The translations under genes and the position numbers were made by a program. The notes under the pieces were generated by a model that saw only the letters and a program-made list of their open reading frames with translations, did not search any database and was not told the DNA's origin. A stretch of 64,000 bases of DNA. It comes from Opitutales bacterium. Its GTDB lineage: Bacteria > Verrucomicrobiota > Verrucomicrobiia > Opitutales > PNEW01. Positions within the stretch are counted from its first letter, which is position 1; every line of letters starts with the position of its first letter. Below are positions 1 to 64,000 of this stretch, piece by piece. The stretch is from assembly GCA_965197745.1 (NCBI GenBank), contig CBDANS010000006.1, positions 1,344,001-1,408,000 of the forward strand, given 5' to 3'.

Positions 1-2
1 TC

Positions 3-305
3 AACCGTTTTGATGCCAATACCTACCTCTATTTCAGCAAAGCGGTCGATCGCTTTGACTTGCACGGTGAAACCGGAAATCTTGAAGATGTATTATCTTC
101 TGTACAGGCGCGTGCCCTGATCATTGGTTTTACCAGCGACTGGCTTTATACCCCTCAACAGAATCAGGAAATTGTCATCGCTCTCCTTCGCAGCGGTAAG
201 AATGCCAGCTATGCGGAAGTAAGTATGGACCTAGGTCATGATTCATTTCTCATTGATGCCCCGGAACTCTATGACTTAGTTCGCGCTTATCTTAATAACA
301 GATAA
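3..305 (+). CDS. metX: Homoserine O-acetyltransferase, C-terminal part (gene starts before the window)
   Basis: Frame reads RFDANTYLYFSKAVDRFD, then SDWLY and GHDSFL, typical of MetX; directly upstream of metW. Confidence 0.9.
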   Translation, partial: NRFDANTYLYFSKAVDRFDLHGETGNLEDVLSSVQARALIIGFTSDWLYTPQQNQEIVIALLRSGKNASYAEVSMDLGHDSFLIDAPELYDLVRAYLNNR

Positions 306-913
306 TGGTCACAAGAAACTTAACCCGACGCCAGGTTGACCTGGAAATAATTGCCGAGTGGGTCGCGCCGAAAAGCCGCGTCCTCGATCTCGGTTGCGGC
401 CGCGGGGTGCTTTTAAAAAATCTTAGTGACGAAAAGTCGATATATGGGGTAGGAGTGGATACTGATTCGAAAAAGATTACCGGCTGCATTAAACGCGGGG
501 TTAACGCCTACCAGGGTAATATTGAAAGTATCCTGGACGAATTTCCCGATAACAATTTCGACATGGTAATCTGTTCCCGCACCGTGCAGGAACTGACACA
601 ACCTGCGAATATTATTTTTGAAGCCTTACGCGTGGGCCGTGTATTAGCGGTTGGATTTGTAAATTATGGGTACTGGATCAACCGCTTAAGCCTTATTTTA
701 AGAGGTAATCGTATCGTCAATGAAGTTTACCCTGAGCGCTGGTTCGAAAGTAGTCCTGAAAATCCAGTAACTGTAAAGGAATTTGAATATTTTTGTAAGC
801 AACACCAGATAGCGATCAAACGGCGTGTCTACCTCGCGGGCAACTGGAATAAACAGATCTCTATTGCCCCCAATCTATTCGCCGGGTACGCGCTATATGA
901 AATTGCGCGGTAA
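305..913 (+). CDS. metW: Methionine biosynthesis protein MetW (SAM-binding fold)
   Basis: VLDLGCGRG SAM motif, about 200 aa, coupled to metX (TAATG overlap). Confidence 0.9.
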   Translation: MVTRNLTRRQVDLEIIAEWVAPKSRVLDLGCGRGVLLKNLSDEKSIYGVGVDTDSKKITGCIKRGVNAYQGNIESILDEFPDNNFDMVICSRTVQELTQPANIIFEALRVGRVLAVGFVNYGYWINRLSLILRGNRIVNEVYPERWFESSPENPVTVKEFEYFCKQHQIAIKRRVYLAGNWNKQISIAPNLFAGYALYEIAR

Positions 914-983
914 ACCGGAACCTGACTGTTGATCCGCCGTCGCAGGACTATGGGGAGTTTTATTGCTGAATGTATTTAGTAAT

Positions 984-1075
984 TTCACCGCTGAGGCGCA
1001 GAGTATTAAGTTTTAAAATCAAGAATAAGAAACCTTAAATTAAATTCTCAGCGGCCTCTGCTTCTCTGCGTTGAA
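984..1075. repeat. ACCGC(A/T)GAG-family short inverted-repeat element (MITE/REP-like)
   Basis: TTCACCGCTGAGGCGCAGAG ... CTCTGCTTCTCTGCGTTGAA around an AT-rich core containing AAACCTTAAATTAAA. Confidence 0.75.
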
Positions 1076-1173
1076 TCGCTTCAATCCACAATCGTCCGGG
1101 GGACGAAGTCCGACATCTTCCAAATTCCATTTCCCATATACGCATCTCCGCATTCGCGCATATACATATTCCT

Positions 1174-1812
1174 CTACCCGACTAAAAGTAGCATTAAAGA
1201 ATAAAAGATATTGGCGGCAGTGTAGATAGCTGCACCGAAAACCTGGCGAAAAGCGGGAATATTGATAAGAACTATAAGGATAAGAAATCCCCAGCGCGCA
1301 TAATTGAGATAGGTTTCATCACGCATTTTTACAGCGTGTTTCAATAGATGCGATCCATCGAGGGGAGGAATGGGAATCATATTAAAAATAATAAGGACGC
1401 AATTAAGCAGAATGACCTGGCCTAACAGACTGGCGATCGCGGGCATAAAATTTAACACTACACCGCCGATAAAAACCATGAGCAGGCAGATAACCACATT
1501 GGAAGCTGGGCCGGCCATGCTCACGAGAATATCATCACGCACGCGATGGCGAAAATTGAGAGGATTAACCATCACCGGTTTCCCCCATCCTATTATAGCA
1601 AAACCGGGTGAAAATAATATCATGAACAGGGGAATAAGAACCGTGCCGACTGGGTCGATGTGAGCAACGGGATTAAAAGTCACGCGTCCCTGCGACCGCG
1701 GGGTGTTATCGCCCAACTTATCGGCGACAATAGCATGTGCCCATTCATGCACGCTAAGGCTTGCTAATAAGATTAAATAAAGGACGAGGCCCTGTTGGTA
1801 ATCAATATCCAT
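1174..1812 (-). CDS. Site-2 protease family (M50) membrane metalloprotease
   Basis: HEWAH, AGPASN and NMIPIPPLDG motifs; hydrophobic helices. Confidence 0.92.
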   Translation of the reverse strand: MDIDYQQGLVLYLILLASLSVHEWAHAIVADKLGDNTPRSQGRVTFNPVAHIDPVGTVLIPLFMILFSPGFAIIGWGKPVMVNPLNFRHRVRDDILVSMAGPASNVVICLLMVFIGGVVLNFMPAIASLLGQVILLNCVLIIFNMIPIPPLDGSHLLKHAVKMRDETYLNYARWGFLILIVLINIPAFRQVFGAAIYTAANIFYSLMLLLVG

Positions 1813-1903
1813 TATCCTGATATCTGATCCTTAAATTGACCTGCATCTTTAACCGGCACAAGATAATTGCATATATTATAGCTTCGTCTCTACGGGAAAA
1901 ATA

Positions 1904-2081
1904 TTAACCACTGAGACACAGTGGACGATAAGATTTTTTAAAAATCACTGCCGAGCGCAGCGAGATCTTCTAAAGCTACAAATAAAACATAGATAGGGAA
2001 CCCTGTATCGACCTTTTGAAAAACTTATCCGTGTAATCCGCGGTATTATTTAACTTTGCGGTCTCCGCGTCTCGGCGGTTA
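1904..2081. repeat. Composite ACCGCAGAG-family element with nested modules
   Basis: Arms TTAACCACTGAGACACAG / CTCCGCGTCTCGGCGGTTA; contains a CCGAG..GAGATC module and an ATCCGTGTAATCCGCGGT arm. Confidence 0.7.
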
Positions 2082-2088
2082 TTTTCAT

Positions 2089-2946
2089 TTATTGTAATTG
2101 CTTCAACAATTGTTCTTTTGTTGCGACAAGTTCGGGTGACTTGACGCGATCAATGTTCTCGCGGGCTTTTTCCGGTTCTCCTAATTTAATATAGATATTC
2201 GCTATGTGCAAATGGACGGCGGCGACCTCGATTTCGGAGTTTACGCTTTTGCTGACGTTATTCCAGGCCTTAAGGGCTGCGGTCCAATCGGGATTCTTTA
2301 AATCATAAAAACATTCGGCATATCGAAATTGAAAATCGATATTTTCAGGGTCGAGGCGAGCTGATTCCGAGAACGCTTTACACATTTGCTGATCAAGGGT
2401 TTCACCATCAAACATTCCGCTCGTTAGAAATCTGTCACGGAAATGGTGTAGCAGCTCACCCAGTTGGTAAACATAGAGTCCCGTCTCAGGGCTCAGGTCG
2501 ATGGCCATAAGGATGTAGCCTAAGGCTTCTTCGTAATTCCCGACTTCCGCGTGGTAGTTTCCCAGCTGTTGTTTTATTACCGCGATATTGGGATCGAGAT
2601 TGTTAGCTTTAAGATAAAGGAGTTGCGCGTCTTCAGGTCGGTCTATTTTTCTTAAAAGTTTGCCGTAAAGAATAAGACAATAAACATCGTTGGGGTTTTC
2701 GGCGAGGAACGATTCGTAGTCTGTTATCAGGTTCCTGATATTGAGCTCCAATTCATTTTCAATATAATCTCCATTATTATCTTCAATACGCTGAAAAATT
2801 TTACTCTGATCAGAATGTATTTTAATGAGTTTGCGTTCGGCCAGCGTCATGTTCCCCGTGAGAGGGGATGATTTGTTCTGGATTTTGTTTTTCGTGGCAC
2901 AGCTGAAATTCGATAATACCAGGATAATAAAAAACAGGCATTGCAT
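2089..2946 (-). CDS. TPR-repeat lipoprotein
   Basis: Likely start ATG 2946 (MQCLFFIILVLSNFSC, lipobox-like); TPR-like helices; the longer ORF extension to 3105 is translated heptamer repeat. Confidence 0.75.
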   Translation of the reverse strand: MQCLFFIILVLSNFSCATKNKIQNKSSPLTGNMTLAERKLIKIHSDQSKIFQRIEDNNGDYIENELELNIRNLITDYESFLAENPNDVYCLILYGKLLRKIDRPEDAQLLYLKANNLDPNIAVIKQQLGNYHAEVGNYEEALGYILMAIDLSPETGLYVYQLGELLHHFRDRFLTSGMFDGETLDQQMCKAFSESARLDPENIDFQFRYAECFYDLKNPDWTAALKAWNNVSKSVNSEIEVAAVHLHIANIYIKLGEPEKARENIDRVKSPELVATKEQLLKQLQ

Positions 2947-3046
2947 GAAGCGACCAAGGTGATGTCGGGCTTCACCCACGGGTGGATTTGGCGAAGGGGC
3001 TCCCCGCCATGATGATCCTGAATCACTCTCTTTATCCTCTACCATG

Positions 3047-3106
3047 CATCCTGTATCTTGCATCCTGCATCCTGCATCCTGAATCCTGTCTCCTGCATCC
3101 CGCATC
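3047..3106. repeat. (CATCCTG)n heptamer tandem array
   Basis: About 8 degenerate CATCCTG units; related arrays near 20988-21015, 33258-33278 (reverse), 36036-36068 and 39083-39115. Confidence 0.85.
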
Positions 3107-3109
3107 AGA

Positions 3110-4447
3110 TCAGTGTTTCAACACACATTTTTCATAAAGATTGTGAAATACATCGGAGGGGTCGTACTTTGATTTGAGGCAATTATAAGCATTTTTATTG
3201 TGCAATTCCCAAAATTCATCTTCAGAATAAAAGGAGGAAGAATATAATGATTTCTTACCATTTAATTGCTTAACCATTTCCTCAACTTTTCGATTATGGT
3301 ATCCTTCATGCCGGGTCTTTATCACATCCCAAAACCCAAAGTTGACGTACAATTTATCCGGATCCATTTTATATAATTCAAAGACAGTATCCCGGTCTTG
3401 GGCATGGGTCGGGCATATCCAGATCGGGCTGATCCCAATTTCTTTTTGAAAGAAATCGGTAAATGCTTCACAATTATCAATCGGGATCTGCACATCCTGA
3501 ATTACTGACTCACGTTTACCGAATATCCCGGACAGGAAATTGAAAATGGGATATTGATGGTTCAACTTCATAAGTTTGGTGTAGGTCATGGATCTAAGTC
3601 GTTTTTTGCCCCAAAAAAAACGGACCACCGGGTTTTGAACGAAAAAGAATTTAGAACACCAGAACCAATCTGTATCCCAACGCCAAATATAATCATATGT
3701 TGTCAAATAATCAATTTTCTTATCTCTGATCGATTTATAATAAATATTCATGTAAGTGTAGTCGCTCAGCTCCGGGGCTTGTTCAACAAATTCCCCCAGG
3801 GTTAGGTAAAACTCATTTTCGCTGAATAAGGTACCGTCAATAAAGTCTGCCCTTCGATGGACACAGTGTTTTTTTAAGGTATGAAAAAAATCTTTCGCAT
3901 TATCATACCGATGATGGGTAATTTTGACATATTTCTTCACCGGGTTAAGCTTAACTTTTAGTTTCAGAGCGTATCCTAAAGTTCCATATGAATTGGGGAA
4001 ACCCAGGAATAAATCCCTGTATTCATTCTCTTTGGTGCAAACTACCGTTTTCCCGTCACTGAGGAGAATTTCCATCTCCGTGATCGTCTCATGGACCAGG
4101 CCTTCTTTAAAAGAAGATGATTCGATGCCTCCACCGGTAACCGCACCGCCAATAGTAATCGATTTTAATTGCGGGACTACCGCTGGCATCAGTCCATGGG
4201 CCAGGGTTTCGTCGAAGAGTTTTTCATAGCTTGTCATACCTTCGACTTCCGCGAGGGCTTTCGATTTATCGATGGAGATAATATCATTAAATTGTTCTCC
4301 ACGGATCCTCGTGACTCCCTGCTGTTTGCGGTGCCGGAACAGATTGGACGTAGATTTTTCCAGAGCAACCGAGTCCACACTGCGCAGCGACAATAACTGA
4401 TCGCTCAGGGCACGCTTTTTATTTTCATATTGCGATCTCGAGATCAT
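3110..4447 (-). CDS. FAD-binding oxidoreductase, BfaA/TmsA-like methylene-lipid reductase
   Basis: TSNLFR N-terminal motif, PQLKSITIGGAVTGGGIESSS FAD motif, WRWDTDWFWCS, C-terminal LYEKCV; overlaps the cfa-like gene. Confidence 0.8.
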   Translation of the reverse strand: MISRSQYENKKRALSDQLLSLRSVDSVALEKSTSNLFRHRKQQGVTRIRGEQFNDIISIDKSKALAEVEGMTSYEKLFDETLAHGLMPAVVPQLKSITIGGAVTGGGIESSSFKEGLVHETITEMEILLSDGKTVVCTKENEYRDLFLGFPNSYGTLGYALKLKVKLNPVKKYVKITHHRYDNAKDFFHTLKKHCVHRRADFIDGTLFSENEFYLTLGEFVEQAPELSDYTYMNIYYKSIRDKKIDYLTTYDYIWRWDTDWFWCSKFFFVQNPVVRFFWGKKRLRSMTYTKLMKLNHQYPIFNFLSGIFGKRESVIQDVQIPIDNCEAFTDFFQKEIGISPIWICPTHAQDRDTVFELYKMDPDKLYVNFGFWDVIKTRHEGYHNRKVEEMVKQLNGKKSLYSSSFYSEDEFWELHNKNAYNCLKSKYDPSDVFHNLYEKCVLKH

Positions 4448-5550
4448 CTAATGGACTCATAACCGCCTCGAATACCACCTTTAGAGAATACCACTTGCCA
4501 TAGATTAATATCGCGTGCTCTGAATGAGCCCGCGCAACTCATCAGATAGAAATTCCACATGCGATGGAAACGTTCATCATAACGGGCATTTAATTTATGC
4601 CAGTTCCTGTTAAAATTTTCATGCCACGCCATGAGGGTTTTGTCGTAATGCGGACCGAAATTATGCCAGTCTTCCATCACGAATAAACCTTCTGCGGCTT
4701 GGGATAATTGCTGGATTGAAGGAAGATGCCCTTGGGGAAAAACATACTTTTGGATCCAGGGATCAAACGGTCTCCTGAGCGAAGTATTTCTTCCAATCGT
4801 ATGCAGAAGGAAGATTCCCTCATCATTAAGACTACGATGAACGAGTTCCATCAGGTTTCTATAGTTTTTATATCCGACATGTTCACACAACCCAATCGCT
4901 ATGACGCGGTCATATACCCCGGTGGCCTCGCGATAATCGGCATTGACGATCGTTACGGGAAATCCTTCACAAGCTTTTCTGGCGTATTTTACCTGCTCAT
5001 TGGATATGTTATAACTTACGACCTTGCATTTATATTCTTTAGCGATAAATCGTGCCAACGTTCCATAGCCTCCCCCTAACTCGAGGATTTCCATCCCCGG
5101 GGTAAGCTGGATTTTTTTACAGATCAGATGGGCTTTATTGATCTGTGCCTGATCAAGATTATCTGTGTCTTTCCAATAGGCGCAGGTATATTGCATGTTT
5201 TTATCGAGCATCAATTCGAAAAGATCATTACCCAAATCGTAGTGCGTTTTCACTACCTCGGTCGACCGCTTTACTGACTGCATGTTTGCCAATTTATACC
5301 TTAAAACCTTGAGAAACTGTATGTATGAACTGAATTTAAAGTTTAATTCAGATATTTTAATTTTATAAATTAACTGGTCTAAAGCTTCACAATTCCACCA
5401 ACCATCCATGTAGGATTCACCAAAAGCAAGGGATCCTCTTTTCAGGACTATATCATAGAGCCTCGGATCGTACACCTGAATATCCCACGGCCGATCTCCG
5501 TTGATTTTTATGTCAGCGAGCTTAAGGAAATCTTGAAATACCTGTTTCAT
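4444..5550 (-). CDS. cfa: Cyclopropane-fatty-acyl-phospholipid synthase family methyltransferase
   Basis: GESYMDGWW, HYDLGNDLF, YTCAYW, EHVG, WIQKYVFP and HYDKTL motifs. Confidence 0.88.
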   Translation of the reverse strand: MKQVFQDFLKLADIKINGDRPWDIQVYDPRLYDIVLKRGSLAFGESYMDGWWNCEALDQLIYKIKISELNFKFSSYIQFLKVLRYKLANMQSVKRSTEVVKTHYDLGNDLFELMLDKNMQYTCAYWKDTDNLDQAQINKAHLICKKIQLTPGMEILELGGGYGTLARFIAKEYKCKVVSYNISNEQVKYARKACEGFPVTIVNADYREATGVYDRVIAIGLCEHVGYKNYRNLMELVHRSLNDEGIFLLHTIGRNTSLRRPFDPWIQKYVFPQGHLPSIQQLSQAAEGLFVMEDWHNFGPHYDKTLMAWHENFNRNWHKLNARYDERFHRMWNFYLMSCAGSFRARDINLWQVVFSKGGIRGGYESIR

Positions 5551-5716
5551 CTAAAGTAATGAGTAATGATAGCGACAAGCGGCACAAGAAAAAGAAAATT
5601 TTTACCTTAATACAATTGGCAAATTCCCCGAGGTTGAAGCCCGTCATCCTGCCGTCCATAGCTCTCCCCCTACTACGGAACGACAGATGGACATACCCCC
5701 GAATTAGCGAAAAAAA

Positions 5717-7156
5717 TTAGATCCCCGCTTTAGCTTCCTGAATGCGTGCGGCTTCTTCTGCAGGAGGGGGATTAAATTCTTCAATCACGCGCATTTTTTT
5801 CCATTTACCGTTCTGAAACCGCAAAAATAGGATAATACTTATTACGATAATATAAGCGCAGACAAAACTCCAGAGAATGTAGATAGTGGTATCGAAATAG
5901 GTGAGGGCGATGTAGGAGGGTATGACTAAAATTGACCATCCCATGGATATATTCACGAACATGATGAAACGGGTGTCACCTGCGCCCTTAAGCGCTGCGG
6001 TAAAGCCCATGTAAACAGCGTCGAACAGGGTGTAGATGGCAACAATGCGCAACAATTTAATAGCAATAGCGCGCGCATCAGTAAAATATAAGCCATCCAC
6101 ACGGGCCCCATAAGGCATGAGAAATAATTCCGGTATGATCAAATAAGCGAGCGCCATGACGCCCATATAAATCAACGTTATGTGGAAACCGGACCAGGTG
6201 CAATATTCTGCTTCTTCCGGTTTGTTTCTCCCGAGCCGCTGCCCAACAAGGGTGGTCATCGCTATGCCGGCACCGATTAAAGGCATGAAAGCCAGGCTGT
6301 TGATGTTAAAAGCAAGATTGGTAGCCGCTAATTCAATTATCCCGAGACGCCCGACGATAAGAACAAAAAAAGAGAAGGAGAGTATATCGAGCATGAAGTT
6401 CACACCGTTTGGACCCCCAAAACGAAGAAGACGAAGGAACAATTTAATATCCAGTTTCCAACCGCTCAAAGTGGCAAATTGCTCCCGGTATTGAGGTTGA
6501 AGGATGAGAATTAAATACATAAGAGCGGAGGAGAGGGTTCCAATAATGGTGGCCAATGCAGCGCCTCGAATTCCCCAAGCGGGCAACCCCCAATGGCCAA
6601 AAATAAGGCCGTAGTCGAGGATAAAATTAATGCTTGTGGCAATGAGATTTACGCAGAGTATGGTCCAGGTTTTTCCGCGCCCGCTATAGAAACAGGACAT
6701 TGAAGCAGAAAGGATTAATGGACCTATTCCATAACAGAGAATGCGAAAGTAGGTAGCCTCATTATTGCGTATCACCTCTTCGTGTCCAATCCAGTCAAAA
6801 AGAGGGGTAGCGATGAAGGACAAACCAAGGCCGAATATTACACTGATGACAGCTAAGTATACTCCCTGCCAGACAGCGGGACCAACACGCTCAGAGCGTC
6901 CGGAGCCGATATATTGAGCGATAAAGGTGTTGATATAAGTGGCAGTTCCCAGGAATAGACTGACAAAGATAAAATTAGTCATCCCCGCTGGCAGAGCTGC
7001 AGCCAAAGCTTCAGTGGAGTACCAGGTGAGAAAAACCCGGTCAATAAAATGCTGAATGCTCCAGGTTGCCGTGCTGAGGATCAGGGGAAAAGCAATGACT
7101 AAAAATTCACGGTATCCACCGGATGCTGACCAACGGTGTCTGATGTATGTAATCAC
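5717..7156 (-). CDS. MATE family efflux transporter
   Basis: About 12 TM segments; GIRGAALAT, VGQRLG and LKGAGDT motifs. Confidence 0.92.
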   Translation of the reverse strand: MITYIRHRWSASGGYREFLVIAFPLILSTATWSIQHFIDRVFLTWYSTEALAAALPAGMTNFIFVSLFLGTATYINTFIAQYIGSGRSERVGPAVWQGVYLAVISVIFGLGLSFIATPLFDWIGHEEVIRNNEATYFRILCYGIGPLILSASMSCFYSGRGKTWTILCVNLIATSINFILDYGLIFGHWGLPAWGIRGAALATIIGTLSSALMYLILILQPQYREQFATLSGWKLDIKLFLRLLRFGGPNGVNFMLDILSFSFFVLIVGRLGIIELAATNLAFNINSLAFMPLIGAGIAMTTLVGQRLGRNKPEEAEYCTWSGFHITLIYMGVMALAYLIIPELFLMPYGARVDGLYFTDARAIAIKLLRIVAIYTLFDAVYMGFTAALKGAGDTRFIMFVNISMGWSILVIPSYIALTYFDTTIYILWSFVCAYIIVISIILFLRFQNGKWKKMRVIEEFNPPPAEEAARIQEAKAGI

Positions 7157-7201
7157 TCTACAAATAAGATAGCCATGCTTAGTCGGTCATCGAAATCCAT
7201 A

Positions 7202-7834
7202 TTAATTATTGTTACTCAGACGAATTTTCTTCGCGTATTCTTCGAATTCGACCGCCTCTTGGGATTTGCCTATCTTTTTATATATTTTGGCCAAAGTTTC
7301 ATAGATGATAGCGGAACTGGGATGATCCTTTCCCAGAGCTTTTTCTCTAATCGTTAACGCTCTTTTGAGAAGACTTGTTGCTTCAGCGTATCTGCCTTTT
7401 GCCCTGTAAACATTCGCGAGATTGTAAAGCGATTGTTCTAAATCGGGAAAGTATATGCCCAGGACATCTTCTCGAATAATAAGAGCCCGTTGGTGAATAG
7501 GTTCGGCCTCGTCGTACTTACCTTTTAGAACATATTGTTCTGCCAGGTTATTTAGAATCGCCGCTAAATTTTTTAATGAGAGCTCCACCTCCGGGTGATT
7601 AGGGCCATATATTTCTGTGCCTATCTTTACCGACTGATCGGCTGCTTTTAAGGCCTCGGTATATTGTTGTTTCTGATCCAGTTCCAGGACTTGAGATTTT
7701 AATTGATCAAACAACGTCAATTTATCCCACAATGCGTCTTGGGCAGAGATGGGCGCGGCGTGTAAATGGATCAACATGATCATCATCATGCTCTTCAAAA
7801 AAATTGAATTTATATTTACGGCTATGGCCCTCAT
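7202..7834 (-). CDS. Secreted TPR protein (kinesin-light-chain-type repeats)
   Basis: LNNLA..GKYDEAEPIHQRALIIRE and ALTIREKALGKDHP repeats; signal peptide. Confidence 0.85.
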   Translation of the reverse strand: MRAIAVNINSIFLKSMMMIMLIHLHAAPISAQDALWDKLTLFDQLKSQVLELDQKQQYTEALKAADQSVKIGTEIYGPNHPEVELSLKNLAAILNNLAEQYVLKGKYDEAEPIHQRALIIREDVLGIYFPDLEQSLYNLANVYRAKGRYAEATSLLKRALTIREKALGKDHPSSAIIYETLAKIYKKIGKSQEAVEFEEYAKKIRLSNNN

Positions 7835-8071
7835 GGATTGCGCCTTTTTCGAAAAAATTTTCTATTAATTTCTTAAAACGTCTCAGTATATAACTTAAGC
7901 GGTCTTGCAAGCGTTTTTATTAGGCATCATTCCTTGCCGGGTCGATTAGATTAATTACGGATTGCGGGGTTAAATGGATGACCGGTATAATCGTTGTGTC
8001 CTTGCCCCTCCCACTTATATTTATCGTAATGGTCCTGTATATGAGCCAATAAGTATCAAACGAGCATCATA

Positions 8072-8995
8072 CTATCCATTGACTTGTGCAGAAACAACAA
8101 TGTTTAAAGTCACTAAATCGGCAATCAGGTGCATGCCCAGATTTTCATAAAATTTACCGGAACCATAAAGTACATTCCACTGTGTTCTATCAAAATCAAA
8201 ATGTGCCTGGGCTACCCACTCATTGTCGTCTACCCATCCTCCAGTCGCCAGAAATTCTATTTCACGGGTTACATTTTTCAAAGTAAGATTGCCAATAATC
8301 CTATAGTTAGGTGAACCTGGTGAAGCGTTTTTTAAAAACGTAACCTGACTGAAAACTAATTTTACCGATTGATATTTTTCTATATCGAAAAAATCATCGC
8401 TTAAGAGGTGTTCTATTAGATATTTTCGTATTTCATCCTCGGGCAGGTCGTTATTTTTAATAGAGGATATGTCTATGCTCATCGAACCTTCTGCCATAAT
8501 ACCTTTATTAAACTCCAGAATCCCCTCGGCGATAGCGATTGTTCCGTCGCGCTGACTGGCAAGGCCTCTTCCTATCCAATTAATAATGCTTTCTTCAGGA
8601 TTGATTTTCAAAGTATGGGGATAGATGACTGGTGTCGCCGAGACTTCATCGCTGTTTTCAGAAATACAGGAGAGATCATTTTTTTTCCATTCATTGATGC
8701 CGCCTCGGTAATCGTAGATTTTGGAATAACCATTTCTAATCAGTTTTTCTGCAGCCGTTGTGGAGGCGAGAGAGTTAATGCTCGAACCATAGACGACAAT
8801 TGGTTTCGATTTTTCCTCTACCAGCTCCTCAATATCTTCGATAAAATCCATTTTATATACACAGGCGTTCAAGGCGCCAGGCAGATGGTCAGTTTTGTAA
8901 TATTCCTCCGGAAGCACGTCGAGAAGCGTGAAGGGGGATTTATTTTCTATCCAGGAATTTAAGGTTTCGGTAGTTATTTCTTCTATCTTACCCAT
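8072..8995 (-). CDS. Rhodanese-like plus YceI fusion protein
   Basis: N-terminal LLDV..HLPGA..YRGGINEW; C-terminal HLLSDDFFD, GNLTLKNVT, FDRTQW. Confidence 0.85.
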   Translation of the reverse strand: MGKIEEITTETLNSWIENKSPFTLLDVLPEEYYKTDHLPGALNACVYKMDFIEDIEELVEEKSKPIVVYGSSINSLASTTAAEKLIRNGYSKIYDYRGGINEWKKNDLSCISENSDEVSATPVIYPHTLKINPEESIINWIGRGLASQRDGTIAIAEGILEFNKGIMAEGSMSIDISSIKNNDLPEDEIRKYLIEHLLSDDFFDIEKYQSVKLVFSQVTFLKNASPGSPNYRIIGNLTLKNVTREIEFLATGGWVDDNEWVAQAHFDFDRTQWNVLYGSGKFYENLGMHLIADLVTLNIVVSAQVNG

Positions 8996-9069
8996 GGCTT
9001 AAATAGTATTGGGTCGCCCCATGGCTTCAAGTGCTATATTGGGACTAATTTACCTGTATCCCCCAGCCA

Positions 9070-9849
9070 TCAATCTTGAATAGCGCTGAGTTCATCCTCG
9101 GATATTTTGTGAACGCTCTTGGGATTAAATGTCTGTTGTGTTCCCACCCTTAAAGCTACTTCGATTCTGCCACCGGTTAAAACAAAGAACTGGAGAAGAA
9201 ATCCACCCCCTTCCATTGCCTCCACCTGGTAATGGTTCTCATTTAACTCCCCGACCCAGTGAGCAAGTCGAGCGTCAAAGGATGAATGGTCCATCACCGC
9301 TTCCGGTAGAGCGATGATCAGTGTTCCGGGTTCGTCCCCAATGACTTCGCCGATACGTTTCCGCATTTCAACCATATGAGAAATGACTTTTCCGGCATAT
9401 TCGAATTCGTCGTCGCCACTCTTATCGGGGGGGACAATGCCCCAGGTAATGTGGTGAATGAAAGGGTTTCCATAACCCTGGCTCAACATGTGTTGGCGTG
9501 CCTCTTCATCAACGGGGTGAACTACCGCGACATAATTGAACCAACCTTTTTCCCGTGACGTGCTATCTGGTGGCAAACCGGAGGGAACATTAATATAGTC
9601 GTGTTCGTCGACGGGTGAGGGATAACAACGGTTATCCCAGCCGGCTATGTAGCCCAGTTTTTTCAGTGGTCCTGCCACAAGGTGGGATGGATCGGTAAAA
9701 ATAGCGGCATGATCCGGGTTCCGTAACAGGGGCACTCCAGCTCTTGAAATTTTCTCCGCTATTTCAAGCGCTTCCTCTAGTCGTTCTACCGCATTCTGGA
9801 TCTCAAGATGGGCGCTGAAATCCGCGGGTAATTTAAAGCTGTCTCCCAT
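9070..9849 (-). CDS. Hypothetical VOC/HPPD-like metalloenzyme
   Basis: PDHAA, IHHIT, GFLLQFF and IEVALR resemble HPPD C-terminal domain motifs. Confidence 0.5.
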   Translation of the reverse strand: MGDSFKLPADFSAHLEIQNAVERLEEALEIAEKISRAGVPLLRNPDHAAIFTDPSHLVAGPLKKLGYIAGWDNRCYPSPVDEHDYINVPSGLPPDSTSREKGWFNYVAVVHPVDEEARQHMLSQGYGNPFIHHITWGIVPPDKSGDDEFEYAGKVISHMVEMRKRIGEVIGDEPGTLIIALPEAVMDHSSFDARLAHWVGELNENHYQVEAMEGGGFLLQFFVLTGGRIEVALRVGTQQTFNPKSVHKISEDELSAIQD

Positions 9850-10191
9850 GGCCTCTCAATTTTCGAATTTCGAGTTTCGATTGTCGATTGAAAATTGCTG
9901 ATTGTCGAATGAAGAATAGCCACTACCGAGCCCCGTTGCTGCGGGGCGACATCTTCCAAAGGCACAAAAAAAAGAGCGATTATTAAAAGTAAGATTCACG
10001 AATTGAAGCGAAGGCGAAGCCCGCCTGTCGACCAAAACCTAGTGTGATGGATTAACATTCTCCATTTAGACCATTAGAAACTTATCCGCGGTATCCATGT
10101 AATCTGCGGTATCCGTGTAATCCGCGGTATTCTTATTATTTTACTCTTGTGCCTTTTGTGCCTTTTGTGGCCAACTCTCAGCAATTACCGT

Positions 10192-11814
10192 ATGAAAATT
10201 TCCGGCCACATCATTGACATACCGAATCGAAAGATCACTTCCGGTGTTGTTCATATTCATGAAAATCGGATTGAAAAAAAAGAGGTATCGGAAAACGTGG
10301 AAGATCAGTATATCCTACCGGGATTCATTGACGCGCATGTTCATATCGAAAGCTCGATGCTGGTGCCCTCTGAATTCGCGCGACTGGCCGTCCCTCATGG
10401 AACCGTAGCCACGATCTCCGACCCCCATGAGATCGGTAATGTGATGGGAGTGGAAGGGGTCAAATACATGATCGAAAGCGGCGAGAAGGTTAATTTCAAA
10501 TTTTTCTTCGGCGCGCCCTCCTGTGTCCCCGCGACAACCTTTGAAACTGCCGGGGCGACAATAAAGGTTCAGGAAATTGAAGACCTTTTTAAATGTCACG
10601 GCGTAAAATACCTGGCCGAAATGATGAATTGGCCGGGTGTTCTCAATAAGGATGCAGAAGTATTTGCTAAACTCGCACTGGCAAAAAAGTATAAACTGAA
10701 TATCGATGGTCACGCCCCGGGGCTTAAAGGGGATGATGCGAAAAAATATATCGAGGCAGGAATAAGCACCGATCATGAATGTTATTCCAAAGAAGAAGCT
10801 CTCGATAAGTTGAAATGGGGAATGAAAGTTATCATCCGCGAAGGCAGCGCCGCTAAAAATTTTGATGAGCTGATTGATCTCATGAACATCTATCCTGAAG
10901 ACATGATGCTCTGCTCCGATGACAAGCATCCTGATAATCTAGTCGATGGGCACATTAACGTCCTCGTAAGAAGAGCCGTTGCCAGGGGAATCGATCTTTT
11001 CAAAGTCTTGGGGGCTGCATGCATCAATCCTGTTGAGCATTACGGGTTAGAGGTCGGTCTCTTGCGAGAGGGTAACTTCGCGGATTTTATAGTCGTTAAC
11101 AACCTGAAAGATTTTCAAGTAATCAAGACATATATCAACGGCAAATGTGTAGCGGAGGAAGGGAAATCGAAAATCGAATCCGTAAAAAATGAAATTATTA
11201 ATAACTTCAACGTAGGCTGCAAAAGTGTTCATGACTTTCAGATTCCCGCGGCTGGAAACCACGCCCATGTCATCGAGGCGCTCAATGGGCAAATTATTAC
11301 AAAGAGCCAGGTGCTCGCGTTTAAGAATCAATCCGGATACGCGACGGCTGATAGTGAAAATGATTTGCTTAAAATTACGGTTGTTAACCGCTACGAAGAT
11401 CACGAACCATCAATAGCGTTCATTAAAAATTTTGGATTAAAAGAGGGCGCAATCGCTTCTTCGGTTGCTCACGACTCTCACAACATCATCGCTGTCGGGG
11501 TTGAAGATGATTCACTCTGTAAAGCGGTAAATATGCTCATTGAAGCCAAAGGGGGAGTCTGCGCGGTAAAACAGGATAAAGAAAAATTATTAGCCCTGCC
11601 GGTGGGCGGAATCATGACAACGAAAGACGGGTATGAAGTTGCAAAAAACTACACAGAAATTGATAAACTGGCCAAAGAAATGGGAAGCAAACTCGACTCA
11701 CCATTTATGACCCTATCCTTTATGGCCCTCCTCGTTATTCCCTCACTCAAACTCAGTGACCTCGGCCTCTTCGACGGCGAAGAGTTCGCCTTCACCGACC
11801 TGTTCGTTAAATAG
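10192..11814 (+). CDS. ade: Adenine deaminase
   Basis: PGFIDAHVHIESS, SDPHEIGNV, DGHAPG, TDHE, SDDKH and AHDSHN motifs; start ATG 10192 (upstream extension is repeat-derived). Confidence 0.95.
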   Translation: MKISGHIIDIPNRKITSGVVHIHENRIEKKEVSENVEDQYILPGFIDAHVHIESSMLVPSEFARLAVPHGTVATISDPHEIGNVMGVEGVKYMIESGEKVNFKFFFGAPSCVPATTFETAGATIKVQEIEDLFKCHGVKYLAEMMNWPGVLNKDAEVFAKLALAKKYKLNIDGHAPGLKGDDAKKYIEAGISTDHECYSKEEALDKLKWGMKVIIREGSAAKNFDELIDLMNIYPEDMMLCSDDKHPDNLVDGHINVLVRRAVARGIDLFKVLGAACINPVEHYGLEVGLLREGNFADFIVVNNLKDFQVIKTYINGKCVAEEGKSKIESVKNEIINNFNVGCKSVHDFQIPAAGNHAHVIEALNGQIITKSQVLAFKNQSGYATADSENDLLKITVVNRYEDHEPSIAFIKNFGLKEGAIASSVAHDSHNIIAVGVEDDSLCKAVNMLIEAKGGVCAVKQDKEKLLALPVGGIMTTKDGYEVAKNYTEIDKLAKEMGSKLDSPFMTLSFMALLVIPSLKLSDLGLFDGEEFAFTDLFVK

Positions 11815-12100
11815 TAATATTTTATAAATAAAGAATAGCCACAGAAAGCACAAAAGGCACAAAAAAACTAACCGCTGAGGCGCAGAGGACGCGGAGATTT
11901 TAATTTAAAGTTTTATTTTCTCGATTTTATAACATTTCTCGGCGCTATTCGCGTCTCAGGTGATTCAAAGAATACTGACTGCGGATAACGCGGATAACAC
12001 GGATGTTGAGATATGGAGTGTAAGAGTCACGAATATTACCGAGGGCGAAGGCTGACATCCTCCAATTCGATATCAAAGAGAACATGGACATAAAATATTT

Positions 12101-12249
12101 CGTCGTGTCGAGAGTCGCCTACGCTTCACTCGCGTTTGCGAGGACAAGAACGTACCACTCACGAATATACACAACTAATTGCGTATATTCGTGAGAGGTA
12201 GTTCAAAACGCGCTTTTAGCGCTAAGCGTAGGCGACTCTCGACACGACG
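12101..12249. repeat. ~150-nt four-way-junction palindromic element, copy A
   Basis: Perfect 26-bp terminal stem (12101-12126 / 12224-12249) enclosing three hairpins; homologous to 19678-19831. Confidence 0.85.
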
Positions 12250-12409
12250 GAACCTTTATCGCCCTATTAGAAACTAATCCGTGTAATCCGCGGTATTATT
12301 AAACTTTTTGCTTTCTCTCTCTCTCTTGTGCCTTTTGTGGCCAACTCTTTCTTTTGGCTATTCACCAATCAGCAATTGATATTAAATCTATTCTCTAACT
12401 ACAATTAAA

Positions 12410-13291
12410 TCACTTAATTTCAAATAGAGACCTCTGTTCATTTGAAATTATCAAACTGTTATCGTAAAAGCAGATACCTTCACAGGTTTTTCCGTTATTA
12501 AAAGGAAGCCATGATATTTTACCTTTAAAATAATCATCGGATCCATTCATGGTCTCAAACAGCCATACCGCACGATAAGTCAGAACGGTTAATTTACTGC
12601 CGTCGGAATTAGCATCCGCCGCGGTTACCTGGCTTCGTGTCTTAAATGAAGAGAGTAATTGAAGGACATTGACGGAGTCGGTATTTAAAGTATCGAATCG
12701 GTACAGCTTGGTGTTGTCATCTGCTCTATGTTTACTGAGTATATAAAGCTTATTCTTTGCATGGAATAATGCTTCAGCGTCAAAATTAAGTTTCTTTGCT
12801 GGATACTCTTTTTGGTCCGGATAGACAAAAGGTATCTTGAAAAGAATTCTCGTATTGTACCTTTCGTAAGGATTGGGTTCAGTGAGGATATAGATCGCTA
12901 AATCGCGTCTCGCATTGGCATTGTTTCCAAAGGCTCCGATGATAAGATTTTTGTTGTCATCCATGGTGATATCTTCCCAGTCGACATTGACCGCATCGAG
13001 TATGATAACGCCCTCGTAAGGTTTATCACTCCATGAAGGAGCTATAATACTCCTGTCTTTTTTCACCGGAAATATACGCGCCATATCTCCGGAATCATTG
13101 TGAGTCCATATCACTTCTGGCCAGAGTCTGCTTCTCACGATCCCCGACGACTCTTTTATCGGTTCAAAATTCAAGTTACCAGTGGCCTTTAATTCTACTG
13201 GTTCTACATCGGGTAAAGATAACGAATCATTTGCCTCCCCCCATGATATTAGAATAAAGGAGAGGACTAATAAAAATAGAGATTTATTCAT
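12410..13291 (-). CDS. Secreted hypothetical protein, probable beta-propeller
   Basis: Signal peptide; ESSG, WTHNDSG, DWEDI, FDAEA and EGI motifs. Confidence 0.7.
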   Translation of the reverse strand: MNKSLFLLVLSFILISWGEANDSLSLPDVEPVELKATGNLNFEPIKESSGIVRSRLWPEVIWTHNDSGDMARIFPVKKDRSIIAPSWSDKPYEGVIILDAVNVDWEDITMDDNKNLIIGAFGNNANARRDLAIYILTEPNPYERYNTRILFKIPFVYPDQKEYPAKKLNFDAEALFHAKNKLYILSKHRADDNTKLYRFDTLNTDSVNVLQLLSSFKTRSQVTAADANSDGSKLTVLTYRAVWLFETMNGSDDYFKGKISWLPFNNGKTCEGICFYDNSLIISNEQRSLFEIK

Positions 13292-13304
13292 TTGAGATAC
13301 TTAT

Positions 13305-13366
13305 TATTGCCGGTTTTTAACCACGAATGAACACGAATAGGAATTTAAAGGTAAAGAGATAGGCAC
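13305..13366 (+). repeat. 62-bp direct repeat, copy 1 (copy 2 at 14420-14481)
   Basis: 59/62 identical; contains the CACGAATGAACACGAAT motif. Confidence 0.9.
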
Positions 13367-13599
13367 GAGGGCGATTAAAATAGAATGGAGAGCCACGCGT
13401 TAACTGTCGGCCATAGCCCACCGGGCGACGGATGATCATGGCCGTTATTATGCATTGTCATTGCGAGGATCCCGTATCTGCGGGGACGAAGCAATCCAGA
13501 AATTATGACTCAATATATATGTTGTGATTACCACTGTGAATATCTTTTATTTTGAATCATGGATCTTTCATCCCAAATTCGAATAATTATCATACCTAG

Positions 13600-14409
13600 G
13601 TGAATAGGAAAACAATGAGATATAAACTCCTCTGCGTATTCTTCTTATTTATCTCGGGTTGTTACACTGTACCTGAGACGGGCCGTAGCGCACTTAGCTT
13701 TATTCCCGATGCAGAATTAAAAGCGTTGTCTCTCCAGGAGTTCTCACGGTTAAAAATGACAGAAAGGATTTCCAGAAATTATGAAATGAACAATCGGGTA
13801 GAACGCATTGGGCATAATATCGCCCGGGTAGTGGGCAAGGATATCCCCGGTGCGGAATGGGAATTTGTCGTATTTGAGAACGACAATTTGATTAATGCTT
13901 TTGCCTTAGCGGGAGGTAAAGTGGGTGTCTATACCGGAATGCTTAAGATCGCGACTACTGACGATCTGCTAGCTACGGTCATTGGACATGAAATTGCGCA
14001 CGTTTCCGCTAAGCATGGCAATGAACGCCTTTCTCAGGGATTGTTAGTTGAGTTGGTTGGTAGTGGTTTAGAATCTGCGTTGGAAGATGACGACAGTGAT
14101 GAAAATAAGGAAAAAACCCGCCAGGCGATACTAAATGCCTATGGGTTGGGATCAATGGTAGGATACCTCCTACCATTCAGCCGACTTCAGGAAAATGAAG
14201 CCGATCATATAGGAGTACTCTACGCCGCTCGTGCCGGCTACGATCCTAGGGCTGCAATTGAATTGTGGCAAATGATGTCCAATAAGAAAAATTATTCTCC
14301 TCCTGCTTTTCTTACCTCACACCCGGCAGATCAGACCCGTATCAACAGGTTAAAAGAAAACCTGCCATTTGCCATGCGTGAATACGAAGCTGCGCGGGCA
14401 AGAGAATAA
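13600..14409 (+). CDS. M48 family metallopeptidase lipoprotein
   Basis: NAFALAGG, GHEIAH, FSRLQENEAD and SHP motifs; lipobox ISGC. Confidence 0.92.
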   Translation: MNRKTMRYKLLCVFFLFISGCYTVPETGRSALSFIPDAELKALSLQEFSRLKMTERISRNYEMNNRVERIGHNIARVVGKDIPGAEWEFVVFENDNLINAFALAGGKVGVYTGMLKIATTDDLLATVIGHEIAHVSAKHGNERLSQGLLVELVGSGLESALEDDDSDENKEKTRQAILNAYGLGSMVGYLLPFSRLQENEADHIGVLYAARAGYDPRAAIELWQMMSNKKNYSPPAFLTSHPADQTRINRLKENLPFAMREYEAARARE

Positions 14410-14419
14410 TGGGCGAGAA

Positions 14420-14481
14420 TATTGCCGATTTTTAATCACGAATGAACACGAATAGGAATTTAAAGGTAAAGAGACAGGCAC
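14420..14481 (+). repeat. 62-bp direct repeat, copy 2
   Basis: 59/62 identical to 13305-13366. Confidence 0.9.
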
Positions 14482-14544
14482 CGCGCGTCCCTCCATTCTC
14501 CTAATCTTTCATTTATTTTTTTCCTCTTGGGGCTATTAAGAATC

Positions 14545-15567
14545 TTACTCTTCGATCTTATCTATCATACTGTTGAAGGTCTCATCATCAAGCTTACGAT
14601 GGTGAAACCAGTTTTGCGAATTCCCGAGTATGTCATTCAGCTCATTGATGCGGTTAAGCACCTCTCTTACCTCGACGCGCGTGGTGCCGATATCTTTTGG
14701 ACGATAGCGCACGTGACAGGTATCGAGCAAAGCCTTCGTCTCGTCAAAACGCCAATCGCAGAGGTAATTGTTGATCAAGGTCCCCAGTGCTACGCTCTCA
14801 GCGTGCAAGAGTTCGCGTCTAAGGACCCACTCGAAGGCAATGGTGAAGACGTGATCAAGACTGTGCGCGATTTTCGGATTCCAGGTCGGCAGGTCGTAGC
14901 GTTCGCGATTGATCTCTGCGGCGACTCGAATGCCCGTCTCGTGGGGTTGTCCGTTTGCGTCCATGTCATTACTGAACTGACCTGCCCGCTCTTTTACCCA
15001 ATGGATGGTGGTTTCAGCCATGGCTTCGTCCCAGGGATGCCCTTCAAGTCCCTGATCGGTCCACCAACGCCAGGCGCCGACAATTGCCATATGGCAGATG
15101 CACTCGCCCATCCCCGCGCAGTTGAGCCGGGGCGGCGCCGAGCGGATGACCCCCGTGTCAAAAAGGAGGTACTCGGGGGATATCGCCTGTTTATGAAAAT
15201 CCCAGGTGTCCGGGTGACGCACTGCGAACAAGCCCTGGAATACTGAACCTGTCGAAACGATAGTGGGTATCATGATCAGCGGTTTGTCCAGTTTCCAGGC
15301 GACATATTTACCCACGTCCAGAGCGTTGCCGCCACCGATCGCTACCACCTGTTCGGCATCCGGCAGAGGCGGAACCAAATCGTCAAGATAAGCCGCACGC
15401 ATCCCCTGCTGGAATTCCAGGTGCCGGGGTGTGTGAGGGAAGAAATGTTCAACGTGAGACCACGCGCTGGGCGAGGTGATCGCAAGGTAAGATTCGTACT
15501 GGGGACCATGCTCTTTAAGCAGATCCGACCCGTAACGTGCATCCCAATCTGCTGATTTTCGATTCAT
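14545..15567 (-). CDS. Glycerol-1-phosphate dehydrogenase-like / DHQ-FeADH superfamily dehydrogenase
   Basis: IGGGNALDVGK, PTIVST and LLHAESVALG motifs. Confidence 0.75.
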   Translation of the reverse strand: MNRKSADWDARYGSDLLKEHGPQYESYLAITSPSAWSHVEHFFPHTPRHLEFQQGMRAAYLDDLVPPLPDAEQVVAIGGGNALDVGKYVAWKLDKPLIMIPTIVSTGSVFQGLFAVRHPDTWDFHKQAISPEYLLFDTGVIRSAPPRLNCAGMGECICHMAIVGAWRWWTDQGLEGHPWDEAMAETTIHWVKERAGQFSNDMDANGQPHETGIRVAAEINRERYDLPTWNPKIAHSLDHVFTIAFEWVLRRELLHAESVALGTLINNYLCDWRFDETKALLDTCHVRYRPKDIGTTRVEVREVLNRINELNDILGNSQNWFHHRKLDDETFNSMIDKIEE

Positions 15568-15650
15568 GTGATTATCGATTGGTTCTAGAGAATGTTTTTT
15601 GGCTAATTAGGCTTATTGAAAATAGTAATATGACCGATTTCTATATCTAT

Positions 15651-16014
15651 ATGAACCCTGATGTGATGAAGAAACGGACAAAAGCTTTTGCTATGCGGAT
15701 ACTATGGACAGTGGAACATTTACCTAAGGCTACAACAGCAGGAATTATAGGCAATCAAATCCTCCGAAGCGGAACCTCTGTGGCTGCGAATTACAGGTCA
15801 GCGTGCCGGGCAAGAAGTAAAGTAGAGTTTATTGCAAAATTTTGGAATTGCTGAAGAAGAATCCGATGAAACACTATTTTGGCTGGAACTTATTGAAGAG
15901 TCGAAAATGATTCCCTCTAAGCAGCTAAAAGATATCAAACAAGAGGCTACCGAAATTACTGCAATGATTGTTTCTTCACGTAAATCGGCCAGAGCAAGTG
16001 TTAATCATAAATGA
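15651..16014 (+). pseudogene. Four-helix-bundle protein (23S rRNA IVP / bAvd-like family), frameshifted
   Basis: QILRSGTSVAANYRSACRARS..FIAKF continues as GIAEEESDETLFWLEL after one extra T at 15840-15843. Confidence 0.85.
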
Positions 16015-16062
16015 TTCCTCAATTGCTTTATTTATTCTTCTCAATCGAAAATCGGCAATTGA

Positions 16063-17853
16063 TTACTGAGCTATGCTCAGTGAGGCCATGAAGCGGGCGG
16101 TAATCCAGAGGCTGAAAATAAGGAAAATACAGCAAGCGGTTAGCCAAAGCGCTCCGCGGTAATACCAACCGAGGCCGGGTTCCACGAGCGTTTCGATGGA
16201 ACTCCCGGGCCCGCAAAGTTTGTAAGCGCGATATGAATTATATAAATCTTCCAATCCGGCGGCGTCGATTTTTTCGTCAAAATCCAATTCCTTGGTATCG
16301 CCGTGTTTTTCCATCATTGGCAATCGGATTCCTACCTCTTTCAATCGGTTATCTTCTCCCAGGGGTGTGTTGAGTATGCAGTAAAAACGGTGAAGCAACA
16401 CATCCGGTTCCGGACGCGTCAGGATACTTACAATAGTGATCGCAGTAACGGAAACGATAGCCGGAGCGAAGACCGTAATGACAAAAGTATTTTCTTTCCA
16501 GAATGACATCCAGGTGGACAAATTAATGTCCGTATTGGGTGAGTAGTGGGCATTTGTATATTGGGTTATGAGCTGGCAAATAAAATAAGTGATCAGGCTT
16601 AATCCGAAACTGGCCCAGGTGCCTTGGCGGTTGGTGCGATTCCAGACAATGCCGAAAAAGAGAGGAATAGCTATAATGAGCCCAAAGGGGGTGAAGAACT
16701 TTATAAACACCTGGAGATTATCGAACTGCAATGCCATCCAACAGGAGAGAATGACAACAATAACACTCAATATACGGGCAGCGAGCAGATAAAAGTCGGA
16801 ACTGCGGTGGGGTAACAAACGTTTTCTGAAAAGATAGTCGACAATGATAGCGGCATTAGATGCGGATATAGTATCCATTGATGACATCAATGCCGCAAAG
16901 AAGCTGGCGATAAGAAGGCCGAGCAATCCCGTTGGCAGCAAGTCTTTCATGACAATTCCCCATGCCTGTTCGGGGTCGGCGAGATGAGGATTGTAGAGAA
17001 AAAATAAAAGACCATAGACGGCAAAGAGAATGGTGATCGTTCGTTTCCAGAGGTGTCCCCAACCGCATTGTGTCGCCGCACGCTCATTTTTACCAACGAC
17101 GATTAAGCTGAAAAGAATGGGTGTGGCCACGGCGCCGAAAGTACTGGCAAAAATAAGAGCAAAAATGTCTCGCGCCGGCAATTGTTTCGAATCCAGCGAC
17201 CAGTACTCTGGCGGTAATTGGCGAAGACCTTCAAAACCGTCAGCGGCTTGCCATAAAAAAGGCAGGAGAAGAAAACAGAATGCGGTCAAGGTCATGATTC
17301 CCTGAAACATATCGGTAAAGAGGGATGCCATCATACCCCCTGAACCTATGTACGCCGCCACCACCAAACCCGAGATGATTACCGTGTGCTCAACCGAAAG
17401 ACCGGTCAGTCCGGCTATGACCTTGCCACCCGCTAGAGCGAATAAACCGACATTGGCCAGAACAATGACAATGACCAGAAGCGCATAGACAGTGGCCACG
17501 TTCGGACCGTATCGCATTTCAAAAAATTCAGCAGGATTCAGCACGCGTGAGCGCTTATAAATAGGGGCGAAGAGATAATAGACGATGATACCAAAAAGAC
17601 CTGCCCACCAGTACCAGATACCGGAAAGACCGCTTTCATAGGATGCTCCAGCAACGACCACCGCTTCGGCACCGCCGACCACGGATGCGAAGACAAAAAT
17701 GAACGCAACCACTGGACCCCATTTACCCCCTGCGATGAAGAAATCACTAAGGGTTTTTGTCTTCTTCTTCCCCACCACCACACCAAGGAATGTTACAATG
17801 AGAAAATATGCTGCCAGGACTGCGAGATCGAGAGGGTGAAGATCAATATCCAC
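16063..17853 (-). CDS. Sodium:solute symporter family transporter
   Basis: DFFIAG, EFFEMRY, TDMFQG and AALMSSMD motifs; many TM helices. Confidence 0.92.
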   Translation of the reverse strand: MDIDLHPLDLAVLAAYFLIVTFLGVVVGKKKTKTLSDFFIAGGKWGPVVAFIFVFASVVGGAEAVVVAGASYESGLSGIWYWWAGLFGIIVYYLFAPIYKRSRVLNPAEFFEMRYGPNVATVYALLVIVIVLANVGLFALAGGKVIAGLTGLSVEHTVIISGLVVAAYIGSGGMMASLFTDMFQGIMTLTAFCFLLLPFLWQAADGFEGLRQLPPEYWSLDSKQLPARDIFALIFASTFGAVATPILFSLIVVGKNERAATQCGWGHLWKRTITILFAVYGLLFFLYNPHLADPEQAWGIVMKDLLPTGLLGLLIASFFAALMSSMDTISASNAAIIVDYLFRKRLLPHRSSDFYLLAARILSVIVVILSCWMALQFDNLQVFIKFFTPFGLIIAIPLFFGIVWNRTNRQGTWASFGLSLITYFICQLITQYTNAHYSPNTDINLSTWMSFWKENTFVITVFAPAIVSVTAITIVSILTRPEPDVLLHRFYCILNTPLGEDNRLKEVGIRLPMMEKHGDTKELDFDEKIDAAGLEDLYNSYRAYKLCGPGSSIETLVEPGLGWYYRGALWLTACCIFLIFSLWITARFMASLSIAQ

Positions 17854-17888
17854 TTTTCAATTGTCGATTGCCGATTGATTAATTATAC

Positions 17889-17988
17889 TAACCGCTGAGT
17901 CGCAGGGTTCGCCGAGATTTTTTAATTTGGGATTTCTTTTTCTTGGGTTTAAAGCTTTTTACTCTGCGTTCTCCGTGTCTCTGCGGTA
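17889..17988. repeat. ACCGCAGAG-family inverted-repeat element
   Basis: TAACCGCTGAGTCGCAGGG ... CTCTGCGTTCTCCGTGTCTCTGCGGTA, itself flanked by inward-facing CGATT/AATC heptamers. Confidence 0.75.
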
Positions 17989-18025
17989 TATTTCTTCAAT
18001 CAATAATAGGCAATGGTATGTGAAA

Positions 18026-19282
18026 TCAGAAATTAAGCAGGCGAATACTCAGGTAACTGAGTAAGCCGACCGAACACGCGGCCACTAATCCTACTAGAAG
18101 GGGTTTCAGACCAAGGGTTTTTATTTTAGAAAAACTTGTACTCAGCCCAAGCGAAGCCATAGCGAGCGTTAAACACCAGGTCACCACGGAGTGAGCTCCC
18201 ATTAAAAAATTATCCCAGGATTCCTGAGTGAAAACGGCAAAAGGTTTATCGCCGATATCGCCAAGAGAACGTATTATAGCCATGCATACAAAGACCACTA
18301 CGAATAGAGGGACCATTTGATGCCAGCGCGGGGGCTTCGTTTCAGAGGATTGTTCGCTGTCTTGCGCGCGCTGATAAAGCAGGGCCATAGTAGGTATCAC
18401 TACAATCATAAACAGGTTGCGAATTAATTTTGTGACCGTTGCCTCATCGAGAACCTGTGGCTCGAGATAGTGTTGCGCGTAAATTAATCCGGCTCCCGTG
18501 ACCTGTGAGGTATCGTGGATAGCGGTGCCCAGGAAGACACCGGCTTGATGAGCGTTTCCATCAAAAATCCAATGGGCGAAGTAGGGATAGAGAACGAGAC
18601 CGCACAATCCGTATAAGGTTACACAAGCAACGGCATAACTGACTTCATCTTCTTTTGCTTTAATCCCCACGGAAGCGGCAACTACCGCGCTTACTCCGCA
18701 TATGCTGGTCCCGACGGCTATCAGGGTCCCCAGGCGTGGCGGTAAATGTAATAGTCGTGTGAGCCCTGATACAATGAGTAGTGCGCCAATGATGCTAATA
18801 ACCACCACGGGCAGGCTATTTATTCCAATTTGCCCGATTGCAGCCATACTCAACCGCAATCCCAGCAGAGCAATACCAATTCTGAGGAGTCGCCTTACAC
18901 AAAAAACTAACCCGGGGACGTATTCGTCGGGAACCCCGATAATATTCCTGAAAGCAATACCGAAAATAATTATGAGCACGATCGGGCTTAAAGGGCTTTT
19001 TTCAAATCCCATAATCGTAATCCCCAACCAACTTGATATAATTCTGGCGAAGCTAGCCAGAACCAGAGCTAAAATGATTCCCGGAATAAGACCTGATAGA
19101 TCTGATAAAAATTTAAATAGTGCCGTGTCCGCTTTTTGCTCTTCAGGTATTGTCGTATCAATTCCGGCAAAATTGTCCCAATCCAAATCGCCCTCCATAC
19201 TTGCGAGAGAATTAGCCTGCTCGAGACTGAGATCAGCAAACCTTCTCTTCTGTCTGCTTAGGTTGCTGAGCTTACTATTCAT
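18026..19282 (-). CDS. YeiH / putative sulfate exporter family membrane protein
   Basis: GIALLG, GTSICGVSA, GTAIHDTSQV and TKLIRN motifs; start moved to ATG 19282 because the longer ORF runs through the tRNA. Confidence 0.9.
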   Translation of the reverse strand: MNSKLSNLSRQKRRFADLSLEQANSLASMEGDLDWDNFAGIDTTIPEEQKADTALFKFLSDLSGLIPGIILALVLASFARIISSWLGITIMGFEKSPLSPIVLIIIFGIAFRNIIGVPDEYVPGLVFCVRRLLRIGIALLGLRLSMAAIGQIGINSLPVVVISIIGALLIVSGLTRLLHLPPRLGTLIAVGTSICGVSAVVAASVGIKAKEDEVSYAVACVTLYGLCGLVLYPYFAHWIFDGNAHQAGVFLGTAIHDTSQVTGAGLIYAQHYLEPQVLDEATVTKLIRNLFMIVVIPTMALLYQRAQDSEQSSETKPPRWHQMVPLFVVVFVCMAIIRSLGDIGDKPFAVFTQESWDNFLMGAHSVVTWCLTLAMASLGLSTSFSKIKTLGLKPLLVGLVAACSVGLLSYLSIRLLNF

Positions 19283-19312
19283 GGGTGCGAGTAGGTCTAT
19301 AAAGCGAAAAGG

Positions 19313-19388
<76 letters not shown>

Positions 19389-19470
19389 ATGTTCTCCGCT
19401 TGGAAATTTGTGGATATAGACAAAATCTCCTTATTCCGTCAATTATCGATTATCGAATGTTTTCTGAAGA

Positions 19471-19907
19471 TTTACCGCTGAGACGCAAAGGGCGCTGAGA
19501 AATTAGTTTAGAATTTACTAAAGCTGATTTTCAAACCTTTAACTTTACGTGCTCCAATGCTTTGCGGTGATTCAAAGCATCCTAACCGCGAATAACACGG
19601 ATTGATACGGATGGAGAGGTATAGAGTGTAAAATTCACGAATATAAAATAGCTAAAAAAACATAGACAAAGAGGGGTTTTCGTCGGGCAGAGAATCACCT
19701 GTGCTATGCGCAAAAGCGCATTTTGAACTGGCTACTTACGAATATACACAACGAGTTGCGTATATTCGTAAGTAGTCGTTTTTGTACTCGCAAACGCGAG
19801 TGAAGCACAGGTGATTCTCTGCCCGACGAAACCCTTAATCTACTTATCCGCATAATTCGTTTAATCTGCGGTATTAAACTCTGCGTCCTCCGCGTCTCTG
19901 CGGTAAA
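19471..19907. repeat. Composite nested repeat cassette carrying four-way-junction element copy B (19678-19831)
   Basis: ACCGCTGAG outer arms, ACCGCG..ACGGAT inner arms, central 28-bp perfect stem; near-identical inverted copy without the central element at 25242-25480. Confidence 0.85.
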
Positions 19908-19928
19908 TCTCTTTAATTCGCAATCGGC

Positions 19929-20915
19929 TCACTTTTTTCCTCGAAAGAGGATTTTACCGAAGCGAGGTTGAATGGCATGGTCAAGAGCCTTTTTGAAATC
20001 GGATAAATTATACCATTCCTCTACTTTGGTGGAGAGGGTTCCCTCCTTAATGAGTTCATAAATATTCATGAACATGGAATCTATTTCCTCTTTAGAATGG
20101 GTGTGCATCCAGTGGTCCAACCAAAAACCAACCAGTTTCATCTTGTTGAATATCAAATAACGAGTGGGGTACCGCACGGGTTCAAAACTCATGGCGCCGA
20201 AAGTAACATGTGTCCCCCCGAAAGAGAGGGCTTTAACAAGATTAGTCGCGCTGTTCCCCCCGACGGAATTTAAGGCGAGCCGAATGACCTTATCCCCGGT
20301 AATTTCATTTATCGATTTCCAGTATTCATCCGTTTCGGATTTTACAACATGCGCCCCCATCTCAATGAGCCTATCAGCCAGCTCTATACGACGTACGATG
20401 TTAAAAGTCTTGAAGCCTAACTTTTTCGCGAGTTGAATAACAAACATACCTACAGCCGAATTTGCAGCGTTTTGAATGATCCAATCACCCGGATTCAGAT
20501 CGACAAAGTCATGAAGCAACCGCCACGCCGTCGTTGGATTAATAAAAATGGTCGCTGCCATTTCGAGAGGTAGCCCCTCGGGTAAAGCGGTTAATGCTTT
20601 TGCCTCTGCGACACAGGATTCCTGCCAGGTGCCGAGTAATTCCGGAAATTGCACCCATTGGCCAGCTGTCAGATGTTTCACGTTCTGGCCCACCTCGACG
20701 ATTTCTCCCACTCCTTCACGACCGGCTACCGCGGGAAGTTCTTTATTTCGACCGTAGCTTCCCATTATCATGCCGAAATCCGACGGGTTAATAGGCGAGG
20801 CCAACATCTGAATGTGTACCTGGTCTGGTCCGACTTCAGGTAAGGATACTTCCTCTGCAGTAAGACACTCAGCGGGATTACCGCACTGATAGTATCGGAT
20901 AGCTAGGGCAGACAT
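19929..20915 (-). CDS. MDR-family trans-2-enoyl-CoA/ACP reductase (MECR-like)
   Basis: SPINPSD, GREGVG, INPTTA, QNAANSAVG and LNSVGG motifs. Confidence 0.88.
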   Translation of the reverse strand: MSALAIRYYQCGNPAECLTAEEVSLPEVGPDQVHIQMLASPINPSDFGMIMGSYGRNKELPAVAGREGVGEIVEVGQNVKHLTAGQWVQFPELLGTWQESCVAEAKALTALPEGLPLEMAATIFINPTTAWRLLHDFVDLNPGDWIIQNAANSAVGMFVIQLAKKLGFKTFNIVRRIELADRLIEMGAHVVKSETDEYWKSINEITGDKVIRLALNSVGGNSATNLVKALSFGGTHVTFGAMSFEPVRYPTRYLIFNKMKLVGFWLDHWMHTHSKEEIDSMFMNIYELIKEGTLSTKVEEWYNLSDFKKALDHAIQPRFGKILFRGKK

Positions 20916-21019
20916 TTCAATTTTCGATTTGCGATTGGCGATTGAACCTGGCTGTTATTAAAACTGATACTTGTATCATACCTCGTGGATCCTGAATCGT
21001 GCATCCTGCATCTTGTTAT

Positions 21020-21811
21020 TCAAATCGTCATCGAAGAAAACCCACCGTCTACGACAAATTCGCTGCCGGTGATGAAGGACCCTGCCTGATCACTGGCCAT
21101 AAGTATTGTCGCACCAATAAGTTCACTGGCTTCGCCAAACCGACTCATGGGCGTGTGGCGCATTATATTTTCGAGCCTTTCGCCCACCAGATATTTACGA
21201 TTCAAGTCGGTGGGAAAGAAACCGGGGACAAGCGTATTCACGCGGATATTATGGGGGGCCCATTCGCGAGCGAGATTTTTGGAAATATTGTGAACAGCTG
21301 CCTTTGTAGCGGAGTAGGTAAAAACGCGAGAAAGCGGGATGAGCCCCGACATCGAGCCGATATTAATCATGCTGCCCGTAATTTTATTTTCTATCATGTA
21401 ACTACCGAATATCTGGCTCGTGAAAATAATCGATTTCAAGTTGATGTTGAGAATATTTTCAAGTTCATCTTCTTGAATATCGACAAAAGGTGTGGGAGCG
21501 GTAGTACCCGCACCATTTACAAGGATGTCCACTTTTCCTGATTTTTTTATCACCCGCGTGAGCAATTCTTTGACTTCTTCTTTTTGGGTAACGTCAGCGC
21601 GTTCAAAGTAGGCTTTATCCTGGAATTGATGAATATTTTTAAGACGCGCTACAGCTTTCTCTTCGTCGCGTCCAACAAGCACTACTTCAGCGCCAGCGCC
21701 GGCCAATCCTTCAGCCATCGCCCCGCAGAGCACCCCCGTGCCCCCGATAATAACCGCCGTTTTTCCCTCGAGTCCGAAAAGTTTGTTTAAATATTCCAGG
21801 TTATTATTCAC
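21020..21811 (-). CDS. SDR oxidoreductase (KduD/UxuB-like sugar-acid dehydrogenase)
   Basis: [21 protein letters not shown] and VDGG motifs; near kdgK. Confidence 0.85.
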
Positions 21812-22792
21812 CGCAGAGGCGCAAAGAGCGCAGAGTTAATTTTTTAGATTTTTGTTTTAGTAATATTCGAAATTTAATTATCAACGAGCTCAGCAAATTG
21901 GCAATTAATACTTATTTCTCACCGCTGAGTTCGAACAACAAAAAGAAAAGCCATATTATCAAGAAAAGAAAACCCTAAATTAAAAGTCTCAGCACCTCAG
22001 CTGTTAACGACTAATATTCATCGCAGAGACACTTAATAAATTAAGGTTATAATAACCACTGTTTCGCGGAGAGCGCCTGAAAAGCTATAAGATCAATAAA
22101 TTAAAACCCTAAATTAAAAAACTCAGCGCCCTCAGCGGTGAACGACTACTATTCAGGAAGTTGATTCACTATACGTTTTATACCGCATTTTAATAAATGA
22201 GTGTTAAAGTTTATAATTAGACCGATATTAAAATTGGTTAATTTTAAATAAGTCAAAAGTTGGGCTTCGTGGATGGGTTGATTATATTCTACAGCTTTTA
22301 ATTCAAGTATTAACCTATCTTCTACAAGAATATCTATGCGATATCCTGCTTTTAACTTTAGCCCCTTATAATTGATGGGCAATTCTAACTGACGCTTAAA
22401 TGATATCTTTCTATTTTCTAATTCGTAAGCAAGGCACGTTTCATAAGCGGATTCTAATAAACCTGGTCCGAGCTGCTTATGAACATCAATAGAAGCACCA
22501 ATTACCGTTTCCGTTAACCCATCATCTTTATCAGTCATCTCCACATCCCCCATTCCTAATTACGGCAGAGACACTTAATAAATTAAGGTTATAATTACCA
22601 CTGTGTCGCGGAGAGCGCCTGAAAAGCTATAAAATCAATAAATTAAAACCCTAAATTAAAAAACTCAGCGACCTCAGCGGTGAACATAAATATTTACTTC
22701 CAAACCGTTGGTAACCCAGAGGAAAAGTAAATGAATCAAGAAAACCCACCCTAAATTAAAATCTCGGCGACCTCTGCGCCTCCGCGGTGAAT
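21806..22792. mobile_element. Putative GxxExxY-carrying element bounded by ACCGCAGAG inverted repeats
   Basis: 30-bp terminal inverted repeats 21806-21835 / 22763-22792 (25/30 match); internal 121-bp direct repeats 22023-22143 / 22565-22685 (117/121) flank the gene. Confidence 0.6.
22149..22553 (-). CDS. GxxExxY protein (PD-(D/E)XK-fold nuclease family)
   Basis: LGPGLLESAYE, YRIDILVE, ELKAV, AQLLTYLK and GLIINF motifs. Confidence 0.95.
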   Translation of the reverse strand: MGDVEMTDKDDGLTETVIGASIDVHKQLGPGLLESAYETCLAYELENRKISFKRQLELPINYKGLKLKAGYRIDILVEDRLILELKAVEYNQPIHEAQLLTYLKLTNFNIGLIINFNTHLLKCGIKRIVNQLPE

Positions 22793-22801
22793 CTTAAAAA
22801 T

Positions 22802-23887
22802 TCAACGTTTAATTCGGGCGCTGCCGCCTTTAGCGACGTGTTCTACTTCTTCCAGGGTTATTTGTGAAGTGTCTCCACCGGTGGATTGCAGAAGGGCACC
22901 GTGCGCTGCACTGAAATCCGCGATTTCCTGCGGCTCCATAGCGTTGAGAAAGCCGTAAGCGACACCGCTGGAGAATCCGTCACCGCCACCAACGCGATCT
23001 TCAATTTCAAGATCCTCAAATCGGGTCGATTCATAAAAACGGTCATCGTGCCAAAGAATTCCGCTCCAATTATTGATCAGTCCGCTTTTAACTTCGCGCA
23101 GAGTAGTACAGACGACTTTGACATTGGGGTAGGTGTCGACAACACGTTCAACCATCTTTTTAAAACCTTCAATGGGGAGTTCCTTTAAATTTTCATCCAC
23201 ACCTTCGACTTCAAATCCCAGTGCTTTTTGAAAATCTTCCTCATTGCCGATGAGCACATCCACATGGGGAGCGATACTGGTATTAGCGGCAATAGCTTCC
23301 TCTGAGCTCCACAACTTGGAGCGGAAATTGAGATCGTAGCTGACAACGGTACCGTTCTCGTGCGCCGCCGTCGCTGCTTCATTGACTATTTTTGCGCAGT
23401 GAGGACTGAGCGCGCTCATGATTCCACCCGTATGTAACCATCGGGTCTTCTGTTTTTCAAAAATATCCTTGTAATCAAAATCAGATGGATCCGCCAGGGA
23501 TATCGCGCTTTGGCCGCGATCATACATCGTCACTGAAGCGCGCACCCCGGTGCCCACTTCGGTAAAGTTGAGACCGACGCGGCCCGCGCGCCCGATACCG
23601 TCGTATTCTTCCATTATGACATTGGAGGTATCCATGCCAACGGCGCGGGCGTGGTTAATTAAGATTTTGCCTACAGGATTGTCGGGCAGTTTACTGACAA
23701 AACCCCCACGCAGTCCCAATCGTGATATGGCGTAGGCCACATTGTACTCACCGCCACCTGCCCAAACTTCCAGGGTTTGAGCATACTCCAGTCGACCGTG
23801 ACCACCGGGTGAAAGGCGAATCATGCATTCGCCGAGGGAGAGTAGATCGAACTTCGTTTCTGAGGAATCAAGCGTTTGAATGCTCAT
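22802..23887 (-). CDS. kdgK: 2-keto-3-deoxygluconate kinase (PfkB family)
   Basis: GECMIRL, GGGEYNVA, YDLNFRSKLW and DRVGGGDGF motifs. Confidence 0.85.
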   Translation of the reverse strand: MSIQTLDSSETKFDLLSLGECMIRLSPGGHGRLEYAQTLEVWAGGGEYNVAYAISRLGLRGGFVSKLPDNPVGKILINHARAVGMDTSNVIMEEYDGIGRAGRVGLNFTEVGTGVRASVTMYDRGQSAISLADPSDFDYKDIFEKQKTRWLHTGGIMSALSPHCAKIVNEAATAAHENGTVVSYDLNFRSKLWSSEEAIAANTSIAPHVDVLIGNEEDFQKALGFEVEGVDENLKELPIEGFKKMVERVVDTYPNVKVVCTTLREVKSGLINNWSGILWHDDRFYESTRFEDLEIEDRVGGGDGFSSGVAYGFLNAMEPQEIADFSAAHGALLQSTGGDTSQITLEEVEHVAKGGSARIKR

Positions 23888-23914
23888 ATTTATTATATAT
23901 GTATAAAGTTTGAT

Positions 23915-25006
23915 TTATTCAGCCACTTTAAAATCATTTATCTTCCAGATGGGCAGGCTGCATTCCACAGCAACTTCATTAAAAGCTTCGATTTCATTTT
24001 CACTAAAGAGGAGGCCCCCGTTTTTCTCAGATCTTTCAGCCGCTTCGGCCTCAAGCTGTCCTGGGAACAGACAATGCTCATTTCCGTGGCCGAAGATGTC
24101 TTCAATCACCGCCTTAACATTTTCTCTTTGCGTGCGACCTTGTGCAAAAGCACCCGCGCTGAGCGCTTCGGGATGCATGACTTGAAAGAAAAAACAGGGG
24201 GTGTGTTTTTCTTCATCTTTGGCCCAGCGACTGCGCACCGTAGGGAGGCTCCCTCCAATTAAAGCAGCGATGAGCTCATCCATAAGGCATAGTCCGTAAC
24301 CCTTATGGTCCCCAAATGGGAGCATGGCTACTACTTTGGAAGGATCTGTAGTAACATTACCCTCACGATCAACGGCGGCGTTGGGTGGTAGAGGTTGACC
24401 TTCACGGTCGAGTTGTTGCATGCGACCGGTAGATATGACCGAAGTTGCCCAATCAATGACAATCGGAAAACCAATCACTTCGGTAGTGGGAAATCCCCAA
24501 CTATGTGGATTCGTTCCAAGCGTAGCCGCTTTACCCTTGAAGGGCACCACCTCAGCCAGTGCTGCGGTGCAATTAGTGTAAGCAATATAGCCCTTTTTCG
24601 CGACCTCCATGACATAACCGCCGCCCCATAAATAATGAAAAGCGTTATCAACGCTGACCATCCCGACGCCATACTTATCTGCCAGTTCAATACAGGTTTC
24701 CATCGCTTCGGAAGCGACGGCTTGCCCCAGTTTTTGATTGCAGTTCCATATTTCAGCAGCCGCAAAGCGTGAGGGCTTTTTTTCAATAACCGCTCCTGGT
24801 TTGCACCCATCAGACCCGCTTCCGTAATGGCGATCGAGATGTAAACCCTTAATCGCATCATGGGTGCGGATTCCATGGCGCGAAGCATTGGCGGCTACAC
24901 GGACGGCATGCTTAACTTCATCATCGGTATAACCACGTTTGAGATACGCGGCCTCAACTAACGCGTTATGGGTGCTTTCCGGAACGGCATAAAACTTTTC
25001 AAGCAT
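23915..25006 (-). CDS. Ldh_2 family (YiaK/AllD/ComC-type) oxidoreductase
   Basis: HGIRTH, LGTNP, DWATS and HKGYGL motifs; start ATG 25006 (upstream extension is repeat-derived). Confidence 0.88.
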   Translation of the reverse strand: MLEKFYAVPESTHNALVEAAYLKRGYTDDEVKHAVRVAANASRHGIRTHDAIKGLHLDRHYGSGSDGCKPGAVIEKKPSRFAAAEIWNCNQKLGQAVASEAMETCIELADKYGVGMVSVDNAFHYLWGGGYVMEVAKKGYIAYTNCTAALAEVVPFKGKAATLGTNPHSWGFPTTEVIGFPIVIDWATSVISTGRMQQLDREGQPLPPNAAVDREGNVTTDPSKVVAMLPFGDHKGYGLCLMDELIAALIGGSLPTVRSRWAKDEEKHTPCFFFQVMHPEALSAGAFAQGRTQRENVKAVIEDIFGHGNEHCLFPGQLEAEAAERSEKNGGLLFSENEIEAFNEVAVECSLPIWKINDFKVAE

Positions 25007-25241
25007 ACTCAATTGCGGATTTTCGATTGCCAATTGTCGATTTAAATAGCCACAAAAAGCACAAAAAACACAAGATGAAATTAAGAACGAAGATATTTTT
25101 ACAGGGAGAGCGGGGAGGTCATAGAGAAATAATTCTGGAGGGACGGAGGATGGTCGGCCATAGCTCCGCATCTGCAAGAGCGACGGCTGATCGCGTCCGT
25201 GATGAAGTATTAATTGTCATTGCGAATTGCGATTGAAGAGA

Positions 25242-25480
25242 TTAACCGCAGAGACGCGAAGAACGCAGAGTTTAATACCGCAGATTAAACGAATTAAGCG
25301 GATAAGTAGATTAGAGGTAGATAAAGGGTTTCTCCTCTTTTTCTATGTTTTTTTAGCTATTTTATATTCGTGAATTTTATACTCTATACCTCTCCATCCG
25401 TATCAATCCGTGTAATTCGCGGTTAGAATGCTTTGAATCACCGCAGAGCATTGGAGCACGTAAAGTTAAAGGTATGAAAA
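25242..25480 (-). repeat. Inverted copy of the 19.5-kb composite cassette, lacking the central four-way element
   Basis: Reverse complement aligns with about 19530-19680 and 19829-19907; the ~150-nt insert is absent at about 25332. Confidence 0.9.
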
Positions 25481-26440
25481 TTATACATCATTAGCTTGGG
25501 CGAGAGGGGGTCTGCCTTCAAAGAAATTGATGAGATTTCTCGTAGCCATACCGGCCTGTCGCTGCACGCTCTGGAAGGTCCGCGATCCGATATGCGGAGT
25601 GATAATACAGTTTTTTGCTTTTAAAAGGGGGTGATCAGCTGGAGGTGGTTCACGATCGAGAACATCGGCGCCATAACCACCCACTTGATCATTGTCTAAG
25701 GCGCGGACCAGTGCGGCAGTGTCGATAAGTTCCCCTCGCGCGGTGTTAAGAATAATCACTCCCGGTTTCATTAAACCGATTTGCTCCGCATCGATCATGT
25801 GACGCGTGTGATCATTAAGTTTAGTATGAAGGCTGATAATATCCGCATTCGCAAAAAGCGCGTTTAAGGAATGACAACGTTCTATCGAGTGCTCTTTGCC
25901 AAAATCGTCATCCCAGTAATTACCATAAGCCATGACTTTCAGCCCAAATGCTTTTGCCCGTATCGCCACTTCCTTTCCGATCCTGCCGAGACCGACAATT
26001 CCCATCGTCTTCCCCATAATTTCGTTACCGGTGAGCCGTTTCCAGTCTCCCTCTCGGGTATAATTAGCTTCGGTCACAATTTTACGCTCCAGTCCCAAAA
26101 GGAGACCGAATGTATGTTCCGCCACGGTTGTGTGGTTAACGCCGGGAGTGAAGAGCACGGGTATCTTTTTCTCCGTGGCGTAAACGACATCAATCTTATC
26201 GAGACCAATACCGTATTTACTGATGACTTTAAGTTGAGGAAGAGATTTATCAATTACGGCACTTGTAATGGCATCATCGCCGCAGAGAAATCCATCAATG
26301 GTCCCGACACAATCCAGCATTTGTTTTTCAGTAAGCGGCCCGCGTTCGCGAACGATTTCAAAATTAGCATCTTCCAGCAATTGGTGATGTTCACCCGGAT
26401 TATCCTGGTAGGATGTTGTTGTGAGTAAGATACGTGGCAT
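25481..26440 (-). CDS. D-3-phosphoglycerate dehydrogenase-like D-2-hydroxyacid dehydrogenase
   Basis: GLGRIG, NTARG, DVLDREP and TPHIG motifs; start ATG 26440. Confidence 0.88.
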   Translation of the reverse strand: MPRILLTTTSYQDNPGEHHQLLEDANFEIVRERGPLTEKQMLDCVGTIDGFLCGDDAITSAVIDKSLPQLKVISKYGIGLDKIDVVYATEKKIPVLFTPGVNHTTVAEHTFGLLLGLERKIVTEANYTREGDWKRLTGNEIMGKTMGIVGLGRIGKEVAIRAKAFGLKVMAYGNYWDDDFGKEHSIERCHSLNALFANADIISLHTKLNDHTRHMIDAEQIGLMKPGVIILNTARGELIDTAALVRALDNDQVGGYGADVLDREPPPADHPLLKAKNCIITPHIGSRTFQSVQRQAGMATRNLINFFEGRPPLAQANDV

Positions 26441-26444
26441 ATTT

Positions 26445-26503
26445 CGATTGTCGATCGATTGTCGATTGTCGATTGTCGATTGTCGATTGTCGATTGTCGA
26501 TTG
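26445..26503. repeat. (CGATTGT)n heptamer tandem array
   Basis: Six perfect units at 26456-26497 plus flanking complete and partial units. Confidence 0.95.
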
Positions 26504-26667
26504 AAGAATAGCTACAAAAAGCACAAAAGACACAAGAGAATTAAGGAAATGAATAGCTACCACCGGGTCCTGCAGCTGCGGTATGGGTTGCAGAATACAG
26601 GTCGAATCTAACGGATACGTTATGGTATATCAACCTCTGAACCCTGAACCCCGAACCCTATGATTTC

Positions 26668-28247
26668 TCACGACCGGGACAGTTGGCGGGGCAGTGAAAT
26701 GTCGGTCTGCATAATTTTATCTAATAGTTGAATGCGCAAATCATCACGTAAATTTTTATTTTTGGAGGTGTCCCAAAGATTGAAATATTCATCGGGATCT
26801 TCATGGAGATCAAATAGTTCACCGTATTCCTGCCCTGAATAGCAGGTCAAACGGTAGCGTTCGGTTACGAGGGTGCGCATTTTAAATCCCAGGTAATCTT
26901 CATCCATTTCTACCAGTGCGGTAGAGTCTGTCGATTTATCTGTTCCCGTAATTACCTGGACCAGGCTACGACCGGGCCAGGGCGATGGCGCATCTGGGGC
27001 TTCAGGAGATCGGGGTATATCACCCGCCGGAATAGGGACCCCCGCGATATCCAGTATGGTGGGAGCAAAATCGAGCAGACTGCAAACGCCATTGTGAACA
27101 GATCCCGCTTCGACTATACCGGGCCAGCATACAAGAAAAGGGACACGTATGACACCGTCGTAATGATAGGGTCCCTTGCCCCACATCCCGTGATCTCCAA
27201 GTGCTTCGCCATGATCGGCGAGAAAAATAACGACGGTATTATTCTCCAGTTTATTCGTCTTCAACGCATGCATGACGCGACCCACCTGATCATCCACGAG
27301 GTTGATAATGCCATAGTAATGTGTGCCGCGCATTCTGCGTAGTAAGGTGCCGTTGCGTTCATCGCCTGGGATTTGTTGCCGCTTGTCATAATGTCCTTTT
27401 CGGCCATGGCGCGAAAATGGGGAGGCAGATCATCTAATTCACCTTCTCTTGACAGAGGGGGTGGGACTTCCTCCGGGTCGTAGTTGTAGCAATAGGGAGC
27501 AGGTGGAGCAAAGGGGGAATGCGGGTCACCAAAACTGCACAGCGCACAGAAGGGTTGGGAATTATTTTTCTCTCCATAGTTGTTAAGGAAATCAATGGTG
27601 CGATCCGCGATATAAGTTGTGGGATGAAGTTCATGAGGCAGAGCCCATCTGTAAGATTGCCGGTTGAAAAGATCTTTGGCGGGGCTTGATTTTTCCAATT
27701 CCACGCGATCGTAAAACAGGTGCGCCTTGTCCGGATGCTCCGATTTAAGCCAGGCCTCATAGTGACCAACGGAACCGTGACCATGGCCGTTGCAAAGGTC
27801 TATATGCTGGAGGCCATAATAGGGGAGTGGGAGTTCTTTAATTATTCCCATGCGCCAAAGTTGTGAGCTCTCCGGATATTTTTTCGGATCTAATTTCTCT
27901 AAAGGAATGTCATTCGGAGTATTGCTGGAATTTAAATGTATTTTTCCCGAACAATAAGTCAGGTACCCATTTTGTCGCAGCGCTTCAGTAAAAGTGGGTA
28001 TGGATGGATTCAGGGGAATGCCGTTCATCCGTACCCCATGGCCGCGTGGAGTGAGCCCGGTAAAAAGAGAGGCGCGCGTTGGCATGCAAAGTGGTTGCGG
28101 GCTGTAAACGCGAGAGAAATTCATACCGCTTTTTGCCAGATTATCGATATGGGGCGTGCGAACGATTGGATGTCCCGCATAACCGAAGCAACGGGGATGC
28201 CATTGATCAGTGATGATGAACAGAAAATTCGGGCGTGCTTTTACCAT
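26668..28247 (-). pseudogene. Sulfatase (S1), split by a frameshift
   Basis: CMPTRASLFTG motif, GKIH; C-terminal DHGE and ELFDL in a second frame; 2-nt slip in the TGTGTG run at 27320-27325. Confidence 0.88.
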
Positions 28248-28269
28248 TGTCGATTGCTAATTGAATAGA

Positions 28270-28479
28270 TTTACCGCAGAGGCGCAGAGCACGCAAAGTT
28301 TATTTTAGAATTTTGGTATGGTACTTTTCATAATTAAATTTTCAGCACCGTCAGAACCTTATCGGTTTTCATTTGTTATTCGCCGTATAACCGCGGATAG
28401 CGCCGAGATAAAGTTGTGAAAAACAATAAAATAAAACCTTAAATTAAAATCTCAGCGCTCTCTGCGCCTCAGCGGTGAA
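28270..28479. repeat. ACCGCAGAG-family composite element
   Basis: TTTACCGCAGAGGCGCAGAG ... AAAACCTTAAATTAAAATCTCAGCGCTCTCTGCGCCTCAGCGGTGAA. Confidence 0.8.
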
Positions 28480-28557
28480 TTTTCTTAATACAATTGGCAA
28501 TCGAAAATCGTTTCAGGCTTTATATTGGATGATTAACAGGGTTTACTTAATAAGATT

Positions 28558-30873
28558 ATGATTAATTTTCATAAGTGGGTGTGTGTGCTTTTTTCCTGCG
28601 TGATCTTAATGATGGGCTGTGGGAAAAAAAATATCCCATCGCAAAGTGACATTGAGAGCACATTAGACATGGTTGAGCGCCTTGAGAAAATTGCCGAGCA
28701 CCCCGACAATAGGCTAAACGCTTATTATAATAATGTGAGGGTAGATTATCTCTTCCAGCTCCTAAAAGATGCGGAAGCGAAAGGAGATCCACCGCAAAGA
28801 TCCAAAGACTATGTAATTCTTAAATTTGAGTATGGCCGACAGTTGCTTCAGTCGGGTCATAGTGAAACAGCGATTAAGGTAATAGAAGAAGTACTGAATA
28901 CAATCGATGAGCATATAATCGTCCTTCAGGAATCGGAACTCAATGCCATACGTCTTACTCTCGCGGTGAGCTATATCCGGCTTGGTGAACAGGACAACTG
29001 TATTTCACTTCACAATCCGGACTCCTGTCTTTTCCCGATTACAAACGCGGGCGTCCACAAGCAGCAACGGGGTTCGCGGGGAGCCATTGAAATTTTAAAT
29101 GATTACCTGATGGTTAATCCCAAAGATTTGGAGGCCATCTGGCTGCTCAATCTCGCGTCCATGACGATAGGGGATTATCCGGACAAGCTTCCTTCGCTCT
29201 GGACCCTGCCACCCGAGTTGTTTGTCTCCGACTATGAAATGAAGCGGTTTTATGATAGGGCTCCTGATCTCGGTCTTGATGTCAATGCCCTGGCGGGTGG
29301 GAGTGTTCTTGAAGATTTCGATGGGGATAATCTGTTGGATGTTATGGTCTCATCGATGGGTGTTAAGGATCAGGTGAGATTGTTTAAAAATATCGGAGAT
29401 GGCACTTTTGATGAGAAAACAGAAGAAGCCGGTCTGATGGGACTGGTTGGCGGTTTAAATATGGTGCATGCCGATTATAATAACGATGGATTTACCGATG
29501 TTTTCATTTTACGTGGTGGGTGGTTCTCAGAATTTGGTGAACTGGGAAAAATCCCAAATTCGCTATTGCGCAACAATGGCAACGGCACTTTTTCAGATGT
29601 CACAGAGGCAGCGGGGATGCTGAGCTATTATCCAACACAGACAGCGGTTTGGTGGGATTATAATAATGACGGTTGGCTGGATCTTTTCATCGGTAACGAA
29701 ACCCTTAATGAGAACGAAGAAAACCCCTGTGAATTATACCGCAATAACCGCGATGGAACATTTACCGAATGCGCAAAAGATGTCGGAATAGCCGTTAGTA
29801 ATTTCGTGAAAGGCGCTGCGAGCGGGGATTATAACAATGACGGTCTCCCCGATCTTTTTTTATCTGTTTTTGGTGATGTGAACATCCTCTTCCGCAATGA
29901 TGGTCCTGATAAAGATTCAGCCCATGACCCCAACGCTTGGCAATTTACTCTACGCGGTAAAACTGCTGGCGTATCTGATCCGAAGTACAGTTTTCCTGCC
30001 TGGTTTTGGGACTATAATAATGACGGATGGGAAGATCTTTTTGTCTGTGGGTACCGGACTGATGGAGAGGGTTATCTGACTAATGGTGTGGGCGGTATTG
30101 TCGCCGATTATTTAAGTCAACCCCATAGCGCTGAAACAATGCGGCTCTATCGTAATAATGGCGATGGCACTTTTGATGACGTTTCAAAGTCAGTTAACCT
30201 GGATCATGTTGTCCTCGGAATGGGCTGTAATTACGGTGATATTGATAACGATGGATGGTTGGATTTTTATGTTGGAACGGGTAATCCTAGCTTTGGCATG
30301 CTTGTGCCCAACCGAATGTTCCGAAATGGGAATGGGATGATTTTTCAGGACGTCACTACATCAGGAGGGTTTGGGCATTTACAAAAAGGTCACGGTGTAT
30401 CGTTTGGCGATATAGACCATGATGGCGATCAGGATATATATGCTGTTATCGGGGGAGCTTTTACCGGAGATAATTATATGAATGTGCTATTTGAAAACCC
30501 CGGTAATGAAAACAGGTGGCTGAGTTTAAAACTCGTCGGTGCTTTCACCAACCGCGCAGCTTTGGGATCGCGAATTAAAATTCTGCTGACCACTGAAGAT
30601 GGCCGTAAACGGGAAATTCATCGCACCGTGAGTGCGGGTGGTAGTTTTGGCGCGTCACCCTTTCGGCAGGAGATCGGGTTGGGTAAGGCAAAATCAATTG
30701 ATGCCGTTGAAATTTTCTGGCCACACTCGGGGAAGTGGAAAGTCTATCGCGAGCTGGATATCAATACCAGTTACCAGATTGTTGAAAATAATAAGCGGCC
30801 TTTAAAACTGCCTCTAAATAAAATTACTTTTCAGAAAATTAATGATCGCCACCGGCATGCGGCGGATGGGTAA
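28558..30873 (+). CDS. CRTAC1 / ASPIC-UnbV family lipoprotein with FG-GAP/VCBS repeats
   Basis: Repeated DYNNDGWLD units, FQDVTTSGGFGHLQKGHG, C-terminal NRAALGSRI..IGLG..IFWP; lipobox MGC. Confidence 0.9.
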   Translation: MINFHKWVCVLFSCVILMMGCGKKNIPSQSDIESTLDMVERLEKIAEHPDNRLNAYYNNVRVDYLFQLLKDAEAKGDPPQRSKDYVILKFEYGRQLLQSGHSETAIKVIEEVLNTIDEHIIVLQESELNAIRLTLAVSYIRLGEQDNCISLHNPDSCLFPITNAGVHKQQRGSRGAIEILNDYLMVNPKDLEAIWLLNLASMTIGDYPDKLPSLWTLPPELFVSDYEMKRFYDRAPDLGLDVNALAGGSVLEDFDGDNLLDVMVSSMGVKDQVRLFKNIGDGTFDEKTEEAGLMGLVGGLNMVHADYNNDGFTDVFILRGGWFSEFGELGKIPNSLLRNNGNGTFSDVTEAAGMLSYYPTQTAVWWDYNNDGWLDLFIGNETLNENEENPCELYRNNRDGTFTECAKDVGIAVSNFVKGAASGDYNNDGLPDLFLSVFGDVNILFRNDGPDKDSAHDPNAWQFTLRGKTAGVSDPKYSFPAWFWDYNNDGWEDLFVCGYRTDGEGYLTNGVGGIVADYLSQPHSAETMRLYRNNGDGTFDDVSKSVNLDHVVLGMGCNYGDIDNDGWLDFYVGTGNPSFGMLVPNRMFRNGNGMIFQDVTTSGGFGHLQKGHGVSFGDIDHDGDQDIYAVIGGAFTGDNYMNVLFENPGNENRWLSLKLVGAFTNRAALGSRIKILLTTEDGRKREIHRTVSAGGSFGASPFRQEIGLGKAKSIDAVEIFWPHSGKWKVYRELDINTSYQIVENNKRPLKLPLNKITFQKINDRHRHAADG

Positions 30874-30979
30874 CTGGATGACTCCCATTAGTAACCGGAA
30901 ACAATCCATCAACAGATAATTATAGTTAAGGCTATCGTTTGACAGGTATCTACGGCGCTATAATGTTTAGCCCTGATTT

Positions 30980-33238
30980 ATGATAATGATAAGAGCGCAA
31001 CATATTATTTGGCTGGTCATATTTTCCCTGTTCACCTCCCCGGTCCTCGTTGGGTCTGAGATGTCCGGTGTCGATAATACAGTCAGGGAACTTGAGAAGG
31101 AGCGCCAGCAATTAGATGAAACTATTTGGGCTAATGAAATATTGGCGCAGACTTATGAAAAATATTTCATCAGACTTTGGGATAAAATAAGGGTCAGCGA
31201 TGATAAACTTTCAGTCCTGGGTGAATTTAAATTCGGCAAGTTAAGCCTTGGGGAGAATTTTAATAAGAACGCATTGAAGTGGGGTATTTTGAGCTACCAA
31301 TTCAACGATAGGGGGAAAGTTTACAATCAGGAAGATTTGGCTTCGTGGTTGGAAGAGTTGAAGCTTCGCTATCGACTGATTCAGTCTGAATGGCACCATG
31401 CTAAATTTGAACCTTTTGATTCAAAAAAATATTCCGAGGTACAAGCAACCCTGCACGTAACTTCCCTCGATGATAAGGAGCGCTACATCCTGAAGGTCCT
31501 CTTAAAAGTGTCCTGGAGTGAAGATACGGACACACAAGGAAATTTTTATCCCCTGAAAATTGAAGCCACGGATTTAAATATCCTGCAGAGAAATGGGGAA
31601 CGGGTATTTTACGAGCGTCTCAGAGCGAAAAGCACGCTCGGGGACAATGCTTTTCGCAATGTTATCGTGTATGATTTAAATGGCGACGGCTTTTCTGAGA
31701 TTATTCTGCCCGAAGGAAATGTTGTCTACAGGAACAAGGGTAACTTTGAATTTGAAAGGGATTCTCTTTGTGAATATCCGACGAGGGGAATTGGCGTAAG
31801 CCTCATCGCAGACCTTACCGGTGACGGCCGACCGGATTTCCTCGCCATTGCCGAGGGGTTCCCGGTCCTCTATGAAATGGATGCGGAGGGAAGATATCGA
31901 TCAGTGGGGAACCCGATATTGGCAACCGTTGAGCCATTTAAAAATTCCTGGGCGATTGCCACTGGAGATATCAACCGTGATGGGTTGCTTGATCTTTGGA
32001 TAGGACAATATAAGCCGCCCTATTTTTATGGTCAGATGCCCACCCCATTTTATGACGCCAATGACGGCTACCCATCCTATCTTTTAGTGAACCAGGGTGG
32101 AGGGAGATTTAAGGATCAAACGGATAGCTCAGGTCTTGCCACCAAGCGCTATCGGCGAACTTATAGCACATCGTTTCTCGATCTCAACGATGATAAAACG
32201 CTTGATTTACTCGTGGTCAGTGATTTTTCCGGAGCTGATGTTTATTATAATAGAGGGGATGGTACATTTATGGATGTAACTTCCACCGCCATAGATGAAC
32301 GCAGTTCCTTCGGCATGTCTCATTCCTTCGGTGACTATAATCGTGATGGGAAACTGGATATTTACATGGGGGGGATGGGTTCGACAACAGCCCGAAGACT
32401 TGAGAATATGGGGGTTGGTAGGGAAGACAGGAAAAAAATCACTAATATGCGTATGCCCATGGGCTATGGCAACCGGATGTATCTTGCCTCCCCGGATGGT
32501 ATCTACCGACAACCCTCCTTTATTGATCAGGTGAATCGCTCAGGTTGGAGTTGGGGGATGAGCACATTTGATTTCGATTCGGACGGAGCGCAGGATATTT
32601 ATATAGCCAATGGAAACTATTCGATGGAAACATGTGAAGACTACTGCAGTATTTTTTGGACCCAGGACATCTATTCGGGAAATTCTGAACATAACCCGGC
32701 GCTTGAAAATTTATTCAGCAATACACGACTTAATTTTGGGACTGAAGCTAAAGGTGGGTGGAACCCCTACGAAAAAAACGTGCTCTTTATGAATCTCGAT
32801 GGGGAAGGGTTTATTAATGTTTCATTTCTCATGGGTGCGGCTTTTTCTTATGATTCAAGAACGGTAGTGACAGATGACCTGGACAACGATGGGCGGCCCG
32901 ATCTCATTATCACCTCTGTCGATTGGGTGAAACAAACACGAGACCTGCACGTTTATCAGAATCGCTGGCCCATGAAAAATAACTGGGTAGGCGTTCGTTT
33001 GCCCGAGGGGAAAGGTTACTCCCCCTTCGGGGCCAAAGTCACGTTAGTCAGTGAAGGAGGGAAGCAAATACAGTCCATAGTTACGGGCGATTCACATCTC
33101 GCTCAGCATTCCACCCAAAAACATTTTGGTCTGGGCCAGGATATATCCGTGAACTCCATTGAAGTTCACTGGCCCGATGGTCGCACCACCCTCGTGAATG
33201 ATCCAGCCATTAATCAGTATCACCTGGTCACTCCGTGA
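30980..33238 (+). CDS. CRTAC1 / ASPIC-UnbV family secreted protein with an extra N-terminal domain
   Basis: DLNGDG and DYNRDG repeats, GWSWG, C-terminal HFGLG..VHWPDG. Confidence 0.88.
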   Translation: MIMIRAQHIIWLVIFSLFTSPVLVGSEMSGVDNTVRELEKERQQLDETIWANEILAQTYEKYFIRLWDKIRVSDDKLSVLGEFKFGKLSLGENFNKNALKWGILSYQFNDRGKVYNQEDLASWLEELKLRYRLIQSEWHHAKFEPFDSKKYSEVQATLHVTSLDDKERYILKVLLKVSWSEDTDTQGNFYPLKIEATDLNILQRNGERVFYERLRAKSTLGDNAFRNVIVYDLNGDGFSEIILPEGNVVYRNKGNFEFERDSLCEYPTRGIGVSLIADLTGDGRPDFLAIAEGFPVLYEMDAEGRYRSVGNPILATVEPFKNSWAIATGDINRDGLLDLWIGQYKPPYFYGQMPTPFYDANDGYPSYLLVNQGGGRFKDQTDSSGLATKRYRRTYSTSFLDLNDDKTLDLLVVSDFSGADVYYNRGDGTFMDVTSTAIDERSSFGMSHSFGDYNRDGKLDIYMGGMGSTTARRLENMGVGREDRKKITNMRMPMGYGNRMYLASPDGIYRQPSFIDQVNRSGWSWGMSTFDFDSDGAQDIYIANGNYSMETCEDYCSIFWTQDIYSGNSEHNPALENLFSNTRLNFGTEAKGGWNPYEKNVLFMNLDGEGFINVSFLMGAAFSYDSRTVVTDDLDNDGRPDLIITSVDWVKQTRDLHVYQNRWPMKNNWVGVRLPEGKGYSPFGAKVTLVSEGGKQIQSIVTGDSHLAQHSTQKHFGLGQDISVNSIEVHWPDGRTTLVNDPAINQYHLVTP

Positions 33239-33437
33239 CGATTGCCGATTTCGAACATGATGCACGATGCAAGATCCAGGGTGGTTGGACAATGATCTCA
33301 TCGATAATAGCTAGATGTCAGGCAATTAGGTGGAACGCGCTGTCCCTAGTGCGTTGAGGATATCGGACGCAAAAGACATACCCCTGGAATGGAAGATGTC
33401 GGGCTTCGCCCTCGGTACGGATTTCGGATTGGAGGGA

Positions 33438-33539
33438 TTCGCCGCAGAGACGCAGAGTACGCAAAGTTAGTATATAAAATTTTGTTTTTGTATTATTCAT
33501 AAACTAAAATCTCAGCGCTCTCAGCGCCTCTGCGGTTAA
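33438..33539. repeat. ACCGCAGAG-family inverted-repeat element
   Basis: TTCGCCGCAGAGACGCAGAG ... CTCAGCGCTCTCAGCGCCTCTGCGGTTAA. Confidence 0.8.
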
Positions 33540-33585
33540 TTTGCCAAAAAACAATCGACAATCGCAAATCGGCAATCCGAAATTG

Positions 33586-34527
33586 TCAGAACCACCTTTC
33601 ACGGTTCACGACATTCTGCAGCGGTTCTCCGGAGATAAATCGGCGCAGGTTTTCTATCAGTGTAGCGACGCGCCGTTGCTGAATATAGGAGCTGACCCCT
33701 GCGATGTGCGGAGTAATGATCACATTTTCCATTTCCCAAAGTGGATGATCTGAGGGCAGCGGTTCAGTCTCGAAAACATCGAGACCGGCACCTGCAATTT
33801 CACCGTTTTCAAGAGCGCTCGTTAAAGCACTGAGGTCGACGACGACCCCTCGCGAAATATTGATGAAATAGGCGGTCTTCTTCATCCGCTGCAGTTGCTC
33901 ACCACCGATCAGCTTAACCGTTTCAGGGCTATGGGGGATGCAACTGACGACAAAATCAGATTCCTCGAGAAGCTCATTAAGCTTATCGATCTCCCACAAT
34001 GCATCAACAATGTCAGGTTTTTCACGCCGCTTGGCATCGGTGGCGATAACACGCATCCCACAGGCTGCGCTGCGTCTGGCAAGTTCTATTCCGATCCCGC
34101 CGAGCCCGATAATCCCCAATGTTTGATTGGCGAGATGTATTACCGGAACACCGCGCTCCCAGCTCCGGGCAAGTTGCTTGCGCAAATAGAGATGAAACCC
34201 GCGGGCGAACATTAAAATATAAGCTAAGGTATGGTCGGCTATGACATCACTGAAAATTCCGGCCATGTTACTGATTTCGATATCACTCTCGATTAAAGCC
34301 GGGAACATATAATTTTCCAGGCCGATGCACGGTGCCTGAATCCAATTCAGCTTGCTTGCGCGCTCTAATAAAACGGGAGTAATCGTGCCGTAGACAGCAT
34401 CGACTTCTTCGATTACTTCCAGCGCTTCCTCTTCGGAGTTGATATTCAGAATTTCTACCTGGTCTGAGACTGACGCGATCTCATCCACCGCTCTTTTTTC
34501 TAATGCCGGGTATATTAATAATTTCAT
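33586..34527 (-). CDS. D-2-hydroxyacid dehydrogenase
   Basis: GLGGIG, NISRG, DVFETEPL and TPHIAG motifs. Confidence 0.92.
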   Translation of the reverse strand: MKLLIYPALEKRAVDEIASVSDQVEILNINSEEEALEVIEEVDAVYGTITPVLLERASKLNWIQAPCIGLENYMFPALIESDIEISNMAGIFSDVIADHTLAYILMFARGFHLYLRKQLARSWERGVPVIHLANQTLGIIGLGGIGIELARRSAACGMRVIATDAKRREKPDIVDALWEIDKLNELLEESDFVVSCIPHSPETVKLIGGEQLQRMKKTAYFINISRGVVVDLSALTSALENGEIAGAGLDVFETEPLPSDHPLWEMENVIITPHIAGVSSYIQQRRVATLIENLRRFISGEPLQNVVNRERWF

Positions 34528-35699
34528 TGGCTTACTCTTCGCTCGCGGTGTGGAGCATATTTTTTTTCGGTGAGAAGATGTTCAAGATAAATACGAGAGC
34601 CATCCAATGAATCGGAAACATTCGCGGCGATCACTGCAGTCAAACTTTTCATCGCGTCTGAAAAAGGTGAGCAGATATTACCGGGAGATTGTGCAATAAT
34701 GGCTTCTATAAAATTACGACTGATGGCCAGGGTTGAATCTTCCAAAAGAGTAGCGTTCTCCGGTGGAACATCGAGTTTATGGCGTAGTTGGGAGTCGTCA
34801 GGAGTTGTCTTTGGGGGGTAGGCGCCATCGTAATGATAAGAGACAAATTCATCCGAATTAAGAACAAGTCGCCCTTCGTTCCAAAGAATTTGATGATCGA
34901 GATAACTGTTGTATACGCGACGCAGACGTGAAATCGCCATGTTCCCCACCGCGCCATTCTCGAATCCAAAAATGACATTATAAGTATGGGGATTATCGGC
35001 ACTCTCAATAATTTCGTCGGGTAGACGATTGACATAATTTGCTTGTACCCAAACGACATCACCCAACCAGTAACGCCATAAATCCAGCGTGTGAATTCCA
35101 TTTTCGACTGCCGTTGTCCCCGTCCAGGCACGGCTTGCCGTCCATACGCGATTTGCGGGACCGCCAACAGTTTCAGTGGGCATGTGTTTCACACTGTGTG
35201 ATTCCAAAGGAGCGTGGAAGGTATAGTTCGCTTGCACTACGCGTTTATCGGAAAGAAAATCTTTTACCGTTGCATGGCGGGGTTCAAATCTCTGCTGGAA
35301 GCCAACCGCAGAATAGACACCGGTTTCTTTAATTGTGGCCTCCATTTCGAGCGCTTCGTCAAGATAAAGGCTCATCGGCTTTTCGACAAATAAATGTATA
35401 CCCGATTGTGCTGCGCGAATCACTTCGCCACGATGGAGATTGGGTGGTATTGCCAGGTAAAGCACATCGGGCTTGCTCTCAGCGATCAGTTCGTCGAACG
35501 CGGTCGTCAATTTTATATTATCCTCGCGGTAATCGGGAACGAAGCTTCTTATTTTATCTCCATCGAGATTAGTCGCGAAGGAATCTGCTAAAACTGTTAT
35601 TTCGACCAGCCCCTCCGATTGCAGTTGCCACAAGGCTTTCAAGTGCTGTAGCCCGCGCTGCCCAATCCCGAGCATCCCAATTCGCAGTGGTTTTGTCAT
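34524..35699 (-). CDS. Gfo/Idh/MocA family oxidoreductase
   Basis: GIGQRG, VEKP and GIHTLD motifs. Confidence 0.9.
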   Translation of the reverse strand: MTKPLRIGMLGIGQRGLQHLKALWQLQSEGLVEITVLADSFATNLDGDKIRSFVPDYREDNIKLTTAFDELIAESKPDVLYLAIPPNLHRGEVIRAAQSGIHLFVEKPMSLYLDEALEMEATIKETGVYSAVGFQQRFEPRHATVKDFLSDKRVVQANYTFHAPLESHSVKHMPTETVGGPANRVWTASRAWTGTTAVENGIHTLDLWRYWLGDVVWVQANYVNRLPDEIIESADNPHTYNVIFGFENGAVGNMAISRLRRVYNSYLDHQILWNEGRLVLNSDEFVSYHYDGAYPPKTTPDDSQLRHKLDVPPENATLLEDSTLAISRNFIEAIIAQSPGNICSPFSDAMKSLTAVIAANVSDSLDGSRIYLEHLLTEKKYAPHRERRVSQ

Positions 35700-35754
35700 T
35701 GTTTATAAGATAGCCACATAAAGCACAAAAGGCACAAGAGAGTTTTTATAAAAT

Positions 35755-35887
35755 TGTCATTGCGAAAGAGGTGAAAACCAACCTCGGCTACCGAGCGCAG
35801 CGACATCTTTCAATCCATGTGTATGTAGGACGCCTATTGACAATCCCCTGGATCGCCGCAGTCGGCCACGCCTCCTTCGCGATGACA
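35755..35887. repeat. TGTCATTGCG...CGC(A/G)ATGACA family element
   Basis: Terminal inverted repeat; related copies at 13456-13498 (half), 38791-38897 and 59984-60219. Confidence 0.8.
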
Positions 35888-36071
35888 ATTAAAATAAATT
35901 GATTTAAACTCATTCTGAAATTCAATGAACGCGATCATCCTTCGCCCGGTTGCCAATGACCGACATGCACCACGTGGCCCTACATTCATTAAATTTCTCA
36001 ATTGTGTTATTTGCGGCCAACTCTTTCTTTTGGCTATCCTGCATCCTGGATCCCGCATCCTGCATCATGAT

Positions 36072-37430
36072 TTACTCATCTTCTAATAATGCCCCGCTGA
36101 GGCTTTGGGTATCAAGGGTTCGGGTTACACGGAAAATTCCGGAGGGACCGAGAGGTGAACCGATATAGACAAAAATATGTTGCACTCCTCGCTTTTCATC
36201 AATTATCGCGGCCCCGGGATGCATCCCGTCAATTTCAGATCTGCTCATGAATCCATTCCTGTGAAGCAGGGTTCCTTCAAATCGCCATTCATTGCTTCCA
36301 TTTTTCAGTTTATCGGGGTCGATGCTCCAGAGGTTGAGCGTTTGACCATCGCGCGCATTCTGTGGACCTTTGCCTGCATCGCCGTTGCGGTCGGTAGCGA
36401 CGCATTCTATACGCTTGCTCACCGGATTGTAGCTCAAGTCAACGGTGTCCTGTGTCCATGCACCGTGAGAAGGGCTTTCGCTTATGTCGCGGACATCGGT
36501 AGCGCGAATCGTAGAGAGCATGGGTTTGAATGGAAACCAACCTTTCCTGGCATAAAGCTGAACATATCTCCAGGTATTAGAACGGGGTTCGAAACTTTCA
36601 TACCCGTGACATCTTGCGACCACTAGAATGGCTCCATCATGCAGTAATAGCGTAGGTTCAATGGGTGTGGCAAAGTCCGGGAATACCTGTTTTTTCTCTT
36701 TCCAGGTATTGCCCCCGTTTTTTGAATAACGTATCCATATTTCTGGCGGAACATAGGGTGTTCCATCGGGATTTCGTTTATCAGCCAGCGCGTTGCTATG
36801 GCCGGCGACAATGAGACCGCGGGTTGGATGGTCGAGAAGACGCGGACCGTTATTCGTTTGCGGTCCTGAAAGTTGCTCTTCGCCAAATGCACCGGGAAGA
36901 TGTTCCCAGGTTTTACCCTCATCTTCTGATCGGAAAACCCCGTAATTGGTCACCACGACTACCGTGCCATCCCTTGTCGTTCCGATAGAATTTCCAAAGT
37001 CCAAACGACACCCAACGGTTTCACTATTAATGAAAGATTTCAAATCAACTGGATTGGACCATGATTTTCCACCGTCCGTAGAGCGCGTCATCATTGTATA
37101 GGTGCTAAATTCATCACGTGGTTCACTCCCGCCCCAATGAAAAGGCAGTCGATAGAAAACAACGATCATGGTTTCCCCTGACATGGTTGCTACCGGCCAG
37201 CCGAAATGATTGTTATGGGTATGAAGATTTTCACCTTCAGGTAAGACGACGTGGACGAGTTCCAGCATACCCGCTGTTTTTTTCAGGAGCGCTTTAGAAC
37301 GCTCATTCAATTGTAATAGATTCATAATATAGGTTTCAGATGAGTGACTCACTGCATGGATCAGACCGGCCGAAATTTCCAGCAATAGTAAAATTATTAA
37401 AGTTCTCTGGAGATTTAGTGGTTTATTCAA
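36072..37430 (-). CDS. Secreted BNR/Asp-box (sialidase-like) protein
   Basis: Asp boxes STDGGKSW, SEDEGKTW, SKNGGNTW; probable TTG start with signal peptide (start uncertain). Confidence 0.75.
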   Translation of the reverse strand: MNKPLNLQRTLIILLLLEISAGLIHAVSHSSETYIMNLLQLNERSKALLKKTAGMLELVHVVLPEGENLHTHNNHFGWPVATMSGETMIVVFYRLPFHWGGSEPRDEFSTYTMMTRSTDGGKSWSNPVDLKSFINSETVGCRLDFGNSIGTTRDGTVVVVTNYGVFRSEDEGKTWEHLPGAFGEEQLSGPQTNNGPRLLDHPTRGLIVAGHSNALADKRNPDGTPYVPPEIWIRYSKNGGNTWKEKKQVFPDFATPIEPTLLLHDGAILVVARCHGYESFEPRSNTWRYVQLYARKGWFPFKPMLSTIRATDVRDISESPSHGAWTQDTVDLSYNPVSKRIECVATDRNGDAGKGPQNARDGQTLNLWSIDPDKLKNGSNEWRFEGTLLHRNGFMSRSEIDGMHPGAAIIDEKRGVQHIFVYIGSPLGPSGIFRVTRTLDTQSLSGALLEDE

Positions 37431-37653
37431 TGTTAGATTTCGACCTACAGCCGCGGGACTCGGTAGCCAATTGTCGATTGAAGAGATTAACCGCAAAGAC
37501 GCGGAGAACGCAGAGTTTATGCTTAAAATTCTTGTTTGTACTGTTCATAATCTAATTCTCTGCGACTAAGCGGTTAATTTACTAATAACTATCGACAATG
37601 TTATATATTCGCTTTTCGCATCATTGCATTTACGCATTACCACATACGCGCAT

Positions 37654-38223
37654 TCACTCATTTTCCATCAAAGCCTTGCGGAGGCGGTGGGCGCGCTCCC
37701 CGATGGGAAGTTGAAAGTTGGGGACGGGTTCATTGGCTTGATCAACTTTCCAGACGAAGACGAGAGGACCTTTCCCTTCGAAGAGAAGGTCGAGCTTTTG
37801 GTCAAAGTCAGTGTCATCGGTAAGGGTATAAACTGCTTCAATACCAGCGCCACGCGCAATTGTTTCATAATTTATTTTACCGGCACCCGGCACGAATTGA
37901 TTACCGGTTATTTCGTAGGTGCCGTTTTCAATGATCACGAGGGCATAATTTTCAACCGGTCTTTGGGCGACAGTAACAAGCGTTCCTAAACACATAAGCA
38001 TACTGCCGTCCCCGTTAAGGGTAATGACTCGGCGGTCGGGTCGGGCGATGGCGAGGCCATGGGCCAGGTCTGCGGCGTGTCCCATACCACTGTCAACCGA
38101 GGCAAAATCAAATGGTCCGTCAGATAAATTTTCCCAGGGTTTGGCGGTACCCATGTTAGTGATAATTATCTCGTCCTTGCGACGAGCGGCTAACTTCTCA
38201 AGACAGGTATATTTATTAAGCAT
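37654..38223 (-). CDS. ThDP-dependent decarboxylase beta subunit (ComE-like)
   Basis: GDGSMLM...EN ThDP-binding motif; adjacent alpha subunit. Confidence 0.85.
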   Translation of the reverse strand: MLNKYTCLEKLAARRKDEIIITNMGTAKPWENLSDGPFDFASVDSGMGHAADLAHGLAIARPDRRVITLNGDGSMLMCLGTLVTVAQRPVENYALVIIENGTYEITGNQFVPGAGKINYETIARGAGIEAVYTLTDDTDFDQKLDLLFEGKGPLVFVWKVDQANEPVPNFQLPIGERAHRLRKALMENE

Positions 38224-38225
38224 GA

Positions 38226-38720
38226 TTATACTGTCTCCTCGGTCAGTAATACAGCTGAGGGTAGAGAAGAAGCTAATGCTTTTTTCGCACCGGTTGAAAT
38301 CTGGTCCATGTCCTTATCATCGCTGAGAATGGAGTAGGGGATATTCCAGGCTTTAAGGGTGGGCTCGAGAAAGGTAGCCACCGAATCCACGCGCGGGGCC
38401 TCAGGGCTTAAGGTTTTAAAACCACGGTAACCTATAAGGAGGAGAACAGGGATTCCCATATTATAGACGGTGCCCCGGAAGGCATCTCCCGATTCCAGGA
38501 ATCCGGTATTTTGAATAAGCACCGCGGGATTCTTGCCCCCCAGGAAAAGCCCGGAAGCGATCGCAAAGGCTTCTCCCTCGCGGCTGACTTGAATGACTTC
38601 AATTTCAGGTTCTTTCCACAGCAACTCAAAGAGGACTCGTGATCCATTATCAGGAAGACCGACGATATGCGTAATGCCCTGCTTCTTGAATTCTTCAAGT
38701 ATGAGTCTTGAACTTATCAC
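38226..38720 (-). CDS. ThDP-dependent decarboxylase alpha subunit (ComD-like)
   Basis: GLPD, REGEA, QNTG and GYRG motifs. Confidence 0.85.
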   Translation of the reverse strand: MISSRLILEEFKKQGITHIVGLPDNGSRVLFELLWKEPEIEVIQVSREGEAFAIASGLFLGGKNPAVLIQNTGFLESGDAFRGTVYNMGIPVLLLIGYRGFKTLSPEAPRVDSVATFLEPTLKAWNIPYSILSDDKDMDQISTGAKKALASSLPSAVLLTEETV

Positions 38721-39159
38721 CGTGAATCCAGCTTCTTCGGAATGAAATAATTAGTGAAATATAAGATGGAGAAAAAACATTTATTTTAATTGTCATTGCG
38801 GGGAGCAACGAGACGAAGCAATCCAGAGGGAATTATTTTTCGCAATAGACATTTCCCTGGATTGCCGCAGTCGGCTACCGCCTTCTTCGCAATGACAATA
38901 GGGGAACAATTACTCAATCGACAATTTATTTCTCAATCTAACCGACATTACCCAGCGCGTTTCTCCAATTGCGACATCCTCAACGCGCTAGGGACACGAT
39001 TCAACTTAGCTCATCGCAGGTTGCGTTCCACCTATTTGCCTGACACACATAGCTGTTATCTTTAAGATGACTGTCTTAACACCTGTATCCTGCATCATGT
39101 ATCCTGCATCGTGTCCGCATTCGTACCGAGGACAAAGCCCGACATCCTCCAATTTGAGA

Positions 39160-39766
39160 TCACTCAATCGTCAGTTCTTCGGTAATTACGGTGACTTCAT
39201 CCCCGTCTTCGTTGGCGAAGGTGGCATCAATGCTCAGTGTGGGCTGAGGGGTGTTGTCAGACTTGAAGTTGTTCTGGGTGATCAGGGTCTCAAACCCGTT
39301 CGTGGGTGAACCACTCTCAGCGACGACAACCGCAGCGCCATTGGTCTGCAAGAGGTCGCCCCCGGTGATCCTCAACCCGGGGTTGCCCGCGGGTACCGTG
39401 AAGGACCCTTCTCCGAACAGGATGTGGGGCACCGCATCGCCATCAGCATCGATATTGCCGATGGTTAAGCGTACCGCGATCGGCACTCCTCGGGCATCCA
39501 CCCCGGTCACTCACGATTCGCCCTTCCTGACCGGGTCCGAGGGTTAACGCTTTTGACCCTGAGTGTAAAAGAGTCGCATCTTCCAGGGTCTCTATCGTGA
39601 AGCCGAAAAACTGGATATCATTCGGCGGTTCACCAAGGGTAAATTCTCCTGTCCCTTCGGCATTTTCAAAATCGATGAATACTTCCTGTTCCTGAGGCGC
39701 GGCCAGGATGAATAAAGGAAAAGTCAGTCATGCCCACATAACTGTAACACGTTTTATTAGGTTCAT
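39160..39766 (-). pseudogene. Decayed secreted-protein gene
   Basis: RBS AGGAG before ATG 39766; MNLIKRVTVMWA*LTFPLFILAA (TGA in the signal peptide); frame change near 39500 into the 39160-39510 ORF. Confidence 0.6.
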
Positions 39767-40052
39767 TTACTCTCCTGACTGCAATTAATCTATTAAGGAA
39801 AAGATATAAAAGAGGATGATTAAGTATTTGTTTAGATGGTCTCAATCAATTAAATAATCACTCAAACCCTGATATAATACACTTTTTACCTGGGAGCTGG
39901 TCAAGGGCACTGAATTAAGCTGATTCTTGACCCTGGTATGTTGGGTCATGAAAATTCATTATTAAGACGCATTAATTTTCTGTATTGAAATTAGTATGAG
40001 GCAACGCAGTGTTGAACCCATATTTTTAAATAATAACGGAACGGACAGTTAA

Positions 40053-41363
40053 ATGACCCTTGAGGAATATGAACGCGCTTTTAACCATATGGTGTTGGAC
40101 GATGCGATGGATGAATATGGGCTTATTCGCCACCAGTTGACTTACCCGGTTCGCAAGCCACTCAGTAATGATCTCCTGAAGCACGAACGGGACGAAAGGG
40201 ATCGCAGAAAAGCTGCGGGTCAAAAATGGCATCCACTGGACGGCACACCGGCCTATGTCATGTACGAGGACGCAAATTATGTCGGCAACCGCTACCTCAT
40301 CTCTCAAGTGTGGCGCTCACGTGTCACCGGGGAGGCCGGATCAAAAGACGACGCACGCCGGGCCTATGAAGCCTCTCTCTATCCCTACCGCGAGGGCACG
40401 AGGAAAGAAAAAGGGTACTGGCCAAAACCTTATGGAGCATTGAAGGGAAATTACGCTGTCGACAAAAACTACACGGAAACGAGTTTAGATCAGGCTTATT
40501 CACCGGTCATCGCCCTATGGCGCTACTACCAGTATTTGGCAGATGATACTGAGAAACAGGAAATTGGAGAAGCGCTCCAGGCACATGGGCATTGGTGGAT
40601 TAATCACGAATACAATTATGACTACCTGGGTGAAGTATGGAATGTCTTCGATAATAATATGCCCCCTTTTAAAGCAGGTAAAATATCCTCACCGAGTGAA
40701 GCCCTCAAGATTCCCATTGGAATGCATATCGCTTATCAAATTACGGGCGACAAAACCCTGCTTGATGAATGCGTGAGGATATTGCGGAAAGGGATTGCCG
40801 ACGGGGGGGTGCAAATGCATCGCGGACCACGGGGTGAGATAAAGGAACTCTACCACTGGGCGGAGATATACGACTACTTCATGCGTGAGACTGAGCTTTG
40901 CGATGAGACTGATTGGCCTCGATTAATCAAGGCGTGCTGGCGAGCGGCAAAGAGCACGGTGCAGGAAGATGGTTTATGCATTGGCATGGGAAACTTCATG
41001 GACGATGGGCTCATCGAGAAGTACGAACCCGGGCCCGCTGATCACGTGGATCACTGTAATTACTGGAAAACCGACGCCAGGCATACGGCATCAACGACTC
41101 AGATGGCATGCCTGGCCATGTTGATTCAAGAACTGGACTACGATTCCGAAGCTGGAAGTGTTGGAAAGACGCTCTTGTCGAATGTGGCTAAAACCTTTGA
41201 GGACGACTATCGACCCTACCCCGTGGACTCATAACTTTATGCCCATCCCGAGCAGATGCCTCCATCACAGAGAGATAATCCACCACGGTCTATTTTTTGT
41301 ACGCGCACAGTTGTTTTCTGGTTGGATGCCTATTGGCGGGGAAAATTACACGGTATTTTCTAA
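40053..41363 (+). pseudogene. Hypothetical aromatic-rich, probably helical-barrel carbohydrate-active protein with a premature TAA
   Basis: After the TAA at 41232-41234 the frame continues 42 codons (LYAHPEQ...FWLDAYWRGKLHGIF) to TAA 41361-41363. Confidence 0.6.
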
Positions 41364-41395
41364 GATTGCAGAAACAGTTAAGATAAGAATAATCC

Positions 41396-43444
41396 ATGGA
41401 GATAAAAATCATCGAGCGATTTCGGGGACTTGTTGTTTTTTCCCTGGTTCTCATGATTTTCAACCCGTTCGGCTGCTCACAGGATATACCATCAACAGAA
41501 TCACACGCACCTGAAGTAACTCAACCCGATTCCGTCAGTACCGAGGGGTTCAGTTTTATTTATAAGGGTCCCATTCCCACCACTTTCAGCGAAGCGCCGG
41601 AACTGGCAAGACGCGTTGCCGCGGGGGAGTTACCTCCGGTGGACAATCGTCTGCCAAAAGAGCCGTTGATTGTTCCCACCATTGAACGCATCGGCCAATA
41701 CGGTGGCACCTGGCGGCGTGCATTCTCGGGTCGCGCCGATCATAACAACTTCGACCGCATAATGCATGACCACTTGATTTACTTTGATTTTGATGGCTAT
41801 ACCCTGATGCCCCATATCGCGAAAGCATGGGAAGTCAGTGAAGACGGGACAACCTTCACTTTCCATCTGCGTCAGGGGATGAAGTGGTCTGATGGAGCGC
41901 CGTTTACAGCCGATGACTTTGTCTTCGCCTTCGAAGACGTGAACCTGAATGAAAATATAAACCCGGTTGTTCCCGCCTACTATAAAATCGATGGGCAACT
42001 GTGCAAAGTGGAAAAGTTAGATGAGACTACGATTCGCTATACCTTTGATAAACCAAACTTTGTCTTCATTGAAAAGGTGGGGGGATTAATTACTGGGGGC
42101 CAATTCAGTTCCCTGGGGATTAATTGTCTCTATGCACCCCGGCATTATTTAAAACAGTTTCTCCCGAAGTATACCCCCTTGAGTGATCTGAAAAAAAGGG
42201 TGAAGATCAACGGTGATAAGAGTTGGGTGCAGCTCTTCAAACGCATGGCTTCACCCCACGAGAATGCTGAACTCCCGGTTATCGGTCCCTGGAAAATGGT
42301 CACACCGATAACGAGTGAAGTTTACACCTTGGAACGCAACCCCTACTACTTTGCCGTCGATCCCAAGGGAAATCAGCTTCCCTATATAGACAGGATTGCA
42401 AGCCACCTGGTTGAACAAATCGAGTTGCTCAATGCCCGTGTCATTGCCGGTGAAGTGGACATGCAGCACCGTCATGTCCTCTTGGACAAGGTTCCGGTTC
42501 TCATGCGGGAAGCAGACAAAGGCAATTACCGCGTGCGTTTCTGGCCAAATTTAGGTGGTTCTGAATCGATCATCTATTTTAATCAAACCTGGCAGGGAGA
42601 CCCGGAAATTGAAAAGTGGCTGAGAAACCGCGATTTTCGGATTGCCCTCTCTCTGGCCATTGATCGTGACGAGATAAATGAATCGATATTTTTGGGCATT
42701 GGTCAGCCCAGGGCCTTCGTGGCCGTGCCGAATAACCCCTATTATCCGGGACCGGAGTACGAGAATAAGTATGCGGTGCGTGACCTGGAAGAATCCAACG
42801 CGATACTTGACAGGCTCGGTCTGGATAAAAAAGACAGCAAAGGTTTTCGCCTGCGCGCCGACGGTAAAGGGCGTGTGATTATTTCGCTATCCGTGCTGAG
42901 TCAGGCGATGGTAAATTTTGAAGGTATCGCTGAACTTCTCGCGAACCACTGGAAGGATGTTGGCATATATGTACATGTACGAGTTGAAGAGCGAAGTTAT
43001 TATGGTAAACGTGCAACTACAAACGAACATCAACTTAGCATGTGGGTTTCCGGCGGTTCTGAAAACCCGTGGACTTACCCCGATATGACCATACCGGGTA
43101 ACAGTGCTTTCGCGCCACTCATCGGTCGCTGGAAATTAACTAAAGGTCGAGAGGGGGTAGCGCCTACCGGGAATCTCCTTCGGTTGCTGGAAATTTACGA
43201 GGAGGGCGGTAAGCTGCCTAAAGAATTACGATCTGAGCTGGGAAAAGAATTATGGAAAATTCATGTGGACAACCTTTATGTTATTGGCACGGTAGGGCAA
43301 TCTCCGGCTATGAATGGCGTTGTCGTGATAAAAAATAATTTCCGCAATGTTCCCGACGTCGCGCCAAACAGCGCGCCATTGCAGAATCCGGGTATTGCCA
43401 GAACCGAACAATTCTTTTTTGATAGCAGCCCGACAAAGTACTGA
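41396..43444 (+). CDS. ABC transporter substrate-binding protein (family 5)
   Basis: EAPELA..LPPVDNRLP, KWSDGAPFTADD, ERNPYY and ALSLAIDR motifs; lipoprotein. Confidence 0.93.
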   Translation: MEIKIIERFRGLVVFSLVLMIFNPFGCSQDIPSTESHAPEVTQPDSVSTEGFSFIYKGPIPTTFSEAPELARRVAAGELPPVDNRLPKEPLIVPTIERIGQYGGTWRRAFSGRADHNNFDRIMHDHLIYFDFDGYTLMPHIAKAWEVSEDGTTFTFHLRQGMKWSDGAPFTADDFVFAFEDVNLNENINPVVPAYYKIDGQLCKVEKLDETTIRYTFDKPNFVFIEKVGGLITGGQFSSLGINCLYAPRHYLKQFLPKYTPLSDLKKRVKINGDKSWVQLFKRMASPHENAELPVIGPWKMVTPITSEVYTLERNPYYFAVDPKGNQLPYIDRIASHLVEQIELLNARVIAGEVDMQHRHVLLDKVPVLMREADKGNYRVRFWPNLGGSESIIYFNQTWQGDPEIEKWLRNRDFRIALSLAIDRDEINESIFLGIGQPRAFVAVPNNPYYPGPEYENKYAVRDLEESNAILDRLGLDKKDSKGFRLRADGKGRVIISLSVLSQAMVNFEGIAELLANHWKDVGIYVHVRVEERSYYGKRATTNEHQLSMWVSGGSENPWTYPDMTIPGNSAFAPLIGRWKLTKGREGVAPTGNLLRLLEIYEEGGKLPKELRSELGKELWKIHVDNLYVIGTVGQSPAMNGVVVIKNNFRNVPDVAPNSAPLQNPGIARTEQFFFDSSPTKY

Positions 43445-43450
43445 AATCAC

Positions 43451-44449
43451 ATGATGACTCAATTAATTCTCCGTCGCATTGCGTGGATGCTGATAATGAC
43501 CGTGGGAATATCCGTCGTTTCCTTTTTCATTATTCAGCTCCCACCGGGTGATTTTCTCGATGCTCACATTGCTCATCTTCAAAATCAAGGGGACAGTGTC
43601 AGCCTGGAAGTTATCGAAAATCTAAGGAGACAGTACGGTTTGGATAAGCCCTTACACATACAATATTTTAAAATGGTTAAGGGTATGCTTCATGGAGACT
43701 TTGGTTGGTCTTTCAGTTATGAGCGTCCCGCAACCGAACTTATTGGCGAACGCCTCCTGCTTACGATCATTCTCACCCTTACCTCAATGCTCTTCACCTA
43801 TATGCTGGCCATTCCTATCGGTATTTATTCGGCCGTGAATCAATATTCGATCAGTGATTACACCTTCACCTTCTTCGGATTTATCGGTCTGGCCGTGCCC
43901 AATTTCCTGCTCGCTCTCGTGCTCATGTACTTTGCCTACTCCGTGTTTGGCCTCAGCATCGGCGGGCTTTTTTCACCCGAATACATAGTAGCGCCCTGGA
44001 GTCTGGCGCGCGTCTGGGATTTATGTAAGCATCTCTGGATACCCGCCATCGTCTTAGGCGTTGCCGGGACCGCGGGAATAATCCGTGTCATCCGCGCCAA
44101 CCTGCTCGACGAACTTCAGAAACCTTACGTCGTTACCGCACGCGCCAAAGGCTTGCGCGAGTGGAAGCTCATTCTGAAATATCCCGTCCGTATCACCATG
44201 AATCCCGTTCTCAGTACCATCGGCTATATCCTGCCAGTATTAGTCTCGGGCAGTGTGATTGTTTCGGTAGTGCTCAGTCTGCCCACGGTTGGACCCCTGC
44301 TCCTGCGAGCGCTTGTTTCTCAAGACATGTACCTCGCCGGCACCATTGTCCTTTTGCTTGGAGTGCTGACGATAATAGGCACCCTCATTTCTGATATATT
44401 ACTCATTATTTCGGATCCCCGAATCCGTACCGGGGGAAGTGAGTCATGA
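43451..44449 (+). CDS. ABC transporter permease (OppB/DppB-like)
   Basis: QLPPGD, TARAKGL and DPRIR motifs. Confidence 0.93.
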   Translation: MMTQLILRRIAWMLIMTVGISVVSFFIIQLPPGDFLDAHIAHLQNQGDSVSLEVIENLRRQYGLDKPLHIQYFKMVKGMLHGDFGWSFSYERPATELIGERLLLTIILTLTSMLFTYMLAIPIGIYSAVNQYSISDYTFTFFGFIGLAVPNFLLALVLMYFAYSVFGLSIGGLFSPEYIVAPWSLARVWDLCKHLWIPAIVLGVAGTAGIIRVIRANLLDELQKPYVVTARAKGLREWKLILKYPVRITMNPVLSTIGYILPVLVSGSVIVSVVLSLPTVGPLLLRALVSQDMYLAGTIVLLLGVLTIIGTLISDILLIISDPRIRTGGSES

Positions 44450-45585
44450 GCAAGGATTCGACCACAACCGAATTGAATGAAGCGGGAGTCGTTCGCAAAG
44501 ATATCGCCACGCAATGGCAACTGGTGTGGTGGCGGTTCCGCAGTCATAAGATGGCCCTCATCGCATTATACGTCGTCATAATATTATACCTCATTGCCCT
44601 ATTCGCCGAATTTCTGGCCACCGGTGATCCCCACATTACGAATTCCTATTATGCCTACTGTCCCCCGCAATCAATACACTGGTTCGATGATGGAGCCTTC
44701 CGTCCCTACGTGGAGAGCCTCACGGGACGACGTGACCCGGAAACATACGCACGTGTGTATACTTTAGATCCCAACAAGAAATTACCCGTTCATCTCTTCT
44801 CGCATGGAGATCCCTATAAATTCCTGGGATTATTTAAAATGGACTGGCACCTGTTCAGTATTCAGGATGACGGCAGGCGCACCGATATCTTTTGGATCGG
44901 AACAGATGAACTGGGGAGGGATCTCTGGTCCCGTCTTATATACGGGACACGCATCTCCCTTTCGATTGGTCTGGTCGGTGTGGCCTTGAGCCTTCTTCTC
45001 GGTATTACCCTGGGCGGACTGTCCGGTTACCTGGGGGGGGTGGTGGACAACGGTATCCAGCGCTCGATCGAATTCATTCGTTCCATTCCGACGATCCCAC
45101 TCTGGATGGGACTGGCGGCAGCATTACCGAAAGACTGGTCTATCATAAAAATTTATTTCGCGATAACCCTGATAATTTCACTTATCGGTTGGACAGAGCT
45201 TGCCCGCGTGGTGCGTGGAAAGTTTCTTGCGCTGCGGGAAGAAGATTTCGTGATGGCGGCGCGCTTGTGCGGGTGCAGCACGATACGAATAATTTTCCGC
45301 CATATGCTTCCCTCGTTTATGAGCCACATTATTGCGGCTACGACCCTTGCCATCCCCGTTATGATCATCAGCGAAACAGCGCTCAGCTTTTTGGGCCTTG
45401 GCTTGCGCGCGCCAGCCATCAGTTGGGGGGTCCTCCTTCAGCGAGCCCAGAATATACAGACGGTCGCCCTCTATCCCTGGATGATGCTCCCCGCCGGTGC
45501 TGTCATTGTCGCTGTTCTCGCCTTTAACTTTTTAGGGGACGGATTGCGCGACGCGGCGGATCCGTACTCGAGTACATCAAAATAA
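44446..45585 (+). CDS. ABC transporter permease (OppC/DppC-like)
   Basis: GTDELGRD, SFLGLG and GDGLRDAADP motifs. Confidence 0.93.
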   Translation: MSKDSTTTELNEAGVVRKDIATQWQLVWWRFRSHKMALIALYVVIILYLIALFAEFLATGDPHITNSYYAYCPPQSIHWFDDGAFRPYVESLTGRRDPETYARVYTLDPNKKLPVHLFSHGDPYKFLGLFKMDWHLFSIQDDGRRTDIFWIGTDELGRDLWSRLIYGTRISLSIGLVGVALSLLLGITLGGLSGYLGGVVDNGIQRSIEFIRSIPTIPLWMGLAAALPKDWSIIKIYFAITLIISLIGWTELARVVRGKFLALREEDFVMAARLCGCSTIRIIFRHMLPSFMSHIIAATTLAIPVMIISETALSFLGLGLRAPAISWGVLLQRAQNIQTVALYPWMMLPAGAVIVAVLAFNFLGDGLRDAADPYSSTSK

Positions 45586-45887
45586 TCGGTGAACAGCCCA
45601 ACGGATATGCGGGGATGCGTTAATGTGGATATGCGGGATGCGTTAATGCGTGTAAGCGAAAATGCGGAAATGCGAGGGTGACGGCTGATCGCATCCGTTG
45701 GATTTTATTATTAATTGGAAAAATACGGCCACGACGACGCGTGGCCCTCCAGGAATAATGTGATTATGGGATCATGTGTGGATGAGTATAAGCAGAAATG
45801 CGGGAATAAAATAACGCGTTTATAACCTTTACACAAGTTTAATTGTGTGTTATATTTACCCTTAATTAAACCAAAATTAAGGACAAT

Positions 45888-46742
45888 ATGAAAAGTTTCT
45901 ATGAATTCCAAAAGCAATTCCCTAACGATGAAGCATGTTTGCAACGTATTATGGTTGAGCGCTATGGTGGCACAGAGCTTGACTGCCCAAAATGTGACGC
46001 TTTTAGTAAGTTTTATCGCATGACAAGAGATCGTGGATATGTATGCCAACACTGTGGTCATCATCTTTACCCATGTGTTGGAACACTTATGGGGAATACC
46101 CACCTTCCTCTCCATAAGTGGTTCTACGCCATGTATTTGTTTTCTACTTCTCGGCATGGTGTTGCAGCAATGGAACTGAGTCGGCAACTTGACGTGCCAT
46201 ACAAAACCGCATGGCGTATGGCGCACGAAATTCGCAAATATATGGCGGACGTTGACGGTGAAAATACTTTGAAAGGTATTGTAGAAGCCGACGAAATCTA
46301 TATTTGGGGGAGACATTCTGGGGGCAAGCGTGGACGTGGTGCATCTAATAAAACGGTGGTCTTTGGGATGCTTGAACGTAACGGCGAAATAATGACTAAA
46401 ATTGTTCCTAATGTTCGCAAACACGTCCTTCAACCCATTGTTAAAGAAAACGTGAAACAAGGAAGCATAATGCATACTGATGAACTCCGATCTTATAATG
46501 GGATTAATAAAATTGGTTATAGGCATAGAACTGTTAATCACGGGGATGGCGAATATAGTCGGGGAGATATTCATGTTAACGGGATTGAGGGGTTCTGGGC
46601 GCGCTTGAAGCTTTCGATACGCGGGACGCACGTCCACGTTTCGAAGAAGCATCTCCAGAAATATGTGAAGGAGTTTGAATATCGCTACAATCGTCGGGAT
46701 TGGCCGAACGCGATTTTTGGGGATTTGGTCGCAAATCTTTAG
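45888..46742 (+). CDS. IS1595 transposase (Zn ribbon + HTH + DDE, ISXO2-like)
   Basis: CPKC..CQHC, YKTAWRM, EADE, HTDE, NGIEGFW and EFEYRYN motifs. Confidence 0.95.
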   Translation: MKSFYEFQKQFPNDEACLQRIMVERYGGTELDCPKCDAFSKFYRMTRDRGYVCQHCGHHLYPCVGTLMGNTHLPLHKWFYAMYLFSTSRHGVAAMELSRQLDVPYKTAWRMAHEIRKYMADVDGENTLKGIVEADEIYIWGRHSGGKRGRGASNKTVVFGMLERNGEIMTKIVPNVRKHVLQPIVKENVKQGSIMHTDELRSYNGINKIGYRHRTVNHGDGEYSRGDIHVNGIEGFWARLKLSIRGTHVHVSKKHLQKYVKEFEYRYNRRDWPNAIFGDLVANL

Positions 46743-46822
46743 AGCACGCTGCTTTGATCAGTGCATTAAACCTCGCCTGTGATTTAGTTGTCATTTTGAG
46801 TCATTAAGCGTTCTATTTCTGA

Positions 46823-47230
46823 TCATGGTATGGTAACAAAGCAATCAACGAGTAATTGATAAGCTCCTTTCCTCTTACAGCCACGTTTACCACGTACATA
46901 TACTACAGTTCCAACATCGTATGGAGGGCGTTTATAATCTTTTGTAGAGCATTGAATGTCGTATAAAAATTCGCCTTGCATATCTCGAGCAAAAAAGTGA
47001 TCGAGACCATCAATATTCTCAACTCTCAAAACATATATCACATAGTTTTGTTTGAAAACAAAAAGCCACGTTTTTAATTCAGGAATAGCACATAAAAGAA
47101 CACACAAAAGCATCAAACTTGCAAAGCCAAACAATATCATTGTGGACTCCTGGTGGATGTAGAACTCGATAATAAGACCAATCCCGACTCCAAAGCCAAA
47201 CAGGAAACAGTTTCTAAGTCTTTTAACCAC
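46823..47230 (-). CDS. IS passenger: small two-TM membrane protein with soluble C-terminal domain
   Basis: ORF lies inside the IS1595 terminal repeats; two hydrophobic segments. Confidence 0.6.
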   Translation of the reverse strand: MVKRLRNCFLFGFGVGIGLIIEFYIHQESTMILFGFASLMLLCVLLCAIPELKTWLFVFKQNYVIYVLRVENIDGLDHFFARDMQGEFLYDIQCSTKDYKRPPYDVGTVVYVRGKRGCKRKGAYQLLVDCFVTIP

Positions 47231-47285
47231 TTATGTTTCATAATTAATGGTTGTTGTCTTGTGTTAAGGTTATAAACGCGATAGA

Positions 47286-48426
47286 TTGAGATGGCATTGT
47301 AAAAACAGATGTTTATACCTGCGAAGTTATTTAGTATTATTACTAATAGCAGGAATGTCATCTTGCTCTGACTCATCCCAAAAAAACAAAGCGGATCAAA
47401 GGCCAAATATCCTTTTGCTGGTTGCTGATGATCTGGGGGATGCTGATCTTGGGTGTTATGGCGGTGATATCGAAACACCAAATATTGATAATTTAGCCGC
47501 CGCTGGCTTGAGGTTCAGCAGATTTTATACTTCCCCACTCTGCGCTCCTTCAAGAGCAATGCTACTTTCAGGAAATGATAATCACATAGCTGGAATGGGT
47601 AGGCAACACCTCCGCACCAGTGAATTTGGATATGAGGGAATGTTGACAGATCGTGTAGCAACAATTCCACAAGTGCTCAGAAACGCCGGTTACCATACAT
47701 ACATGGCTGGGAAATGGCACCTCGGGATGGACAATCCTCACTTAAAAGGATTTGAACATTCTTTCGTGCTTATTGGAGGTGGAGCAAACCACTATGACGA
47801 CCAGGGGTTCATGGCTGATACGCCCGTTTCATTATATACCGAGGATGGGCAACCTGCTCGCTGGGAAGGAGGTAACTACTCCACTGATTTTTATACCGAC
47901 AAACTCATAGAATACATAGACCGTCATCAAGGAGATCGAAAACCCTTCTTTGCTTATGCTGCATATACGTCACCGCATTGGCCTTTGCAGGTAGATGAAT
48001 CATACTGGAAAAAATATGCAGGTCGTTATGATGACGGCTACGAAGAATTAAAAGAAAGACGGCTGGAAAGTCTCAAAAATGCAGGAATGATACCCGAAGA
48101 CGCAGTCTTACCTCCCAATCATGAAATGGTGAAGCCATGGGATTCCTTGACTGCAGAAGAAATGAAAAAGGAATCTAGAAAAATGGAGCTATACGCAGGA
48201 ATGGTTGATAATCTGGATTTAAATATCGGTAGATTAATACAGCACTTAAAACACATTGGCGAATATGAAAACACCTTGATAGTTTTTATCTCTGATAATG
48301 GAGCTGCCGCCGAAGATTTCTATTACCATGAATATTTTGGCCCATTTATTCGGGAACATTTTAATGATGACTATGAGAGTATGGGAAAACCTAACTCTTT
48401 TATATCCTCTGGTCCTCAATGGGCAG
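47286..48426 (+). pseudogene. Arylsulfatase (AtsA-like) truncated by IS3
   Basis: DDLG, CAPSRAMLLSG, GKWHLG and SDNG motifs; homology stops at GPQWA where the IS3 end begins. Confidence 0.88.
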
Positions 48427-49500
48427 TGGTCGTGACCACGAAAACTGGTCCACTTGAAAAGTTAGTCTGGGACACCTAGAAAGGACTCAGACAATGAAAG
48501 GCAAAAGCTATACAACCGAAGAGAAGATACGGATGCTGCGGCAGGCGGACAAAGGGAAAACGATCCTGGAAGCATGCCGCGAGAACAACATAAGCGAACA
48601 GAGCTTCCACCGCTGGAAGCGTGAGTTTGGGATGATTGATGTCAACCAGGCCAAGCGGATGAAGGAACTCGAGAAGGAGAACGCGCGGTTAAAACGGATG
48701 CTGGCGGACAAGCTGCTGGGGATAGAGATCCTGCAGGAGACGCTTGAAAAAAAATGGTAGATGTCGCTTATGCTCGGTAGTAAGCCCTGGGCACAAGCGG
48801 CAAGTGGCAGAGAGACTTGTGGCTCGGGGCCAGTGTTCGATGCGAGCGGGGTGCCGGTACTTTCGGCTGCACCGTTGCACCTATGCGTATAGGGCCAAGC
48901 AACCGGATGCTTGGTTAATGAAACTGAAGGCGGCAGTAAGGCGGTTATCACGGCAATAGGCGAGGTGGGGCTATCCGAAGATCACGAAGCTGCTGAAGGA
49001 CGAAGGCTGGCAGATGGGTAAACGTCTGCGACGTGATCAGGGCTGGCGATCCCCCCCACGCAAGCCAAGACGCCGGCGCAGGGGTGTCTCCACCGGGCTG
49101 CCGACCAAGGCCGAACATCCCGGCCATGTTTGGACCTGGGATTTTATCCACGATAAGACGGTCCGCGGTGGCAGTTTAAAAATGTTGTCCGTGCTCGATG
49201 AGTAGACCCGCGAGTGCCGGGTGATCCATGTCGATCGCCATATCAATGCGGAGACGGTGCGCGGTCTCATGCAAAAACTGTTCGACTGGCATGGACCTCC
49301 ACCATTTATCCGTAGCGACTATGGATCGGTTCCGAGGGAAGCGCTCATGCTTAAACCAAGAGTGGTTTCTAAGCGTTACCGAAACGCGTGTTGTCATCCA
49401 TGCGTGGAAGCAAAATACAATGCCCAACACCCTCATTGTCGGCTAGGCTTTCTCTGTCTCAACGCTTTTGCCAAACGCTTGCAGGAACTCAATCCAACAG
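48427..49500 (+). mobile_element. Decayed IS3-family element (orfA intact; orfB with stops and deletions; right end not found)
   Basis: Begins TGGTCGTGACCACGAAAACTGGTCCAC; orfA 48494-48760 ends KKW on an A8 run; orfB fragments WTWDF, DE*TREC, RSDYG; right boundary approximate. Confidence 0.85.
48494..48760 (+). CDS. IS3 OrfA
   Basis: YTTEEKI..ISEQSFHRWK..LEKENARLK. Confidence 0.9.
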   Translation: MKGKSYTTEEKIRMLRQADKGKTILEACRENNISEQSFHRWKREFGMIDVNQAKRMKELEKENARLKRMLADKLLGIEILQETLEKKW

Positions 49501-49568
49501 GTCCTGGCTTTAGGTTATGCGCTGAATGTAAGAATCTGGTTAAAGATTAATCAATTAAAATACTATTA

Positions 49569-49904
49569 TTAGGGCCATATTAAAGAATCCCAATTTTTCG
49601 ACTTAGCCAAATTCTCTTCAGCCCATTTTCGTTTCCAAATAGACAGAGAGTATCGAACACCTTTACGCGGTGGTTTAGGGAGGTCTTTAGTAAAATAACC
49701 TACATCTTTCTCAAAGTAAGAGGCAATCTTACATAAATTTTTAAATGTAATATTCTGCTCGCCTCTCTCAACTCTGCCGATGTAGCTGCGATCAAGTTTG
49801 ATTTTTTTGGCTAGTTTCTCTTGTGATACGCCTTTTTGATCCCTGACTAAGCGAATCCTGTCTCCAAGTTCGTATAATGCACGGGTTGGAAGATCTAAAG
49901 CCAT
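49569..49904 (-). CDS. XRE-family HTH regulator, RM controller (C-protein)-like
   Basis: SQEKLA..LDRSYIGRVERGEQNIT. Confidence 0.88.
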   Translation of the reverse strand: MALDLPTRALYELGDRIRLVRDQKGVSQEKLAKKIKLDRSYIGRVERGEQNITFKNLCKIASYFEKDVGYFTKDLPKPPRKGVRYSLSIWKRKWAEENLAKSKNWDSLIWP

Positions 49905-49924
49905 AATTACTGGTTAATTTGTGA

Positions 49925-49935
49925 GACTTATAGTC
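49925..49935. promoter_or_regulatory. C-box-like operator GACT-TAT-AGTC
   Basis: GACTTATAGTC about 20 nt upstream of the XRE start codon; matches the operator motif of C.Esp1396I-type controllers. Confidence 0.65.
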
Positions 49936-50136
49936 CTCTTTTACGTTAGGTTAAAATTTATATATAGGATTCGTAAGTAATTATAGAATAAACATATGTA
50001 TAATATAAATAAATTGATCCCAAGCAGATTAAAAAGCTTTTGATAACATAGTAAGGGCAACTTTTATTAAAATCAAACATAATGAGAGGACCAAAAACCG
50101 CAGAGCTCTGCGGAAATTTAAAACAGGAGATAGAAA

Positions 50137-51012
50137 ATGAAATCAAGGTTAAGACAAACATTTAGAACCAAAAAATATTCAGTGGCACGGTTAACGATGA
50201 TGGCAAAAGACGCGATCAAAAGTGCTGAGGATCATCAACGAAGCGCCATCGATTCTGTCAAGGAAGCCGGGGACTTGCTCATTAAATTAAAAAGCCGTGT
50301 TAAAAAGATACGAGACTCAGATACTGGGAGGTTGATGTATAATTGGGAAGATTGGGTAGTGGGAAACATTGGGATTTCGGCTCGGTCTGCTCAAGATTAT
50401 ATGCAGATTGCTAGAAAGTGGAACAAATTAGCAGAGGAAGCACGAAAGGGTAATCTAAGTAAAGACCGAGCACTGCGAATTCTCCGAGGTAAAGAAGACA
50501 ATCAACCAAGCCCAACACCTGATACTCCAGAGCAACCAGGAATTAGGCTTAGGGGTAAACAATTGAGAATACGTGAAGCTCGGAGAGATCTTAGCAGACG
50601 CATAAATGGATTCATCGGAAGATGCACCGACGATGAAGTGCTATTTTTGGTAGAACAGGATAATATGGAGCTATTGAACAGGGTATTTAAGAAACTGTGT
50701 AATCAAATAAAGCCTATTGCTCCTATATTGGTTAAAGCTGAGGAAAAGCGCAACAACCCACCTGATCATTTACTACATGCAGACTACGAAGAAGATGAAG
50801 GGTATGAGGAGAAGCAGGAATATTTTAAAAAAATAGATTTAAAAATTCTTGAACACTTCAAGCAACGGAATGACTTAACACCATACCAACGCAAACAAAT
50901 ACTAAAAGCAGTTGGTGGAAAAAAAGGATGCCATGGGAAAAGATTGTTAATTGAACATTTAGTATCGCATGAATCAGATAGCCAAAGGGAACGGATTGAT
51001 CAGGCAGCATAA
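50137..51012 (+). CDS. DUF3102-like phage/plasmid protein
   Basis: EAGDLLIKLK..WEDWV..ISARSAQDYMQIA. Confidence 0.7.
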   Translation: MKSRLRQTFRTKKYSVARLTMMAKDAIKSAEDHQRSAIDSVKEAGDLLIKLKSRVKKIRDSDTGRLMYNWEDWVVGNIGISARSAQDYMQIARKWNKLAEEARKGNLSKDRALRILRGKEDNQPSPTPDTPEQPGIRLRGKQLRIREARRDLSRRINGFIGRCTDDEVLFLVEQDNMELLNRVFKKLCNQIKPIAPILVKAEEKRNNPPDHLLHADYEEDEGYEEKQEYFKKIDLKILEHFKQRNDLTPYQRKQILKAVGGKKGCHGKRLLIEHLVSHESDSQRERIDQAA

Positions 51013-51499
51013 AATAACGTAGGTATAAAGATGCTTGAAGTGTCCTGACGAAACGATATTTGGCGGGAATGACGCAGGAAGGCTTTTTTCTGGCACCCAG
51101 AGGACATGAAATGTTTTCCAGGGCATTGTGGTTGTGGGATATGGGCATAGTGCCGTCAGATTTAACTCTTGACGTCGAGGAATCCCTTGGTTATACATGC
51201 CTATGTGTTCTGCCTTACTTAAGGGTAAAACTTCTCTAAGGCCCCAGAGATCGAATTCAAAACTACCTCTAAGTAAGCAGAATGACCCATTCTATAAAAT
51301 GGGCAAGCTACTGGTAATCAATAACCTGAGCATGTCAAGGTTTTAAAAGTAATTAAAAATTAAGATAATAAGTATATAATATAGCTATAGCAGGTGTGGC
51401 AACGGTGCAGATATCTAGACCTGCATCGGGGTACGTTTACTTGATCGCGTGCCCAGCTGCCCAAATTTTTTAAATCGAGATAAAAAGAAAGATCGACAA

Positions 51500-53440
51500 A
51501 TGACAAAAGAATCAGAGGATGCCCCAAGGGTTTACAGCTATATCAGGTTTAGCACACCTGAACAGGCACAGGGGGACTCAGAACGACGGCAGATAAAAGC
51601 AGCCAAAGCGTTTGCTGAGAAAAAGAGTTTGGCGTTAGATAATGAACTCCAAATGACTGATCGTGGGTATAGTGGCTATCACGGTACCCACAGGAAAAAA
51701 GGCTCACTAGGCATCTTTCTAGAAAGAGTAAATGAAGGTGAAGTGCCAAGAGGAAGTTATTTGATAATCGAGAACCTTGACCGTTTGAGCCGTGAAGGTG
51801 TTATCAATACCCTTCAGAATATCGTGTTAAACATAATCGATAATGGGATCACGATTCAAACGCTTTACCCAGAGCAGGATTATTCAAAAGAAAATATCGA
51901 TGACAAGATTATTGAGTTTATTGCTCACCTGCAAAGAGCCCATGCAGAGAGTGACCGAAAGAGCTATCTACTAAAGGAGGTATGGAAACACAAAAGGAAG
52001 CAGATAAGAGAAAATAAGGGGAAACTAACCAATATATGTCCAAACTGGTTAAGAGTTGAAGGTGATGAATTTAAAATCATAGAGGAAGCAGCAACAACAG
52101 TGAAGATGATCTTTGATATGAAGAATGACGGTTTGAGCATTCGGGCAATCGAAAGAAAATTAAATGCGGAGGCACCTTGGAAACCACCATATAACCCGAA
52201 ACGAATCGGGGAGGGTTGGCGTTGCAGTTACATCAATAAGATACTCAGAACCCGAGCCGTCATTGGAGAATTTCAGCCATACCGATATGTTGTGGATGAG
52301 TTGACTGATGAAAGAAAAAGAGAAAAAGATGGAGATCCAATAGCCAGTTATTACCCTGCAGTCGTTGATCCTAACTTATTCAATACAGTTCAGCAAAAGT
52401 TGGATGAGATAAAAGCTACCCGACACAATGGTGGTGGACGCAAGGGCAAGGTGGGCAATCTATTTACGCATATTGCAAAGTGTGGATACTGTGATGGTAG
52501 TATGCATTATGTTTCTAAAGGCAATGGACCAAAATACGGGCGGTATCTTGTATGCGATAATGGAAATAGAGGTGTAATTAAAAATGGTAAACGAGTTTGT
52601 GAATCTCATTCAGTAAGGTATGACGAGTTTGAGCAGATCGTTTTAAAGAACTGCCGTCGATTGAAACCTCAGCAAGTGTTACCGAACGAGGACGAGCAAA
52701 AAGAAATATGTCGTAATTTACAGACACGAATTACAGGTCAGGAAATCGAGATTAAGGATATTGAAAAAAGAAGGGAAATATTGCTCGATCAACTTTCAAG
52801 AACTGAAGATGAGGAAGCACGTAGTGAATATGAAAAGTTAAGAGGCCAATTACTTGAGGATATTAAGAATCGAAAAAATACGATAGAGAACGATCAGACT
52901 GCACTAAGGAAGACTGAACACAGTAGCCAGTCATTTAAAAAATGGCAAAAAGATATTGAGTCACTGTTTAAAGCACTGAAGAGCGGAGATGTTGACATAC
53001 GATTAAAAATGCAAGCGCATCTAAAAGAATTCATTGAGCGAATAGATGTTTATGGTAAAGGTGGTGAGGATACAATAGATAACATAGATGAAATAATTGG
53101 CGAATGCGGTATGGCTAGCGATTGGGGTAAGGTTAATAGGGGAGCATACAAGAACTTCATGCGTTATATCCGCGAACAGTGTCTGTCTTCGAAAGGACGC
53201 TTTTATCAAATACACCTTAAAAATTTCACTGCCAGGACAAAAGAGAGAGTAATGAAGAACGGTAAGCGTATAGTTCTGGGTAGATCATCACGTATTGTAC
53301 CAATTCAAGTTGCACCAAAAAGTAGCCTTGCTTATCGAATGGAGTTAATAGAGGACGAAGATGGGAAAAAAGGCTCGCGTCATTTTGGGCCAAAATTAGA
53401 GTTGTTAAGTAATGATTTCTTTGATAATCGCAAACGATGA
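51500..53440 (+). CDS. Large serine recombinase
   Basis: YSYIRFS, DRGYSG, ENLDRLSR, recombinase domain YYPAVV, Zn ribbon CGYC..C..C, coiled coil; start ATG 51500. Confidence 0.95.
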   Translation: MTKESEDAPRVYSYIRFSTPEQAQGDSERRQIKAAKAFAEKKSLALDNELQMTDRGYSGYHGTHRKKGSLGIFLERVNEGEVPRGSYLIIENLDRLSREGVINTLQNIVLNIIDNGITIQTLYPEQDYSKENIDDKIIEFIAHLQRAHAESDRKSYLLKEVWKHKRKQIRENKGKLTNICPNWLRVEGDEFKIIEEAATTVKMIFDMKNDGLSIRAIERKLNAEAPWKPPYNPKRIGEGWRCSYINKILRTRAVIGEFQPYRYVVDELTDERKREKDGDPIASYYPAVVDPNLFNTVQQKLDEIKATRHNGGGRKGKVGNLFTHIAKCGYCDGSMHYVSKGNGPKYGRYLVCDNGNRGVIKNGKRVCESHSVRYDEFEQIVLKNCRRLKPQQVLPNEDEQKEICRNLQTRITGQEIEIKDIEKRREILLDQLSRTEDEEARSEYEKLRGQLLEDIKNRKNTIENDQTALRKTEHSSQSFKKWQKDIESLFKALKSGDVDIRLKMQAHLKEFIERIDVYGKGGEDTIDNIDEIIGECGMASDWGKVNRGAYKNFMRYIREQCLSSKGRFYQIHLKNFTARTKERVMKNGKRIVLGRSSRIVPIQVAPKSSLAYRMELIEDEDGKKGSRHFGPKLELLSNDFFDNRKR

Positions 53441-53470
53441 TTTAAAGCTAAGTACAATAATATCAAATAG

Positions 53471-53941
53471 TTAAACCGCATATAACATAAGGATGGTGGG
53501 CCCTTCTTCTAAGCGCATGCGTAATACGATGTATAGTTCGACACGGTCCAAGGGTGTGTCCTTGGTTTGGCCTGATAGGGGATAGCCGTCTACGGTCTGA
53601 TCACCAGCGATAGCAAATGATGTGCAGCCCTCTTTCCCCGCGCTCAACTTTGAAATGGACGATTCAAGGGGTTCCTGAGGGGAGCCTGTCTCTTCCCAGA
53701 TACCGCGGTGCAAATCGAATAAGTAGGGCGCCCGTTCATCGACCAGACATTTTATTTCTGGATCGAGTGACTTCCATTGATAGGCCATGTCGAGATAAAG
53801 TCGGTATCCAGGGTAATTCTTAGTTGTGAATTTTGCGTACTCCTTCCCACACTCGTAAGCCGATCCTTCGAAGTTTACGAGGGGAATAACACCTTCCGGT
53901 GCGAGACGGGAGGTGATGGGAGTCTCTTTTATGTCACTCAT
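53471..53941 (-). pseudogene. C45 family peptidase/acyltransferase, 3'-truncated
   Basis: GSAYECG, EGCTSF and GQTKD Ntn-hydrolase motifs; ends abruptly about 50 aa after the catalytic Cys, beside the recombinase gene. Confidence 0.8.
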
Positions 53942-53964
53942 GATGATACTACACTATACCCTAT

Positions 53965-54927
53965 TTAATTTATTTCCAGGTTTTCGAGAAATTGCACCAG
54001 TTTTTTTACAATAAATGCTATTGCCATATGCTGAGATTCGTAGGTAACGCCGCCAATATGGGGTGAGATGACAAGATTTTCATGCGTGTTTGCGTATTGT
54101 ATAAGAGGATGGCTTGCCAGGTCTTCGTTCCACTCGCCGTCAATGACGTCGATGCCGGCGCCACCCAAATGGTTCGTTTCCAAGGCATCAAGAAACGCGG
54201 CTTCGTCGATGATGGCCCCTCGACTGGTGTTGACCAGCACGGCGCCCGATTTCATTTTTTGAAACACGTCAGAGCTAATTAGACCTCGGTTCTTTTCAGT
54301 GAGGTGGATGTGAATCGTTAAAACATCAGACTCAGCGATCAAGGTTTCAAAGTCGACCATCGTTACTCCTGCGGGGGGATTAATGTCTTTAGTATCGCAA
54401 GCGATAACACGCATGCGGAATGCCTTACCGTACTCCGCCATCATGCGTCCGAGACGTCCATAGCCAAGAACGCCTAATGTTTTCCCTGAAATTTACTGCC
54501 CGCGATAGCGACCCGCCGGTGACCGCCAGTGACCGGATTTTACCCAATCAAAAGCCGTTGGCAATTTGCGTACCGTAGCCAGCATCAGGGCCCAGGCCAT
54601 TTCCGCCGTAGCGGTTACATCATTCAAAAACGCAATCTCTTCTTTTAGCGAGATTATGGTAATACCCATTTCTTCAGCTGCATTGAGATCGATATGATCG
54701 AGTCCGGTGGACGCCGTGGCGATTACCTTCAATCGATTTGCCTGTTTGAGTATCTCGCGATCAAGACGTATGCTCATCGACGAGAAGTAGGCATCGACAT
54801 CGCTAATCGCTTCTATAAAAGCATTCCGTTCAGGAGGAATAGTAACGAATTCAGCAACTTCCGTGAGGGGCCCCAGGGCAGGAGGAATATTATCCTCGTT
54901 TGACATCCGTAATATTCGCCAGCGCAT
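53965..54927 (-). pseudogene. D-2-hydroxyacid dehydrogenase with an in-frame TAA
   Basis: RYRGQ*ISGKTLGVLGYGRLG; both ORFs share a frame; stop at 54493-54495. Confidence 0.88.
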
Positions 54928-54943
54928 TTTATTTTTACTGATG

Positions 54944-56353
54944 TTATGAAGAAATCTTACTTAGACAGTCTAAAAAATCAATAATGCTGAGCCCCGTATG
55001 ATAACCAGGGTCCGCATCGGCCGTTGCCGGAATCGTGTCCACAGGTTGACCGGTATCATCAATGGTTTGGTAGGCCATAAGGAAAACGTCCCTGTTTACA
55101 TAATTTTTAACGAAGGCATTTGAGCAATGCGACAGTATTTGAAGAATCTCTTCAGTATATTCATCATCGGGCGCAATCAATAATAACTCTGCGGCGGCGC
55201 GCATCGTCTCAGGGAGATTCCACCATGGCATGTCGTTATTGATAGGTGTGCGAGAAATGAGGTCATAGGCTTTGCACAGGCCGCCGATTTTTTTATTAAA
55301 ACCGTTCCTGAAATTCTGGATTAACACTTTTGGAAATAGTTCAACGCATTGTTCGAGTAAACTTTGCTGTGATGCGGTTTTCTCTACACGATCCCGCTGA
55401 ACTAACAGGAACTTGGAAGCAATGCCGATAAACTCCAGCGAATGACCGGGGTCCGATAGAATGTGCCCATTTTGTTCCCAGGGAATTCCATCGGCATCGA
55501 TTGCTTCAACAAAATCGAAAAGCTCTAAATTTTTGAATTGGCCCAGGTTTATGTGATGGTCTACTACGTGGCGTATCAGTCGCTCTCCGCGCTCATACCA
55601 CTCGTCTTCATTGAAGTATTTCGCAAGATTAGCGCACCCCAGGATCGAGATCATGAACCCACCGTGACCGCGCTTGCCAGCTACCGATCGAACCGGGTTT
55701 TTGGGATCGAATGATACTTGATCTCCCACTTGCCGTCCTTTTTCTATGTTCGTTACTATTTTTCGAAAATACGTTTTGGCTTCTTTCACTTTATCAGTCC
55801 GACCGAGTAGTTGTGCTGCTGCCACCATCCTTTTGGCATAGAACATATCAGTGGTCGATGTCTGTTGTGAATCAAGTTTTATAGGTTGCCGTCGACCCCG
55901 TTCATCCATTGAGAAGGATTTACCTTCGGGGGTCATTAAAAATGAAATGCGGCCGTTATTTTTGGCGCGTATAGCTTCCATTTGATCGAACACTTCTTCG
56001 GTCATGCGTATTAAGCGTGTTCTCCGTTCATGAATTTCATTGGGTGTGAGAAAAGAACAATGCGGCAGCCATTCAATATGACCGGCTAAAGATTCCAGAC
56101 CCCGACCCTGGATCCAACCGAAAATGGCTGTCCTGCCTTTGAAGTCTTTTTCACTATCCTTCCCTTCCGGGAAATCAGCACCGGTAATAATGCTTAGCTT
56201 GGTGTCGATAAAATGATAATCCGGATTTCGCTCGTAGCGATCCAGAATAGCATCAATAATAATAAGCGTCATCATCTCGTAATCTTTGATTACGCTTTTA
56301 ACTGCGGAAATGGTTGCCTCGCGAATAAGGCTACCCTGATAGATAGGGTCCAA
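54944..56353 (-). CDS. AGE-family (N-acylglucosamine 2-epimerase-like) epimerase/isomerase
   Basis: WIQGR, DPGHSLE, WWNLPE and DPGYH motifs. Confidence 0.8.
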   Translation of the reverse strand: MDPIYQGSLIREATISAVKSVIKDYEMMTLIIIDAILDRYERNPDYHFIDTKLSIITGADFPEGKDSEKDFKGRTAIFGWIQGRGLESLAGHIEWLPHCSFLTPNEIHERRTRLIRMTEEVFDQMEAIRAKNNGRISFLMTPEGKSFSMDERGRRQPIKLDSQQTSTTDMFYAKRMVAAAQLLGRTDKVKEAKTYFRKIVTNIEKGRQVGDQVSFDPKNPVRSVAGKRGHGGFMISILGCANLAKYFNEDEWYERGERLIRHVVDHHINLGQFKNLELFDFVEAIDADGIPWEQNGHILSDPGHSLEFIGIASKFLLVQRDRVEKTASQQSLLEQCVELFPKVLIQNFRNGFNKKIGGLCKAYDLISRTPINNDMPWWNLPETMRAAAELLLIAPDDEYTEEILQILSHCSNAFVKNYVNRDVFLMAYQTIDDTGQPVDTIPATADADPGYHTGLSIIDFLDCLSKISS

Positions 56354-56355
56354 GT

Positions 56356-57498
56356 TTATACCATTTGAGGATTTACGGTTGTATCGAGCAGTTCATCGCC
56401 CATCGATAATACTTGATCCAACTGGAGACCATTCTCCGTCCAACGCGTAAGCACGAATTCTGCTGGTTCTCCCTCCTTTATCTCGGGCAGATCGATGCCG
56501 ATTATTTCTGCGGGAATAATGCTTTGCTGGCGCCAGGCTTCTTCCAAAGACCAACCCAGTTCGCAGAGGCGTTCCACACACCGGTCTGCCTGGTGCCAGG
56601 CACCGGCGAGAAGCTCTTGCCCCTTGAGGTGACAACAACCATTTTCCTCAATAACAAAATTCCCATAATCCCCTGGGGGCATTCCTGAATGCCCGCTGGC
56701 ATCAGATACCGGAAATATTTTTTCCTTACCTTTGGCCGCGAATACAGCTCGAATCAATTCTCCCGGTAAATGGTGCCCGTCGATGATAAGTCCCAAATAA
56801 ATGCGATCGTCGGCCAGCCAGGACCAGAATGGATTGTGATGGCGGTGAACCTCCGGTGGCGCGCCGTTGCCAAAATGTGTAACCATATCCACACCCAAAT
56901 CCGCTGCGCGCCTTATCGATTCCGCTGAGGGTCCACAGTGCCCCATTGTTATTCGCAGTTTGTTTTCAATCGCTTTGCGAATCGTTTCCGTGGCATGGGG
57001 TAGTTCCGGATCGATATTAAAAATCATAATTCGACCACCGGAAGCATCCTGTAACTTTGCCCATTCGTCCCAGTTTGGATCACGAATATATTCGGGGTTA
57101 TGCGCCCCCCGCCAGCCATAATCGCGCGACATGTAAATGCCTTCGAAAAACGCGCCGAAATAGAGCGAGGCAAGATTTGCATCTGCGTTCAACTGCCGAT
57201 TGAATTCTGCTAAACTTTCCAATTGTTTCTCGTAGGGATAGGTCGTAAATGTCGCCAGCATCCTGCCAACGCCATGTCGCCTCACATGCGAAGCAATGAT
57301 CCGCAGATTGTCCGGACTTTCGTGCAGCCGGTTAAAAGATTTGCCCAGCGCTCCGTTCTGTTGCAAGTCGACAAGCGGTGGCGCTATTAGGGGTGGATCA
57401 GTGGATTGCGCCATTTTTACCGAAGCGATGACTTTTTTCTCTATCGTTACTTCGATAACTTTGCCGTCCAACGTTTTACCAAGGTACGATTTTCCCAT
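56356..57498 (-). CDS. N-acetylglucosamine-6-phosphate deacetylase-like amidohydrolase
   Basis: VDLQQNG, GAHN, MGH, THFGN, DGHH and VSDA motifs; start ATG 57498. Confidence 0.8.
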   Translation of the reverse strand: MGKSYLGKTLDGKVIEVTIEKKVIASVKMAQSTDPPLIAPPLVDLQQNGALGKSFNRLHESPDNLRIIASHVRRHGVGRMLATFTTYPYEKQLESLAEFNRQLNADANLASLYFGAFFEGIYMSRDYGWRGAHNPEYIRDPNWDEWAKLQDASGGRIMIFNIDPELPHATETIRKAIENKLRITMGHCGPSAESIRRAADLGVDMVTHFGNGAPPEVHRHHNPFWSWLADDRIYLGLIIDGHHLPGELIRAVFAAKGKEKIFPVSDASGHSGMPPGDYGNFVIEENGCCHLKGQELLAGAWHQADRCVERLCELGWSLEEAWRQQSIIPAEIIGIDLPEIKEGEPAEFVLTRWTENGLQLDQVLSMGDELLDTTVNPQMV

Positions 57499-58015
57499 AA
57501 TGAATAGCTTAGTATAATAGGGCTGCAGTTGATTTATCCTTTTCCCTAAATCACGGAAAGTGACATTAAAAATCAATCAAATATATATCTCTGGTCATAT
57601 ACAATCTTATGTTTTTCCATAAACATAAGTTACTCATCTTCAAATCGAGATGAACTCAAATCTAACAGCCCCGGAGGGGCGGCACAGGTTTAGTTCATAG
57701 CGCACGCTGGGGGTATCATTATAAGCAATAATCTTCGTCTTCGTCCACGTCTTCATCCTTAAAATAAATATACAATGATGAGAACTCGATTTAAGACGTA
57801 GACGAAGAGGGAGACTAAGACGAAGCTATTCGGTACAAATATATAAACCCAAGCCCAATAGTCATAGATAGTTGCCTCGAGCAAGCTAACTATCGGAATC
57901 ATAAATCCTTACTTTATGGAAATGGTTATTGCCACAATGTGATTTAAAAATTTAAAAATTTTTTGCCAGGCTTGGTTACACGAGAGTAAGAGAGATTGAA
58001 GTTTGAATATAATAG

Positions 58016-59119
58016 ATGCTGGAAACATTTAAAGTCCCGATAAAAGAACAGGTCAGAGTTTCGGAAAATTCACTGCGCCGGTCGGTGACCGCATTTTTTG
58101 AAAAGATGGGCGAATCATCTGAAGACGCGGCGATTGCCGCCGATACACTCGTCACTTCCGATTTAAGAGGCGTGGAAAGCCACGGTGTATCTAATATGTT
58201 ACGCGCATACCGTATCGGCTATGAGAGTAAGAAAATCAAGGCACAGCCCAATTGGCATATCGTGCGCGAAACAGCGGGCACCGCGAATATCGATGCTGAT
58301 AACGGACTGGTCGTCTTCCTTGGGCGCCATGCCATGCAGATAGCGATAGATAAGGCCAAAAAAGTTGGTGTTGGCGCAGTAACGGTTTTTAACAGCGAAC
58401 ACTCGGGAGCGATTGGACACCATGCAATGGGCGCCGCTCAAGAGAATATGATTGGCCTGGCTATGACTTCAGCCAGTGCCCGCGTAGTGCCGACCTTCGC
58501 TTCGAAAGCGTTGCTCGGGACGAATCCAATAGCCGTTGCGGCTCCGGCACGTAACGAAGCACCCTTTCTTTATGACGCGGCGACCTGTTCTGTCGCTATG
58601 AACAAAATATGGATAGCCCGCCGATTGGGCTCGATGTTGGGTCCGGGCTGGATTTGCGACAATCAAGGTGTCCCGATTGTCGAATCGATTCTTACGCCCG
58701 AAAGTGATGATGATTTTTTACTGCTTCCTTTAGGCGCAACACGTGAACAGGGTTCACATAAAGGATTTGGACTGGCCATGATTGTGGATATACTGGGGGC
58801 GCTCTTAGCCGGTTCCATTCCCGATATGCTTACCAGTGTAGATAATAAAAATCGAAAACAAAGCCACCATTTCACCGCTTACAATATAGAAGCATTCACC
58901 GAGGTTGATACCTTCAAAAATAATATGGATCGCATGTTGAAGATGATCAGAGAGACCCAACCGGTCCCAGGTGAAGAACGTGTTGTCTATCCCGGCTTGA
59001 TTGAGTACGAAGAGGAACAGGAACGCCGAGCGAAGGGCATACCCTTCCATAAAGAAGTGGTGGTCTGGATTAGGGAAATGACAGGGGAGTTATCTATTCC
59101 CGATATCGAAATCCTTTAA
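58016..59119 (+). CDS. Ldh_2 family (malate/L-sulfolactate dehydrogenase-like) oxidoreductase
   Basis: DLRGVESHG, LGTNP and HKGFGL motifs. Confidence 0.9.
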   Translation: MLETFKVPIKEQVRVSENSLRRSVTAFFEKMGESSEDAAIAADTLVTSDLRGVESHGVSNMLRAYRIGYESKKIKAQPNWHIVRETAGTANIDADNGLVVFLGRHAMQIAIDKAKKVGVGAVTVFNSEHSGAIGHHAMGAAQENMIGLAMTSASARVVPTFASKALLGTNPIAVAAPARNEAPFLYDAATCSVAMNKIWIARRLGSMLGPGWICDNQGVPIVESILTPESDDDFLLLPLGATREQGSHKGFGLAMIVDILGALLAGSIPDMLTSVDNKNRKQSHHFTAYNIEAFTEVDTFKNNMDRMLKMIRETQPVPGEERVVYPGLIEYEEEQERRAKGIPFHKEVVVWIREMTGELSIPDIEIL

Positions 59120-59135
59120 ATAAATAGGGAAACAG

Positions 59136-59900
59136 ATGAGCCGTCTATTAGATGCCTACCGCGCATTGCACCAACAAGCTTTCATTCCTATTTTTGTCAG
59201 AGATCATATCCCCGATTCAAAAAAATTACTTGAAGGATGCCAAGAGGCTGGAATGCGGGTAATCGAATATACCCTGAGGCGGCTTGATGCACACACGATG
59301 ATCCCATGGATTCGCGAAAATTGTCCCGACCTATTTCTTTTGGTCGGCAGTACCTTGGACGATGATGCCATCATCACTAAACAACGGGAGAAATTTCCAC
59401 AACTCCTGACCATTGACGAACTGGACGCTATGGATGTGGATGGATTTATCAGCATGATTGGTTGGAGTGAAGCAAGCATTAAGAAGTATCACTCACGGCG
59501 TATCGTGATCCCTGCTGTATCGACGTCAAGGGAAGCATTTTTAAATGTGGCTGCGGGTGCGCATTTCGTTAAGGTGCCCGGATCCAAACCGGAGTTGATC
59601 AAAAGTTATCGGTGGGAAGCAGCGTTTGATTATTGTCCTCTATTTGCGCCCGGCGGATTGACTCCAGATCGTATCCCCACTGCTGTTGCAGCAGGTGCGG
59701 TAATCACCGCCACGGGTTTCGATTTGACCTTAAAAGAATGTTCCGCGGAAGTATCTGTAAGTGAGATTGCAGCCATAATGAAACATTACATGGAGACGGC
59801 CCAAGACGCTCAGCGCGCCACCTGGCCCGAGTTGGCAAAAGCAGCCGATGCCGACAATCAAACATGGTTGAACGCATTGCCGCATTATCACCCGTTTTGA
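59136..59900 (+). CDS. KDPG/KHG aldolase-like TIM-barrel protein
   Basis: IEYTLR, VGST, FVK (candidate Schiff-base Lys) and PGGLT motifs. Confidence 0.65.
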   Translation: MSRLLDAYRALHQQAFIPIFVRDHIPDSKKLLEGCQEAGMRVIEYTLRRLDAHTMIPWIRENCPDLFLLVGSTLDDDAIITKQREKFPQLLTIDELDAMDVDGFISMIGWSEASIKKYHSRRIVIPAVSTSREAFLNVAAGAHFVKVPGSKPELIKSYRWEAAFDYCPLFAPGGLTPDRIPTAVAAGAVITATGFDLTLKECSAEVSVSEIAAIMKHYMETAQDAQRATWPELAKAADADNQTWLNALPHYHPF

Positions 59901-60273
59901 GGAGGGGCGGCGGTCTACGGTTATATCGGCTAGGAGGAGTGATGGCCTCAAGGTAAGGTTAGAATTGTATGTCTTCGTCTTTTTGTCATTGCGAGGGAGG
60001 TTATCAATCGATCGCGGCTACCGAGCGCAGCAACATCTCTCATTCCAGGCGAATAGTCATTGTGGTTACGGATACTATTCTCTGCTCTAAAACATGATTA
60101 ACCGGATATATAATGTTATTTGGCAATCGTCTACTGAGCGAAGCCTTGCATCCAGGGACTGCGATTACGCAACAGATATTCCCCTGGATTGCTTCGTCAC
60201 TTCGCTCCTCGCAATGACATTTAAGACGAAGATTAACGCATATCCCATAGATGAATATATATTACAGAATAAT

Positions 60274-60341
60274 GGAGGGACGCGCGTTGTCGCGTCCATG
60301 AAAGTCGTACCCAAAGCGGCCACGACGACGCGTGGCCCTCC
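60274..60341. repeat. REP-like doublet GGAGGGACGCGCG.. / ..GCGTGGCCCTCC
   Basis: Two hairpins in inverted arrangement; related units near 13387, 14483, 25137 and 45726. Confidence 0.75.
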
Positions 60342-60464
60342 AAAAATACATCATTGACACGTTGAACGCGGTACCTGCCTGTCATAGTTCTCCCGCAACT
60401 GCGGGACTACGACGTGGCAAGCGAATACGGAGATTATCGTGAACAACACTATCCCTTAACCCCG

Positions 60465-61346
60465 CTAACCTTTCAAGGTCGCGTCGAAGAGGGGGCGTTC
60501 GAGATCCATTTGCCTTTGATAGATAGATCCCACTCCTAAATCCCTGGGTAAGGGCAAGCGAACCGGAACATCGGTCACTCTTGGTTGGTTCGTCTGCTCA
60601 CCGCGCAATATTCCTTTTTTTATAATCTCCCACAGCTCATCGGTCGTTTTAGTGGCGTGGACAAGGGGCCAGGCATCGAGCGCACAATATTGAAATAATA
60701 ACAAGCGTCGTGACATGGTAGAAGTATTCGCGGCCGATCCATGTAAAAGACGGACATGATGGATGCTGATGCCCCCCGCTTTTATTTGCACGGGCACGGC
60801 TCCTTCCGCAGTAAAGTCAGATTCGGTCACGGCGCCAATGAAATAACCATTTTGTTGGTGGTCATAGACACGCCCTTTGTGTGATCCTGGAATAAACATG
60901 AGACAGCCATTTTCGAGGGTCATGTCATCTATGGCGATGCCCACAGCCAGTATATCATCGTTGGTATGCGGGTAAAATGCCCAGTCCTGATGCCACTGAA
61001 CAGGGCTCCCCTCTTCGGGCAATTTAAAATTCAGTTTATCGCCGTTCTGACGAACGCCTGGCCCGATTAATTGCTCTACCCTGTCGAGGATTCCTTTATG
61101 GCGCAACATCGCATCATAAACCGGGTGCTGTTTTATCGGATTGGATATACGTCGCAGACGTGGTGTCTCCGCTGAATGGCCGGGTCCCAGATCATAAACC
61201 GAGTCTGTTTCCGATAGGGTCCGAGATTTTTCGAGAAACTCGTCTGTCACCAAACGGAGATCACTGAGTTCTTCATCGGATAATACCCCTTCGATCGCGA
61301 GATATCCGTCCGAACGATATTTTTCAATATGTTCTACAGAAGGCAT
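60465..61346 (-). CDS. PhyH-family Fe(II)/2OG dioxygenase
   Basis: WHQD, ENGCL..PGSH and HGS..N..RR motifs. Confidence 0.92.
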   Translation of the reverse strand: MPSVEHIEKYRSDGYLAIEGVLSDEELSDLRLVTDEFLEKSRTLSETDSVYDLGPGHSAETPRLRRISNPIKQHPVYDAMLRHKGILDRVEQLIGPGVRQNGDKLNFKLPEEGSPVQWHQDWAFYPHTNDDILAVGIAIDDMTLENGCLMFIPGSHKGRVYDHQQNGYFIGAVTESDFTAEGAVPVQIKAGGISIHHVRLLHGSAANTSTMSRRLLLFQYCALDAWPLVHATKTTDELWEIIKKGILRGEQTNQPRVTDVPVRLPLPRDLGVGSIYQRQMDLERPLFDATLKG

Positions 61347-61433
61347 AATGCCAAAATCACTTTAAAGTAATTATAAGACCAGTCAATGGATACGAATTAT
61401 GCCTAAGGTTTAAAGCTTAAAAACGAAACCTCA

Positions 61434-62288
61434 TTAATCTGCCCTCCACTCTCCATCATATCCTGTATACCCATCAGCATAGCCCTTTAAATGTTCCGGC
61501 ATTTGAGAAATCATCTCTTTAGCTGATGCAGGTAATGGCCAGGGCGCATCGATTTTAATCGACTTCGGACGAAACCCGATACCGCAGGAATAACGTCGTT
61601 CATGAGTGGCCATATTAGTATGGTAGGTCCTGTCGGCAAAGCATATGAGATCTCGCGGGTCGGCGATGACCGCGACACAACCGGGAACATCGATACTATT
61701 ATAAACGGCATCAAGAGCATCGCCGATGGGATGAAAGCTGTTACGGCCGGGAGTAAGTTCAAACCCTTCAGGGCCCTCCCAGTTGGGGGTATGCGATTTT
61801 TCTATCACTGCGATTCCGCTGTGTTCGGGGTGGCTGCCGTTAAGATAAAACCAATTACCACTTGGCAATGCATGACAGTTAAGGAGATCACTAGCCACTT
61901 TAGGGTTTTTTACGTGAGCACGACTGTCCGTATGCCATGTCCCGAATGGCTCACCGGCAGTTCTTAGAATAGCCGCTGAACGATGGAGACACAGCTCTTT
62001 GGACTCGTGAGTTTGATGGAGATAGTTCAAATAGGGTGCGTGATCAAGCAGTTTCCAGAGGGGTTTGCTGGCCTCGGCAAATGCCATATGATAGCGGTTG
62101 GATGTCGGTGGCAGGTCTCGCTGCGGATCGAGGATTTCGTCGATTGATTCTTTCAATTCTACGACCATCTTCTCGTCAATCATTTTACGTAGAACGCAGT
62201 AGCCGTAGTCGTCCATACAAGCGAGTGCATCCGGGATATTATCCCGATCAAAATAAATATTATAATGCGGTTGATAATTATCCGTCAT
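61434..62288 (-). CDS. PhyH-family Fe(II)/2OG dioxygenase
   Basis: YGYCVL, WHTD and TYH..RR motifs. Confidence 0.8.
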   Translation of the reverse strand: MTDNYQPHYNIYFDRDNIPDALACMDDYGYCVLRKMIDEKMVVELKESIDEILDPQRDLPPTSNRYHMAFAEASKPLWKLLDHAPYLNYLHQTHESKELCLHRSAAILRTAGEPFGTWHTDSRAHVKNPKVASDLLNCHALPSGNWFYLNGSHPEHSGIAVIEKSHTPNWEGPEGFELTPGRNSFHPIGDALDAVYNSIDVPGCVAVIADPRDLICFADRTYHTNMATHERRYSCGIGFRPKSIKIDAPWPLPASAKEMISQMPEHLKGYADGYTGYDGEWRAD

Positions 62289-62333
62289 TGAACTGCAGGT
62301 TCTCTCTCATGCTTAGATCTTAAAGATTACCGT

Positions 62334-63068
62334 TTAATCAAGAAACGAAGCAGCAGCTTGATCAAGAAAAAGTTGGCAATGGGAATGTTGTTGGAGGATA
62401 GAAGCGGGCACTAACGGAGACACTGCACCTTCAATGGTATTTTTCACCGCTTCTGCTTTCCGTTGATCGGGAACGGTGCAAACAATTTTTTTGCTCATTA
62501 TGATTTGCGAGATACTCATCGATATGGCCTGTCTGGGAACAGCATCCAGGGTGGGGAACCAACCTTCACCTAACTGCTGGCGGCGGCATTGTTCATCGAG
62601 GTTAACAACAATGAAGGCATCCCGGGCTTCGAAGTCTGCTGGTGGGTCGTTAAAGGCGAGATGACCATTTTCGCCAATCCCGACAAGAGCTAGGTCAATG
62701 GTTACTGCTTCGATTAATTTTCCTAAACGGCGGCATTCCGCGACTGGATCGGGAGCTTCACCGTCAATGTAATGAAATGCTTTTATCCCCGGTAATTTAT
62801 CGACAAATCGTTCCTTGAGGTATTTTCGAAAGCTTGCCTGATGGGTCATGGGCAAATTGATATACTCATCAAGATGAAACGCTGTTACCCGCGACCAATC
62901 GATTGCTTCCTCTGTGAGTTTAGACAATAATTCGATCTGACTGGTCCCGGTAGCGAGAATTATATTCGTTTCACCTGCCCTATTAATCGCTCCCTTAATC
63001 GTTTCAATGGCACTCGAAGCGGCGGCTGCCGACATATCCTCACCATTGGAGAATACCTTACAGTCCAT
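62334..63068 (-). CDS. nagB: Glucosamine-6-phosphate deaminase-like
   Basis: [24 protein letters not shown] and PASIL motifs. Confidence 0.8.
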
Positions 63069-63092
63069 AGGAAATAAATTATCAATTATAAT

Positions 63093-63944
63093 TTATACTC
63101 TGGTGAATTTCTGCAGGCGATTGAGCAATTTAGGCACTTCACCCACAAAAATATCACCGTGCGAATCGACGCACAGACCATGGGGAAATTCCGTAAATTG
63201 ACCGGGTGCTTTACCCGCTTCACCCCAGCGGGAAAGCAGTTCTCCATCCAGGTTGAATAGGCTGATCCGATGCGGGGCTTCAGTTACATAGACGATGTCA
63301 TCACTGTCTATGAATATGAAATTGGGGCTCAGGATATCTGTCCACTCTTCAATAAATTTACCATCGAAGTCGAACAGTTGAATGCGGTTATTCTCACGGT
63401 CAGTTACGAGTACGCGATTGCGGGGATCGACCCAGAGGCCATGAGGCAAGACAAACTGGCCGGGTCCCGTTCCCTCCTCGCCCCAGGAAAGCAGCAGTTC
63501 CCCTTCTGATGAGAATCGATGCACGCGACGCTGGCCATAACCATCAGAGACGAATATATCCCTTGATGGAGCGACCATAGCGCTTGTTGGTCGATTAAAC
63601 GGCAATCCCGGTGAACCGGTCTGATTGGGTGTTCCCAGGGTTTGAAGCACCTCTCCTTCAGTGTTAAATATTCGCAAGGTATGATCGTCAGTATCACAAC
63701 AATAGATGCGGTCGTTTTCATCAATCCAAAGACTATGGGGGTTGGAGAGTACATCCTCTCCCCATTTTGTCAGATAATTTCCATCGCGGTCATAAACGAG
63801 AATACTCGGAGCTTTGCGCCGTGCCAAGTAAACGCGATCCTGCGAATCGGTGCTTATATCGGTAATGATACCACCGAATTCTTTTCCCCCGGGACCCTGG
63901 CCCCAACCTTCGACAACCCTATATTTATAAGTATCAGCGATCAT
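63093..63944 (-). CDS. NHL-repeat beta-propeller (PAL-like)
   Basis: FNRPT..SDGYG, PGQFVLPHG and DRENNRIQ repeats. Confidence 0.9.
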   Translation of the reverse strand: MIADTYKYRVVEGWGQGPGGKEFGGIITDISTDSQDRVYLARRKAPSILVYDRDGNYLTKWGEDVLSNPHSLWIDENDRIYCCDTDDHTLRIFNTEGEVLQTLGTPNQTGSPGLPFNRPTSAMVAPSRDIFVSDGYGQRRVHRFSSEGELLLSWGEEGTGPGQFVLPHGLWVDPRNRVLVTDRENNRIQLFDFDGKFIEEWTDILSPNFIFIDSDDIVYVTEAPHRISLFNLDGELLSRWGEAGKAPGQFTEFPHGLCVDSHGDIFVGEVPKLLNRLQKFTRV

Positions 63945-64000
63945 ATTGTATTATACCTTAAAAGTGTTAATTGTTTCTCTCCTGTATATTATTAGCATTA

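What the first reader, a model, noticed from the sequence alone, without database searches (positions are those of the whole stretch)
19471..25480. Filled and empty alleles of the same composite cassette, inverted 6 kb apart
25242-25480 is a near-identical reverse-complement of the 19.5-19.9 kb cassette. It reads ..CATAGAAAAAGAGGA-GAAACCCT.. where the other reads ..CATAGACAAAGAGGGG-[~150-nt element]-AAACCCT... A further empty-looking site lies at ~1985-2060, matching the flanks of copy A. The four-way element is therefore gained or lost as a unit at a specific site. The inverted pair could also invert the intervening reductase-SDR-GxxExxY-kdgK-Ldh block.
Basis: seen in the sequence. Interest (0 to 1): 0.7.

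Follow-up and report, generated by a model that had tools for sequence, protein, structure and literature searches.

The report
Four-way palindrome nested in mosaic repeat
Two inverted copies of a non-coding repeat in a marine Opitutales genome differ by one clean 152-base cross-shaped palindrome, a rare DNA module whose paired arms change together; it belongs to the known world of bacterial intergenic repeats and is not a gene switch.

Summary
19527-19917 and 25232-25481 are inverted copies of one non-coding cassette (148 nt at 96%, 87 nt at 92%). They differ by a single 152-nt indel whose ends lie at the base of a four-way palindrome.

- **Not alleles.** They are paralogous copies of a mosaic, nested-palindrome intergenic repeat. 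This family is concentrated in the window: 15 of 34 genome-wide hits to its terminal repeat lie here.
- **A discrete, rare unit.** The four-way module has 3 copies in this 4.45-Mb genome. One more lies in a related genome and one on a metagenome contig.
- **Same place each time.** Four of the five copies sit at the same cassette position, in the loop of a small central hairpin.
- **Arms co-vary.** 20 of 61 pairs changed on both sides, with no G·U excess, so the constraint acts on DNA rather than on one RNA strand.
- **It can flip in place.**
- **Gain or loss is unresolved.** I lean slightly to loss.
- **Inversion is unsupported.** Gene order is collinear in three relatives, no recombinase lies nearby, and no valid inversion joint appeared in contigs of four public runs.

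It is closest to REPIN, BIME and MITE-type repeats but fails their membership tests. I rate it a new variant of a known kind, of moderate interest.

The parts
19471..19503 (+). Outer left terminal inverted repeat of the 19.5-kb cassette (ACCGCWGAG... type). It is absent from the 25.3-kb copy.
   Evidence: family D1; pairs with 19878-19905 in the DNA fold; profile of 15 such repeats.
19527..19674 (+). Left homology arm shared with 25334-25481 in inverted orientation.
   Evidence: I1, 148 nt, 96%; 142 of 148 identical, longest perfect run 38 nt.
19676..19833 (-). Four-way palindromic module, filled copy. The strand given is that of the covariance model. The 152-nt indel against the 25.3-kb copy is 19675-19826.
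   Evidence: fold; 173.3 bits; indel; exact 246-nt contigs in 3 of 4 runs.
19831..19917 (+). Right homology arm, including the right terminal repeat at 19878-19905.
   Evidence: I2, 87 nt, 92%.
25232..25481 (-). Empty, left-truncated inverted copy of the cassette. The junction without the module is at 25319-25333. The copy starts at the stop codon of the 2-hydroxyacid dehydrogenase gene.
   Evidence: The DNA fold is no better than shuffles (z -0.44).
12096..12254 (+). Second four-way module. It is 79.6% identical to the 19.7-kb copy and in the opposite orientation relative to its cassette flanks.
   Evidence: fold -64.3 kcal/mol, z -12.9; 171.5 bits.
12037..12075 (+). Small hairpin insert (TACCGAG...GACATC type) nested in the 12-kb cassette. 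It is absent from the 19.5-kb cassette but shared with the third filled cassette at C6:365k.
   Evidence: D18, I22; alignment.
1985..2060 (+). Empty cassette centre with the same module order and no four-way module.
19313..19388 (-). tRNA-Phe(GAA) next to the 19.5-kb cassette.
19929..25177 (-). Gene block between the inverted cassettes, all on the minus strand: zinc ADH, SDR, GxxExxY nuclease, PfkB kinase, Ldh_2.
   Evidence: Collinear in relatives.

Best explanation
The locus holds two paralogous copies of a non-coding, mosaic, nested-palindrome intergenic repeat that has multiplied locally in this marine Opitutales genome. The 19.5-kb copy is complete and has both terminal inverted repeats. 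The 25.3-kb copy is inverted, lacks the left terminal repeat and lacks one inner module.

That module is a discrete palindrome of about 155 nt. As single-stranded DNA, or as an extruded cruciform, it forms a four-way junction with a 28-29-bp outer stem, two short hairpins and one long hairpin. It sits in the loop of a small hairpin at the centre of the cassette.

It behaves as a self-contained DNA unit in four ways:
- It is copied along with its cassette.
- It can flip in place.
- It is present or absent with a junction at the base of its stem.
- Its arms stay complementary while their sequence drifts.

Because G·T and A·C mismatches are equally rare, the constraint acts on DNA, or equally on both strands, and not on one RNA. 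I infer that foldability is kept either because the unit is handled as folded single-stranded DNA, as REPINs are thought to be, or because mismatches in the hairpin are corrected arm against arm.

Shown: the anatomy, copy number, covariation, the flip, and absence from orthologous sites in relatives. Inferred: the mechanism and the direction of the 19k/25k difference. On direction I lean to loss, or skipping of the hairpin when the truncated 25.3-kb copy was made (about 55%), over insertion into the 19.7-kb copy (about 45%).
For: - **Arms and indel:**
- **Fold:**. The empty copy folds no better than chance.
- **Copy census:**
  - BLAST and covariance-model searches find 3 copies in G000.
  - 1 of 3 other genomes of the family has a copy.
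  - 1 of the 2 metagenome stretches that matched the pattern is a real copy.
- **Covariation over 5 copies:**
  - 95.1% of 304 cells are paired.
  - 20 of 61 pairs changed on both sides.
  - 0 of 500 shuffles reach this.
  - Slid controls give 1 to 3 such pairs.
- **No strand bias:** 5 G·T cells against 8 A·C cells.
- **The sub-hairpins are not separate repeats:** each was found only inside the copies.
- **Same site:** in the 19k, 12k, C6:365k and G001 copies the module ends immediately before the same AACC/AATC...TTATCG...CTTATCC module.
- **Copied with its cassette:** the 12k and C6:365k cassettes share both the small hairpin insert and the four-way module.
- **Flip in place:** in G001 and on L015 the module lies about 120 nt after homologous GxxExxY genes but in opposite orientation.
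- **Recent arrival of both cassettes:** neither is present at the orthologous intergenic sites of G001 and G002.
- **Local proliferation:** 15 of 34 hits to the terminal-repeat profile lie in this window.
- **Precedent:** compensatory changes are described as common in REPIN hairpins (PMC3116915, passages read).
- **For the lean to loss:**
  - The nearest relative of the 19.7-kb module is only 79.6% identical, while the cassette flanks are 96 to 98% identical.
  - The 25.3-kb copy is truncated.
  - The C6:944k site keeps an apparent stub of an outer arm.
Against: - **Small sample:** only five copies from three sources, and kin are not independent. The G001 and L015 copies are homologous units.
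- **No transposase, target-site duplication or donor copy** was found, so mobility is not shown.
- **Against the lean to loss:**
  - The 25.3-kb copy keeps an 11-nt stretch that matches the family consensus and is missing next to the module in the 19.7-kb copy. That would fit an insertion-linked change.
  - Module similarity (19k-12k 79.6%, 12k-third 73.2%) does not follow flank similarity (12k-third highest, 84 to 88%).
  - On L015 the module lies in a context without the cassette's right-hand module.
- **Gene conversion** between nearby cassettes could have homogenised the flanks, which would make the donor argument void.
- **An RNA role is not excluded:** selection on transcripts of both strands would also give Watson-Crick-only covariation.
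- **The empty junction** at 25.3 kb was not confirmed by an independent contig.
Confidence: 0.68

Rival explanations
1. Active site-specific insertion. The four-way module is a mobile element that inserts, in either orientation, into the loop of the cassette's central mini-hairpin. It entered the 19.7-kb copy after the cassette duplicated, possibly by cut-and-paste from a sister site.
For: - The same position in 4 of 5 copies, and both orientations seen.
- The junction lies at the base of the stem.
- The 19.7-kb copy has a derived 11-nt deletion 7 nt from the junction.
- Module and flank similarities are incongruent.
- On L015 the module stands without the cassette's right-hand module.
- The same genome carries other small hairpin inserts nested in repeats (earlier notes).
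- A RAYT-like Y1 gene exists.
Against: - No copy more than 80% identical that could have been the donor.
- Only 3 copies in the genome.
- No target-site duplication.
- The termini are not conserved between copies (alignment).
- The orientation difference can arise in place (G001 against L015).
- No excision or insertion junction was seen in the contigs of 4 runs, and contigs drop rare variants.
Confidence: 0.3
2. A host-serving transcript element. The module, and the cassette around it, acts as a two-way transcription stop or 3'-end protector between genes. Its pairing is therefore selected in the RNAs of both strands.
For: - All 5 copies are intergenic and downstream of at least one gene. Three of the 5 lie between convergent genes.
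- Watson-Crick-only covariation without G·U excess fits a need to fold on both strands.
- A-rich left and T-rich right flanks are seen by eye at several copies.
- REP-type repeats are said to be hypothesised to act in termination and mRNA stability (abstract of PMC3733652, search listing).
Against: - The simple terminator scan found no site at the module.
- There is no Rfam match.
- The sister cassette works without it, and relatives lack both cassettes at these sites.
- A 29-bp perfect stem is far more than a terminator needs.
Confidence: 0.15
3. An invertible segment. The inverted cassette pair serves to invert the 5.3-kb ADH-to-Ldh_2 block.
For: Inverted arms of 148 nt and 87 nt at 96% and 92% lie 5.3 kb apart. 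Homologous recombination between them is physically possible.
Against: - Gene order and strand are collinear in G001 and G002, and in the pieces of G003.
- All genes from 16063 to 28247 share the minus strand.
- The longest perfect identity is 38 nt.
- No recombinase lies nearby. The only one found in the window is at 51449-53440.
- The joints listed link module-like repeats inside the block, with 31-45 or fewer letters on the shorter side and at 90% likeness. None links the unique flanks. Short-read contigs could not bridge a 390-nt repeat anyway.
Confidence: 0.04
4. Assembly artefact or chance palindrome.
For: The genome is a metagenome-assembled genome in 7 contigs, and repeats are error-prone in assemblies.
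Against: - Exact 246-nt contigs across both junctions in 3 of 4 independent runs from two studies.
- Four further copies with compensatory changes, two of them from other assemblies.
Confidence: 0.02

Closest known systems
REPINs and REP/BIME repeats with RAYT (Y1 HUH) transposases. Sources: PMC3116915, passages read; PMC2817692, PMC3333891 and PMC3733652, search listings and abstract starts only.
   Same: Intergenic, non-coding and palindromic. Two inverted arms form a long hairpin with an alternative 'clover' form. Compensatory changes occur in the hairpin. The repeats are arranged as mosaics of modules. A single RAYT-like Y1 gene is present in the genome.
   Different: Only 3 copies, not tens to hundreds. 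The arms are not themselves REP hairpins. A GTAG or CGTC tetranucleotide appears only in some copies and inside the stem. The Y1 gene scores below the curated cut-off (66.6 against 80 bits) and is not flanked by the module. The inner part is three unrelated hairpins that give a four-way junction.
Bacterial MITEs and modular repeats: Correia/NEMIS, ERIC, RUP, BOX. The names and their length variants are recalled. NEMIS, ERIC and small dispersed repeats are named in PMC3116915.
   Same: Terminal inverted repeats, an intergenic position, and size variants caused by an internal block that is present or absent.
   Different: No target-site duplication. No parent insertion sequence with the same ends. 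Very low copy number. The ends diverge between copies while their pairing is kept.
Small dispersed repeats of Nostoc (Elhai et al. 2008). I did not see this paper. It is cited in the earlier notes of this scan and named in PMC3116915.
   Same: Small hairpin units nested inside other repeats at fixed positions, with no known enzyme.
   Different: Those units are 21-27 nt or a little more and numerous. This one is about 155 nt, branched and rare.
Parvovirus/AAV inverted terminal repeats with flip and flop forms (recalled, not tested here).
   Same: A branched palindrome of about 150 nt, with an outer stem plus small inner hairpins, found in two orientations of its inner part.
   Different: The viral repeat is a T-shaped three-way telomere of a linear single-stranded genome with Rep nicking. 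Here the module is an internal chromosomal four-way element, and no Rep-like gene was found beside the copies examined. This is an analogy of form only.

Membership tests
REPIN / REP-RAYT system | Two inverted copies of a short REP, each itself a small imperfect palindrome with a conserved GTAG or CGTC head | tested here: not met
   The outer arms are not self-palindromic. In the 5-copy alignment, CGTC occurs near the arm start in 2 of 5 copies and GTAG inside the arm in 3 of 5. The motif names are recalled from the title and abstract of PMC3733652.
REPIN / REP-RAYT system | High copy number (tens to hundreds per genome) | tested here: not met
   3 copies in 4.45 Mb. 1 copy in G001 and 0 in G002 and G003.
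REPIN / REP-RAYT system | A cognate RAYT gene flanked by the repeats | tested here: not met
   One Y1 gene (C6:163146-163742) scores 66.6 bits to NF047646, below the cut-off of 80. BLAST and the covariance model find no copy of the module near it, and its flanks read differently.
REPIN / REP-RAYT system | Hairpin kept by compensatory changes | tested here: met
   20 of 61 pairs changed on both sides, with 0 of 500 shuffles as high. The precedent is in PMC3116915.
MITE | Terminal inverted repeats | tested here: met
   An outer stem of 28-31 bp, 97% complementary (I21, I18).
MITE | Target-site duplication | tested here: not met
   No direct repeat flanks any of the 5 copies (read by eye).
MITE | A parent insertion sequence with the same ends | tested here: not met
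   The arms match only themselves in the genome, allowing up to 6 substitutions in 28-29 nt. No transposase ORF adjoins any copy.
Mosaic intergenic repeat (BIME-like), for the cassette as a whole | An intergenic composite of repeat modules in variable combinations and alternating orientation | tested here: met
   The alignment of 11 cassette centres shows modules present or absent. Terminal repeats occur in both orientations. The fold is a nested palindrome.
Recombinase-driven invertible segment | An adjacent site-specific recombinase, with both orientations observed | tested here: not met
   The only recombinase in the window is 26 kb away. One orientation is seen in G000, G001, G002 and the parts of G003. 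There is no valid joint in 4 runs.
Known structured RNA (Rfam 15) | A match to a curated covariance model | tested here: not met
   Over 11500-26000, on both strands and up to E = 1, the only matches are tRNA-Phe and a chance hit of 20.4 bits.
Intrinsic terminator | A GC-rich hairpin followed directly by a T run | tested here: not met
   The scan of 19250-20000 found one site at 19256-19271 and none at the module. The scan of 25000-25600 found none. The scan counts at most 20 pairs and loops of 3-8, so a branched element could escape it.

The most novel reading that the evidence does not exclude
The four-way module is a new kind of low-copy, structure-defined mobile DNA. It would be recognised not by its sequence ends but by its Holliday-junction-like fold in single-stranded or extruded DNA. 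A structure-specific nuclease encoded in trans would cut and rejoin it: the RAYT-like Y1 protein, or a GxxExxY PD-(D/E)XK nuclease such as the one 120 nt from it in G001 and on L015. It would target hairpin loops and flip between two forms as parvoviral terminal repeats do.
Probability: 0.1. Interest if true: 0.7.

Novelty: new variant of a known kind. Interest (0 to 1): 0.36.

Why it matters
Bacterial intergenic repeats are abundant, and how they move and persist is poorly understood. This case is unusually readable. A rare, branched palindrome keeps a four-way fold through 20 compensated pair changes, sits at one defined spot of a mosaic repeat, flips in place, and is present in one of two near-identical sister cassettes.

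The sister pair is a natural before-and-after comparison for testing whether such modules spread by insertion into hairpin loops or are pruned by hairpin bypass. Watson-Crick-only covariation is also a warning for RNA-motif hunters: strong covariation can come from DNA palindromes.

It does not change the reading of the neighbouring sugar-acid genes, and there is no sign of a regulatory inversion.

Tried and rejected
- **Rfam** over 11500-26000 gave nothing but tRNA-Phe.
- **Wider searches for the module:**
  - BLAST in 40 relatives found only a 45-nt partial match in G001.
  - The covariance model found it in G001 alone among 150 other genomes sampled from the order.
  - Among 150 other genomes sampled from the phylum it gave only G243 at 28.5 bits. 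On folding, that hit is a plain long hairpin with related terminal repeats, not a four-way module.
  - The two genome samples overlap.
- **Pattern scans:**
  - Genome contigs returned 1 stretch, which is G001's record.
  - Metagenome contigs returned 2 stretches. L015 is real; L014 matches only a 14-nt hairpin, at 8 bits.
  - Viral contigs returned 0.
- **Link to GxxExxY genes:**
  - The module lies next to such a gene in G001 and on L015.
  - The other 8 PF13366 loci of G001 and G002 have no module.
  - The 5 of those loci that I scanned for inverted repeats have no comparable palindrome.
  - The window's own GxxExxY protein is only 30% identical to those two.
  - I therefore dropped the link as a claim and keep it as a lead.
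- **The inner hairpins as separate dispersed repeats:** not found.
- **A strict regular expression for the terminal repeat** was too narrow: 55 and 51 core hits against about 25 expected. I replaced it with a profile.
- **Expression:** no RNA holder was listed.
- **Reads and contigs:**
  - One joint in X3 skips 19565 to 19810. It has only 22 letters on its shorter side and 8 shared letters, so I read it as a contig-end effect.
  - The 'opposite strands' joints 19875/22748 and 19926/25075 appear in all four runs. They join repeat modules and not the unique flanks, at 90% likeness, so I read them as contigs from other repeat loci.
  - Parts of 23.0-24.9 kb had no cover in some runs.
- **More of the L015 record:** my attempt to search it was answered 'record not held', and I did not pursue it.
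- **Earlier notes of this scan:** nothing overlapped this place or these sequences.


Full report
**1. The observation**

The repeat finder reports two inverted arm pairs:
- 19527-19674 against 25334-25481, 148 nt at 96%.
- 19831-19917 against 25232-25318, 87 nt at 92%.

One search counts 142 of 148 and 80 of 87 identical positions. The longest perfect runs are 38 nt and 34 nt.

A gapped alignment has 240 matches and 15 mismatches. It shows a 152-nt gap (19675-19826, present only in the 19.7-kb copy) and an 11-nt stretch present only in the 25.3-kb copy. The junction reads GAGG(G/A)G | AAACCC and can be placed only to within 1-2 nt.

The 152 nt plus a few flanking bases fold as single-stranded DNA into a four-way junction: an outer stem of about 29 bp, a short hairpin, a long hairpin and another short hairpin (-68.2 kcal/mol, z -14.8). 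The empty copy folds no better than its shuffles (z -0.44). The site at 1985-2060 has the same module order without the element.

**2. Not an artefact**

Contigs of four public runs from three studies were laid on 18500-26500. An exact 246-nt contig covering 19637-19882 bridges both junctions in X1, X2 and X5. No bridging piece for X3 was among the pieces listed. No listed piece bridges the empty junction at 25319-25333, so that side rests on the assembly.

**3. What surrounds it**

The genome is a 4.45-Mb assembly in 7 contigs. Earlier notes of this scan call it a marine Opitutales bacterium. The record title of its relative G001 reads 'MAG: Opitutales bacterium'.

All genes from 16063 to 28247 lie on the minus strand:
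- a sodium:solute symporter
- a Cons_hypoth698 (PF03601) protein
- tRNA-Phe
- a zinc ADH
- an SDR
- a GxxExxY nuclease (PF13366, TIGR04256)
- a PfkB kinase
- Ldh_2
- a 2-hydroxyacid dehydrogenase
- a sulfatase in two ORFs

The 19.5-kb cassette runs from about 19471 to 19910. It is bounded by imperfect terminal inverted repeats of the ACCGCWGAG... type, which pair in the fold. Inside it, further arms of the ACCGCGRAT... / ...ATCCGCGGT type are also inverted. The whole is therefore a nested palindrome with the four-way module near its apex.

The 25.3-kb copy begins at the stop codon of the dehydrogenase gene and lacks the left terminal repeat. A profile of 15 terminal repeats finds 34 hits in the genome, 15 of them in this 64-kb window. 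The family is small and has multiplied locally.

**4. Copies of the four-way module**

BLAST and a covariance model built from the copies find three copies in the genome:
- 19676-19833, on the model's minus strand
- 12096-12254, plus strand
- C6:365816-365973, plus strand

Outside the genome:
- G001, another genus of the same family, has one copy. G002 and G003 have none.
- Among 150 other genomes sampled from the order, only G001 matched.
- Among 150 sampled from the phylum, only a 28.5-bit hit appeared, and it folds as a plain hairpin.
- A 26-letter pattern found G001's record in genome contigs.
- In metagenome contigs it found two stretches. L015 499-657 is a full copy at 144.3 bits. L014 is only a 14-nt hairpin.
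- It found nothing in viral contigs.

The three inner hairpins and the outer arms do not occur on their own elsewhere in the genome. The module is therefore one unit and not an assembly of dispersed mini-repeats.

**5. Covariation and its meaning**

On the five-copy alignment:
- 95.1% of 304 cells form standard pairs.
- 20 of 61 pairs have changes on both sides.
- 0 of 500 shuffles reach the observed values on four of the five measures, and 1 of 500 on the fifth.
- Sliding the partners by 1-3 columns leaves 1-3 such pairs.

The alignment was fitted to the model, which favours the structure. However, the first three-copy MAFFT alignment already showed 16 of 61 such pairs.

Non-Watson-Crick cells number 21, one of them a gap:
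- 5 G·T
- 8 A·C
- 3 T·T
- 2 A·G
- 2 A·A

There is thus no excess of wobble pairs on either strand. This argues against selection on a single RNA strand. It fits a DNA-level palindrome, or equal constraint on both strands. The junction sequences between the helices are the most conserved parts.

**6. Position and orientation**

In the 19k, 12k, C6:365k and G001 copies the module ends directly before the same cassette segment, AACC or AATC followed by a TTATCG-like and a CTTATCC-like stretch. On L015 the right flank is different.

The empty cassettes have a small hairpin at that place, with a stem of the GGG/CCC kind, and the module occupies its loop. I judged this by eye at window 25.3k and 2.0k, C6:1228k and 944k, and C7:566k and 301k.

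Relative to its cassette the module is reversed in the 19.7-kb copy. That does not require separate insertions. In G001 and on L015 the module lies about 120 nt after homologous GxxExxY genes, with 80.7% identity over 610 aligned positions, yet in opposite orientation. That gene-plus-module unit lies on different sides of the orthologue of window gene 36072-37496 in the two sources.

**7. Gain or loss**

*For loss, or skipping of the hairpin when the 25.3-kb copy was made:*
- The 19.7-kb module's nearest relative is 79.6% identical, while the cassette flanks are 95.7% and 98.1% identical. No recent donor exists in this 92%-complete genome.
- The 25.3-kb copy is a truncated derivative.
- The 12k and C6:365k cassettes share both a small hairpin insert and the module, so the module is copied along with cassettes.
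- The empty site at C6:944k keeps about ten letters that equal the left flank plus the first letters of G001's outer arm. This looks like a deletion stub.

*For gain:*
- The 25.3-kb copy keeps 11 nt that agree with the family consensus and are missing 7 nt from the module in the 19.7-kb copy.
- Module similarity does not follow flank similarity.
- The module occurs on L015 without the cassette's right-hand module.
- The genome has other small inserts nested in repeats (earlier notes).

Gene conversion between neighbouring cassettes could also have made the flanks alike without dating the indel. I leave the direction open with a slight lean to loss, 55 to 45.

**8. Inversion of the block**

The order and strand of tRNA, ADH, SDR, kinase, Ldh_2, 2-hydroxyacid dehydrogenase and sulfatase are collinear in G001 and G002, and in the pieces held for G003. 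Both cassettes are absent from the orthologous intergenic sites there. So is the roughly 1-kb stretch carrying the GxxExxY gene. Those sites hold other repeat modules instead.

No recombinase gene lies near. The one in the window is at 51449-53440. The joints listed connect repeat modules inside the block, not the unique flanks. Short-read contigs could not bridge a 390-nt repeat in any case. Inversion by homologous recombination remains physically possible but has no support.

**9. Comparison with what is known**

The nearest described things are the following:
- **REPINs and BIMEs with RAYT transposases.** In PMC3116915 I read passages stating that REP doublets form hairpins, that compensatory changes are common, that a 'clover' form exists and that excision footprints are asymmetric. 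For PMC2817692, PMC3333891, PMC1525189 and PMC3733652 I saw only listings and abstract starts.
- **MITE-like modular repeats** such as Correia, ERIC, RUP and BOX (recalled).

The module fails the tests for both. Copy number is 3. There is no self-palindromic REP arm, no repeat-flanked RAYT, no target-site duplication and no parent element. The only Y1 gene scores 66.6 bits against a cut-off of 80 and has no module beside it.

The flip of a branched palindrome of about 150 nt recalls the flip and flop forms of parvoviral terminal repeats. That is a remembered analogy of form and not a tested relation.

A full-text search for 'GxxExxY' found 3 papers, 2 of them listed. Neither title concerns such repeats, and I did not open them. 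I found no description of this module, but I ran no search aimed at Opitutales repeats. The claim 'not in print' therefore rests only.

**10. Verdict**

The thing itself is a new variant within the known class of palindromic intergenic repeats. It is notable for its four-way fold, its low copy number and its strong DNA-level covariation.

Noticed in passing
window 21795-22794: The GxxExxY (PF13366/TIGR04256) gene at 22149-22553 sits inside a repeat cassette and is bracketed by 121-nt direct repeats (22023-22143 and 22565-22685, 97%). The whole stretch of about 1 kb is missing between the SDR and kinase genes of G001 and G002. The genome has only one other, partial, PF13366 match.
   Followed up: partly
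G001 (L009 1020-1657) and L015 1-657: In two other sources the four-way module lies about 120 nt downstream of a GxxExxY gene. That gene-plus-module unit sits on opposite sides of the orthologue of window gene 36072-37496, which suggests the unit moves as a whole. Eight other GxxExxY loci in G001 and G002 have no module.
   Followed up: partly
window 12037-12075, 33390-33422, 39124-39162; C6:365k: Small hairpin inserts of the TACCGAG...GACATC...CCAA type are nested in cassettes. They resemble the tiny hairpin inserts that earlier notes on this genome describe inside IS3 transposase genes (D17, D18, I22).
   Followed up: no
window 26668-28247: A sulfatase is read as two overlapping ORFs, 27261-28247 for the N-terminal part and 26668-27333 for the C-terminal part. 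G001 and G002 align across the whole span, so this is probably a frameshifted gene or an assembly error.
   Followed up: no
window 51449-54927: A large serine recombinase (Resolvase + Recombinase + zinc ribbon, 663 aa) lies next to a 2-hydroxyacid dehydrogenase split into ORFs at 53965-54444 and 54493-54927. This may be an integrated element that disrupted the gene.
   Followed up: no
window, whole: 15 of the genome's 34 hits to the ACCGCWGAG-type terminal repeat lie in this one 64-kb window. Orthologous intergenic sites in G001 and G002 hold different repeat modules (GCCACAAAAGGCACAAAA type, CGATTG heptamer runs, TACCGAG hairpins), so intergenic repeat content turns over quickly between genera.
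   Followed up: partly
window 23915-25177: The Ldh_2 ORF as listed starts at a TTG at 25177, but similarity to G001 and G002 ends at about 25021-25080. The true start is probably further in, and the intergenic gap is larger than the ORF list suggests.
   Followed up: no
G243 (L028 1490-1670): A genome of another family in the phylum has a long hairpin with terminal repeats of a related type (ACCACGGAGACACGGAG...) around CACGAAT-rich arms. The cassette's outer repeat type is therefore wider spread than the four-way module.
   Followed up: no

Follow-up and report, generated by a model that had tools for sequence, protein, structure and literature searches.

We found that 23 additional nucleotides at the frameshift site of an IS3-family element are, with a probability of about 0.8, one old insertion of a lineage-specific hairpin micro-repeat (the module), and that the variant of the element carrying it would then have spread or persisted; from the junctions that the modules form we infer that they move as single strands. 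The element lies in a stretch of 64,000 nucleotides from a marine Opitutales bacterium, which we call the window. It was compared with its paralogues in the genome G000 (7 contigs, 4.45 Mb), in the two sister genomes G001 and G002 and in further genomes, the comparison covering 61 genomes.

The way in which hairpin repeats of the REP, SDR and Ssn types spread is an old open question, and filled and empty alleles of one and the same site are rarely available. In G000 and the two sister genomes such pairs are numerous, for a unit of only 23-44 nt, and for those pairs that lie inside transposase genes the reading frame fixes the junction to the base. The genomes also provide a short list of candidate enzymes, so that one small protein and a set of oligonucleotides would suffice to put the question to the test. 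With regard to insertion sequences, this would be a case of a frameshift signal disabled by an insertion into its spacer, and of modules as joints between different IS copies.

The frameshift junction and the age of the insert

The following features of the window are concerned (here and below, a caret marks the joint between target and module):

47286..48427, plus strand: sulfatase gene (PF00884) into which the IS has inserted, 5' part
48428..49337, plus strand: 5' 910 nt of the IS3-family element, left end TGGTCGTGACCACG..., decayed (BLAST against about 45 genomic copies)
48494..48760, plus strand: orfA, 88 codons, ending in ..LEKKW and then TAG, which straddles the left edge of the insert in the window copy
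48744..49337, plus strand: remnant of orfB, in the +1 frame relative to orfA, with in-frame TAG at 48957-48959 and 49203-49205 and an internal deletion near 49030
48747..48754, plus strand: slippery A8 run (A AAA AAA A), where the outgroups have A7G instead
48755..48779, minus strand: micro-module, in minus-strand reading TACCGA, a GC-ATAA-GC mini-hairpin, GACATC and the tail TACCA
48784..48830, plus strand: stem-loop GCCCTGGGCACAAG..CTTGTGGCTCGGGGC (folding), presumed stimulator of -1 frameshifting
49329..49337, plus strand: head of a second module (GTTCCGAGG) at the SDNGS^EF catalytic motif, where homology to this IS stops
49338..49509, plus strand: 3' piece of another IS3-family element (91% identity to C7:1676831-1677002), without a right inverted repeat

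In the window copy, the A8 run is followed by TGG, TA (48758-59), the 21-mer GATGTCGCTTATGCTCGGTAG (48760-48780), a second TA (48781-82) and AGCCCT, so the letters at 48758..48782 are exactly those given by the sequence-only reading from which this work started. On the opposite strand the 21-mer reads CTACCGAGCATAAGCGACATC; the window contains it a single time, as against not at all in 100 shuffled sequences. The net insertion amounts to 23 nt, the edges of which can be placed only within about 3 nt (e.g. 48758-48780 or 48760-48782), and the module lies antisense to the transposase, between A8 and the downstream stem-loop. Removal of the module together with one TA, as had been reconstructed earlier, indeed gives the correct frames, with orfA ending in EKKW* and orfB reading KKMVSPGHKR.

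The assignment of the host element to the IS3 family is based on an intact paralogue, whose OrfA matches HTH_Tnp_1 (PF01527, 3.6e-20) and whose OrfB matches HTH_21 (PF13276), rve (PF00665, 1.7e-22) and rve_3 (PF13683, 4.2e-26). Full-length copies measure 1317 bp with the second module and 1286 bp without it, and have TG..CA ends and the terminal inverted repeats TGGTCGTGACC... and ...CCCGACCA, only the left one of which is present in the window copy. Target duplications of the IS copies themselves were mostly unrecognisable in the six copies inspected. In the intact short copies and in the outgroups, orfB overlaps orfA in the -1 frame at an A-rich slippery heptamer with an accompanying structure, whereas the window copy has orfB in the +1 frame.

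The junction is covered by 45 distinct loci in G000 (from 46 BLAST rows, in which one locus was counted twice), of which eight are long (+23 nt) and 37 are short. The short copies read GAAAAAAAA-CTG/CGG-TAAGCCC, with orfA ending in ..LEKKL* and orfB reading KKTVSPGHKR in the -1 frame. Two of them (C7:1352654 and C7:406740) are intact and canonical, possessing an 88-aa orfA and an open orfB of 354 codons in the -1 frame, and two further short copies are intact as a single fused frame of 415 codons. The outgroup elements from G016, G012 and G040, which represent three other families of the same order, have A7G-TTG/TTA-TAA/TGA-GCCCC and are short in 3/3 cases. Since paralogues, intact copies and outgroups are short, we regard the short form as ancestral and the 23 nt as an insertion. 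The sequence-only reading had expected intact copies to lack exactly 23 nt at this position, which holds for the 37 short loci, the two canonical intact ones included, and for all outgroups; the canonical layout of the short paralogues and outgroups likewise agrees with its claim that an ordinary IS3 -1 frameshift junction had been hit.

That reading had also implied a recent hit on this particular copy. However, the insertion is old: it carries substitutions and is common to a set of copies in three genomes of two genera. The long junction is found, with substitutions, at the eight loci in G000 and at 9/10 loci fetched from G001 and G002. Within the long copies the hairpin varies (TTATGC, TTACGC, TTAAGC, TTACAC, CATACGC), and the base after TGG may be T, A, C or G. 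Two copies in G002 have the canonical tail TTCCA (TGGAAGATGTC on the plus strand), and the IS copies of this genome match the strict module pattern. Because these copies keep the canonical tail, the T that creates the left TA has to have arisen later, and in some copies only. When one genome per species was scanned for the long junction (185,579 species, a set that may lack the records of G000 and G002), a single outside record came up, an Opitutales MAG with five loci.

Transposase expression and fate of the long copies

In the short form, the helix GCCCTGGGCACAAG/CTTGTG.CTCGGGGC starts 6 nt after A8, as compared with 29 nt in the window copy. Its role as a stimulator follows from what is known of the IS3 family, and the z-scores of the fold, only -1.7 and -1.4, give it modest support. 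Having a length of 2 modulo 3, the insert shifts orfB out of the -1 frame and into the +1 frame; in the window copy the -1 frame stops at 48778-48780 and a -1 slip meets TAG after ten codons. Since orfB lies in the +1 frame, a -1 slip soon ends at TAG and the stem-loop is 29 nt off, we infer from these junctions that the usual way of producing OrfAB is closed to the long variant, and in this respect the earlier claim of a broken OrfAB stands. Among the 17 module-bearing copies examined, no copy is intact.

The course of events that we propose would begin with an element possessing A7G or A8, a 6-nt spacer, the stem-loop and orfB in the -1 frame. A module would then have inserted antisense between A8 and the stem-loop, with the probable loss of canonical OrfAB, and the module-bearing variant may have spread or persisted as a non-autonomous passenger, be it by trans-mobilisation by intact short copies, by duplication or by recombination between copies. 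The window copy would have decayed further after the insertion.

Trees of three IS segments show the long copies as deep, paraphyletic and scattered branches and the short copies as two recent bursts, and the presence or absence of the insert is incongruent with the phylogeny of its flanks. By those trees, the long form could look ancestral within this bacterial family, the short form having arisen by a 23-nt deletion that restored or created a canonical -1 site: long copies form the deepest and most diverged branches in all three trees, and they are the majority in the sister genomes. Such a polarity is nevertheless very unlikely, considering that the outgroups from other families are all short and have the classical A AAA AAG heptamer, that the 23 nt match a repeat family at 85 unrelated sites, that all intact copies are short, and that the short bursts read CTG, while a clean excision from the long form would leave TGG. 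The opposite step, from short to long, needs one more base change at the junction (CGG/CTG to TGG). Short outgroups and trees together mean that the long variant was once common and that copies recombined, and they do not overturn the polarity; the incongruence itself needs either recombination between copies or the survival of a rare short lineage. It is also highly improbable that the module is a functional recoding device, with which OrfAB would be made through the loss of one A from A8 in transcription or through a +1 ribosomal shift, adding eight residues (..KNGRCRLCSVVSPGHKR). No long copy among the 17 has an intact orfB, the variable base after TGG results in TAG, AAG, CAG or GAG without any apparent coding constraint, the module is antisense and comes from a mostly intergenic repeat family, and intact short copies are available to act in trans; these points outweigh the +1 frame that is open through the module into orfB (ORF 48744-48959) and the long variant's persistence in three genomes at numerous loci, where two of the G002 copies are identical. 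An old insertion into a short, canonical junction is therefore the reading that we prefer.

The window copy is moreover a chimera, in which the first element is joined at a module to the 3' end of a different IS3-type element. At the joint near 49338, the SDNGS-site module of one element meets the RLRD-site module of the other, and modules appear to act as recombination joints between different IS copies. The second module (GTTCCGAGGAGCGAAGCGACGACATGC(G/A)AAGCCA, net +31 nt) is present at SDNGS^EF in 36/42 long copies of this IS, at IS positions 893-925 of most G000 copies (e.g. C6:570163-570196); five IS copies are empty at this site, and in the window copy the element breaks off at the module. 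A second IS3-type element, the flanks of which have diverged, has a near-identical module at its homologous SDNGS^EF site, which suggests either site-specific insertion or exchange between the elements.

A different change of the transposase frames is seen in C4:136859, C7:1901266 and a burst of about 20 copies, named 'B', which have one extra base (CTC-GAGAAGG to CTCTTTGAAGG) about 80 nt before A8. It puts orfA and orfB in a single frame of 415 codons, the end of OrfA being replaced by out-of-frame residues, and the fused transposase would consequently need no frameshift.

Beside the IS fragment, there are open reading frames at 49569-49904 (minus strand), 50137-51012 (plus strand, kind unassigned) and 51449-53440 (plus strand, 663 aa). 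We take the first, small one to resemble an XRE-type repressor and the third to resemble a large serine recombinase. The remainder of the sulfatase gene may have been lost to an integrated element, the edge of which would lie in this region. Upstream, an ORF of 284 aa (45888-46742, plus strand) has a zinc-ribbon-like N-terminus and presumably resembles the transposases of the IS1595 type.

The module family and its mode of insertion

The insert had been taken for one member of a dispersed family of micro-modules, and this proved right, as the family is present genome-wide and other sites have filled and empty alleles as well. Its consensus is TACCGA, a variable hairpin and GACATCTTCC(A). The pattern TACCGAG-N3-30-GACATC has 92 copies in G000, seven at this IS site and 85 elsewhere, the module of the eighth long copy being degenerate; in the 85 other modules the tail TTCCA is matched, position by position, by 61, 69, 58, 78 and 81 of 85. 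A stricter pattern that includes the tail finds 49, 68 and 84 copies in G000, G001 and G002, respectively, 6, 5, 3 and 2 copies in four other genomes of the order and none in the remaining 54, and a reversed control pattern has no match in the 61 genomes. In the distant genomes, the core of the module stands in quite different flanks. The hairpin occurs in three size classes with inner lengths of 7, 11 and 18 nt, and its stem covaries: 96/108 cells are paired as compared with a mean of 85 after shuffling, 0/1000 shuffles reach the observed value, and compensatory stems such as GGAC/GTCC, GCGT/ACGC and GGTT/AACC are found. The orientation of modules relative to GC skew is unbiased (32:23 vs 14:16, p = 0.37).

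Rfam models at the gathering threshold matched only tRNA in the whole window and nothing at any module, and full-text literature searches for the motif strings returned only unrelated primers. As far as these searches reach, the combination of this sequence family, its nesting in GIY-YIG-associated hairpins, its junction rule and its hits in transposase genes is undescribed.

The sequence-only reading had interpreted the TA on either side of the insert as a target-site duplication and had proposed to look for flanking duplications at other module copies. This part has to be given up. An equivalent dinucleotide duplication is present in 3/85 other modules, with about five expected by chance, and other direct-repeat tests gave 0-2/85. 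Read in the orientation of the module, the upstream TA is part of the IS's own CTTAC, and the downstream TA exists only in those copies in which a T of the module tail has become A (TTCCA to TACCA); the two flanking TAs are coincidental. Although TA on both sides of the insert is reminiscent of the TA-duplicating elements of the IS630 or Tc1-mariner kind, we rejected such an identity for the module, which has no inverted ends and whose apparent duplication is as rare among the other modules as stated and absent from older copies of the same insertion.

Filled and empty alleles reveal how the modules are joined to their targets. In addition to three unrelated non-IS repeats, we compared the GTCAT hairpin repeats at one site, GGC^AATCC, where the empty form (..GGC^AATCCAGG) is present 71 times and the filled form (..GGC^TACCGAG-hairpin-GACATCTTCC^A(T/A)TCCAGG) 43 times, in many combinations of outer and inner hairpins; one filled hairpin keeps AATCCAGG intact. 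The second IS3-type element contributes four empty alleles, G^AATATACG, G^AGTTCATT, C^AAAACGG and G^AGTGTTTG. At every compared site, the 5' edge of the module is exactly T(A/T)CCGAG after C or G, and its 3' end is ...C followed by A. Nothing is duplicated, and five cases have lost one target base following that A. The frameshift site follows the same rule, with CTTAC^AG-T8 becoming CTTAC, module and A-T8, again with edges defined within about 3 nt. Judging by these junctions, the modules enter DNA without target duplication, probably by a single-strand, hairpin-directed process with an enzyme acting in trans.

Elements that depend on single-strand hairpins likewise insert without target duplication beside a short target motif. 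Their two hairpin ends differ from each other and they include a transposase gene, unless they are derivatives, which measure at least about 100 nt, whereas a module as a whole consists of 23-35 nt with one hairpin.

The orfB of the second IS3-type element contains up to four different modules, at LID^EYTREC, SDNGS^EF, PW^QNG and RLRD^ECLN, with filled and empty copies in ratios of, e.g., 13 vs 4, 13 vs 3, 3 vs about 25 and 7 vs about 25.

A role in inactivating mobile DNA, on which the sequence-only reading had speculated, is not supported. IS3-type genes have at least six distinct sites of module insertion. The IS DNA is unselected and amounts to about 100 kb, for which, by a rough reckoning, the intergenic density of modules predicts at least as many hits; since the distinct hits thus seem to be no more than expected for unselected DNA, no dedicated anti-IS function is needed. 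The modules rather behave like ordinary intergenic repeats, since few true modules are located in long open frames, as opposed to 69% of random sites. This comparison uses a loose pattern (TACCGA without G), of which 34 matches lie inside long open frames, by eye about 13 of them true modules, with seven at the IS site; the pattern also caught a coding repeat (GTACCGATCGCGGT..GACATCGATGCC), so counts and gene-overlap figures derived from it are inflated. The strict pattern was applied to the flank and duplication counts only.

Syntenic intergenic spacers (33253-33567, 35700-36097 and 37420-37677) are mosaics of different small repeats when compared between G000 and its sisters, one of them, which has a module in G000 and measures 355 nt there, being module-free and 128 and 120 nt long in the sisters. 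Syntenic intergenic regions of the three genomes differ in module content and are too diverged for base-exact junctions. Turnover in the spacers is fast.

Candidate enzymes and related repeat systems

The best, if unproven, candidate for a mobiliser is a GIY-YIG nuclease of about 97 aa (Ssn-like), which we put forward tentatively. G000 has eight matches to PF01541, four of which are small GIY-YIG genes flanked by inverted GTCAT...AATCCAGG hairpins, and three of the eight have a TACCGAG module at most 100 nt upstream, nested in the upstream flanking hairpin. The units measure about 420 bp and consist of the gene between the inverted hairpins:

C7:1541880-1542360: GIY-YIG unit, locus C7:1542004
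C7:1545540-1546000: GIY-YIG unit, locus C7:1545659
C7:483500-484000: GIY-YIG unit, locus C7:483646
C6:787800-788350: GIY-YIG unit, locus C6:787949

Hairpin-flanked homologues exist in G001, G002 and G015. A hairpin-flanked protein with a single GIY-YIG domain (PF01541, 3.5e-13) is the architecture of the Ssn type; the nearest solved structure is UPF0213 BH0048 (1.6e-5), and the NCBIfam match is below threshold. Close homologues (at least 63% identity) are limited to G000, G001, G002 and G015 among the 61 genomes, all of them hairpin-flanked, and these are the four genomes with the most modules. G040, G059 and G053 have 5, 3 and 2 modules, respectively, without a close homologue. The genome contains 155 GTCAT hairpin heads, mostly gene-less.

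A more speculative picture, to which we would give somewhat less credit than to the candidate itself, is that the modules, at 23 nt, represent the smallest type of mobile DNA in bacteria, moved single-stranded by an Ssn-like nuclease whose hairpins they invade, and that their landings in IS3 elements act as a brake on those elements. If an Ssn-like nuclease does move the modules, their junctions would be the first footprint of how hairpin repeats of the Ssn/CGTC type multiply.

Other ways of movement are less probable. A REP-associated tyrosine (HUH, Y1) transposase, acting in place of the GIY-YIG nuclease on modules that would be elements of the REP type, is quite unlikely to be the mobiliser. 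The modules are hairpins with a conserved tag which insert without duplication, and single-strand transposition of the IS200/IS605 type likewise involves hairpins and no duplication; G000 also has one PF01797 gene with the HYH motif. However, this sole Y1 gene is broken into pieces of 199 aa and 175 aa in two frames and has no modules in its flanks, and its homologues, present in 23/61 genomes, do not track module numbers, many of these genomes being module-free and G040 having 63 Y1 matches but only five modules. For these reasons, a RAYT was rejected as the mobiliser. GTAG REPs, including intragenic ones, are abundant in Opitutus terrae of the same order according to PMC3733652, but on the strand of the modules where GTAG reads it follows on the 3' side of the hairpin, with TCG in between, which is not the arrangement of GTAG REPs. 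We also consider it rather unlikely that no transposition is involved and that the modules are short patches templated by other module-bearing sequences, through template switching or gene conversion at small hairpins. The exact 5' edge at every compared site, targets that share only C/G and then A without any longer homology, and a core that is kept in unrelated flanks from one bacterial family to another, suggesting that a protein recognises it, are at odds with such patches, although these would fit the lack of duplication, the junctions with small changes or a one-base loss, the identical module of 31-34 nt at the homologous SDNGS^EF site of two IS3-type elements with diverged flanks, the chimeric window copy joined at a module, and the incongruence between presence or absence and the trees. 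Insertion of a micro-repeat that moves as a single strand thus remains the preferred reading.

In kind, the modules seem to be closest to the SDR of Nostocaceae, and they are also close to tagged REPs. The SDR were reportedly described by Elhai et al. in 2008 as repeats of about 21-27 nt, some of them hairpins, which are inserted in other repeats or mobile elements and whose enzyme is said not to be known. The modules are also shown to be inserted by filled and empty sites, namely the IS junction, three other repeats, the GTCAT hairpins and four sites of the second IS. There is no sequence relation, the likeness being one of kind and not of membership. In later papers, SDR are cited as 'very small mobile repeated elements' (PMC3116915, PMC2884548, PMC5861425), and one of them states that SDR-like repeats were absent outside Nostocaceae in the cyanobacteria that it considered (PMC5861425). 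Unlike SDR, the modules belong to Verrucomicrobiota (Opitutales), have conserved single-stranded tags on both sides of a stem that varies and covaries, and show a link to hairpin-flanked GIY-YIG genes.

For the Ssn system, in which SsnA is a single-domain GIY-YIG nuclease acting on ssDNA, Chenal et al. 2025 give the layout NTS-ssnA-NTS, with NTS being CGTCAT...AATCYRG (PMC11893778). The local GIY-YIG genes resemble it in that their inverted flanking hairpins start with GTCAT and end in AATCCAGG and in that gene-less GTCAT hairpins are abundant; TACCGAG modules are nested in such hairpins and co-occur with the gene in 4/61 genomes. In that study, the Opitutales genomes of Supplementary Data 4 have a fold enrichment of approximately 0.6-1.2 and no high-confidence cd10448 call, what Ssn proteins are shown to do is to cut ssDNA, not to move repeats, and NTS are rarely located inside genes (PMC11893778). 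The local repeats differ in that the published degenerate SRM motif, HGTCWYN(0-2)YYVSBRHN(0-5)WNVSBRGN(0-2)RNCYNB, matches none of them (0/92 modules and 0/146 local GTCAT heads); in the genome it has 16 matches vs 19 for the reversed pattern, and is thus not enriched. To our knowledge, no Ssn protein moves DNA.

REP and REPIN sequences with their RAYTs comprise GTAG- and CGTC-tagged REPs (Bertels & Rainey 2011, PMC3116915; Di Nocera et al. 2013, PMC3733652). In the latter source, tagged REPs are hairpins of 20-40 nt, mostly intergenic and often in inverted pairs, and intragenic insertions are most numerous in Opitutus terrae (PMC3733652). The modules are also tagged hairpins and mostly intergenic. 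They differ from REPs in having no module-flanked RAYT and another arrangement of the tag, and in that they break the reading frames of IS genes instead of being tolerated in frame. The combination typical of GTAG REPs, with GTAG directly 5' of the stem and a repeat-flanked RAYT, is absent from the modules, in which GTAG occurs on the opposite strand only. The Y1 HUH transposase matches in G040 are mostly open frames of 300-350 aa and represent a large expansion.
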